From: Methanobacteriota archaeon
GTDB taxonomy: Archaea; Thermoplasmatota; Thermoplasmata; RBG-16-68-12
Reading direction: 5' to 3'
Assembly: GCA_005878915.1 (NCBI GenBank)
Contig: VBML01000030.1
Location: forward strand, 1 to 39,621
DNA length: 39,621 bases
The translations under genes were made by a program, and so were the position numbers. The notes under the pieces are model-generated. The model saw only the letters and a program-made list of their open reading frames with translations, did not search any database and had not been told where the DNA came from. Shown here piece after piece: positions 1 through 39,621 of the stretch (positions are counted from its first letter, which is position 1; the number at the start of each line of letters is the position of its first letter).

Positions 1-102
1 GAGGGACTGTCGTACAGAAAGAGGATTCTCGCAGGCCCCTTCGAACCCCGGGATTCCCGCGAATCTCGGCAATTCGACGGCATCCTGTTCGAGACCAGCT
101 GA
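1..102 (+). CDS. Possible 3' end of an upstream CDS (partial)
   Basis: Frame 1 is open from base 1 to TGA at 100-102 (EGLSYRKRILAGPFEPRDSRESRQFDGILFETS*). It is on the same strand as the downstream operon and has no diagnostic motif. Confidence 0.3.
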   Translation, partial: EGLSYRKRILAGPFEPRDSRESRQFDGILFETS

Positions 103-129
103 AGGCCCAAGAACTTTCCTGTCCCGCGG

Positions 130-137
130 GATAAATA
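130..137 (+). promoter_or_regulatory. Candidate archaeal TATA box
   Basis: GATAAATA lies about 25 nt upstream of the TTG start at 162, an AT island in GC-rich DNA. Confidence 0.45.
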
Positions 138-161
138 GGAGGGAGGACATGCGCGCTCCCG

Positions 162-1295
162 TTGACTCGCATCCTGTTTCTTGCCGCCGACATTGACCTC
201 TCGCGGAACCGCGGGGACACCCTGCACGCGCGAAATCTCGCACGAGCCCTCGTGCGCGTCGGAAACGAGGTTCACATGGTCGTAGGAGCGAGCCCAAGCG
301 CGGAGCCAATCGATGGGGTGAACGTTTCGGTACGGCCGGATCGCGGGGACGCACGCATCGTACGGTTCCTCCTCAGGAAAGTCCGAGACGTCCGGCCGGA
401 CATCATCTATGAACGTCGATTTTCGCCCAAGCTGGCGTCCGCGCTTTCCGTGCTCACTGGCCTGCCCTTCGCGGTGGAAATCAACGGGATACCGGGCATG
501 GAGGCGGCGATGCAAGGCCGGCCGGGACCTAGCGGGCTTTCCGCTCGCGTGAGGCGAACCGCGCACACTCGCTTCCTGAGGAGCGCCGCCTCCATCGTGG
601 CGGTCACGCCCGGGTTGAGGAACGCTCTGGTCACCGCATACGGAGTCGACCCCTCACGGGCGTTTGTCGTTCCGAACGGAGTCGACGCGGAAATGTTCCG
701 CCCTGAAGACCGGACGGCCGCGCGAAGAGACCTGTCCCTTTCGGACGGGAAGATCGTGTGCTTCGTGGGGAACCTCGTCCGGTGGCAGGGGCTCGACCTG
801 TTCATGGCCGCGATGGAACAAACCCCTGGGTCCCTGTCTGCCGTCTTAGTAGGGGATGGCCCGGATCATGCACGACTGGTGGAGCTCGCGAGGAGCCGAG
901 GTCTCGGTCATCGCGTGCGATTCATGGGAGAAGTTCCCTACTCGACCGTCCCCCGCTATCTTGCGGCAGCCGACGCATGCGTCGCACCGTTCACCGCAGA
1001 ACGAAACCTTCCCTTGGGAGTCTCTGCGCTCAAGGTCCTCGAATATCTTGCGAGTGCCCGCCCGATTGTCGTCACAGCGATCCCCGGAGCACGGGATCTC
1101 GTGGACGAGCTTGGATGCGGGTTGGTCGTGCCGCCGGAAGATCCCGCTGCATTAGGAGAAGCCATGGTCGAAGTCGTGTCGAACGAAGCGTTTGCAGGAG
1201 CAGCGCTCCGGGCGAGCGAAATCGTCCGAGAGAGGTACTCGTGGGACCGAACCGCGCAGATGGTCACCGACATTCTCCGAAGAAGTCTGAATTAG
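162..1295 (+). CDS. Glycosyltransferase family 4 (GT-B)
   Basis: Motifs VVPNGVD, FVGNL...QG, LVGDGP and GVSALKVLEYLASARP; C-terminal YSWD; 377 aa. Confidence 0.9.
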   Translation: MTRILFLAADIDLSRNRGDTLHARNLARALVRVGNEVHMVVGASPSAEPIDGVNVSVRPDRGDARIVRFLLRKVRDVRPDIIYERRFSPKLASALSVLTGLPFAVEINGIPGMEAAMQGRPGPSGLSARVRRTAHTRFLRSAASIVAVTPGLRNALVTAYGVDPSRAFVVPNGVDAEMFRPEDRTAARRDLSLSDGKIVCFVGNLVRWQGLDLFMAAMEQTPGSLSAVLVGDGPDHARLVELARSRGLGHRVRFMGEVPYSTVPRYLAAADACVAPFTAERNLPLGVSALKVLEYLASARPIVVTAIPGARDLVDELGCGLVVPPEDPAALGEAMVEVVSNEAFAGAALRASEIVRERYSWDRTAQMVTDILRRSLN

Positions 1296-1360
1296 CCCGC
1301 TGGGGTCGTCATCCCGAGCGGGATAAGGCCTATCTAGCGGTGGGGTGTTCGCGCGCCTAG

Positions 1361-2440
1361 TTGGTGGTCCCTGCGGCAACGAGACGAATCATGGTGACGG
1401 GCGCTGGGGGATCCGCCGGGATCAATTTCATCGACTCAGTACGAGTGTCGAGTCGACCGTACTACATCGTCGGCGTCGATGTGAATCGCTGGCACCTGGA
1501 GCTCCCCAAGGTCGATGCCGCCTATGTGGTACCGAAGGCCGCGGAAGAACGCTACATCCCGTCGCTCCGAAAGGTGATTCGAAAGGAGAAGATCGAGTTC
1601 GTCCACCCCCAGCCCGATGTCGAGGTAGAAACGATTTCGGAACACCGAGACGAACTCGGAGCGCGGACGTTCCTGCCGTCGAAGGAGACGGTGCGCGTCT
1701 GCCGGGACAAAATGGCCACGAACGCGAAACTCCGGTCTGGCCACGTGCCCGTCCCGGAATCGTACTTGGTCGAACGCCTGCCGGACCTGCCGAGAATTCT
1801 CGGGCGGCTCCGCAAGGGGAACAACCCCGTATGGCTGCGGGCGGTTCGCGGCGCGGGCTCGAGGGCCGCTCTCCCGGTGATGACTGCCCGGCAGGCCCGT
1901 GAATGGATCCACTATTGGCAGACGATGCGAGCCCTCGAGTCTCGCGATTTCATGATGGCCGAATTCCTCCCGGGCCGGGAGTACGCATTCCAGAGCCTTT
2001 GGCGGGACGGCGACTTGATCACGTCCGCGTGCCGGATGCGGCTCGAGTACCTCATGGGCAATCTCTCGGTCAGCGGTCAATCCTCGTCCCCCTCGGTCGC
2101 GGTCACCGTTCGCAGTGACGCGGTCAACGAGGTGGCCACGAGGGCGGTCCAGACTATCGATCCGCACGCGACGGGCGTGTTCTGTCTCGACATCAAGGAG
2201 GACTCTAGCGGCACACCGTGCATTACGGAAATCAATGCGGGCCGATTCTTCACAACGAGCAACTTCTTCGCGCGGCTTGGCGCGAACATGCCGGATGACC
2301 TGATCCGCCTCGCGTTCGGCGAGAAGCTCCCCAGACGGCGGAGGTACGATGCCGTCCCGCCGAACTGCTACTGGATCCGCTTGATGGACGCAGGGCCCGT
2401 CCTGGTGCGTGGTGAGCGGTGGCGGGGTTCAGAAGCCTGA
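1361..2440 (+). CDS. ATP-grasp domain protein (CarB-like family)
   Basis: N-terminal VTGAGG, then DKM, GAGSR loop, EFLPGREY, LDIKED and the ITEINAGRF ATP-grasp signature. Start is 1361 (TTG) or 1391 (ATG). Confidence 0.85.
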   Translation: MVVPAATRRIMVTGAGGSAGINFIDSVRVSSRPYYIVGVDVNRWHLELPKVDAAYVVPKAAEERYIPSLRKVIRKEKIEFVHPQPDVEVETISEHRDELGARTFLPSKETVRVCRDKMATNAKLRSGHVPVPESYLVERLPDLPRILGRLRKGNNPVWLRAVRGAGSRAALPVMTARQAREWIHYWQTMRALESRDFMMAEFLPGREYAFQSLWRDGDLITSACRMRLEYLMGNLSVSGQSSSPSVAVTVRSDAVNEVATRAVQTIDPHATGVFCLDIKEDSSGTPCITEINAGRFFTTSNFFARLGANMPDDLIRLAFGEKLPRRRRYDAVPPNCYWIRLMDAGPVLVRGERWRGSEA

Positions 2441-3063
2441 AAGGGTTGCTCGTCGACTTCGATGGGACCCTCGTCGACCTCCCCACGGACTACGAGGGGA
2501 TGAGGCGGGACCTGCGCGCCGCGTTTGGCGGGTATGGACGGGATCGGCCCTTCCGGCCGCTGCTGGACTCGTTGGCGCAGATCCGTGGCGAACTTCTCCG
2601 CGATGGGGTCCCCCCCGCCGAAGTCAGCACACGGATGTACGTCGCAGAGGGGGTCGTGACGAGATATGAGGAGGAAGCGGCGGGTAACGCTCGCGCCCGA
2701 GGCGGCGCGGGTGCGTTTCTCGAGGAGGTCAAGAAGCGGAGCCTGGGTGTGGCGATTGTCACGAACAACGGGCGCAGCGCCGTCGACAAAGCCTTTCAGT
2801 TGCTCCAGCTCCCGCGCCCGGACTTCATCGTCGCCCGCGGGGAAGCCGAGAGGTTCAAGCCGATGCCCGAACCCGCAATCAAAGCACTCGCCTTGCTGCG
2901 CATGGAGCCTCGCGACGTTCTCCTCGTCGGAGACGACGAGCGTGACTACGCAATGGGCCTAGCGGCGGGAATCGAGACCGTGCTCGTCGGGGGAAGGGTG
3001 CCGGGAGCGACCCGCGTTGCGACGTTGCTGGATGTCATCGGTCTCCTGGGGCCCTCGCCATGA
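2419..3063 (+). CDS. HAD-superfamily hydrolase (phosphoglycolate phosphatase-like)
   Basis: Motif I VDFDGTLVD, motif II VTNN, motif III KP, motif IV VGDDERD. Overlaps the upstream stop. Confidence 0.9.
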   Translation: MAGFRSLKGLLVDFDGTLVDLPTDYEGMRRDLRAAFGGYGRDRPFRPLLDSLAQIRGELLRDGVPPAEVSTRMYVAEGVVTRYEEEAAGNARARGGAGAFLEEVKKRSLGVAIVTNNGRSAVDKAFQLLQLPRPDFIVARGEAERFKPMPEPAIKALALLRMEPRDVLLVGDDERDYAMGLAAGIETVLVGGRVPGATRVATLLDVIGLLGPSP

Positions 3064-3812
3064 TTGCCCGGACGAACAAGGGCCTTCGGGAGTACTACGA
3101 CCAGAAGGCCCTGCGGCTGAACGAGCTCGCCGCGACGTACGAGCATCCGAACTGGTACAAGCGCTTCTTCTACCAGAGACGGTTCCGCGTCGTCTTTGAT
3201 TCCCTCGACCCGCGGTCGAATGAACGAATCCTTGATCTCGGTGCGGGTCCGGGATACTACTCGCACCGCATCGCGGAGCGCGGCGCGACTCCCGTGGCCA
3301 CGGACATCGCGAGAAACTACCTCGTTCAGATCCCGAGCTCGGTGACGCACCGCGTGTCGGCGAGCGCGGAATCCCTCCCGTTCCAGCGAGGGGCTTTCGA
3401 CAAGGTCCTCGCGACGGAGATCCTCGAACACACGCTCAACCCTGAGGCGGTGCTCTCCGAGATCGCCCGGGTGTTGAAACCTGGAGGGCGGGCCGTCATC
3501 ACATCCCCCAGCAGCACGTCGTACATGGACCGACTGTACGAGCTGAAGGCCGCGGTTCATCGATACGAATTCACCGAACACCTGCAGGAGTTTCAGCGGG
3601 CGACGTTCGTCGCCCTGCTGAGTCGCTTCTTTCGGGTCAAGCAGATGCGCTTCGCCAACTGCCTCGTCCCCTATCCGCTCGATTTTCTCGTCATGAGAAT
3701 CCCGGGGCGAATCGGGGTCCCCATGGTCACCCGAATCGAAGAGTCCCTCGCAGAGGGCCGCGGGGGCCCGCGCTTCGGCTGGACCATGGTTGGTGTCGTC
3801 GAGGGGGCTTAG
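3060..3812 (+). CDS. Class I SAM-dependent methyltransferase
   Basis: Motifs ILDLGAGPG, AESLPF...FD, EILEH and RVLKPGG. ATGA overlap with the HAD gene. Confidence 0.9.
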   Translation: MIARTNKGLREYYDQKALRLNELAATYEHPNWYKRFFYQRRFRVVFDSLDPRSNERILDLGAGPGYYSHRIAERGATPVATDIARNYLVQIPSSVTHRVSASAESLPFQRGAFDKVLATEILEHTLNPEAVLSEIARVLKPGGRAVITSPSSTSYMDRLYELKAAVHRYEFTEHLQEFQRATFVALLSRFFRVKQMRFANCLVPYPLDFLVMRIPGRIGVPMVTRIEESLAEGRGGPRFGWTMVGVVEGA

Positions 3813-4996
3813 GTCGCGGGTCCGCCAACGGCCGAATACACACTTCGGTACGCCTGCGCGACCTCTCGGATGGAAAACGTGTCTTCTGCGAGCTTCCGCG
3901 ATGCGCGTCCGAGGCTCTCCAGGATCGACCTCTCGCGGAGTTTGGATAGAGCCTGGAAGAAGGTCGCGGGGTCCGATGCGTCCACAATGGGGGACACATC
4001 GACCGGGAGCTCCGCCGATCGGGCCCCGTCCCCGGCGAGCCGGATCACGACGCGGCCACAGGCGAGCGCTTCGAGTGAGGTTCGCGGCGCGCCGAAGCTC
4101 CACGGGTCAAGAAACAGGTGGACAGAACCGTAGAACTCGGGCATCTGCGCGTTCGGCAAGTTCCACGATAATGTGGCCCGCGTGCGCCCGGCCTCGGCAC
4201 CGGCATTGCGAATCTGATCCTCCGTCGCGGCGAGGGCGAGGCGAAACTCCACCCAGTCGGGCGCTTCCGCGGCAAGACGCAGGACGCGGTCGGTGCCCAA
4301 CCTCTCGTAGCGCCCCGCATATCCGACGATCAGGCGGTCGGTCGAGGGCAGGGGGGCGGGGCGGAACCGTTCCGTGTCCACCGGGTTGGGGATCCACCAT
4401 GCTCGGACGCGGAGACCCCGCTCGCGCGCCAAGGCGTCGACGTTCGCTTTCCCGCTCCGTTCCACACACACGACGTTCGTCAGTCGCTCGAGGAGGAGGT
4501 CGTTTCGAATCGAGTCAAACTGCTCCCGAGATCCCCCGAACAGCGAATGGTCCGTGAAGAGGAGGGGATGTCCGTACCCGTCGAAGAAGCGAAGCCAATC
4601 TACCAATGACTGGCTCAAGCGCGACGGATGTCGGGAACGGAAGTTTGCGAAGTACCGGAACGCCGCGAAGCTGTGAAGGTGCACAAGATCCCCTTCCATG
4701 GCCGACGCGACCTCCCGCCGATACCACTCGTCGACCAACCACGAGGCAAGGGCAACGTACTTGCGCTTCCCCGGCGGGACAACCGCCGAGACAACGCGGC
4801 GGACCGCGTTCCCAGCACCAATCGTCCGGAGGGTGACGTTGCTCCCCCATTTCCTATCCCCTCCTCTCGCGTGTGCGGGAGAGATCAACGTGACTTGAAC
4901 ATCCGGCATCGCATCGATGAGCGTGGCGAGCGCAGTTTCAATCCCCCCGAGCCCGGGGGGTGCCACATCCGTCACATGGAGCACGCGCCGAACCAT
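3809..4996 (-). CDS. Glycosyltransferase family 4 (divergent)
   Basis: Motifs PPGLGGIE, WIPNPVDTERF, GYAGR and SLEALACG. 4-bp convergent overlap with the methyltransferase. Confidence 0.8.
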   Translation of the reverse strand: MVRRVLHVTDVAPPGLGGIETALATLIDAMPDVQVTLISPAHARGGDRKWGSNVTLRTIGAGNAVRRVVSAVVPPGKRKYVALASWLVDEWYRREVASAMEGDLVHLHSFAAFRYFANFRSRHPSRLSQSLVDWLRFFDGYGHPLLFTDHSLFGGSREQFDSIRNDLLLERLTNVVCVERSGKANVDALARERGLRVRAWWIPNPVDTERFRPAPLPSTDRLIVGYAGRYERLGTDRVLRLAAEAPDWVEFRLALAATEDQIRNAGAEAGRTRATLSWNLPNAQMPEFYGSVHLFLDPWSFGAPRTSLEALACGRVVIRLAGDGARSAELPVDVSPIVDASDPATFFQALSKLRERSILESLGRASRKLAEDTFSIREVAQAYRSVYSAVGGPAT

Positions 4997-5171
4997 TTCC
5001 TGCCGGAGCGCAGGAACCCTCCGACCCTATCAACGTTCGGCTGACGTTCTCACCGGTGTCGCCGGTTCGACAAGAAGGAGCGCCGCCACCGTCGGCGTGT
5101 TCGCCGTTTTGAGCACCGTACCTATGAATTCAAATACACATGCTGCCACTAAATGACACGGGATTCGAATC

Positions 5172-5450
5172 GTGATCAAATACACGTGGCTGAAGATCCT
5201 CGACACGCTCAAGAAGCACACCTCACGGACAACGGTGGGCGACCTACGGAGGGAACTCGACGCCCGCGGGTTCCGCATGGGGGCCGACGAGTTCGCGGAC
5301 GACCTCGTGAAGCTCCGAGAGCTCGGCCTTGTCGAGTCCGATATCCTCGTCACCACAGACGCCGTTGCGGCGACATCCTTCGACGACTACTCCTCCGTGG
5401 GGATCACCGCGGCTGGGCTGCGGAAGGTCACGTCGATCGTGAAGATCTAG
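5172..5450 (+). CDS. Small winged-helix-like hypothetical protein
   Basis: 92 aa; LVKLRELGLVES and ITAAGLRK patterns typical of wHTH proteins; AT-rich promoter-like region at about 5121-5155. Confidence 0.6.
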   Translation: MIKYTWLKILDTLKKHTSRTTVGDLRRELDARGFRMGADEFADDLVKLRELGLVESDILVTTDAVAATSFDDYSSVGITAAGLRKVTSIVKI

Positions 5451-5459
5451 CGCGCGTAA

Positions 5460-6683
5460 TCATGGAAGAGCGGCACTGCCCCCGCCCGTTGCGCTGACCT
5501 TCATCGGCCGGTGACACCTCGCGCACTCCTCTACCGTCGCAGCGCAGGCCACGTGGTAGAACTTCCCGCACTCGCAGCGGTACCCGGGAAGGGCGGGCGT
5601 GAGCGCATCCTCGCAGATGCCGCAGAGGACCCCGCGCTTCCGGGGTGCCGGCGTTTCCGTGACCGTGACCGCTCTCGTACCCGATACCGACGGCGGCTTG
5701 ACGATAAAGCGGAAGGCGAGGCCCCAGAACAGGGCGATCCACGCGAGGAAGATCAGCCATCCCAGGTTCGAGTGAGCAACGGCGAGGTTCTGGACAGCCT
5801 CCTGCTGGGTGTCGCTATACGCCCCGACCAGGACGATCAGCACCATACGGAGGATGTTCGCGACGTAGCTCGTGACGAACCCAAGGGCGAGGAGCGCGAG
5901 GGCCCGCGGCTCGAATCGCTCGTACTCCGTGAGGACGAACGCGACGAACGCGCTCGCGAAGATACCGAAACTGTAGATTCCGGAGCACGCGGTCGTGATC
6001 ACGACCGTGATCGGCAAGCCCGCCTTCGTGACGAACGTGAGCCCGGGAGCAGTCGAGAGGGGGACCGGGTGAACGTTCGCAGACACTCCAAGGACGTTCA
6101 GGACCCAGGAGGTCTGGGGGGCGAGGGCCGTCCAGGAGTAGATGTCCACGCTCCTTTCGAAATCTTGGTAGTACAGGCGCGCGACGAGGAGCGGAACGAC
6201 GAGGACGAGAATCAGGGCTGCCATAAACATCAGGACGAAGTCCCTCTCCCGTGAAAACCGCGGGGGGACGAACGGGTACGCGAACAATGCCGCGGCGAAC
6301 AACAGGACGGACGTGTCCTCCGTGCCCAGGGAGATGCGATCGAACACCAGCTGGTTGTACGCGAGGTCGACGGCGATCCCCGCAATCGCGAACGCAGGGA
6401 ACCAGCGGACGATTTTCCCCCGTAGGGTCACGAAATTCAGGAACCTCGAGGCTAGGGTACGCGCGTCCCTCGGAGCCGGGGCTCCGGCGGACTTTCGGAA
6501 CAAGATGGCGAGGACCGCCAGACCGGCGGCGACAAGCGGAATCCCCAGGAACTCGACGTCTTGACCCTTCGGCGGGTTCAGGAGGAGATCGACTCCGGCG
6601 ACGACGAGCAGAAACGCGAAAAGGAGGGAGACCCGTGCGTGTCGTCTCAGAACGGTCTCGAAACGGGCGAGGTCGAATCGCAC
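5460..6683 (-). CDS. Exosortase/archaeosortase family protein (ArtC-like) with C-terminal C4HC3 zinc finger
   Basis: Multi-pass membrane protein with catalytic triad motifs TTACSG (Cys), ANILRM (Arg) and AHSNLGW (His). Tail CGIC-x12-CEC-x4-H-x2-C-x6-CARC. Confidence 0.88.
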   Translation of the reverse strand: MRFDLARFETVLRRHARVSLLFAFLLVVAGVDLLLNPPKGQDVEFLGIPLVAAGLAVLAILFRKSAGAPAPRDARTLASRFLNFVTLRGKIVRWFPAFAIAGIAVDLAYNQLVFDRISLGTEDTSVLLFAAALFAYPFVPPRFSRERDFVLMFMAALILVLVVPLLVARLYYQDFERSVDIYSWTALAPQTSWVLNVLGVSANVHPVPLSTAPGLTFVTKAGLPITVVITTACSGIYSFGIFASAFVAFVLTEYERFEPRALALLALGFVTSYVANILRMVLIVLVGAYSDTQQEAVQNLAVAHSNLGWLIFLAWIALFWGLAFRFIVKPPSVSGTRAVTVTETPAPRKRGVLCGICEDALTPALPGYRCECGKFYHVACAATVEECARCHRPMKVSATGGGSAALP

Positions 6684-6707
6684 GGACCGTCACCACGGGC
6701 GCTTAGC

Positions 6708-6714
6708 GTATAAG
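6708..6714 (-). promoter_or_regulatory. Archaeal TATA box of the archaeosortase gene
   Basis: Minus-strand CTTATAC about 25 nt upstream of the GTG start at 6683, consistent with a leaderless transcript. Confidence 0.6.
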
Positions 6715-6752
6715 AGGGTTTTCCCCCGGCTATCGCCAAGGTGGTGGACGTC

Positions 6753-6926
6753 TCATCCTGTTGGTGGCCCTGAGGCACCGCGCCCTGAGTCCGGGACAAT
6801 CCTTGGCATCTTCGAGGCCGGACACCCGCACGTCCGATCGACGAGCAGGGTCTCGAGGCTCTGGTCGTCATAGACGACGCTGACCGGTTTCCCGCACGTC
6901 GTGCAGCGGGACCTCAGTAGCCCCAT
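6753..6926 (-). CDS. Small Cys-rich (zinc-ribbon-like) protein, 57 aa, not in the ORF track
   Basis: Hand translation: MGLLRSRCTTCGKPVSVVYDDQSLETLLVDRTCGCPASKMPRIVPDSGRGASGPPTG*. CxxCG plus CxC; minus-strand CTTTTAC about 25 nt upstream of the ATG. Confidence 0.6.
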   Translation of the reverse strand: MGLLRSRCTTCGKPVSVVYDDQSLETLLVDRTCGCPASKMPRIVPDSGRGASGPPTG

Positions 6927-7074
6927 CGATCAATACCAAGCGATAGGCGGGTAAAAGAACCCTCGGCGCCGATTCTCCGATTCGATACGGAGAAAGGAAA
7001 CGACCGAGTCGTCCAATGCGCCCTTGCTGGTGTCTTGGGCTCTCGAAGCCACGGAGCGGACTGTCCAAGCCGCG

Positions 7075-7614
7075 TTACTTCCAGCGACGGACGACGTCCT
7101 CCGCGGCGGTGATCTCACCCAGGTAGTTCGTCTTGATGTAGTCGAGCCCGTCTCGGTGGGCCGCCTCCGTAAACGACTCCACCCCGTCCTCTGGGATTAC
7201 GGGGTGATACCCGCGGAAGAACGCGTCGGCACTCGTGTGGCGCGCGCAGATGTTCGTGTGAAGGCCGACGATGACAATGTCTTCGACACGAAGCGAGCGA
7301 AGGAGGGAGTCCAGGGACGTCTCGAAGAACGCGCTGTACGTTCGCTTGTCGAGGATGTAGTCTCCCTTCCGCGCGGGGATCCGCTCAATGATCTCCCCGC
7401 CCTTTGTCCCCTTCATCGAATGCGGGCCCCAGATCTTGAGCTCGAAGTCGGACGGGACGTGGGCATCGTTCACGTAGATTCGAGGGACGTCCGATCGCCG
7501 GGCAGCGTCCGCGAGCCGGCGGATGTTCGGGATGATGCGCTCCGCCCTCGGGCATGCGAGCTTCCCCGTGACGAAGTCGTTCACCATGTCCACGATTACG
7601 AGCGCGTCGTTCAT
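7075..7614 (-). CDS. Isochorismatase-family cysteine hydrolase (nicotinamidase-like)
   Basis: ALVIVDMVNDF (Asp), KRTYSAF (Lys) and GLHTNIC (Cys) triad; NDAH and GPH metal ligands. ATG at 7614 preferred to TTG at 7629. Confidence 0.9.
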   Translation of the reverse strand: MNDALVIVDMVNDFVTGKLACPRAERIIPNIRRLADAARRSDVPRIYVNDAHVPSDFELKIWGPHSMKGTKGGEIIERIPARKGDYILDKRTYSAFFETSLDSLLRSLRVEDIVIVGLHTNICARHTSADAFFRGYHPVIPEDGVESFTEAAHRDGLDYIKTNYLGEITAAEDVVRRWK

Positions 7615-7647
7615 CGGGGCTGCCCGCAACGGCTAGGAGCCGAGAAG

Positions 7648-7694
7648 AATTAAAGTTGCGGCCACGCGCGCGGCTGCGGCGGGACGGTTTATAT
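7648..7694. promoter_or_regulatory. Divergent archaeal promoters (isochorismatase and prs)
   Basis: Minus-strand CTTTAATT (7648-7655) and plus-strand TTTATAT (7688-7694), each about 30-35 nt from its start codon. Confidence 0.6.
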
Positions 7695-7725
7695 CCGGCG
7701 GGGCCTTCCGGACGACGGTGGCGCG

Positions 7726-8595
7726 TTGAAGGTCGTCGCGGGGTCGGCAAGCGTAGGGCTCGCTCGGGAACTTGCGAAGACCACTGGAGCAGACTTCGTT
7801 GACGTCGCGTACGAGAAGCACGCGGGCGGGTTCCCGGACGGGGAGAGGTACGTCCGGGTGATGGATGCGCTCGAGGGCGAATCCGTGTCGGTCGTCGCTT
7901 CGACCCATCCGGACCCGATGATCGTGGAGCTTCTTCTGCTCCTCGACGCGGTGCGGGATCTGCGCCCCCGCCGCGTGACCCTCGTGATTCCGTACTTCGG
8001 ATATGGCCGGCAGGACAGGCGCTTCGAATCCGGCGAAGCGGTCTCGGCGAAGGCCCTCGCGAGGCACCTCTCCGAGGGAGTGGACGAGGTCCTGACAATG
8101 GGACTGCACAGCCCCGACATCCTGAAGTTCTTCGAGGTGCCCGCGCGCGAGGTCAGCGGCATGCCCGCGGTCGGCAGGTTCCTGAAGACCCGGGAGATCG
8201 ACCTGGTGCTCGCGCCCGACAGGGGAGCCGTCCGCCACGCAAAAGAGGTCGCCTCCGCCTCCGGGAAGCCATGGGATGCGCTCGAAAAGACGCGCATCGA
8301 CTCATACACCGTGAGGTTCGAGCCGAAGCGATTGGACGTGCGTGGGCGCCGGGTCGCAATCATTGACGACGTCATCTCCACGGGCGGGACCGTCGCGCTC
8401 GCAGCGAAGGAACTCCAGGCCCAGGGGGCGAAGCACGTCCTCGTCGCCACCCTGCATGGGCTCTTCGTGGGGAACGCGTGGGACAAGCTCGCCGTCTGCG
8501 ACGAGGTCGCGAGTTCGGACACGGTTCCCTCGCGGGCGACGAAGTTCTCCGTAGCTCCTGAGCTTGCGGCGGGGATCAAGGCCGCCCGCCCATAG
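7726..8595 (+). CDS. prs: Ribose-phosphate pyrophosphokinase (archaeal type)
   Basis: Motifs FPDGERYVR, IPYFGYGRQD, APDRGA and the PRPP-binding IIDDVISTGGT. Confidence 0.95.
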   Translation: MKVVAGSASVGLARELAKTTGADFVDVAYEKHAGGFPDGERYVRVMDALEGESVSVVASTHPDPMIVELLLLLDAVRDLRPRRVTLVIPYFGYGRQDRRFESGEAVSAKALARHLSEGVDEVLTMGLHSPDILKFFEVPAREVSGMPAVGRFLKTREIDLVLAPDRGAVRHAKEVASASGKPWDALEKTRIDSYTVRFEPKRLDVRGRRVAIIDDVISTGGTVALAAKELQAQGAKHVLVATLHGLFVGNAWDKLAVCDEVASSDTVPSRATKFSVAPELAAGIKAARP

Positions 8596-8610
8596 CGGTG
8601 CCTCCGGTCT

Positions 8611-9669
8611 TCACGCGGAAGGCTCGACGGGCCGACTAAGATTCGTCGCCCTCTCGAGGTATCGGTTGTACGCGATGAGCGCAATCGACCTGGCGTATCC
8701 GCCCACCTGTGCGAGGTGCGTGTAGATCGTCCCGAGAGGGAGGATGCCCCTCGCGTCCTTCACGCCACGCATCACGAGCCGGACGAGCTCTCCCTGCTGC
8801 GCTTGGAGTTCCGCACACAGGCGAAGGGCTTCGTTCGCCTGCTTGAGGTCTCGGGAGAGGAGAGCCCCGAGAGCCTTCCCGTATGCCCGCCCGATGAGTT
8901 CTGCGGTCGCCTGGAGGGCCTTCAGGAGGGAGGCGGGCAGCGCGAGGTCCATCGCGATCACCTCCCGCACCTGTGACGCGATGGCGTAACAGTGATCCGC
9001 CGCCTCCTCGAGGTCCCGGGCGATCGCGCGATTCCCCGCGATCTCGAGACGGGAGCGCATCCCGAGCCGCTCGACGAGGGCCTCGTCCGTTTGCGCAAGC
9101 AGAATGAGTCGCAGGATGAGCCAGTACATCGTGTCCGCGTCGTCCTCCCGTTTCATCGCGTCCCCCGCGAGCGTCGCGTCCCCGTGAGCCAGCGCGTCGA
9201 ACGATTCCGTAAGCATCGTCGACGCGAGGTTGTAGAGCCTTTTCAGGAGGGTCTCGATCGGGTAGTTCGAGGGATCGATGGAGGCGTGCAGGGCGACGCG
9301 CTGCGGATTCTCTTCGATGATTCCGATGCCCATCAGCCGACGGACCGCCCGGCGGATCTCGTCCTGGTGATCGCTTCGGATTCGCTGGGTAGCCCGGATG
9401 AGGATTTTGTCTCGACCAAGGACGTAATTCCCCACGATGACACGCTCGAGCATCCCGGGTTCGTCGCACAGGTCCGCGTCGACGACGACCTCCGCGGTCC
9501 TTCGGGCCCGCTCCTCGGCGAGGGGTCCGGGGAGTAACAGTAGGGCCTCCCCCTCTTCGACCACGAACAGCTGGTCTCCCTTCTTCAGGTTCCGCTGCTC
9601 CACCCATTCCTTGGGGAGGGACACGGTGAGAGTCGCCGCGCCCACCTTCTGGATCTTCCGGGACTCCAT
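8611..9669 (-). CDS. phoU: Archaeal phosphate uptake regulator (AbrB/MazE N-terminus plus PhoU repeats)
   Basis: AbrB fold RKIQKVG..TLTVSLPKEW...LKKGD; PhoU motifs EDDADTMY and RDLEEAADH. ATG at 9669 preferred (ORF opens at 9702). Confidence 0.88.
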   Translation of the reverse strand: MESRKIQKVGAATLTVSLPKEWVEQRNLKKGDQLFVVEEGEALLLLPGPLAEERARRTAEVVVDADLCDEPGMLERVIVGNYVLGRDKILIRATQRIRSDHQDEIRRAVRRLMGIGIIEENPQRVALHASIDPSNYPIETLLKRLYNLASTMLTESFDALAHGDATLAGDAMKREDDADTMYWLILRLILLAQTDEALVERLGMRSRLEIAGNRAIARDLEEAADHCYAIASQVREVIAMDLALPASLLKALQATAELIGRAYGKALGALLSRDLKQANEALRLCAELQAQQGELVRLVMRGVKDARGILPLGTIYTHLAQVGGYARSIALIAYNRYLERATNLSRPVEPSA

Positions 9670-9735
9670 GGACTCGCCTCTTGACCGGTTTGTTTCGAGC
9701 ATGCGTCTTCTAACGATGAGTCGGTACTCGACCCC

Positions 9736-9786
9736 TGTATACCTTAAGAATATACTTGAATATACTGCTCTTTCATAATATATATT
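9736..9786. promoter_or_regulatory. AT-rich promoter/operator upstream of phoU with tandem GAATATACT repeats
   Basis: GAATATACT at 9748-9756 and 9758-9766, plus TGTATAC and AATATATATT nearby. Confidence 0.55.
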
Positions 9787-9880
9787 GCCTCACGCAAACG
9801 CGACCCTCGTGCCCGCGGTAACCCCCTTTCGCTCCCTTTCTTATACGAGCGACCCCTTCGGCCTGCGGGGATCGGAGGGC

Positions 9881-10615
9881 ATGACAGAAATCGCGTTTCG
9901 GACCTTCAAGGAGGTCAACCTCGCGGGGGGCACCGTCATCGAGGCGATCCCGTCCGTCGGCCTCGTCAGCACGATCGCGGCGACGTACATGATTACGACC
10001 CTTCCCACGGACCAAGTATGCGCGATCGATTCGGATGAGTTCCCTCCGCTCTCGATGGTGTACGCGTTCAAACCCAAGTTCCCCGTCCGGATCTACGCCA
10101 TGGCCGACACGAAGCTCGCCATCTTCATCGCCGAGGTCCCGCTCCCGCCCCGCGTCCACCGGGCGTTGGCCTTGGAGCTCCTCAAGTGGGCGACGGCGCA
10201 CCACTGCCGCCAGATCGTCTCCCTCGAGGGCCTCCCGTTGCCGGCCGCGGACCCGCCAAAGGACATTGAGGTGTGGGGCGTGGGATCGACGGACTCCGCC
10301 CGCAAGACCTTAGAAACGGCGGGGATCCGGCAGCTCGAGACGGGAATGGTCTCAGGCGTTTCCGGCGTCCTGCTGAACGAGGGACGGTGGCAGTTCTATG
10401 ATGTGATTACTCTTCTGGCGGAGGCCCAACCCGCGATTCCTGACGCGAATGCGGCGGCGCGGCTGCTCGAGACCGTCGACATCCTCCTCCCGGAGGTCAA
10501 GCTCGACCTCCAGCCTCTAAAGGAGCAGGCCAAGGCACTGGAATTTCACCTGAAACAGCTGCGCGACGAAGCAAGGCCGGCGATTTCAGATACCTCGGCG
10601 GGGATGTTCCGGTAG
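9881..10615 (+). CDS. Proteasome assembly chaperone family (PAC2) protein
   Basis: Motifs PSVGLVSTIAATY, FPP...P.FPVRIY, GVSGVLL and PDANAAARL. GGAGG precedes ATG 9881; TTATA at 9841. Confidence 0.9.
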   Translation: MTEIAFRTFKEVNLAGGTVIEAIPSVGLVSTIAATYMITTLPTDQVCAIDSDEFPPLSMVYAFKPKFPVRIYAMADTKLAIFIAEVPLPPRVHRALALELLKWATAHHCRQIVSLEGLPLPAADPPKDIEVWGVGSTDSARKTLETAGIRQLETGMVSGVSGVLLNEGRWQFYDVITLLAEAQPAIPDANAAARLLETVDILLPEVKLDLQPLKEQAKALEFHLKQLRDEARPAISDTSAGMFR

Positions 10616-11260
10616 GCGCCCTCCGGGAACCGTTGGGGGCAGGCGCCCCATGGACCCTTTCGTCGCACCCGCCTTCAGCCGGAGGTACCGATCCTTGTAG
10701 AGCTTCTCGCACGACGTGCAACATAGATAATGTGTGCGTCCGTCCATCTTCCAGCGAACCGGGTCGCCCTCGATGACTCGCCCGCACTCGAAACATTGGA
10801 GGATGGCGATGAGCCCTTCGGACACCAGAGCCCGCGGCGCGTCCTTGAATCCTTTCTGGGCGACGTGATGCTCCACCGAGCGAACCCCCGGGAGTCCCCG
10901 TGCCTTCCTGACGAACTGTGAGATCAGGCCGGGCGCCGACAAGAACGCCTCTGCAATAATCCGCGATCCCTCTGTCCGGATCGTCCATCGGACCTCGTTG
11001 AGGGCGGAAAGGGCAGCCCCCACGCTATCCTCGGTTCCCCGCACACACCGCAACAGCAGGACGACGCGGGTTTGGCGGAGCCTGTTAGCGTCCACAACCG
11101 CGCGGTACGCCGTCAACACGCCGATCTGCTCCAGGTTCGCCACCCGGGCGCTCACCGTGGGTACGCTCACGCCGACTCTGCGAGCAAGTTGCCGATACGA
11201 CAGGCGAGCGTCCTCCTGCAGCGCGCGAAGAATTTCGACGTCCGTCCGGTCGAGCTTCAC
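10586..11260 (-). CDS. copR: Lrp/AsnC-family regulator with C-terminal TRASH domain (archaeal CopR/CopT-like)
   Basis: Asn[24 protein letters not shown]; TRASH motif CFECG...YLCCTSC; divergent from copA. Confidence 0.82.
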
Positions 11261-11292
11261 GGATCAACGACGCTGCTCGGCCTCATAAGACT

Positions 11293-11304
11293 TTACAAAT
11301 GTAA
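11293..11304. promoter_or_regulatory. Palindromic operator TTACA-AA-TGTAA between copR and copA
   Basis: Perfect inverted repeat in the 84-bp divergent intergenic region, next to minus-strand CTTATGA (copR TATA candidate). Confidence 0.7.
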
Positions 11305-11344
11305 GGCGATTGTCGGATGGCCTCCCTCCGACTCTCGGTTCGCG

Positions 11345-13510
11345 ATGGCAGTAGACCCGGTCTGCGGGATGTACGTCGATGAGGCGACTTCCACCCTGAA
11401 TGCCATCGTCCGCGGGAGGAAGTACTACTTCTGCTCGACGACGTGCTTGGAGACGTTCCTTGAACCGGAGAAGGAGCTGAACCGGCTACGCTTCCTCGTC
11501 CTTTTCTCCTTCGGCCTCGGGATCCCCGCCTTCGTCCTCTCGCTCGCCATGGAGCTTCGGCCAGTGCCGGAGGCGTGGATGCTCCCGCTCACCTTCGCCG
11601 TCTTCCTCATGGCGACGCCCGTCCAGTTCTGGCCCGGCTGGCGATTCTACCGGGGAACGAGGGACGCGATCAAGAACCGGAGCGCGAACATGGACGTCCT
11701 GATTGCTTTGGGGACGACCGCCGCCTGGGGGTACAGCACAATCATAGTAGCCGCCTTGCTCCTCGGTGTGCCGAACGTCGACCCCTCGACCTACTACGAT
11801 ACGGCGGCAATCATCATCGCCCTCATCCTTCTTGGAAAGTACTTTGAAGAAGTCGCGAAGGGCCGAGCCTCCGAGGCCTTGCGCAAGCTGATGGACCTCC
11901 AGCCCCGGACCGCGAAGGTCCTGCGGGATGGGAAGGAAGAGGACATTCCCGTCGAGCTCGTGCAGGTCGATGACCTCGTCGTCGTCCGGCCAGGAGAGCG
12001 GATTCCCGTCGATGGTGTGATCGCGGCGGGATTCTCAGCGGTCGACGAGTCGATGATCACAGGGGAGTCGATTCCCGTGGAAAAGAACGTCGGGGACCCC
12101 GCCATCGGCGCGACGATCAACAAGTCGGGGCTGCTGACGATTCGTGCGACGAAGGTCGGGAAGGACACGGCGCTCTCGCAGATCATCCAACTCGTGGAGG
12201 CCGCTCAGGTCTCCCGCGCGCCGATCCAACGTCTGGCGGACCGGGTCGCCTCCGTGTTCGTTCCCGCCGTCATCCTTTCTGCGGTCGGCGCCGCCGCGTA
12301 TTGGTACTTCCTTGGCTTCTCGGCCCTGACGTCTGTCCTCCAGACATACCACCTCGACACCCCGATCACCGCGTCCCTGTTCGTGTTCGTCGCAGTCATC
12401 ATCATTGCGTGTCCTTGCGCCCTCGGGATTGCGACCCCGACCGCCATCATGGTCGGGACAGGAAAGGGAGCGGAAAACGGGCTCCTAATCAAGGGCGGGG
12501 AATACCTCGAGAAAGCCCAGCGTCTCACGGCGATCGTGTTCGACAAGACGGGCACCCTAACGAAGGGACGGCCCTCTGTGACGGACGTTGTTGAGGTCGG
12601 GGGGACCAGGGAGGAGCGCGTCCTCGAGCTCGCGGCCTCCGCGGAGAAGGGGTCCGAGCACCCACTCGGGGAGGCGATCGTTCGGCGGGCCCTCGCCGCC
12701 GGACACGCGCCGTCGAACCCCGTGGATTTCGAGGCCGTTCCCGGCCAAGGCGTGCGCGCGCGGGTCTCGGGATCCGCCGTCCTCCTGGGAAACCGGAGGC
12801 TCATGGCGCAAGCGGACGTTCCCACGGATCCGGTGGAGCCTATCCTCGCCCGCCTCGAGAGCGAGGGGAAGACCGCCATGCTTCTCGCCGTCGACGGGAG
12901 CCTCGCGGGGATCATCGCCGTCGCGGACACACCGAAGGAACATTCCGCGGAGGCGATCGCTTCTCTAAAGCGGATGGGGCTCGAGGTCGTCATGCTGACC
13001 GGGGACAACCGGCGGACCGCGGAGTCTGTCGCCCGCCAGCTTGGTATCGACAATGTGATCGCGGAGGTCCTCCCCGGTCAGAAGGCGGAGAAAATCCGCG
13101 AACTCCAACGCGCGGGAAAGGTCACCGCCATGGTCGGGGACGGGATCAACGATGCGCCCGCCCTCGCGCAGGCGGATGTCGGGATCGCCCTAGGGAGTGG
13201 GACGGACGTCGCGATGGAGGCGGGTGGGATCGTGCTGATTAAGGACGACCTGCGGGATGTCGTCGCTTCCATCCAGCTGAGCAAGAGCACGGTGAAGAAG
13301 ATCCGATCGAACCTGTTCTGGGCGTTCTTCTACAATGTCGCATTGATCCCCGTTGCGGCGGGCGTGCTCGCTGGGTTCGGGATTCTGCTCGACCCGATTC
13401 TCGCGGGGGCCGCGATGGGGTTCAGCTCCGTCTCTGTCGTAACGAACTCCCTCACGCTGAAGAGGTTCCGGATCTCCTCGCGGTCGTCGCGACGAGCCTC
13501 GCGGCCCTAG
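11345..13510 (+). CDS. copA: Copper-translocating P1B-type ATPase with N-terminal YHS/TRASH domain
   Basis: N-terminal DPVCGM...YYFCSTTC; motifs TGES, CPC, DKTGT, SEHP, TGDN and GDGIND; TM motifs YN and MxxSS indicate Cu(I) subtype P1B-1. Likely start is ATG 11345, not 11072. Confidence 0.95.
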
Positions 13511-13590
13511 CGGTCGCCGCCGCCTCGGACGTCGGCCCCCTTCGATTTGTCCTCGGCTTCGCCCTCGTCCTATTCCTCCCTGGCTACTCG

Positions 13591-14346
13591 ATGGTCGCCG
13601 CTGTCTTCCCGAGGAACGGCGAGGTGGGGTGGATCGAGCGCGCCGCTCTGAGCTTCGGCCTTAGCATCGCGACCGTGCCCCTCGTTGGTCTCCTCTTGGA
13701 CGCCTCCCCCTGGGGGGTCCGCCTTGAATCTGCCGTCGCCGCGCTCTTGGTTGTCACGCTCGGGACTACCGCGGTCGCGTACTGGCGTCGAGTCCGTGTG
13801 CCCCCGGAAGAGCGGCTCGCCCTTTCCCTGGAGTTCGCCCCGCCAAGATGGCGCGGGCTCTCACCCTTCGACAAGGCTCTTACGATTGGCGTCATCGTCT
13901 CGCTCTCCCTCGCCGCCGGTGGCCTCGCGTACGCGCACGGGACGCCGCCCGCCCGAGCCGGCTTCACGGAATTCTACCTCTTGGCCCCCAACGGAGGAAT
14001 CAATCCGGAGGACTATCCGCTGCGGGTCAACGCGAGCGAACCAGCGGCCGTAATCATCGGAATCGCGAACCACGAGAATCGGGAGATGAACTACACGGTC
14101 TCGATCCAACTCGTGAACGTTCAGTACGTGTACAACGGAACGACGAAGAGGAACGACACCGTCGAGCTTGGCAACGCGACCCTAGACGTGCTGCAGGTGA
14201 CCGTGCCAAACGCCGAGCGATGGGAATCCCGGTACGGATTTCGGATTCCGAGTCCCGGGGAGTACCAACTGCGGTTTCTTCTCTTCACATCCCCGCCCCA
14301 GGGGCTCCCCTATCGCTTTGTCCAGCTACGCATCCACGTCGACTAG
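13591..14346 (+). CDS. DUF1616-type archaeal membrane protein (5' end appears lost)
   Basis: Motifs LFLPGY..AAVFP, IERAALSFGLSIA, FTEFYLL, YP and IGIANHE. Family-like sequence continues upstream in frame to about 13468 with no start codon. Confidence 0.85.
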   Translation: MVAAVFPRNGEVGWIERAALSFGLSIATVPLVGLLLDASPWGVRLESAVAALLVVTLGTTAVAYWRRVRVPPEERLALSLEFAPPRWRGLSPFDKALTIGVIVSLSLAAGGLAYAHGTPPARAGFTEFYLLAPNGGINPEDYPLRVNASEPAAVIIGIANHENREMNYTVSIQLVNVQYVYNGTTKRNDTVELGNATLDVLQVTVPNAERWESRYGFRIPSPGEYQLRFLLFTSPPQGLPYRFVQLRIHVD

Positions 14347-14880
14347 ATATCACCTACACCGTGACCGCTGAGGCGGCGATGGGAATCCCGAACCCGACTG
14401 CCGATGCCGCCTCACAATCGGCGAAAGACAAACGCCTGGCGCGGGGGACTGCCCAGAACACTCTACACTTGACGAGCGCCCCAGCTCCCGAAATCATTGT
14501 CGGGCGGCCCCAAGCGAGGCGGTGCACGTCTAACCGTTGGTCGCCAGACGTAAACATAGGTGCCTTTTCTGTCCTCGGACATGGCAGGCCCGGAGGTGAA
14601 CGACAAGCACGCTCTGTGAAACGGGCCGATGGGGCGCCGACGGGCCGGCGACTCTGGGCCCCGACGCCCCGCTTCGGCAATCAAAATCGCCCCCCTGCAG
14701 CCGAATCTCCCCTCGTTGCATTCTGCTCGGCAGTCACCAAGGTTTAGCGCATCGGCGAACGGGATCCGATGCTAGCGGTCACCCGAGCCTAGGCCCGAAG
14801 AACACATTCGGGCACACGAGAGCACAGGCGCGTGAAATACCCTCCAGGGAATCCCCCACTGTGGGTCGCGGGTGATCTAG

Positions 14881-15423
14881 ATGCTGAAAATTGAGAAAGG
14901 GCCGAGCTCAGACATGCCCTTGCCTCCAGAACTGGAGAAGCTCCTACATCGTGAAACCCTCCTCGTCCTCGTCAAGGGGGAGACCGGCACCGGGAAGACG
15001 ACCGCGGCGCTCGAACTCATGGCCCGCCTCCAGTCGGCAGGGGATACCGTCCACCTGTCCACTCGAACGTACCCCGACAAGCTCGCGTACCAACACGCCC
15101 TATTCTCGAAGCTCGCGGGCCGCAAGAACGTCCATTTCTTCTCCAGCCTCGAGTTCGATCCGACGCAGTTCCTCGTCGCTCACAACGTTGTGTCTGGGCT
15201 GTATCGCCTCCTGTCGACGATGGACCGTCCCCTCCTCGTCCTCGATTCGTGGGAGGGGATCGCGGACTACGTGCCCCCCGAGGCCCGGATGAAGGTGGAG
15301 GCGTCCCTAATGGCCGTCCTTGAGGACGCCCGCGCTCGGATGATCCTCGTGAGCGAGCGCCCGGATCACCCTCGAAGGCGGCCGGTTCCGGTACCTCGAA
15401 CCATTCGCCTTCACGCTCCCTGA
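14881..15423 (+). CDS. GvpD-like/KaiC-like P-loop ATPase, N-terminal part (frame-disrupted)
   Basis: LPPEL, Walker A GETGTGKT, LSTR, Walker B LVLDSW and ILVSE. The last about 19 aa look out of frame. Start may be 14914. Confidence 0.75.
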   Translation: MLKIEKGPSSDMPLPPELEKLLHRETLLVLVKGETGTGKTTAALELMARLQSAGDTVHLSTRTYPDKLAYQHALFSKLAGRKNVHFFSSLEFDPTQFLVAHNVVSGLYRLLSTMDRPLLVLDSWEGIADYVPPEARMKVEASLMAVLEDARARMILVSERPDHPRRRPVPVPRTIRLHAP

Positions 15424-15433
15424 GCGCACGTCC

Positions 15434-16273
15434 ATGTTTCGTCCCCTGGCGAATACACCGACCCACATGTCCACGGGAAGCCGGGACATCGACGCCCTTT
15501 TGGGGGGCGGAGTCCCTCGGGGTTCCACGGTCCTCTTCGAGATCCGCGGGGACGTCCCGTTCGACGCGCAGGTGTACGTACCCGTCACGGCCCTCTTGAA
15601 CTTCCTTGCGACGAACAATGCTGTAATGGCGTTCCTCTACAGCGACTACGACCCGACGCGGGCACGTCTTTTCGCCACGCAGTTCATGCCTGAGGATGTG
15701 TACGATGCGAATATGCGAGTGTTCACGACGGACCGAGTCGAGGACCCCGTCGCCATCAAGTTCTCCCTGAACCCGAAGGAGGACTTCGACAAGTGGCTGG
15801 ACACATACAGCGCGTACAAGAAGGAAGGAAAGACGATCTGGATGTTGATGGCCCTGGATACCGTCGAGAACTTCTACGGGCAGGGAGTCATGAACTTCCT
15901 TGCGACCGTCGCAGCCCGAGCCGCCGTGAACAAGGACATCCAGTCGATCGTCGCGCGGCCGAATCTGGAGCTCACTCAGAAGGTCGCGAACATCTCCCAG
16001 ATTCACCTCGTCCTGAGCCAGCGGTGGGGCACCCTGATCCTTTACGGAGTGAAGCCGAGGACAGGATTCTACGCGCTCCAGTTCACGTTCGGCCACGGGT
16101 ACCCGGAGTTCGAGCTCATCCCGCTCGATGATATCTCTTTGAGCAAGGAGGTCCTTGCGGAGAAGGAACGACCCCCGCTTGTGTCGTTCGCGGACCGACG
16201 CCATGAGGCCCGCGAAGACTTCTTCGAGGCCGTGATGACCTCCCTGATTCGATCAAGAAAAGGGGGCACGTAA
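15434..16273 (+). CDS. GvpD-like protein, C-terminal degenerate KaiC-like domain
   Basis: STGSRDIDALLGGGVPRGSTVLFE with no intact Walker A; HLVL...LILYGVKPRT. The frame is open upstream of the ATG (ITLEGGRFRYLEP), so it is probably one gene with the preceding ORF. Confidence 0.72.
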   Translation: MFRPLANTPTHMSTGSRDIDALLGGGVPRGSTVLFEIRGDVPFDAQVYVPVTALLNFLATNNAVMAFLYSDYDPTRARLFATQFMPEDVYDANMRVFTTDRVEDPVAIKFSLNPKEDFDKWLDTYSAYKKEGKTIWMLMALDTVENFYGQGVMNFLATVAARAAVNKDIQSIVARPNLELTQKVANISQIHLVLSQRWGTLILYGVKPRTGFYALQFTFGHGYPEFELIPLDDISLSKEVLAEKERPPLVSFADRRHEAREDFFEAVMTSLIRSRKGGT

Positions 16274-17010
16274 TGGAGGACAAGGTAATGACCAAGGTAA
16301 TCGCGGACTCAGACGGGCGTACGTCAACAGGGATTCCGGGGCTTGACGGCATGCTCGAGGGGGGCTTTCCGAACGGGAGCTTGATCACCCTCGCGGGTCG
16401 CCCGGGGACGGGGAAGACGATTTTCGGATCCCAATTCCTGTATTACGGCGCGGTGGAGGAGAAGCAGCCCGGGATGTACGTCTCCATGCTCGAGGGCCGC
16501 AGGGCGTACCTCCGGAACACGGCCCGGCTCGGCCTCGACATTCCGCCGCTCGAAAAGAAGGGACTCTTCCGGTTCCTCGAGATGCCGACGTTGACCGCGG
16601 AAGGGCTACCCACGATCTGGGAAGAAATCGTCCGGAACATCGAGGAGATGGACATCGTCCGCCTCGTGATCGACTCGTACACCGCGATGGCCCAGGCCTT
16701 CGAGACCCCGGGCGACATCCGGGTCTTCACCCACATGCTCCTCGGAAAAATCGTCGGGTCGGCGGGGTGCACGACGTTGATGATCACGGAAACTCCGCCA
16801 CAGGATGGCCACCCGGGCCTGGGGATGCACGAGTTCATCGCGGACGGCGTCCTCCATTTCCACCTCGTCCCCGTAGCAGGGGACGCCCGAGTCCGATACA
16901 TCGAGATCACGAAGATGCGAGGCACGAGCCACCAGATGGGACCGATTCCGATCGAGATCGGGCGAAACGGGATCACGGTCCGATCTCCGCACATTCCCGG
17001 TCGGAGATAG
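16273..17010 (+). CDS. Single-domain KaiC/RAD55-like ATPase
   Basis: STGIPGLDGMLEGG, Walker A GRPGTGKT, Walker B RLVIDS, EFIADGV and KMRG. TAATG coupling to the upstream gene. Confidence 0.92.
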   Translation: MEDKVMTKVIADSDGRTSTGIPGLDGMLEGGFPNGSLITLAGRPGTGKTIFGSQFLYYGAVEEKQPGMYVSMLEGRRAYLRNTARLGLDIPPLEKKGLFRFLEMPTLTAEGLPTIWEEIVRNIEEMDIVRLVIDSYTAMAQAFETPGDIRVFTHMLLGKIVGSAGCTTLMITETPPQDGHPGLGMHEFIADGVLHFHLVPVAGDARVRYIEITKMRGTSHQMGPIPIEIGRNGITVRSPHIPGRR

Positions 17011-17033
17011 GGACGTGAGCGGGCGGAAGCGAG

Positions 17034-17282
17034 ATGCCACACCTTGCCGCTAAGCTGGGCCTGAAGAGTGACGAGAGCTTCCAGAAGGCGTACTGGAAGT
17101 ACTTCGAGGAGTTCTTCGGAAAGCAGAATTCGGCGGTCGTGAAGGCGATGCTTCTCGCGAAGAACGACAAGGCGGACACTGGGGCCGAAGAGATTGATCG
17201 AGTGTGCTTCGGCTTGCGGCAATCCATGGGGTGGCTCGCGGAAGCCATTGAACGGAAGGCGCTCGACGTCGCTCATCACTAG
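17034..17282 (+). CDS. Small helical hypothetical protein (resembles DUF3227/NitrOD5-type proteins)
   Basis: 82 aa, co-oriented 23 bp after the KaiC-like gene. Pattern FFG...AVV...L ... LR..MG..AEAIERKAL; the family match is from memory only. Confidence 0.65.
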   Translation: MPHLAAKLGLKSDESFQKAYWKYFEEFFGKQNSAVVKAMLLAKNDKADTGAEEIDRVCFGLRQSMGWLAEAIERKALDVAHH

Positions 17283-17722
17283 CGGGGACCGGTGAGGGAC
17301 CACTTCGCCCCCGAGCCGTGTTTGAGGATCACCGTCCACTTGCCATCCTTGGCGTGCTCCTCATATTCGAAGGCCCGCCCGTACCGGGAGGTGAGGCGGG
17401 GGAACCCGACGACCATGGACTGTAGGCTGACCTCCTTGAACCAGAACGTCATGAATTCCGGGAGTAGGTTCTTCCCGACCCACCGGCCGAGTTCCGCGGC
17501 CTCTTCGTTCGTAAGGTGATCCATCAACCGCTCGACGAGGGAGGAGGGCAGGGCCACGAGGCCGAACTTGTCCGCGTAAATGTCCCACTCCACGAGCCTT
17601 CGGATCGCTTTGTTCACGAGGAGATTGACGCTGACCCCTTCTCGGTCCCCGAACTTCCGGAGGAATTCGTCGACATCCCGCTCGAGGCGAATCGTCCGGG
17701 TCACGCTGTTGCTCGGTGGCAC
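17279..17722 (-). CDS. Ribbon-helix-helix-containing protein, paralog 2 (about 33 aa shorter)
   Basis: N-terminal SVTRTIRLERDVDEFL...GVSVNLLVNKAIRR (RHH pattern). Colinear with the adjacent paralog until KWS. Confidence 0.75.
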   Translation of the reverse strand: MPPSNSVTRTIRLERDVDEFLRKFGDREGVSVNLLVNKAIRRLVEWDIYADKFGLVALPSSLVERLMDHLTNEEAAELGRWVGKNLLPEFMTFWFKEVSLQSMVVGFPRLTSRYGRAFEYEEHAKDGKWTVILKHGSGAKWSLTGPR

Positions 17723-17758
17723 GGGTGCGTCCGATATTGGACGTACTGCGGATGCTAC

Positions 17759-18304
17759 TTAACCCTTTCTCCCGAACAGCCGGAAGCGGACGACAACCTG
17801 GTTATCCGACTTCTCGACCCGCACGTCGCGCTGCAGTAGGTCCCGGAACGCCGTCCGGATCGTTGTCTCGTAGAACGTCGACCACCGTGGGCCGCCGCCA
17901 TGCTTGAGGATGATCACCCGCCGGTCGTCTTCGACGAGCTCCTCGTACGCGAACGCCCTCCCGTACTTCGACAGCAGCCTCGGGAACCCCTCGAGCAGCG
18001 TCTCCGGGGTGACCTCGGTGAACCAGAACGTGATGTATTCCTTCAGGAGGTTCTTCCCCGCCCACTCCCCAAGGGCCGCCGCCTCCTCGTCCGTGAGACA
18101 GTCCATCAGCTTGACAAGGATCACGGCGGGGAGGGTGATGAACCCAAACTTCTCGCCGTAGGCATCCCACTCGACGAACTTCCGGAGGGCGCGGTTGACA
18201 AGCGTGTTCACGCTCGTGTCCCCTTGGTCCGCGAGTAGGCGCAGTCGTTCGTCGGCGTCCTTCTCGATTCGGACGGACCGGGTCACACTCCCTCTGCCGG
18301 GCAT
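17759..18304 (-). CDS. Ribbon-helix-helix-containing protein, paralog 1
   Basis: 181 aa from ATG 18304 (SVTRSVRIEKDADERL...SVNTLVNRALRK). Alignment with paralog 2 fixes the start; the ORF-track extension to 18904 overlaps the GT2 gene. Confidence 0.8.
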   Translation of the reverse strand: MPGRGSVTRSVRIEKDADERLRLLADQGDTSVNTLVNRALRKFVEWDAYGEKFGFITLPAVILVKLMDCLTDEEAAALGEWAGKNLLKEYITFWFTEVTPETLLEGFPRLLSKYGRAFAYEELVEDDRRVIILKHGGGPRWSTFYETTIRTAFRDLLQRDVRVEKSDNQVVVRFRLFGRKG

Positions 18305-18342
18305 CTTGCTGTCCCCTAGCTCCTGTAGGTCAAGTCCTTTTG

Positions 18343-18359
18343 TGTTCTTAGATGTTCTT
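18343..18359. promoter_or_regulatory. Direct repeat TGTTCTT x2, candidate operator
   Basis: TGTTCTT at 18343-18349 and 18353-18359 (10-bp period), about 40 nt upstream of the RHH gene start. Confidence 0.4.
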
Positions 18360-18590
18360 TTGCAACCGATGTGACGCGTTGGGAGACAGACGCTCGGGTC
18401 CCTTTCTTGATGAAACATACCCCTCTTGAGTCTCCCGGCCCAGACAATCCCCTGTATGGAACCGTGGTACCCGGAAGAGACGGGCACGCCCGGCCTCGGA
18501 GGGCTCCCGCCGACTGATCGATCGCCAGCGCAACATCCGCCGGCGGGACCGGGGGCGGGGAAGGCCGGGCGAGCTAGTCCCAGGCGGGAC

Positions 18591-19436
18591 ATGAGCTTCG
18601 AGAATTCCCCTCCGTCGGATAACGACTTCGAACCGCATTTTCGCTCAGGCCCTCGCTGCGAATCGAAGGGCAGCATCGAGGTCGTGCTCCCCGCCCTCAA
18701 TGAAGAGAAGGGCGTGGGAAACGTGATAGACCGGATCCCGCAGGACAAACTGGTCCAATCCGGATTCCAAGTCCGTGTCTGGGTGGTCGATGGGAAGTCC
18801 AAGGATGCGACCCTTGAGGTCGCTCGGAACCGGGGGGCGAACACGTTCGTGCAGACGGGCGACGGCAAGGGGAACGGTGTTCGCCAGCTCCTGGACCATA
18901 TCATCGCCGATGGCCGGGGTCCGGACCAAGGATCCCGGGTTTTCGTGATGCTCGACGCCGACGGCAGCTATCCCCCGGAAGCGATTCCAAAATTCGTCGA
19001 GGCCCTCAAGGCTGGCTCGGACGTGGTCGTAGGATCCCGTTTCCTCGGGGAGGTCCAGGAGGGGGCAATCACTCCCCTCAACCGCCTCGGGAACCGAATC
19101 CTGAGCCGCCTCGCAGGCTTCCTGTTCGGCACCCCTGTTAGCGATGTCTGCACGGGGATGTGGGCATTCCGGGAGGACTCCCTCCGCCGCCTGGGTTTGG
19201 CCGCGGACGGCTTTGACCTCGAGGCGGACCTGTTCGCATCCTCCTGCGAGAGCGGCGCGCGTCTGCGGGAGCTGCCGATCGACTACCGTCGCCGCATCGG
19301 GGACCCGAAGCTTGTCCCGCTCCGCACCGGTCTCCTCATCGCGTGGCGGCTCCTCCTCAAGCGGTTGAACCGTCGCGAAGGTGTCGTCCCACGGATCGAC
19401 CGACGGAAGGCGTCCTTGGTGGAGGACGCGACGTGA
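18591..19436 (+). CDS. Glycosyltransferase family 2 (Dol-P-mannose synthase/AglJ-like)
   Basis: Motifs VLPALNEE, VVDGKSKDAT, GKG, MLDADGSYP, VGSRF, DVCTG and ELPIDYRRR.G..KL. ATG 18591 preferred. Confidence 0.9.
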   Translation: MSFENSPPSDNDFEPHFRSGPRCESKGSIEVVLPALNEEKGVGNVIDRIPQDKLVQSGFQVRVWVVDGKSKDATLEVARNRGANTFVQTGDGKGNGVRQLLDHIIADGRGPDQGSRVFVMLDADGSYPPEAIPKFVEALKAGSDVVVGSRFLGEVQEGAITPLNRLGNRILSRLAGFLFGTPVSDVCTGMWAFREDSLRRLGLAADGFDLEADLFASSCESGARLRELPIDYRRRIGDPKLVPLRTGLLIAWRLLLKRLNRREGVVPRIDRRKASLVEDAT

Positions 19437-20620
19437 AGGTGTGCATCCTGACACCGGAATTCCTTCCCGCCTGGGGCGGGATCGGTACGTACACGTACAA
19501 CCTCGCTCGCGGGCTCAGGGATCGCGCGGAGGTCCATGTCCTGACCGGTGCCGCGAACCCGGAGTACGCCGAGCTTGACGGGGTCCGCGTCCACCACGCC
19601 CTCCCGGGGGACGGACTGCGGGCGCCAACGTCCCCATTCCGATTTCAGGCCGCAGTCTTCCGCCGCCTTCCGCGTCTCGCGAAGACCTACGGATTCGACA
19701 TCGTCCACGCGAACCACGCGTACATGTCGGACCTGCTGTCCCGGCTCCGAGGGAATCGGACCCCAACGGTTGTCACCGTCCACACGACCCTCGACACGCA
19801 GGTCGGGGGGACCCTGCTCGCGGGCCCTTCTGTACCGCGCCAGGGTCTCGAGGGGAGCCTCGCCCGGTGGCGGTTCGCTCTCCAGGCCGTCGAGCGAAGG
19901 TACCTCCGGGGGACGCAGGCGATGATCTTCGTGTCCCGTTGGGTAAGGGACCGCACCATTCGTCGCTACCGCGTCACCCCGCGACTGAACACGGTCGTAC
20001 CCAACGCCGTCGACACGGAACGCCTCGCCCCTGCGGGCCCGAGTGGCGGGCTCGACTCCCGGGCTCTGGGGGACCGGCCGACCGTCGTCTTCGCCGGGAG
20101 GCTCCTCGCCCTGAAGGGCATCGATACGCTCTTCCGCGCGATGGCCCGAATCGACTCCCGGGTCGTTCTCGCCCTCGCAGGCCCCGGGGACCAAGCGCCG
20201 TGGAAGGCATTGGCGAGGGGCCTGGGACTCGAGGAACACCGCTACAAGTTCCTCGGGCGGGTCCCGTACGCCGAGATGCCTGACCTCTATCGCAGTGCGG
20301 ATGCGGTCGTCTTGCCGAGCTTCACGGAGAGCTGTCCCCTCGTCGCGCTCGAAGCGATGGCATGCGGAACCCCGATCATCGCGGCAGACTCAGGCGGGGT
20401 CCCAGAGGTCGTGCGGGACGGGGAGACCGGCTGGCTGTTCCCCCCGGGCGACGCGAACGCGCTCGCGTCTCGAATCGAAGCTGTCCTGTCGGACCCATCG
20501 GGAGCGGAGCGCGTGACGGCACAGGCCCGCGCATGGGTGGAAGCGAACGCCAGAATCGATCGGATGGCCGACTCGACGTTCCGGTTCTATGAGCGGGTCC
20601 TGGAGGGGGAAGCCTCGTGA
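19433..20620 (+). CDS. Glycosyltransferase family 4
   Basis: Motifs PEFLPAWGGIG, VPNAVD, FAGRL...KG and PSFTESCPLVALEAMACG (EX7E). GTGA overlap with GT2. Confidence 0.92.
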   Translation: MKVCILTPEFLPAWGGIGTYTYNLARGLRDRAEVHVLTGAANPEYAELDGVRVHHALPGDGLRAPTSPFRFQAAVFRRLPRLAKTYGFDIVHANHAYMSDLLSRLRGNRTPTVVTVHTTLDTQVGGTLLAGPSVPRQGLEGSLARWRFALQAVERRYLRGTQAMIFVSRWVRDRTIRRYRVTPRLNTVVPNAVDTERLAPAGPSGGLDSRALGDRPTVVFAGRLLALKGIDTLFRAMARIDSRVVLALAGPGDQAPWKALARGLGLEEHRYKFLGRVPYAEMPDLYRSADAVVLPSFTESCPLVALEAMACGTPIIAADSGGVPEVVRDGETGWLFPPGDANALASRIEAVLSDPSGAERVTAQARAWVEANARIDRMADSTFRFYERVLEGEAS

Positions 20621-21939
20621 ACATAGCCATCGTGAACCCTCCTCGGTTCGACGGGGTTTCCGTCGTGAGGGAGGAGCGATGTGAGGTAACGGAACGATAC
20701 TCCGTCCTCGAGCCGTATAGCCTCCTCCAGCTCGCCGCCCTCCTTCAGGCGGGCGGCCACCGCGTGCGTCTCCTCGATGCCAACGGCGCGAACGCGTCGT
20801 ACGGGCATGTCGAGTCGTGGCTGCGCCGCACTGCTTACGACGCGCTGATCTTCCGGTTCACCCCAACCACGTTCGACCACGATCTTCGCCTCGCCACGCT
20901 TTCCAAGAAGCTCCGGCCGGACGCCCGTACAATCGGAATCTGCTGGACCCTCCGCACGATGCCCGCGGACGTGCTCCGGGAAGCGCCCGACCTCGACATC
21001 TATCTCCGCCACGAATACGAGAACGTTGGAACCCGCCTCCTCAACGCTCTCGAGAACGGCGCCCCGCTCGATGGCGTGCCCGGGATCGCCTTCCGCGAGA
21101 ACGGCGGATTCCACGTCACGAACGACGCGCGCGCGATCGCGGATTATGACGCAATGCCCATCCCGGCATACGAGCTGCTCCCCTCCCTCGATCCGTATTT
21201 CATTTCCGCCCACGCCTGTCAGCCGTTCACGATCATGTACGCCAGCAAGGGATGCCCGTTCGCGTGCTCCTTCTGCACCGTAGCTCGCACGACCTGGAAG
21301 TTTCGGTCTGCGGCGCACGTGCTTGAGGGACTCGACGTCCGCTGGTACTGCAACACGCGCGTCCACCTCGTGGACCCCGACCTGCTCCGGGAAATGCGGT
21401 CCGCCGGATGCAGCGGCATCTCGTACGGGGTCGAGTCCGGAAACCAGGGAATTCTCGACACCGTCAGCAAACAAGCGACGGTCGCACAGGCGGAGCACGC
21501 GCTCCGATGGGCGAAGGAGGCGGGGATCAAGACGTACGCCGCATTCATTCTCGGGTTGCCCGGGGAGACATGGGAGAGCGCGATGGACACTATCGAGTTC
21601 GCGATGCGGACGTTGCCGAACGGCGCGCAGTTCAACGTCCTGGCCCCCTATCCGGGCACGGAGCTGTACGAAAACCTCCGTCAACGGGGGGTCCTGCCCG
21701 AGGTGGACTGGAGGGCGCTCTACCAGGACAGCGCCGTCGTCGGAACCGACGGCCTCTCCAGGGCAGAGCTCAATCGGCTCCGTCGACTCGCTTACACGAA
21801 GCTCTACTTCAACCCGCGTTGGTGGTGGCAGAACCTCCGCTTCGCCCTGTCGAGCCGCGACGACTTCCAGCTAGCATCGCGGTATGGCCTTCGGATCCTG
21901 TCGAACTATTTCGTCCACGGAATGCGCGGCAGTCACTAG
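20617..21939 (+). CDS. B12-binding domain radical SAM protein (internal segment appears missing)
   Basis: N-terminal IVNPP...REERC, VPGIAFR, SKGCPFACSFC (CxxxCxxC), YGVESG, FILGLPGET and PYPGTELY. Confidence 0.9.
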   Translation: MNIAIVNPPRFDGVSVVREERCEVTERYSVLEPYSLLQLAALLQAGGHRVRLLDANGANASYGHVESWLRRTAYDALIFRFTPTTFDHDLRLATLSKKLRPDARTIGICWTLRTMPADVLREAPDLDIYLRHEYENVGTRLLNALENGAPLDGVPGIAFRENGGFHVTNDARAIADYDAMPIPAYELLPSLDPYFISAHACQPFTIMYASKGCPFACSFCTVARTTWKFRSAAHVLEGLDVRWYCNTRVHLVDPDLLREMRSAGCSGISYGVESGNQGILDTVSKQATVAQAEHALRWAKEAGIKTYAAFILGLPGETWESAMDTIEFAMRTLPNGAQFNVLAPYPGTELYENLRQRGVLPEVDWRALYQDSAVVGTDGLSRAELNRLRRLAYTKLYFNPRWWWQNLRFALSSRDDFQLASRYGLRILSNYFVHGMRGSH

Positions 21940-21946
21940 GGGGACC

Positions 21947-23230
21947 ATGGAGACCCTACGGTTCCTCCTCGCGACGACCTTCTACCCGCCGTACCACCTC
22001 GGCGGGGATGCCGTCCACGTGCAGTACCTCGCAGAGGCGCTTGCCGCGCGCGGCCACGAGGTCCACGTCGAGTTCTCTCCCGCTGCGTACCGACTCAAGC
22101 GCAGGGGGACGCCGCCCCGGGGGGCGACGAATCACGATGTTCGAATCCATCCAATCCCCAGCCCGTTCGGCAGGGCCCAGCCCATCGCGGCATACGCGTT
22201 CGGGCGGTCCGCGGGGGTCTCGCGATCCCACGAAGCGCTCGTGCGCGAGATCCGACCCGACGTGGTCCACGTCCACAACATCTCTTTGTTGGGGCTCGGC
22301 GTCTTGAAACGCCCCCCGGACGCTCTGATGGTGTACACTGCCCACGACTACTGGGCACGGTGCCCTCGGAGCGACCTCCTCAAGTACGGGAAGCGGCCGT
22401 GCGAGACACCATCGTGCGTCGCGTGCTGCCTCGTCTCCCGCCGACCGCCACAGCTGTGGCGTTTCGGGAAGCGATGGCGGGGCCTCCCCGGGCTCGATCT
22501 CGCGATTGCTCCCAGCCGTTTCATGGCGGGAGCGATCGGACCCTCCCTCCGGTGCCCCGTCGTGCACATCCCGAACTTCGCCCCGGACCCGAATCCGGAA
22601 GGGACTCTCTCCGAGCCCGAGGACTACTTCCTGTTTGTCGGCGTGATGGAACCGCACAAAGGCCTGCCCATCATCGCTGACGCCGCTACACGCCCCGGAC
22701 CCCTGAAGTCGAAGATCGTCGGACAGGGTTCACTGGAACGTTCCCTCAAACTTCTCCAGAGCCAAGGCGTCGCTCGCTTGGACATGGAGGGGTGGGTCTC
22801 CCGCGAACGACTCTCCCAGCTGTACCGCCGTGCAAGGGCCCTCCTGATTCCGTCGATCTGGCCGGAGAACGCGCCCCTCGTCGCTGTCGAGGCGCTCGCG
22901 TGGGGCGCGCCTCTCCTGACTTCCCGGTGGGGGGGACTCGAGGAGCTACTGTACGGAGGGGCGACGGGGCGGGCCTTCGAGCCAACCGGTGACGGCCTCG
23001 TGACGGCCGTGGAGGCATTCCTCGCAGACGACCTCCCCCACAAGCTCCGATCTGCCTGCCGCGGCGCGTTCGTTGCGAACCATCGCCCGGAGACGTACGT
23101 GGACCGCTACATGGAGATCGTGCGGAAGCAGCGGGTCGCCGCACCGACGCCACACCCAGAGTACAGCCCTTTTGCAGGGCAAGATACTCGTGTCCCTGTC
23201 GTGACGAGTTCCTCCGGAGTGTCACCATGA
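21947..23230 (+). CDS. Glycosyltransferase family 4
   Basis: Motifs YPPYHLGGD, PDVVHVHN, TAHDYW..CP, Cys cluster CxxxxCxxC and PSIWPENAPLVAVEA. ATG 21947. Confidence 0.9.
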   Translation: METLRFLLATTFYPPYHLGGDAVHVQYLAEALAARGHEVHVEFSPAAYRLKRRGTPPRGATNHDVRIHPIPSPFGRAQPIAAYAFGRSAGVSRSHEALVREIRPDVVHVHNISLLGLGVLKRPPDALMVYTAHDYWARCPRSDLLKYGKRPCETPSCVACCLVSRRPPQLWRFGKRWRGLPGLDLAIAPSRFMAGAIGPSLRCPVVHIPNFAPDPNPEGTLSEPEDYFLFVGVMEPHKGLPIIADAATRPGPLKSKIVGQGSLERSLKLLQSQGVARLDMEGWVSRERLSQLYRRARALLIPSIWPENAPLVAVEALAWGAPLLTSRWGGLEELLYGGATGRAFEPTGDGLVTAVEAFLADDLPHKLRSACRGAFVANHRPETYVDRYMEIVRKQRVAAPTPHPEYSPFAGQDTRVPVVTSSSGVSP

Positions 23231-24432
23231 ATATCGCCCTCGTGGACCCGATCGCTGCAACGGCCAACGTCACCGGACGAGCGATCCTCCACCCGGAGGT
23301 GCCGACGGTGAGCCGAGATTCTCGGACGTTGCAGGAAACGAAGCTTGTCGAACTCGCGACCCAGCTCGCCCTTCGCGGGCATCACCCCACGGTCCTTTTC
23401 GGGGATGTCTTCCTCGACGGCCAGGAGTGGACGACGCCCGAGGGCGTCCGGATCGCCCCGCTGAATACGGTGATGAGGGTCCCGTTCCACCCGGGCCTCC
23501 TCCCCGCGATTCCCTCCCTGCTCGGCCACACGGCGCTCCGCGAGGCGGATGTCATTCAGGTGGCTGAATATCACCAGCTGTCCACCTTCTTCTCGTGCAT
23601 CGCAGCGCATGACGTCGCCGCTCCCTTCGTCGTCTGGCAGGAAACGTACCAACACATGCGATTTCCGGGCTCGTTGTACCAGCAGATGTACGAATCCACC
23701 ATCGGATCGTATGTGCGCGCGCACACACGTCGATTCATCCCTCGAACCACGAAAGCGCACACGTACCTGCGCCACTTGCAGGTGCCTGAAGGTCGCATCG
23801 GGCCGTGGATTCCCACGGGAATCGACGTCGACGCATTCCTTCCGCGGAAGACACCGCTGTCGACGGCCGATTTCGGTTGGCCTGCGGACGCTCCCCTCCT
23901 CCTCGTCGTTGGACGGCTCCATCCCACGAAGGGGATTGATCTCGCCCTGCAGGCTCTGAGGTGGGTCCTACGTAGGCATCCAGACACGAAGCTCGTCATC
24001 CGGGGGTCGGGACCCGAGGGTCCTCACCTCGTGAGCCTGGCGAAAGCCCTCGGAGTCGAAAACTCCGTTCGGTTCCTCGAGCGCATGCCTCGGGACGCAA
24101 TGGTGGATCTGTACAACCTTGCGGACATCGTCCTGTGCCCCAGCCGCGTCGACTTGATGCCCTTCTCGCTCATCGAGGCGGGGGCGTGCGGCCGGCCTTC
24201 CGTCGCGACAGACGTTGGCGCGATTCGAGACATCGTCGTGGACGATCGCACCGGAATCATCATCAAGGAGCGAAGCGCGAGGGCCCTGGGAACTGCGATC
24301 TGTGGCCTCTTGGACGACCCTGAGAAGCGCGTCGCCCTAGGATCCGAGGCCCGCAAGCGGGCCGAACAGCGCTTCGCCATCACGCTCATCGCAGAGGAGT
24401 TCATTGATGTCTATCGAGACGCGGCCTCGTAG
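23227..24432 (+). CDS. Glycosyltransferase family 4
   Basis: Motifs IPTGID, VGRLHPTKG, PSRVDLMPFSLIEAGACG and TDVG. ATGA overlap. Confidence 0.9.
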   Translation: MNIALVDPIAATANVTGRAILHPEVPTVSRDSRTLQETKLVELATQLALRGHHPTVLFGDVFLDGQEWTTPEGVRIAPLNTVMRVPFHPGLLPAIPSLLGHTALREADVIQVAEYHQLSTFFSCIAAHDVAAPFVVWQETYQHMRFPGSLYQQMYESTIGSYVRAHTRRFIPRTTKAHTYLRHLQVPEGRIGPWIPTGIDVDAFLPRKTPLSTADFGWPADAPLLLVVGRLHPTKGIDLALQALRWVLRRHPDTKLVIRGSGPEGPHLVSLAKALGVENSVRFLERMPRDAMVDLYNLADIVLCPSRVDLMPFSLIEAGACGRPSVATDVGAIRDIVVDDRTGIIIKERSARALGTAICGLLDDPEKRVALGSEARKRAEQRFAITLIAEEFIDVYRDAAS

Positions 24433-26146
24433 CTTATCCGTTGGCGCAGGTGAAACGGGGGACGGGTCCCGTTCCCCACCCGCCAGCAAGAGGCCACGGG
24501 GCCTCCTGATCGCGGGGTATTCGGTAGCGGGCCTGCTCCACCTCGCCGTCGCAAGCCTCACCACCCGCGTCACGGAGATCCCTCTCTCTGCGCAGTTCGG
24601 GCTTCTGCAGCTCCTGCCGCCGGCGTACTGGATCGGGATGGGGCTCCTCGGGCTGGCCACCGTGCTCGCCCTTCGGGAGCGATCCGACGCTCTGACCCTT
24701 GTCACCGGTGCGCTCCTCCTCGCGGCTATCGCAGGCACGCCCTCCCTGTTCGAGCCGAACCCGAGGTACTGGGACTCCTACCTTCATCTCAGCCTAGGCC
24801 AGGCAATCCAAGGGTCCGGCCATCTCCCCGCGGGGAACCTTGGCCAATACTCAGCGAATTGGCCGGGCACCTTCCTCCTTGACGCCTTCGTGTTGCTCGC
24901 GAGCGGGATGCCTGCTATTCTCCTGCTGACCGTGTATCCGTTTCTCACGGGCGCCATCACCTTCCTCGCCCTATTCGTGTTCATCCGGTCAACGTTCCCC
25001 CGCCCCGTCGCGGGACCCGCGACCGTCCTCACGTCGCTGTTTGCTGTGTGGGCCCAGTACCACCTATCCCCGCAGTCCCTCGGTTTTATCGTCATGCTCC
25101 TCATCCTCTCAATCATTTGGCGCGGCGCGACCCGGTGGCGCGCCGTGTGCGCGGTCCTCTTCGTGGGACTCGTCGTGTCCCACCCGACGTCGACCCTCGT
25201 CCTCCTGAGCATCCTTGCCGTCCTGTCAATCTCGTCGCTGTTCCCCCTTCGAAAATCTCCGGAGGCGAAACAAGACGCCCGATTCGCCCGACGGGTGACG
25301 GTGGCCTACGCGACGACCTGGTTCGCATGGCTCTTCTTCCACGCGACGGCGTCATCGGAGGCGGCGAGGACCGCCATCCTGAATCGCATCGGGGGTCTGA
25401 TCAGCCTCCCCGAGGCCACGTTGAACCTCGCAACGGCGCGTGCCGTTGAGAACCTGCTTCCGCTGGCGCCTCTTCTTCGGTTAGGGAGCCTCGCCATTTA
25501 TGGCCTCCTCGCGATTCCTTCGCTGATTATTCTCGCGCGGCGGGAGGCCTCCCGCCCGCTCGCACGCTTCCTTCTCGCGGGGCTGATCGGTCCCGGCATC
25601 ATCGGAGGAGCGGACATCCTGGGATTCGGAGGCCAGTTCTATGACCGTCCTCTGCTGTTCTTCTCGACCCTCGCTCCTGCGATGTGTCTGACCGCGCTCC
25701 AGGGAATCCGGATCCGACTCCCCAAGATTGCGTACCCCGCGGTGGCTGCAGTGCTGATCGCGGCGACCCTTGTCGCCGCCTCGACGGTGTACTACCAGGA
25801 AGCGTTCAACCACGTATCGAATGAATCCGTCGCAATCTCGCAATTCCTCGACCGGACCCCTCCGCAAGCAATCGTCCTCGATGGGACCTTCCCCGTACCG
25901 GTCTGGATCGATCCGACGGTGCGAACGCCGCACGTCCTGGTCGGGTACGCACAGACGTATCGAACCCCGTTGCAAAACATGAGCGCACGCAATGTCTATG
26001 CCGTCTTTGACCCCACGAGCGAACTTTGGTACCGCCAATGGAAGGGGATCAACATCTACGCGTTCTATGACTCCGAGCAACCGTCCCTTTCCGTCATCTA
26101 TTCGAACGGCAGAGGAGTCGTCTGCCTCGCGGGGGCGATGAGATGA
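24407..26146 (+). CDS. Multi-pass membrane protein, putative GT-C glycosyltransferase or Wzy-like polymerase
   Basis: About 12-13 hydrophobic segments, loop motif YWDSYLH, Y..WPG, SPQS, SHPTS, YDR and a small soluble C-terminal domain. Embedded in the GT operon; function inferred. Confidence 0.65.
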   Translation: MSIETRPRSLSVGAGETGDGSRSPPASKRPRGLLIAGYSVAGLLHLAVASLTTRVTEIPLSAQFGLLQLLPPAYWIGMGLLGLATVLALRERSDALTLVTGALLLAAIAGTPSLFEPNPRYWDSYLHLSLGQAIQGSGHLPAGNLGQYSANWPGTFLLDAFVLLASGMPAILLLTVYPFLTGAITFLALFVFIRSTFPRPVAGPATVLTSLFAVWAQYHLSPQSLGFIVMLLILSIIWRGATRWRAVCAVLFVGLVVSHPTSTLVLLSILAVLSISSLFPLRKSPEAKQDARFARRVTVAYATTWFAWLFFHATASSEAARTAILNRIGGLISLPEATLNLATARAVENLLPLAPLLRLGSLAIYGLLAIPSLIILARREASRPLARFLLAGLIGPGIIGGADILGFGGQFYDRPLLFFSTLAPAMCLTALQGIRIRLPKIAYPAVAAVLIAATLVAASTVYYQEAFNHVSNESVAISQFLDRTPPQAIVLDGTFPVPVWIDPTVRTPHVLVGYAQTYRTPLQNMSARNVYAVFDPTSELWYRQWKGINIYAFYDSEQPSLSVIYSNGRGVVCLAGAMR

Positions 26147-27315
26147 GTGCCGCGATCGCAGATGTACAGGGCCAAGGGCCTCCGGGCCTCCACACAGGCA
26201 CACACGACCCGCTCCGGATCCTCGTCATTCCCAAGGCGGAGTCGTCTGGGACGTCCGAGCGGAGCCCCTCCCTGTACCGGCTCATGAGGTCGCGCCACAG
26301 GGTGGCCGCGCTAGAGGCTCCATGGGATGGAATTCTGTACAACCCCTCCAGGGCCCGCTGGCCGAGACTCTTCTTGTACATCGTCGACAAAATTCTCCTC
26401 GGGCTCCGGGGCCTGGTATACGCACGTCGCTTCCGGGCGCAGGTCGTGTTTTGCGAGACCGCGCACCATGCAATCGCCGGCCTGGCGATCGCGAAAATCC
26501 TCGGAATCCGGTGCGTCTGGGATAGTCACGGGAACGGAAAGCTGTTCTACGAAAGCCTGGGAAAGAGCCGATTGGCGGTCCGTCTGATCGGAGCCTTTGA
26601 AAAATTCTTAGGAAACCGCGTTGATGCGTTGATGACTGTCTCCGGAGTTGATGCCGCCGCATACGTTTCGATGGGATTGGACCCCTCGAAGATCCATGTC
26701 GTTCCAGTCTTCGTCAACTTGCATGAAATCGATTCGACCTTGCAATCCTCATCGAGTCCTCCGACCGCGCCAACAAGTGGCCGACCCGCTCTGATCTTCA
26801 TGGGAAGTTTCGGGTACTCGCCGAACCGGGAGGCGCTCGAGTGGGCGAACGACGTCCTGGCTCCCTATCTCGAACGCCGGGGAACTCCATGCGAGATTTG
26901 GATTGCGGGCCGAGAGATCCCCAAAGTCCCGTTCCATCCATACATCCGGCCTCTGGGGTTCGTACCGAACATCTACGCGTGCATCCGCTCCGCGAGCCTG
27001 TGCATTGTCCCCGTTCGGCGGGGCGTTGGCATGCTGACGAAGGTCATCGACAGCATGGCGGTCGGGACGCCTGTCGTTCTCTTCGATTTCGCCGCGAAGG
27101 GAATCCCGGAACTCCGCGCCGGGTTCAACGCGTACGTGGCCACGACTGATTCCGAATTTCTCCGCGATGTTGAAGAGGCCCTTTCCGACCCGGAGGGGCG
27201 TCGGGCGATGTCGGTCCGCGCGCGCCGCCTCGTCGAACAGAAATTCGATCGCGAAGCCTACGCAGGTCAGCTCGATGCAATCATTCGGGGCCCCACGGGA
27301 GTCCCAGGAGGGTAG
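26143..27315 (+). CDS. Glycosyltransferase family 4
   Basis: Motifs WDSHG, FMGSFGYSPNREAL and PVRRGVGMLTKVIDSMAVGTP. ATGA overlap. Confidence 0.88.
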   Translation: MSAAIADVQGQGPPGLHTGTHDPLRILVIPKAESSGTSERSPSLYRLMRSRHRVAALEAPWDGILYNPSRARWPRLFLYIVDKILLGLRGLVYARRFRAQVVFCETAHHAIAGLAIAKILGIRCVWDSHGNGKLFYESLGKSRLAVRLIGAFEKFLGNRVDALMTVSGVDAAAYVSMGLDPSKIHVVPVFVNLHEIDSTLQSSSSPPTAPTSGRPALIFMGSFGYSPNREALEWANDVLAPYLERRGTPCEIWIAGREIPKVPFHPYIRPLGFVPNIYACIRSASLCIVPVRRGVGMLTKVIDSMAVGTPVVLFDFAAKGIPELRAGFNAYVATTDSEFLRDVEEALSDPEGRRAMSVRARRLVEQKFDREAYAGQLDAIIRGPTGVPGG

Positions 27316-27321
27316 TCGCAC

Positions 27322-28461
27322 TTGCACGTCGAGATCATCACATCGAACGCCGACCCCGACCACGGCGGGTTCGGCACCCGCGTGCACGGGATCATCTCGA
27401 TGTTCTCCGAGTTCTCGGATGTGCGCGTCGTCCTGACGGACTGGTTCGGCGGCCCGAGAGTTCCACGCGTACGGTATGAGCTTGTTCCCCGTCGAAACAC
27501 ACTTCGCACGAGGCTCCAGCGACTCCAATCATACTACGGAGTCCGGTTCGAAGAACGCGACCGGAGAGACCCGCCGGATCTGGTCGTCGTGGAATCCCCC
27601 GATCTCCTCGGCCTACACCAATACGGCCCCCGGGTCCCTATGATCTTCGACGAACACAACATCTACTGGAACCTTCTCCAGTACGACCTCGTCAATTCGC
27701 CCTTCTTTCGAACCTGGCTCGGGCGCAGGAGGGCGATCCGACGCCGTCTGGTTCCCCGAGTCCTCGAGCGCGCGAAGCGATTCGAGATCGAGGCGATTCG
27801 GAAGTCCTCCCGGACCCTGGTCACCTCCGAGACGGACCGGGAGTCGATCCTCGCGGAGTGCCCGGACGCGGAGTGGAAGGTCAGGGTGTTGCCGAACTGC
27901 GTGGACGCGCAACGCATCCCCCCGCTTCCGGACCCGGCAGGATCGCGTCACGTACTTTTCGTCGGGGACTTCGGCTATGGGCCGAATCGGGAGGCCGCGG
28001 AGTTCGTCTCTCGGAATCTCGCTCCCAACCTCCCCGACGCCCGCTTCCTCCTCGTTGGTGCGAACCCCCCTGCCGGGGTTGATCGCGCAAACGTCGTGGT
28101 AACCGGGCGCGTGGAGGACCTCATGGGGATCCTGCGCGATTCCGCGGTCTGCATCGCCCCTCTCGCCCACGGAAGCGGGACGCGAATCAAGATCCTCACG
28201 TATTTCGCTGCGGCGAGGCCCGTGGTCGCGACGACGAAGGCGTGCGAAGGGCTCCCCGTCGTAGACGGGCGTCACCTCCTGATTCGAGACGAACCCGGCG
28301 AGTTCCGAGCCGCGGTGCAAGGGTTGCTCGAGAATTCCTCCGAGCGCCGTCGCCTCGGGATGGCGGGCCGAGAGCTCGTGGAATCCGAGTTCGACTGGCG
28401 GGTCCATGTGTCCAAGCTCCGGGACCTCGCGACCGAGGTCATCGCGGGCTCCCGTTCCTAA
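27322..28461 (+). CDS. Glycosyltransferase family 4
   Basis: Motifs FDEHN, LPNCVD, FVGDFGYGPNREA, PLAHGSGTRIKIL and FDW. TTG start after GGAGG. Confidence 0.88.
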   Translation: MHVEIITSNADPDHGGFGTRVHGIISMFSEFSDVRVVLTDWFGGPRVPRVRYELVPRRNTLRTRLQRLQSYYGVRFEERDRRDPPDLVVVESPDLLGLHQYGPRVPMIFDEHNIYWNLLQYDLVNSPFFRTWLGRRRAIRRRLVPRVLERAKRFEIEAIRKSSRTLVTSETDRESILAECPDAEWKVRVLPNCVDAQRIPPLPDPAGSRHVLFVGDFGYGPNREAAEFVSRNLAPNLPDARFLLVGANPPAGVDRANVVVTGRVEDLMGILRDSAVCIAPLAHGSGTRIKILTYFAAARPVVATTKACEGLPVVDGRHLLIRDEPGEFRAAVQGLLENSSERRRLGMAGRELVESEFDWRVHVSKLRDLATEVIAGSRS

Positions 28462-28488
28462 CGCGAGCGGCGCCCCGCGTCCCGTGCG

Positions 28489-29448
28489 TCACCGCCCTCG
28501 GAGGAGAAGCGGCCAACGATCGTCCACCGCCTCCCGCATCCGGCGAGCCATCTCGGAAGGATTGAACGCGGACCACTTGCCGTCCACAAGGGTCCGATCG
28601 CCCAGCGCGGAAAGAGTGTGGATGCCCGAGCCACTGGGACCGTGTCCGAAGGGACCGACCTTGGCGACGGCTTCCTCGCAAAAGTCCGTGGGGGTGAGTC
28701 GCACGACACGGTTGATCGTGACCCCCCCTCCGTATCCATTTGTGCAATCCTGTGAGGGCCGATACAGCTCCCCGCGGAAGCGGAACGGAGTGCCCGCGGG
28801 ACGGGCCGAGGCCGCGTCCGTCTTCACGGGGTTCAAAGGGTGCGCCGTCCACGGGCCGAAGAGGTCCGGGGCATACCAGACCCGGAGCTTCGAAATGGGG
28901 CCGTCGTTCTGATCCGTGCAGAAGAGCCAGAACCGGCCGTCGTGTTCGAAGACCGTGCTGTCGAGCCCCGCGACACCTGGAACGAGGACGGCCGCCTTCG
29001 TCCATCGAAGAGGGAACTCGTCCGCCCGGAAGATAGCGACCTCCTTGCCCTTCGCGGTCTCCGGAATGCAAAACAGGGAGTCGTCCCGCTCGATGAGGTA
29101 GGGGTATGCGGTGTGGAACGGGAATTCGATCGCGGGCCGGGGTTGGGAGAACCGCCCGTCCGCGTTCTCGTGGACGGACGAAATGACCCCCTTGTCCGAA
29201 CGAAAGTCGTACTCCTCGAAGAGAATTTCCGTCTCACCAGCCTTCGTGACCCCGAAGGGATCGGCATAGAACTTCCCAGGACCCGGAGGAGGCATCCAGT
29301 GGACCATCGGCGCGACCGTGGGGTCGAGGAACGCATGAATCGGAACGTCGGCGATCCCGATATTCCAGTGGTCGTGGCGGAACGCTAGGTCGTATTCGGT
29401 TTCGAGAAATCCTCGAACGCGTCGAATCGTGATTGGACCGCGGACCAT
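28489..29448 (-). CDS. GINT1_N-like five-bladed beta-propeller (putative glycoside hydrolase)
   Basis: Motifs WNIG, FYADPF, LFEEYD, HTAYPYL, IPET, DST, PWTAHPLNPV, RPAG and RPSQDC...YG. Start uncertain (ATG 29448). Confidence 0.75.
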   Translation of the reverse strand: MVRGPITIRRVRGFLETEYDLAFRHDHWNIGIADVPIHAFLDPTVAPMVHWMPPPGPGKFYADPFGVTKAGETEILFEEYDFRSDKGVISSVHENADGRFSQPRPAIEFPFHTAYPYLIERDDSLFCIPETAKGKEVAIFRADEFPLRWTKAAVLVPGVAGLDSTVFEHDGRFWLFCTDQNDGPISKLRVWYAPDLFGPWTAHPLNPVKTDAASARPAGTPFRFRGELYRPSQDCTNGYGGGVTINRVVRLTPTDFCEEAVAKVGPFGHGPSGSGIHTLSALGDRTLVDGKWSAFNPSEMARRMREAVDDRWPLLLRGR

Positions 29449-29587
29449 GCGCGCGATTGAGGAAGCGAGAGGAAGGATATCCTGCGTACGACGGCGAACG
29501 ACGGGGTCGAGGTCAACCTGAACACACCCGATGGCGGGTGTGTCGCACGCAACCTTGAGGGGCTCGTCCCATGAACGTCGGCCCCAC

Positions 29588-30682
29588 ATGGGAGGATTCA
29601 AGCCCGAGGAGACAGCGGACCCGATGGGCGACACCCGCATCGCTATCCTGACACAGCATGCACCTCCGGAGCAGGCCGGCGGAGTCGAGGTCTTCAACGA
29701 GTCGCTCCGTCGATCCTTTGGCCACGTCGAAATCTTTTCTGACGAGCACAGGGAGGCGGGCGATGGGGGGCTGCGGCGCGTCCTAGGGCTCGAGGGGCCG
29801 GCCGAGGCCGTCCGGGCCGCGCGCGCCCTCCTGCGGAGACACGAGGAGGACCCCTTCGACGTGATTCTGAGCAACGGGCTCTACGGCTGGCCGCTGACGC
29901 TGGCGCGGCCCGGTGTCCCGCTCGTCCAGGTGTATCACTGCACGATGGCGGGGTTCGCCCGCCACACGCTGACCCTCCGGAGCGAGCGACTCGCGCAGGG
30001 CCATGTGATGGCCCTCTTCGATCGCCTCGCGGGGATCGGGAAGCACGTCGTCGTCGTCAGCCAGCCCGTCCTCCGCGAAGTCGAGTCTTTCTATGGCCTG
30101 AAGGCCCGACTCATTCTCCACGCCGTGGACACGAACCTGTTCCGGCCGATGGACCAAGCCTCGGCTCGGGAGAAGCTAGGACTGCCGCAGGACACCCGCA
30201 TCGGCTTGTTCGTTGGGCGTCCAGACCACACGAAGGGATTCGACATCCTGCTTCGGGTCGCGCAGGGGATGCCTCGGGTCCTCTTTCTCACGGCGGGGGT
30301 TCGGCACCCGAGCCTGCTTGAGAACCTGCTGTCCCTCGGCCAGATTCCGCATGACGAGCTCCCGATGTGGTACGCCGCCGCGGACTTCTTCTTCCTCCCT
30401 TCGCGGTACGAGGGGTTTGGTCTTTCTACGCTCGAAGCCCTCTCGTTCGACCTCCCAATCGTCGTGAGCGACGCCGCGTGGCCGTTCCCAGAGGATCCGT
30501 CGCGCTGCGGGGTCGTTGTCCAGGGCACCCGAGAGCACGACTATGCAAAAGCGATCCAACGCGTCGTCGGGTCGAGGTCGCGGTTCACGCCCCGGAGCTT
30601 CGTGCTCCCACGCTTCGACTTTGCCATGTTCCGCGAGACGTGGCGGGGGTACATCGCATCGATCCTCGACACAGGGGGCTGA
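29588..30682 (+). CDS. Glycosyltransferase family 4, tandem paralog A
   Basis: Motifs GGVEVFN, FVGRPDHTKG and PSRYEGFGLSTLEAL. Start is 29588 or 29624. Confidence 0.9.
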   Translation: MGGFKPEETADPMGDTRIAILTQHAPPEQAGGVEVFNESLRRSFGHVEIFSDEHREAGDGGLRRVLGLEGPAEAVRAARALLRRHEEDPFDVILSNGLYGWPLTLARPGVPLVQVYHCTMAGFARHTLTLRSERLAQGHVMALFDRLAGIGKHVVVVSQPVLREVESFYGLKARLILHAVDTNLFRPMDQASAREKLGLPQDTRIGLFVGRPDHTKGFDILLRVAQGMPRVLFLTAGVRHPSLLENLLSLGQIPHDELPMWYAAADFFFLPSRYEGFGLSTLEALSFDLPIVVSDAAWPFPEDPSRCGVVVQGTREHDYAKAIQRVVGSRSRFTPRSFVLPRFDFAMFRETWRGYIASILDTGG

Positions 30683-30780
30683 GAGACTCGACGCCGCAGA
30701 GAGTAGCGGAGGCGACGGTTGCGTCGAAACCAACTGCGAGGCCCCCTGGACGGCGTGAATCCAACTCCGGAGGCAGCTCC

Positions 30781-31839
30781 ATGAACGCGGACGTTCGCGT
30801 TGGGGTCTTGACCCCCTACGGGCCCCAGGTCGTCGGGGGCGTGGAGGTCTTCAACGAGGGCCTTCGTCGCGCGTTCGGCGACGTAGAGATCTTTGCAAAC
30901 ACTGGCAATCACGGCCCGCAGTCCCGGGCGGATCTACGTCGCGTCGGGCTCGACCAACCAGTCGGCGCCGTTCACGCGGCACGTGCCCTCCTCCGGAGAC
31001 ATCGGGAAGAACCCTTCAACGTGATCCTGAGCAACGGGGTCTCCGGCTGGCCGTTGACCATCGCGAGACCCGGTGTCCCCCTTGTCCAGGTGTACCACAA
31101 CACGATGGCGGGGTTTGCCCGCCGCGCCCTCTCTCTTCGCGGGGATCGGTTTACGACGGGGCGTGTAATGGGATTGTTCGACCGCCTCGCGGGGATTGGC
31201 AAGCACGTCGTCGGCGTGAGCCAGCCCGTCCTACGTGAGGTCGAGTCTCTTTACGGGTTCAGGGGGCGGCTCATTCCAAACGCCGTGGACACCGAAGCAT
31301 TCAAACCCGCAAACCCAGGGCCCGAGCGCGCTCACCTTGGAATCCCCCGGGAGGCGAAGGTGGGCCTCTTCGTGGGCCGGCCGAACCGCACCAAGGGTTA
31401 CGATATCCTCCTGCGCGTCGCAGAGGCGCTGCCAGATGTCGAGTTCCTAGTGGTCGGTGGGCGCCAAGGGACGACGGGCAATGTTCAGTCCCTCGGCCCG
31501 ATTGCCCACGGTGACATGCCTCGAGTGTACGCGGCGTCGGACTTCTTCTTCCTCCCCTCGAGGTACGAAGGCCTCAGCCTCTCCCTCCTCGAGGCGCTCT
31601 CGTGTGACCTCCCCGTGGTCGTGAGCGAAGCCGCATGGCCGTTCGACGAGGAGCCCCTGACGTGCGGGGCCGTCGTCCCCGGAGATGGGGAGCGGGGGTT
31701 CGTCGATGCGATACGATACGTCTTGGGCGACCCCCAGAAGTTCTCACCCCGGGCGTTCGTCGTCCGTCGATACAACCTTGACGTGTTTCAGGAGACGTGG
31801 CGCAACTTCGTCGAGGCTCTCCTAGGCATGGGGAGCTGA
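30781..31839 (+). CDS. Glycosyltransferase family 4, tandem paralog B
   Basis: Motifs GGVEVFN, IPNAVD, FVGRPNRTKG and PSRYEGLSLSLLEAL. ATG 30781 follows GGAGG and aligns with paralog A. Confidence 0.9.
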   Translation: MNADVRVGVLTPYGPQVVGGVEVFNEGLRRAFGDVEIFANTGNHGPQSRADLRRVGLDQPVGAVHAARALLRRHREEPFNVILSNGVSGWPLTIARPGVPLVQVYHNTMAGFARRALSLRGDRFTTGRVMGLFDRLAGIGKHVVGVSQPVLREVESLYGFRGRLIPNAVDTEAFKPANPGPERAHLGIPREAKVGLFVGRPNRTKGYDILLRVAEALPDVEFLVVGGRQGTTGNVQSLGPIAHGDMPRVYAASDFFFLPSRYEGLSLSLLEALSCDLPVVVSEAAWPFDEEPLTCGAVVPGDGERGFVDAIRYVLGDPQKFSPRAFVVRRYNLDVFQETWRNFVEALLGMGS

Positions 31840-31841
31840 TC

Positions 31842-32717
31842 ATGTCCGGAGGAATTCGGTTGGCTCTGCCGTACGCCACTCCCCCGCCAATCCCAAATCA
31901 ACGAGAGGACGGCATGGGACCGCCAACGACGATTCCGGTCGACGATCCCCTTCGCGACCCCCTCGAAACTCCCGTGCGCCCAAGAGGGTCGAGCGACATC
32001 GCGACCCGGGAGAGGCATCTGGGACTCTGCCGGGACTTCGTGACCCGGCACCTCACGCACGACTCGATTCTCGTCGAAGTTGGAAGCGCGGACGCGCCGT
32101 TCGATCATCTGCCCAACCTCGGCCTCCGAAGACGGGTCTCGATGGATGTCGACATCCCTGCGTTGGGCAGGGCCGAGCGGGAGCGGAAGATGGAAGGGGG
32201 CTCGTTGATCGCCGCGGACGGCCACCACATGCCGATACGGGAGGAGTCCATTGACGGCATCGTCGCGGTGTTCGTCCTCGAACACCTTCGCTATCCTCGA
32301 CGGTTTCTCCGGGAGGCGTGGCGGGTGCTCCGGCCGGGAGGGTTCCTCTTCGCCGTGACCCCGAACGTCGCGAATCCGATGTTCCTGCCCGTCCTCCTGA
32401 TTCCGGTTCGCCTTCGGGAAAGGCTCCTTCGGATGGTCGGTGGCCATCCTGAGCATCGGTATCTCACATACCTTCGGGCCAACACGGCCCGGCGCCTGGA
32501 CGCGCTCGCGTCCCAAACCGGGTTCGAGGTCGCACGAGTCGCGTTCCTTTGGGAAGACCACTACATTCTCAAGCTCCCCGCGGGAGAAATGATTCTCGGG
32601 GCCCTCGACCGGTGGGGCTCGGGGACGGACTTACAAGGGTTCGCGGGTCGCTTGTATGTTCTGCTGAAGAAAGGGGACAAGGCGGCACCGGACCCCAAGG
32701 GGGGCGGGCCTAGTTAG
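31842..32717 (+). CDS. Class I SAM-dependent methyltransferase
   Basis: Motifs LVEVGS, MDVD, ADGHHMP, VLEHL, RVLRPGG and TPN. Start is 31842 or 31913. Confidence 0.82.
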   Translation: MSGGIRLALPYATPPPIPNQREDGMGPPTTIPVDDPLRDPLETPVRPRGSSDIATRERHLGLCRDFVTRHLTHDSILVEVGSADAPFDHLPNLGLRRRVSMDVDIPALGRAERERKMEGGSLIAADGHHMPIREESIDGIVAVFVLEHLRYPRRFLREAWRVLRPGGFLFAVTPNVANPMFLPVLLIPVRLRERLLRMVGGHPEHRYLTYLRANTARRLDALASQTGFEVARVAFLWEDHYILKLPAGEMILGALDRWGSGTDLQGFAGRLYVLLKKGDKAAPDPKGGGPS

Positions 32718-33600
32718 TCCCCAATGAAAGCGGTTTCTGAAGAACATAGAAAATGTTCATCACCATCAGTTTCTCTATGACGCTCGTCGGATGATACTTG
32801 GTCTTCCGAGGGAGCAGCGAACAAAGAATCTCGTCCAGGAAGACGACCGGCATCGAGGAATAGACGGGGCGATTGATGAGGGTCGATACCTTGGCCACGA
32901 TCGAAGAGCAACACCTCTGCTCGTGCACGATCGCAAAGCCGGCGTCGGTGATGATCCGCCGAAAGATCCCCAGGGGGATTCCTCGCTCTCGCTTCGTGGT
33001 CCCCGGTCGGGGCCTCCTCCAATCGCCCATCGAGATGATGGGTTCGCGAGTCAGAAGATACGCGCCCGGCTTCAGGCATCGGAAGAGCTCGCGCACGACC
33101 CGGGTGACCCTCGGGAGATGATGAAGGACGCCGAGGCAGGTCGCCAGGTCAAAATGGTCGTCTGGGAACGGGAGGGAACCGTCGATTCCGGGCGCGACAT
33201 AGCGCATCGGAACGCCGTTCAGATCCGGATGGGCGTAGTAGTCTGAGGGTTCCACAACGGTAATCGAGTCGATTCTAGCGAGGATCGGTTCAAACTCGTC
33301 TCCGTACGCACTCCCGAAGCCGAGGACCCTCGAAAACCGCCGGTTAGGGAGGAACCGAAACCCATACCGCACGTTGAGTGCGCGATCCGGGTAGGTGTAG
33401 CGCTCCCCTCGCTTCAGCTCGACGAAAGCTCCCTTCTCGTCCTCGAACCAGCGGGCGATTTCGTTGCGGTCGAAGTCGTCGCCATACAACTCGGTGCCAT
33501 CGAAGTATCGCTGGAAGTCCCCGGACACCGCCAGGGAATCAGCGGGAACGACCTCATCCCCGCTTTCGGATCTTGCGGCAATCGGCCCCGGTCGAGCCAT
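32710..33600 (-). CDS. Class I SAM-dependent methyltransferase
   Basis: LYGDD, degenerate motif I VLGFGSAYG, LPFPDDHFD, GVLHH, LKPG and REP. Confidence 0.85.
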   Translation of the reverse strand: MARPGPIAARSESGDEVVPADSLAVSGDFQRYFDGTELYGDDFDRNEIARWFEDEKGAFVELKRGERYTYPDRALNVRYGFRFLPNRRFSRVLGFGSAYGDEFEPILARIDSITVVEPSDYYAHPDLNGVPMRYVAPGIDGSLPFPDDHFDLATCLGVLHHLPRVTRVVRELFRCLKPGAYLLTREPIISMGDWRRPRPGTTKRERGIPLGIFRRIITDAGFAIVHEQRCCSSIVAKVSTLINRPVYSSMPVVFLDEILCSLLPRKTKYHPTSVIEKLMVMNIFYVLQKPLSLGTN

Positions 33601-33603
33601 CAC

Positions 33604-35043
33604 TCACCCTTCGCGGCCTAGGGCACCAATGAATGCGTCGCGGAGCATGCTCCAATCCGCCTTCACGATCCCGCCGATTCCGTAGAGGCAGGCGAAGTAA
33701 ACCAGGGCCCCGGCCGGCACCCCAACGGAAAGAGGCAAGCTCAGCGCGAATAACGCGAAGACCATCAGGCCGCCCGCGAGGGAGGGGCGCACGAGGATGT
33801 TCCGGAGGTCGACGCGGACCGCGAATCGACGTGTGATAATCGTCCCGAGAATTCCGGTTACAGCCGAGCCTGTGACGAATCCGGCAGCCGCTCCGAGGGG
33901 GCCGAATCCGGTAATCAGAACGACAGAGAGCCCCACCAACGTGAGCGCCCCTGCGCACCCCACGTAGAGGTTCTCCGTCTGCCGTCCCACCACAGCCAGC
34001 ACCGCCCCGTTCCCGATGCACGCGCTGGAAACGATGACGGCCCCCATGAGGACCCTGAACGCCTCCGCGGAACCCGCGAAGGCGGGACCGAACGAGATGG
34101 TCATGATGTCTCTGGCGTAGAGCGCGGCCCCGAGGGCCACCGGCAGGCCGAGGGCAAAGAAGAACCGTTGAGTGTGCTCGAGGATCGACGCAAGGCGCTC
34201 GGGGTTCGTCGCCCGGATTCGAGCCATCGTGGGAAGGAGGACGACATGGGCGAGCGTGAGGATGGACAGAACGATCAGGAGGAGGGAGAGGCCCGCGTTG
34301 AACAACCCGGCGTCGCCCGCGCTGCGAAGGATCGTCAGGAGCACGGGCCCGGTGCTCAGGATGATTGTCGAGATCACCGCACCGAGCGCAAAGGGAACCG
34401 CTCTCCGGAGAACGCTGGACGCTGTCCTTCGGTCGAACGTGTGGGAAAACCACGTGAACTTCCGCCGGACAAGTGCGATGGACAGGGCGAGCGATAGCCC
34501 GCCACCCGCCAGGAACGTGGCAGCAATCTCAAGCAAGCCGTAGCCGAGGGCGAGAAGCGCAAATGTGACCCCGATCGTGATCCCGCGTTCGGCAAGGACC
34601 ACGAGGGCCGTATATTCCAGCCGTTCGTAGGCTCGGAAGAACGATTGAAACGTGCCCGCAAACGCCTGGAGCATCGTGGACCCCCCCAGGAGGAGGGTGA
34701 CGGCCCGCGCGAAGGGATCGCTGAGAAGAACCTGGAGGCTCACCCACAGGGCGAGGAGAGAGACCGCGACGAAGGGCAAGCGGAGGACCGCCACGACGGT
34801 CAAGTACGCTCGCGCCCGCGAGGGGTCCGCGGCGACATCTCTCGCGATCACTTCGTCGAGGCCCGCAGACACGAACAGGAGGAAGAGCGAAGGGAACGCG
34901 AACCCGAAGACAAAGATGCCGTACGAGGTTGTGCCCAGTCTCCGGGCGAGGGTGACGGAGAGAAGGAAGGTCAACACCTGCACGATGAACTGAGCACCGG
35001 TCACCGCGGCAAAGTTGCGGCCTAGGCGGACAGCTTCGCGCAT
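33604..35043 (-). CDS. Oligosaccharide flippase (Wzx/MOP family, AglR-like)
   Basis: About 14 TM segments; LARRLG...YG, GL....ARDVA, FFRAYERL, AGLFNA and LLP motifs. Confidence 0.9.
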   Translation of the reverse strand: MREAVRLGRNFAAVTGAQFIVQVLTFLLSVTLARRLGTTSYGIFVFGFAFPSLFLLFVSAGLDEVIARDVAADPSRARAYLTVVAVLRLPFVAVSLLALWVSLQVLLSDPFARAVTLLLGGSTMLQAFAGTFQSFFRAYERLEYTALVVLAERGITIGVTFALLALGYGLLEIAATFLAGGGLSLALSIALVRRKFTWFSHTFDRRTASSVLRRAVPFALGAVISTIILSTGPVLLTILRSAGDAGLFNAGLSLLLIVLSILTLAHVVLLPTMARIRATNPERLASILEHTQRFFFALGLPVALGAALYARDIMTISFGPAFAGSAEAFRVLMGAVIVSSACIGNGAVLAVVGRQTENLYVGCAGALTLVGLSVVLITGFGPLGAAAGFVTGSAVTGILGTIITRRFAVRVDLRNILVRPSLAGGLMVFALFALSLPLSVGVPAGALVYFACLYGIGGIVKADWSMLRDAFIGALGREG

Positions 35044-35105
35044 CTCAGGCCGTCACTCCGGACCCACCCCCGCGCCTTGAAGCGACACCAGGATGCGCAT
35101 CCCCC

Positions 35106-36668
35106 CTAGGCGGTCCGGACGTAGTTTCTCTGGAAGCAGTTCTCCCAGAACACCTTCTGGTTCGCGTAGGCGTCGATCCCCGTCAGCGCCCGGAACCGCT
35201 CATTGTATGCCATGAACAGGTCCCGCTTGATCGTGTAGCCGGTGGAATTGAGGTTCGCGGGGTACCGAGAATCCGCCCAGCCGATCGGATAATCGATGAA
35301 CCACTGGCGGGCCCAGGGAGCGCCCCGCTCGATCGAGATCGTGCGGATTAGGTCCGCAACCGCCAGGTGGTCCGAATGATCGGAACAGGTCCTGCAGTTC
35401 TGGCCCTCAAAACTCTGGCGGGTCCTATCGAAATCGGGGGCGTTGATCGTCGTCGTGGAATCGTACGGGGCGTACGTAGACACGATCGCGCTCACCGTAA
35501 GGTACAAATCCTGCCAGCTTCCGTATGTCGTCGACCCATCGACCGCCGTGAGGCTCAGGATGAGTCCGTCGCGAAGCTTCGCGAGGCTGACGAACCCAGT
35601 GGACAGCCATCCGAATCCGTCCTCATTGCCATCGGGCAGCCGCATGAAGATTGAGATGGTTTGTCCGTACGACCGTTGCCACACATTGTGGCAGACGGCG
35701 GGAGTGCTGTGGCAGAACGGCACGCTCTTTGCGATCTCCGTCTGAGGCCCGGTGACGTACTGCACGCTCGCCATCGTAGCCTCCTCCCGGGCCTGCCAAT
35801 AGCTTGGCGACATACCGGCGTCTCCCGCCGTGACGATGATGAAGAGCAGGTTGTTCCCAGCCTGGTAGTCGGACACAGAACTCGGCGACTCGAACAGCTG
35901 CCAATCGTCCTCGTGTGCGTGAACGTAGACGGACCATGCGGGGCCGCTGGGGGGAGGGGAAGGAGGGGGAGGTGGTGGGGTCTGGCCTGGGATCGCAATC
36001 GCCGTCGCCTTGCACTGACAGAGGTTGGGATAGACGTGGAGCTGTGCGTAAACGGTCTGCCCGACGAGTTCCAGCGGGAGCTGGAAGGATGCGTGGACGC
36101 TCGTGACAACGACGGGAAGGGGCGTGTTCACGCCGATGAAATATTCGTCCGCGCCTCTCGTGTTCACGTCAAAGTGGACGTGGGCATAGTACAGCTGGAA
36201 ATATCCGTCAGGGTTCACCGAGACGGCGTCGCCGTAGGCGTCGGGGTTCAGGTCGTGATCCGGGTGGGTGTCGTAGGGTTGAGGATACTGCACGGAATAG
36301 TAGACCCCGATTGTGCTGCCAGAGAGACGGAGAGTTCCGCCGGACGATGGGCCGTTGAAATCGACAAGAACGCTTACGACGAAGCACCCGCTGTCCAAGT
36401 CCTCGTAGAGTCGCACAGACCCATCCCACTGCGCATACGTGAAAACGTCACCGTCCCATCGGAACGAATTGTCGTAGCTCGCGATGAGGACCCGACCCGG
36501 TTGACATGAAATCGCCGAGGCTCGGACGGTGGTCAGGCCGGTGGAAATTGTCGCGATGGCGAGGCACATGAGAACGACCACCGCCAGCCGATGTCGTCCC
36601 CGCCCGAACGCGCGTGTGGGGGGTATCTTCGCACGGATTCCCAGTCGTCCCGACTCTTTGCCAAGCAT
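35106..36668 (-). CDS. Secreted PIG-L/LmbE-family deacetylase with N-terminal unknown domain, paralog 2
   Basis: Signal peptide ending VRASA, poly-Pro linker, then HAHEDD, TAGDAG, AREEA, RLPDG and DHSDH. Start is 36668, 36680, 36704 or 36710; TTAA at 36694-36697 favours 36668. Confidence 0.82.
   Translation of the reverse strand: MLGKESGRLGIRAKIPPTRAFGRGRHRLAVVVLMCLAIATISTGLTTVRASAISCQPGRVLIASYDNSFRWDGDVFTYAQWDGSVRLYEDLDSGCFVVSVLVDFNGPSSGGTLRLSGSTIGVYYSVQYPQPYDTHPDHDLNPDAYGDAVSVNPDGYFQLYYAHVHFDVNTRGADEYFIGVNTPLPVVVTSVHASFQLPLELVGQTVYAQLHVYPNLCQCKATAIAIPGQTPPPPPPSPPPSGPAWSVYVHAHEDDWQLFESPSSVSDYQAGNNLLFIIVTAGDAGMSPSYWQAREEATMASVQYVTGPQTEIAKSVPFCHSTPAVCHNVWQRSYGQTISIFMRLPDGNEDGFGWLSTGFVSLAKLRDGLILSLTAVDGSTTYGSWQDLYLTVSAIVSTYAPYDSTTTINAPDFDRTRQSFEGQNCRTCSDHSDHLAVADLIRTISIERGAPWARQWFIDYPIGWADSRYPANLNSTGYTIKRDLFMAYNERFRALTGIDAYANQKVFWENCFQRNYVRTA
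35949..35978 (-). repeat. Proline-rich linker PPPPPPSPPP (coding low-complexity)
   Basis: CCN codon run between the two domains. Confidence 0.9.
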
Positions 36669-36772
36669 GACCGAATTCATTGCCGGGAGGCCCTTAACCC
36701 CCATGTACACAGGTGACGAGCAAAAGAGCCCCGTACTGGTTTGTAGGACCCGCGGGCCAGCCCATGGGTTGG

Positions 36773-36800
36773 TGGGAGGTCGTTAGATTCGAACCTCCCA
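36773..36800. other. Intergenic inverted repeat (hairpin)
   Basis: TGGGAGGT (36773-36780) pairs with ACCTCCCA (36793-36800). Confidence 0.55.
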
Positions 36801-36862
36801 TTGGGCCATTGGAGGCGTCAACCCGGTCGAAGCGACGGCTGGGCTCGCGGCGGTCATCGGTC

Positions 36863-36886
36863 AGTCACTTTTTTGTGACTCAGTCA
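36863..36886. promoter_or_regulatory. Overlapping palindromes, candidate operator
   Basis: AGTCAC-T6-GTGACT (36863-36880) overlaps TGACT-C-AGTCA (36876-36886) in an AT-rich patch between the deacetylase paralogs. Confidence 0.45.
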
Positions 36887-36962
36887 TCAAAAGATTACTA
36901 TCTGCTTTAAGAGGGGTCCCTCCCCGAATCAGGAGACCCACCCCGCGACACTCACGATCGGC

Positions 36963-38531
36963 TCATACCACCCTAAAGTAGTTTCTGTGGAAACAGTTCT
37001 CCCAGAACGTCGGGTTGGAGGCATAGGTGTCCGTGCCCGTAAGGTCCTTCAGGCGATTGTTGTACGCCATGAAGAGATCCCTCTTGAGCTGATAGTCCGA
37101 GGGGCTGAGGTTTTCGGGATACCGCGAATCGGCGAAGCAGATCGCGTAGTCGATAAACCAGGCGCGGCTCCAAGGCGCCCCCGGGGCAATGGTGATCGCG
37201 TAGACCAAATCGGCGACCGCGAGATGGTCCGAGTGGTCGGCGCAGCCGGTGCAGTCCCGCCCTTCAAAGCTCTGGCGGTTCCGGTCGAAATCGGGGGCGT
37301 TCACCTTGGTCGTGGAGTCGTATGGAGCGAACGTGGAAAAGGCCGCCGCCACGGTGAGGTAGAGGTCTTCCCAGCTGTTGTACGTCGTCGACTGGTCGAC
37401 CGCCGTGATGCTCAGGATCAGGCCGTCCCGCAGCTTCGCGAGGCTCTGGAACCCGGTGCCGGGGAACCCGCTCCCGTCCGTGTTTCCATCGGGAAGGCGC
37501 ATGAATAGGGTGACCGTCGTCCCGTAGTTCCACTGCGAAATGGTGTGGCACACCGAAGAGGGACTGTTGTAGCAGACCGTCGTCGCTGACGTGCTTTCGG
37601 ACGCGGCGCCGACTACGAACTTCACGCTCGCCTTGAGGGCTTCCTCCCGCGCTTGCCAAAACGACATCGAGTTCCCCGCGTCGCCCGCCGTGAGTACCAC
37701 GAAGAGCAAATGATTCCCGGCTTGGTATTCCTCTACCGATGTGGGGGTCTCAAAGAGTTGCCAGTCGTCCTCGTGGGCGTGAATGAAGACAGACCAGGAG
37801 CCAGAAGGAGGCGGGGGAGGAGGTGGAGGGGGTGGGGGCGGCGGGGGAGGACCGGAGGGGAGATCGAGGCTCGTCACCTTGCACGTACACTTGTCCGGTC
37901 CAACGTGGATCTGCGCCTTGACCGTGTTCCCGAGGAGGTCCAGGGGCAGGGTGAACGTCGCACCGACATTCGAGACGACGGCGGGAACCCCAATGCCCTT
38001 GATGGCGAATTCGTCCGCTCCCCGTCCATTGATGTCGAAGTTAGTCTTGACACGGTACGTGAGGTAGTCACCGGCGGGGGGGTTCCAAGACGTCAGGTCA
38101 CCATAAGCGTTCTGACCCTTGTTCGCATAGGACGTGAAGTCATTGGGAAATTGAATCGTGAAGGAGACAAGGGGGTCGCCGGTGAGGGCAAGGACCCCTC
38201 CCAACGGAAGACCGGTGAAGGCGACCTCGACTCCAAGAACGTTGCAGTCCTGATCCCGCTCCACGAGCAGCTGGACCGAACCCGTCCACGTGACCGTGTT
38301 CGTCGGCGTGAGCCCGCCGTCAGCCCACGTGAACGAGTTGTTTACATCGGCGTCCACCGTCCAGCCCGGTTCGCACGACGCGGCGGCGGCGCGACCGCCG
38401 AGCAGGCCGGAGCTCACCATCAGGAAGACCAGGCTCACCGCGAGAATGGAACCCACAGGCACCCTTCCCGCCCGTCGCGCGGACGTGACGGACGTCATCA
38501 ACACCGAAGATGTGGACCGAGCGTTAGGCAT
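36963..38531 (-). CDS. Secreted PIG-L/LmbE-family deacetylase with N-terminal unknown domain, paralog 1
   Basis: Signal peptide (ILAVSLVFLMVSSGLLGGRAAA), 15-Pro linker, then HAHEDD, TAGDAG, AREEA, RLPDG and DHSDH. Start is 38531 or 38498. Confidence 0.82.
   Translation of the reverse strand: MPNARSTSSVLMTSVTSARRAGRVPVGSILAVSLVFLMVSSGLLGGRAAAASCEPGWTVDADVNNSFTWADGGLTPTNTVTWTGSVQLLVERDQDCNVLGVEVAFTGLPLGGVLALTGDPLVSFTIQFPNDFTSYANKGQNAYGDLTSWNPPAGDYLTYRVKTNFDINGRGADEFAIKGIGVPAVVSNVGATFTLPLDLLGNTVKAQIHVGPDKCTCKVTSLDLPSGPPPPPPPPPPPPPPPSGSWSVFIHAHEDDWQLFETPTSVEEYQAGNHLLFVVLTAGDAGNSMSFWQAREEALKASVKFVVGAASESTSATTVCYNSPSSVCHTISQWNYGTTVTLFMRLPDGNTDGSGFPGTGFQSLAKLRDGLILSITAVDQSTTYNSWEDLYLTVAAAFSTFAPYDSTTKVNAPDFDRNRQSFEGRDCTGCADHSDHLAVADLVYAITIAPGAPWSRAWFIDYAICFADSRYPENLSPSDYQLKRDLFMAYNNRLKDLTGTDTYASNPTFWENCFHRNYFRVV
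37806..37850 (-). repeat. Poly-proline linker (15 Pro)
   Basis: 15 consecutive mixed CCN codons. Confidence 0.9.
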
Positions 38532-38647
38532 GATTCAAACGAATCGGGCGGGGACTAAGTCGAGTATGTACACACGTTGAGCAGAACGGGCACAGGTAGC
38601 GTGGAGGGTTTAATTGGGCCTCCCGCCACGAGCGTCCAGGATCCGGA

Positions 38648-39621
38648 ATGCGTGAGCGTGAAGACGGCGCACCGGGATTCGTGTTCGAGTACTCCAAGGA
38701 GTTCCACGACCTCGTTATCGAGATGCACCGGGGTCGGGAGCGCCTCCCCCGCTACTCGAACTGGATCCACGACAACCTAGGGGCCGAAGGAAGCCGGCTC
38801 GACCACTTCTCGAGATATCTCTACCCGGAGATTCGACGTCATTGCGGCGACCTGGCCGACCGGCGCGTCCTCGATTTCGGATGCGGCACGGGGGCCTCGA
38901 CGGCGGTCCTCGCGAGCCATTCCCGCGAGGTCGTCGCCTTCGACATCAACCCGCAGGTCGTTGGGATCTGCCGAAAGCGCCTCGAGGAGCATGGTCTTGG
39001 GGATCGGACGCGGGTCATCTCCGCCCCGGATCTCCGATCCATCCTCGGCGACATCGGCACGTTCGACTTCATTCTCCTGGAGGCGGTCCTCGAGCACGTC
39101 CCAATCTCCTTGAGCGGACTCCGGGGGGACCTGCTCCGCTCCCTCTTCAGCGTCCTCAAACCCGGGGGGCATCTGTTCATCAGCGGGACGCCGAATCGCA
39201 TCTGGCCATACGACTTCCACACAACGCAATTGTGGTGGATCCCGTGGACCCCGCCGGGGTCGAGATGGGCGTACGCGAGGGCTCTCAGGAAGGGGCGGGT
39301 CGCGAACAATCCCCGAGGCCCTCTATTCCTCGAGGAGGAGGGTGCTTGGGGGATGACGTACTTCGAGATCTTGAGGTCTCTCCCTCGGGGCGCGTTTCAG
39401 GTCGTGAACTCTCTGCCGGGCCACAATCGCCACGTCTCGTACTCATACCGCCCGCACTACCGGGAGATCTTCGACCTTCTCGTCTACTCGTTCCTCACGT
39501 CGTGGACGAAGCTCCCTCCGACAGTACTGTGCCCCGCAATCGAGAACCTGGCCATTCGGAAGCTCGACGGCTCACGACGCAGCAATCCCCCAGAGTCAGC
39601 GTCAGGCAACGTTCGTGGGGA
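38648..39621 (+). CDS. Class I SAM-dependent methyltransferase (runs off the window end; not in the ORF track)
   Basis: Hand translation from ATG 38648: MREREDGAPGFVFEYSKEFHDL...RVLDFGCGTGAS...VVAFDIN...FDFILLEAVLEHVP...LKPGG...TPNRIWPYDFHTT. No stop before 39621; TTTAAT at about 38609. Confidence 0.88.
   Translation, partial: MREREDGAPGFVFEYSKEFHDLVIEMHRGRERLPRYSNWIHDNLGAEGSRLDHFSRYLYPEIRRHCGDLADRRVLDFGCGTGASTAVLASHSREVVAFDINPQVVGICRKRLEEHGLGDRTRVISAPDLRSILGDIGTFDFILLEAVLEHVPISLSGLRGDLLRSLFSVLKPGGHLFISGTPNRIWPYDFHTTQLWWIPWTPPGSRWAYARALRKGRVANNPRGPLFLEEEGAWGMTYFEILRSLPRGAFQVVNSLPGHNRHVSYSYRPHYREIFDLLVYSFLTSWTKLPPTVLCPAIENLAIRKLDGSRRSNPPESASGNVRG

Follow-up and report, generated by a model that had tools for sequence, protein, structure and literature searches.

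Closest described systems

Ribbon-helix-helix (RHH) repressors of the omega, CopG, and MetJ/Arc types bind phased short repeats. Archaeal KaiC-like ATPases reportedly occur in signal transduction hub cassettes, which are said to have been described by Makarova, Galperin and Koonin in 2017 and by Makarova et al. in 2016.

According to PMC4390858, GvpD interacts with GvpE and lowers its amount, for which GvpD needs both its Walker motif and an Arg-rich region. A second, helical component, namely a small α-helical partner of a KaiC-like ATPase, is put forward in PMC4858521, and the term "iKaiC" is mentioned in PMC5847659.

Here, we describe a regulatory cassette from uncultured soil archaea (Thermoplasmata) that is self-contained and probably serves as a switch. 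It comprises a GvpD-like and a KaiC-like ATPase, the tiny helical protein p82, and two DNA-binding sensor proteins, RHH_a and RHH_b. A cassette uniting twin RHH-sensor proteins and p82 with a KaiC-like ATPase and a two-domain protein of the GvpD type was not found in the literature searched; Makarova, Galperin and Koonin 2017 may list the neighborhood.

Composition of the cassette

The following features were assigned in the window, i.e. the whole stretch of 39,621 nucleotides that was analyzed.

14798–14841, plus strand: candidate operator with core promoter for the ATPase operon, in which a TATA-like box follows three GRRCACA units
14881–15423, plus strand: GvpD-like gene, 5′ part (180 amino acids), P-loop domain with Walker A GETGTGKT, Pfam GvpD_P-loop
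15365/15366, no strand: junction at which 134 nt are missing (alignment A1; stretch carried by all five aligned relatives)
15367–16273, plus strand: GvpD-like gene, 3′ part, linker and second domain with a degenerate P-loop, Pfam GvpD_bR2
16273–17010, plus strand: single-domain KaiC-like ATPase (245 amino acids), Pfam KaiC PF06745, E 1.4e-51
17034–17282, plus strand: p82, three-helix protein (82 amino acids), intact in the window, 48 homologous clusters
17279–17722, minus strand: RHH_a, predicted RHH and sensor-domain regulator, C terminus truncated (147 amino acids here, 177–178 in relatives)
17292–17295, no strand: junction at which ∼122 nt are missing (alignment A2), comprising a spacer plus the final ∼34 codons of RHH_a
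17759–18304, minus strand: RHH_b, intact (181 amino acids), predicted N-terminal ribbon-helix-helix and C-terminal V4R/Bet3/H-NOX-like domain
18333–18359, minus strand: conserved element in the promoter of the RHH operon, AAGAACAtctAAGAACAcaaAAGGACT (alignment A4)

The 5′ part of the GvpD-like gene matches Pfam GvpD_P-loop with an E value of 7.4e-8 (32.9 bits; cut-off 24), and its residues 1–162 match relatives in tblastn. Frame analysis places the end of the homologous reading at 15365, beyond which the tail is out of frame. The 3′ part is listed as an ORF at 15434–16273 (279 amino acids), its frame being open from 15353; it matches GvpD_bR2 (E 1.9e-8, 34.5 bits; cut-off 27.9) and is 82–92% identical to relatives. 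The single two-domain GvpD-like protein of the first-pass annotation does not hold for the window, which has two ORFs in different frames with 134 nt missing; in relatives, the gene is one ORF of ∼508 amino acids. An intact orthologue exceeds the Pfam cut-offs for both GvpD_P-loop and GvpD_bR2 and aligns with Halobacterium GvpD at 25% identity over 480 amino acids (pairwise E 5e-35), including both domains and the Arg-rich KLRG segment. At the position of the catalytic glutamates of KaiC, the P-loop domain carries "STR", as does authentic GvpD; therefore, the ATPase activity of the GvpD-like domain itself is uncertain.

The start of the KaiC-like gene overlaps the stop of the GvpD-like gene by 1 nt, and the two are translationally coupled. 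The closest solved relatives of the KaiC-like ATPase are KaiC CI domains (E 8e-50), followed by PH0186 and PH0284, and its score lies under every NCBIfam equivalog cut-off. The "HEFIAD" noted earlier at the phosphosite stretch indeed aligns with "EEFVAD" of KaiC CI and "ISTITD" of CII. That the module is not a circadian KaiC system, as first proposed, is supported by the single domain, by E-F at the phosphosite position, and by KaiB not being found in the genome (83% complete).

The small protein p82 was correctly anticipated to be helical: the AF2 model consists of three helices (pLDDT 85.7), and the ORF is conserved in 48 protein clusters, with 20 invariant alignment columns. Where named, all of these clusters come from Thermoplasmata/"Methanobacteriota" MAGs; p82 is lineage-specific. 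Pfam, NCBIfam, PADLOC, and a fold search returned no match for it. The DUF3227 assignment that had been suggested found no support in the family searches.

RHH_a and RHH_b are paralogous (56% identical) and, as described before, are divergent from the main glycosylation operon. The match of RHH_b to Pfam RHH_1 is marginal (15.5 bits). In its AF2 model (pLDDT 80.7), the N terminus superposes on RHH domains (Z 4.8–5.8) and the C-terminal domain on TRAPP Bet3, VirS, BcsD, CdpR, DmpR, H-NOX, PoxR, and MJ_1460 (Z 6.3–9.8, near the level that the structure-comparison tool grades as middling); Foldseek returned the same set of sensor folds. Judged from these models, the RHH proteins combine a ribbon-helix-helix domain with a V4R/Bet3/H-NOX-like sensor fold. 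The sensor-type C-terminal domain had been overlooked in the first-pass annotation.

No gvp, kaiA/B, or archaellum family was detected among the 30 window ORFs scanned. GvpF/L (PF06386) was not found in any of eight module-bearing genomes (83–99% complete), whereas plasmid pNRC200, searched as a positive control, gave six matches. The proposed independence of the module from gas vesicles is upheld by this result.

Conservation and linkage

The genes of the five-gene set are real, and the set is conserved across soil Thermoplasmata. RHH, p82, and KaiC genes occur together in 22/22 related loci (L072–L093), GvpD-like parts are found in every one of these whose contig extends far enough, and gene order is identical in all 12 wider loci. 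In a Sysuiplasmataceae genome (G088), the genes are rearranged yet linked, in the order RHH-RHH-GvpD-like-KaiC-p82-p82′ on a single strand and in another neighborhood. Among the 11 family genomes covered by both searches, six possess RHH and GvpD-like orthologues and five (83–98% complete) neither. Taken together, the 22/22 linkage, its persistence after rearrangement, and the matched presence and absence support the view that ATPase and RHH genes are functionally tied. An independent parallel is provided by a Bathyarchaeia locus, in which a related RHH gene adjoins three KaiC-like genes.

A coding check against one relative showed an excess of third-codon-position substitutions for all genes. 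Two soil metatranscriptome libraries contain contigs identical to parts of the operon, one of which covers the 3′ end of KaiC, the whole of p82, and sequence beyond. Expression of the operon is therefore possible; RNA-library contigs also span 14601–14899, upstream of the proposed promoter, and may stem from DNA carry-over.

Promoter elements

In the candidate operator, GRRCACA units begin at 14800, 14810, and 14820, i.e. with a period of 10 nt, and precede a TATA-like GAAATAC at 14834–14840. It is the sole triple tandem of the unit in the window, and the position of this arrangement is conserved in all nine twin-RHH loci aligned or inspected. The GRRCACA/GAACA motif is absent from four single-RHH loci, which argues against a switch. 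In 14 loci, with both promoter regions counted, the word GAACA was observed 28 times versus 9.2 expected, for a motif defined post hoc in loci that are related to one another.

The element at 18333–18359 is nearly invariant in twin-RHH loci and is preserved in G006 as well, although the cassette has no adjoining GT2 gene there. It probably represents BRE/TATA and may overlap an operator. It may also be merely BRE/TATA, which would speak against the switch reading.

Proposed mechanism

We tentatively propose, at a probability of roughly 0.45, that the cassette works as an ATPase switch of the GvpD/GvpE type, with ligand-sensing RHH factors as its targets; for its binding steps, ligand, and regulatory logic we infer the following sequence of events. 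In the promoters of the cassette itself, the phased GRRCACA repeats would be bound by the RHH factors, which would sense a small hydrophobic ligand. The pair of GvpD-like and KaiC-like ATPases and p82 would bind the RHH factors in a nucleotide-dependent manner, with p82 possibly serving as an adaptor comparable to KaiB or to the small helical partners of other KaiC-like ATPases. ATPases and p82 would inactivate or remove the RHH factors, as GvpD does with GvpE, and a chemical signal would thereby be coupled to the ATP state in a feedback switch. Sequence comparison detected no similarity to GvpE in p82 or in the RHH proteins, which weighs against this reading.

The wiring might also run in one direction only, which we consider somewhat unlikely: the RHH-sensor proteins would be ordinary ligand-responsive regulators of the ATPase operon, and perhaps of the glycan operon, rather than substrates of the ATPases, and the complex of GvpD-like protein, KaiC-like ATPase, and p82 would have another target. 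Such wiring would fit the phased repeats upstream of the ATPase operon and the C-terminal fold, which is that of the sensor domains of the one-component regulators DmpR, PoxR, VirS, CdpR, and H-NOX. The archaeal family of the RHH proteins is unnamed and large (at E ≤ 0.001, 1,943 representative clusters), and 32 of 33 distant family loci examined lack a KaiC-type neighbor within two genes and adjoin small-molecule metabolism genes; therefore, such factors can work without an ATPase, which also counts against the switch reading. In the family tree, RHH_a-type sequences form one clade (support 100/99), and the module RHHs as a whole form no exclusive supported clade apart from solo paralogues, a further point against the switch. 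A second GvpD-like paralogue, near-universal in the class, has no linked RHH gene, in keeping with one-way wiring. Against one-way wiring, the sole GvpD-family member of known mechanism acts on an adjacently encoded transcription factor (PMC4390858), and in three genomic contexts that differ from one another the cassette has kept RHH genes of its own.

Missing stretches in this assembly

Two stretches that are present in every relative are missing from the window. The 134-nt stretch codes for an Arg-rich segment, "...DRRVRELEVRKLRG...", in the first GvpD-like domain. At 15365/15366, independent contigs run on with loose ends of 84 and 33 nt that resemble the sequence of relatives, and none bridges the junction. 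At 17292–17295, an independent contig has 124 letters compared with two in the window, and two more contigs, one of them from an RNA library, continue past this position. Overall, metagenome contigs from two independent soil studies show 0–3 differences in the flanks and continue into the missing sequence at both junctions; no contig of these two studies bridges either junction of the window. Because contigs with matching flanks carry the missing sequence, the lesions are specific to this assembly or strain: the cassette is intact in nature, and it is peculiar to the sequence at hand that the GvpD-like gene is split and RHH_a truncated. The overlapping stops of p82 and RHH_a reported earlier are a product of the ∼122-nt gap at the p82/RHH_a junction, which removes the 3′ end of RHH_a and the spacer. 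The first-pass annotation had missed the breakage of two genes in the assembly.

It is unlikely that both gaps are real deletions in a strain whose cassette is a decaying pseudogene cluster. The two independent lesions lie <2 kb apart, one frameshifting and one truncating, as decay would predict; the GvpD-like gene of G029 likewise matches in two pieces, and the patchy distribution of the cassette in the family indicates that it is commonly lost. Flank-identical contigs from two other studies, however, carry the missing sequence, and the coding sequence that remains is free of additional stops and shows the substitution pattern of genes under selection.

Relation to the neighboring glycan operon

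The RHH genes of the window are divergent from a GT2/GT4/radical-SAM/GT4 operon. For the suggested action on surface-glycan genes, the one link is this adjacency, which breaks in three genomes (G007, G006, and G088). Control of this protein- or surface-glycosylation operon by the cassette appears quite improbable. RHH_b and GT2 are divergently oriented in all but one of the 22 loci, conserved elements lie on both sides of the RHH_b–GT2 intergenic region, and the cellulose-synthase subunit BcsD is the best Foldseek match of the RHH C-terminal domain (E 2.6e-4). The 21 loci are close kin, however, and single-RHH loci have an ArsR-type gene between the RHH gene and GT2. Moreover, G007 (98% complete) possesses the orthologous GT2-GT4-rSAM-GT4 operon without the cassette, both searches finding neither an RHH nor a GvpD-like orthologue. 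In G006, the cassette is flanked by DUF2085, EMC6-arch, CCA-adding enzyme, MarC, and COX1, and within 9 kb only a copper ATPase matches the 30 window ORFs beyond the cassette; in G088, its neighbors are a TFB gene and two large proteins without a name. Neither G006 nor G088 has glycosyltransferases near the cassette. The neighboring operon may be one candidate target among possible outside genes.

That the genes are neighbors by descent alone without shared function, or form an anti-virus defense island, is highly improbable: one family supplies most loci and the distribution is patchy, but linkage outlasts rearrangement into another gene order, presence and absence are matched (six genomes with both, five with neither), and PADLOC returned nothing except P-loop noise (E 0.0014–0.0036).

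Comparison with known systems

The cassette shares with the GvpD/GvpE pair the two-domain architecture, Walker A, and the Arg-rich KLRG segment of the intact GvpD-like orthologue, whose gene, like gvpD, adjoins transcription factor genes. In contrast, identity to Halobacterium GvpD is just 25%, the transcription factors are RHH-sensor proteins whereas GvpE is leucine-zipper-like, a single-domain KaiC-like ATPase and p82 are added, and the class harbors the second GvpD-like paralogue.

The N-terminal 45–53 residues of the RHH proteins superpose on omega, PutA-RHH, CopA_SO, and the ParD/TacA antitoxins (Z 4.8–5.8), and the candidate operators consist of short repeats that recur every 10 nt, as for RHH repressors, whereas matches to RHH_1, HicB, and Arc lie at or under the Pfam cut-offs. 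Residues ∼55–181 superpose over 113–131 residues on the V4R/H-NOX/Bet3 sensors, among them DmpR, PoxR, MopR, VirS, CdpR, and H-NOX. Unlike these, the RHH proteins give no Pfam V4R or HNOB match at E ≤ 0.1, lack an invariant cysteine cluster, and use a predicted RHH domain as DNA-binding module instead of σ54 AAA+/HTH or AraC.

The KaiC-like ATPase belongs to the same RecA/KaiC fold family as cyanobacterial KaiC, with CI domains as best solved matches, and keeps Walker A, the Asp of Walker B, and one catalytic Glu position out of two; it differs in being a single-domain protein of 245 amino acids and in having E-F where CII has S431/T432. Finally, an active ATPase and an inactivated KaiC-like domain with a small α-helical partner beside regulators is an arrangement that the cassette shares with the archaeal KaiC-like cassettes reportedly described as signal transduction hubs.

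Gene organization of the cassette

The cassette spans 14881-18304 and contains six open reading frames, four of which face the genes of the twin regulators RHH_a and RHH_b.

Open reading frames of the cassette
14881-15423, plus strand: GvpD-like ORF 1, 180 aa; Pfam GvpD_P-loop, E 7.4e-8, 32.9 bits
15434-16273, plus strand: GvpD-like ORF 2, 279 aa; Pfam GvpD_bR2, E 1.9e-8, 34.5 bits
16273-17010, plus strand: KaiC-like ORF, 245 aa; Pfam KaiC, E 1.4e-51
17034-17282, plus strand: p82 ORF, 82 aa; no Pfam match
17279-17722, minus strand: RHH_a ORF, 147 aa; no Pfam match
17759-18304, minus strand: RHH_b ORF, 181 aa; RHH_1 match sub-threshold only

The start of RHH_b was taken as the methionine at 18304, which lies inside a longer open frame. 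RHH_a and RHH_b share 56% identity.

The remainder of the window is archaeal and encodes DUF1616 and PAC2 proteins, TRASH-domain and AsnC-type regulators, a copper P-type ATPase, and an extended series of GT2/GT4 glycosyltransferases accompanied by a B12-radical-SAM enzyme, methyltransferases, a flippase-type protein, and an exosortase-like protein. At 5460-6683, 20617-21939, and 28489-29874, this glycosylation island encodes an exosortase/EpsH-like membrane protein, a B12-binding radical-SAM enzyme whose gene sits within a group of GT4 genes, and a GINT1_N-like domain protein. The DUF1616 ORF (13591-14346) aligns to its profile from position 39 on and may have an upstream start or an N-terminal truncation. 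The source MAG comprises 2.12 Mb and is 83% complete; its named relatives are soil MAGs designated "Thermoplasmata archaeon" or "Methanobacteriota archaeon."

Two stretches are absent from the assembly

Alignment of the window DNA with five relatives located two gaps. Between 15365 and 15366, 134 nt are absent, which shifts the frame and removes the end of the first domain of the GvpD-like protein; the orthologue's Arg-rich DRRVRELEVRKLRG segment has no counterpart in the window's reading. In the relatives this gene is one ORF of ∼508 amino acids. The first-pass annotation described a two-domain GvpD-like protein; the window itself carries two ORFs in its place. The second gap, at 17292-17295, takes the spacer together with ∼34 codons at the 3′ end of RHH_a; the p82-adjacent regulator of the relatives comprises 177–178 residues. 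The overlap of the p82 and RHH_a stop codons, also remarked upon at first pass, is present in the window but is a product of this gap, and the relatives are without it.

Contigs from four sequencing runs were mapped onto 14300-18700: two soil metagenome runs, each from a different study, and two metatranscriptome runs. The metagenome DNA contigs show 0–3 differences each to the window. At 17292/17295, one contig has 124 letters against the window's 2, and two further contigs continue past this point. The 15365|15366 junction is bridged by no contig of the two metagenome and two metatranscriptome runs. Here, one contig extends 84 letters past 15365, and a different contig runs 33 letters ahead of 15366; as far as shown, both loose ends look like the relatives' sequence by eye, unaligned. 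Because contigs near-identical to the window carry the absent sequence, the natural cassette of near-identical organisms is intact, and the lesions of the window stem either from the assembly or from a rare variant of the strain.

In both DNA runs, the summed contig depth at 18122-18268 is 52–62 versus ∼5 elsewhere; this 5′ part of RHH_b apparently shares at least 95% identity with contigs of many other organisms or paralogues. A further genome (G029:C8; L028:11297-11925 and L084:9339-9967) shows another break in the same gene as the window's: its GvpD-like gene is matched in two pieces, and residues 45-72 of the second part are gone.

The cassette is kept together across families

RHH matches were found in 15 of 41 genomes of the same order. 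Nine of these genomes contain a tandem RHH pair and four a single copy (the window's own genome being counted among the 15 and the nine), and several have unlinked RHH paralogues too. The order GvpD-like, KaiC-like, p82, and then the convergent RHH gene(s) is found in all 12 wider loci, one of which (L031) has a p82 match limited to residues 47-78. A scan of named genomes yielded 65 loci. All 22 close loci (L072-L093) contain RHH, p82, and KaiC, with GvpD-like parts wherever the contig extends.

We also searched 251 genomes of the class for GvpD-like orthologues, counting as true orthologues those with at least 65% identity. Besides the window's own genome, these occur in the same family (six genomes), in a second family of the order (one genome), and in a family of another order (two genomes); the 251 genomes held no others. 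One of the two genomes from the other order is a Candidatus Sysuiplasmataceae MAG, in which the genes are arranged as RHH, RHH, GvpD-like, KaiC-like, p82, and p82′, all co-directional, with a TFB gene and two large unnamed proteins as neighbors. The latter (L070:5073-7751 and 2411-4906 (-)) follow the cassette, comprise 892 and 831 amino acids, and have no Pfam match. That the genes stay linked through such a rearrangement is our strongest indication of a joint function of the five products. Of the 11 family genomes covered by both searches, six contain RHH and GvpD-like genes and five (83–98% complete) contain neither, a comparison among kin rather than a statistical test.

The proposal that the cassette acts on surface-glycan genes is supported by adjacency only. 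GT2 adjoins the cassette in 21 of the 22 close loci, but the link to the glycan operon fails three times: one genome (G007, 98% complete) has the orthologous glycan operon and no cassette, another (G006, 98% complete) carries the cassette between unrelated genes, and in the Sysuiplasmataceae genome the cassette lies at another site. In the single-RHH loci, an ArsR-type gene stands between RHH and GT2. In L088 (6362-6880, minus strand), and likewise in L086 and L092, this place of RHH_b is taken by a 172-residue winged-helix ORF, called ArsR-type as judged from its sequence only.

The first ATPase is a homologue of GvpD

The intact orthologue (L025:6246-7772) matches GvpD_P-loop (PF07088) with 45.5 bits (cut-off 24) and GvpD_bR2 (PF20440) with 36.4 bits (cut-off 27.9). 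KaiC (PF06745) scores 50.6 bits on its first domain, slightly above GvpD_P-loop. The two ORFs of the window, with 32.9 and 34.5 bits, are both over the cut-offs of 24 and 27.9. The first domain possesses a Walker A motif, and the second domain is without a P-loop. When a plasmid collection was searched with the intact orthologue, 17 of the 18 matched records were annotated haloarchaeal gvpD or GvpD-domain genes, and the remaining record has no annotated feature under the match.

The orthologue aligns with Halobacterium GvpD from pNRC200 over 480 amino acids with 25% identity (pairwise E 5e-35). In this alignment, its Walker A motif GETGMGKT stands opposite GAPGTGKT, and its Arg-rich segment DRRVRELEVRKLRG opposite RGRTRRQLRLEKLRG. 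As in authentic GvpD, the first domain has "STR" at the positions of the KaiC catalytic glutamates.

Consistent with the gas-vesicle independence claimed at first pass, GvpF/L (PF06386) was not found in any of the eight cassette genomes (83–99% complete), whereas the control pNRC200 gave six matches. GvpA (PF00741) gave no match in the window's own genome, but the control was silent too, which makes this search uninformative. The same genome encodes a second GvpD-like two-domain protein of 542 amino acids on another contig (G000 contig C155:13040-14593; locus L071:5035-6663, minus strand), adjoining a PolX-type gene. With 58.9 bits for GvpD_bR2 and 56.3 bits for GvpD_P-loop, this protein outscores that of the cassette on the GvpD models. 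Among the 188 class genomes (of 251) that gave a match, most have a similar protein of ∼500–540 amino acids; this tally counts one unpublished genome (G130). Judged by these matches, GvpD-like proteins are thus common in the Thermoplasmata class and not tied to gas vesicles.

The second ATPase is KaiC-like, and p82 is its putative partner

The KaiC-like protein matches Pfam PF06745 with 175.5 bits (cut-off 26.6), and its Walker A (GRPGTGKT) and Walker B ("LVIDS") motifs are conserved. It is nearest to KaiC CI domains (E 8e-50) and to the single-domain Pyrococcus proteins PH0186 and PH0284. Whereas circadian KaiC consists of tandem CI and CII domains, this protein comprises one domain of 245 amino acids, and it stays below the NCBIfam KaiC equivalog cut-offs (113.6 bits versus 408). 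The "HEFIAD" motif noted at first pass indeed aligns with the phosphosite stretch "ISTITD" of CII (sites S431/T432), so that E-F takes the S-T position; in this it resembles "EEFVAD" of CI. KaiB (PF07689) was not found in the window's own genome (83% complete), and the Synechococcus control matched. The single domain, the E-F pair, and the lack of KaiB in this genome agree with the non-circadian role that had been proposed.

Homologues of p82 form 48 clusters, and every named one comes from the same lineage. Conservation is strong in the 80-residue core, which has 20 invariant columns, and many members possess a basic tail. The AF2 model consists of three helices (pLDDT 85.7). Searches with p82 gave no match in Pfam, NCBIfam, or PADLOC, no usable match in the Atlas, and a best E of 1.6 in Foldseek. 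The apparent fold relatives given by VIA, Af1502 (best Z 5.1) and RbcX and death-fold proteins (Z 3.3–4.8), are at noise level for a small helical protein. DUF3227, which the first-pass annotation had brought up, has no match in Pfam scans of the window ORFs and the intact orthologue. A search for longer proteins found no fused form of p82; the one protein that it returned is an out-of-frame read-through of the KaiC gene into p82. Beside Bathyarchaeia KaiC genes, there is no p82-like ORF. Passages of PMC4858521 describe small α-helical proteins as partners of KaiC-like ATPases. From this precedent and from the fixed place of p82 after the KaiC-like gene, we infer that p82 may be an ATPase partner.

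The regulators combine RHH with a predicted sensor domain

A profile built from 24 members of the RHH family and run against 1.84 billion proteins retrieved 1,943 representative clusters at E≤0.001, and with a threshold of E≤1e-10 the number is 1,090; among the best 150 of the 1,943, matches are mostly near full length (∼175 amino acids). On the cassette regulators, RHH_1 scores 15.5–18.7 bits versus a cut-off of 20.5. In 27 family representatives, N-terminal matches to RHH_1, HicB, or Arc are marginal, a few representatives reach the cut-off, and there is no Pfam match beyond the N terminus. A PDB profile search with the family gave AvtR, NikA, and CopG at a marginal E of 0.05–0.4, and nothing for the C-terminal domain.

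In the AF2 model of RHH_b (pLDDT 80.7; the strand is of low confidence in the monomer), residues 4-57 superpose on CopA_SO, PutA-RHH, omega, TraM, and ParD/TacA (Z 4.8–5.8, rmsd 1.9–3.8). Residues ∼55-181 give Z scores of 6.3–9.8 over 113–131 residues, led by TRAPP Bet3-type proteins (9.8, 126 aligned) and followed by VirS and BcsD (8.7), CdpR (8.1), DmpR (7.9), H-NOX (7.3–6.7), PoxR (6.5), and the V4R protein MJ_1460 (6.3). Foldseek returned the same fold set (best E 2.6e-4). The matched parts of VirS and CdpR are ligand-binding domains, and DmpR and PoxR are phenol sensors. These Z scores lie close to the range that the tool terms "middling"; what persuades us of a V4R/Bet3/H-NOX-like fold in the model is the coherence of the match list. 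Given this coherence, the family is best described as putative one-component regulators that join RHH to a V4R/Bet3/H-NOX-like sensor domain.

Pfam V4R (PF02830) and HNOB (PF07700) have no match at E≤0.1 in the cassette regulators and none at E≤0.01 in the 27 representatives. V4R domains are marked by a cysteine cluster, according to passages of PMC5847659, whereas the columns of the RHH family that are invariant or almost so include no cysteine. An Atlas lead to a neighboring cluster (score 0.92), 62% of whose members carry PF27313 (AF_0136_C), hints that this Pfam 38.1 entry covers a C-terminal domain of related type.

Distant members occur in Nitrososphaerales, Bathyarchaeia, Marsarchaeota, and other Thermoplasmata. 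Only one of 33 distant loci, from Bathyarchaeia and with three KaiC-like genes, has a KaiC neighbor within two genes; the other 32 have cyclase, SRPBCC/AHSA1, SnoaL, CDGSH, UbiD, BBE-oxidase, M1-peptidase, and similar genes alongside. One Nitrososphaerota member (L112:7666-9015) adjoins a phage-tail-sheath-like gene. In the family tree, all cassette RHHs fall into one 23-row clade (support 100/100), which takes in solo paralogues and the two sequences from Bathyarchaeia as well. RHHs of the a-type and of the b-type are each monophyletic (support 100/99), and deeper branching is not settled by the tree.

Candidate operators and transcripts

Upstream of the ATPase operon, three GRRCACA units begin at 14800, 14810, and 14820 and are followed by a TATA-like GAAATAC. 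The triple is unique in the window, and the arrangement is kept in position in the nine twin-RHH loci inspected and not in the four single-RHH loci. Upstream of RHH_b, AAGAACAtctAAGAACAcaaAAGGACT is nearly invariant; comparison with single-RHH loci suggests that it is mainly BRE/TATA. GAACA occurs 28 times versus 9.2 expected in both promoter regions of 14 loci, including Sysuiplasmataceae; as the motif was picked post hoc and the loci share ancestry, we treat this count as a lead only.

Two metatranscriptome libraries of one study yielded contigs that agree letter for letter with portions of the GvpD-like, KaiC-like, p82, and RHH_b genes, and one of these contigs covers 16908-17292 and continues beyond. 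These contigs may reflect expression of the cassette, DNA carry-over being the alternative. Contrary to the position of the proposed promoter, RNA-library contigs also lie upstream of it, on 14601-14899. Some stretches (17295-17722, for example) are without RNA-library cover, and we draw no inference from such gaps.

A conserved non-coding block at 14590-14700, upstream of the ATPase operon, lies under RNA-library contigs and has no Rfam match. As a structured RNA it was rejected, since the folding of 14596-14700 does not surpass that of shuffled sequence (z 0.24 and -0.75). The RNA scan gave one sub-threshold Rfam row (pRNA, 22 bits versus 34) and no tRNA.

A possible GvpD-type mechanism

To our knowledge, GvpD is the only archaeal KaiC-family regulator with a known target: it removes a transcription factor encoded beside it. 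We know of GvpD studies solely in the gas-vesicle clusters of a few haloarchaea. Homology and gene context suggest that the cassette works in like manner. The GvpD-like ATPase would act on the cassette's own RHH-sensor factors as GvpD does on GvpE, the KaiC-like ATPase and p82 would be further parts of the ATPase complex, and the factors would control the cassette's own promoters. By analogy with GvpD, we give this reading, taken as a whole, a probability of roughly 45%. Its main rival is a one-way wiring, in which the RHH factors merely regulate the ATPase operon. We consider it the less probable of the two and, taken by itself, rather unlikely. A defence system was rejected, as PADLOC matches were only P-loop-level noise.

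A wider generalization strikes us as improbable, although it would be far-reaching: GvpD-type regulation might be a general archaeal principle, in which a GvpD-like/KaiC-like complex with a small helical adaptor would displace or destroy ligand-sensing factors (RHH + V4R-like) at the expense of ATP and so form a resettable switch or timer, and the near-universal GvpD-like paralogue of Thermoplasmata would act likewise on other factors. The host organisms are uncultured and the interactions are proposed ones. With its five small, soluble proteins and a pair of short candidate operators, the cassette allows the question of what archaeal KaiC-like ATPases act on to be put to the test. In addition, a large unannotated archaeal family of ∼1,900 representative clusters gains a predicted fold and a name, RHH + V4R/Bet3/H-NOX-like sensor. 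Literature searches returned no account of the gene set or of the RHH-V4R family; the supplements of a 2017 KaiC-hub survey may cover the neighborhood.

According to passages of PMC4390858, GvpD interacts with the activator GvpE and lowers its amount, for which it needs the Walker motif and the Arg-rich region. Unlike gvpD, the cassette gene has no GvpE alongside: against GvpE of pNRC200, p82 (E 7.6) and RHH_b (E 0.018) align over short stretches, and neither is similar enough to count as GvpE-like. The cassette presents a GvpD homologue of full length in a lineage distinct at the phylum level, without gas vesicles and again encoded with transcription factors, and it adds a second ATPase and a small partner to the GvpD-type gene context.
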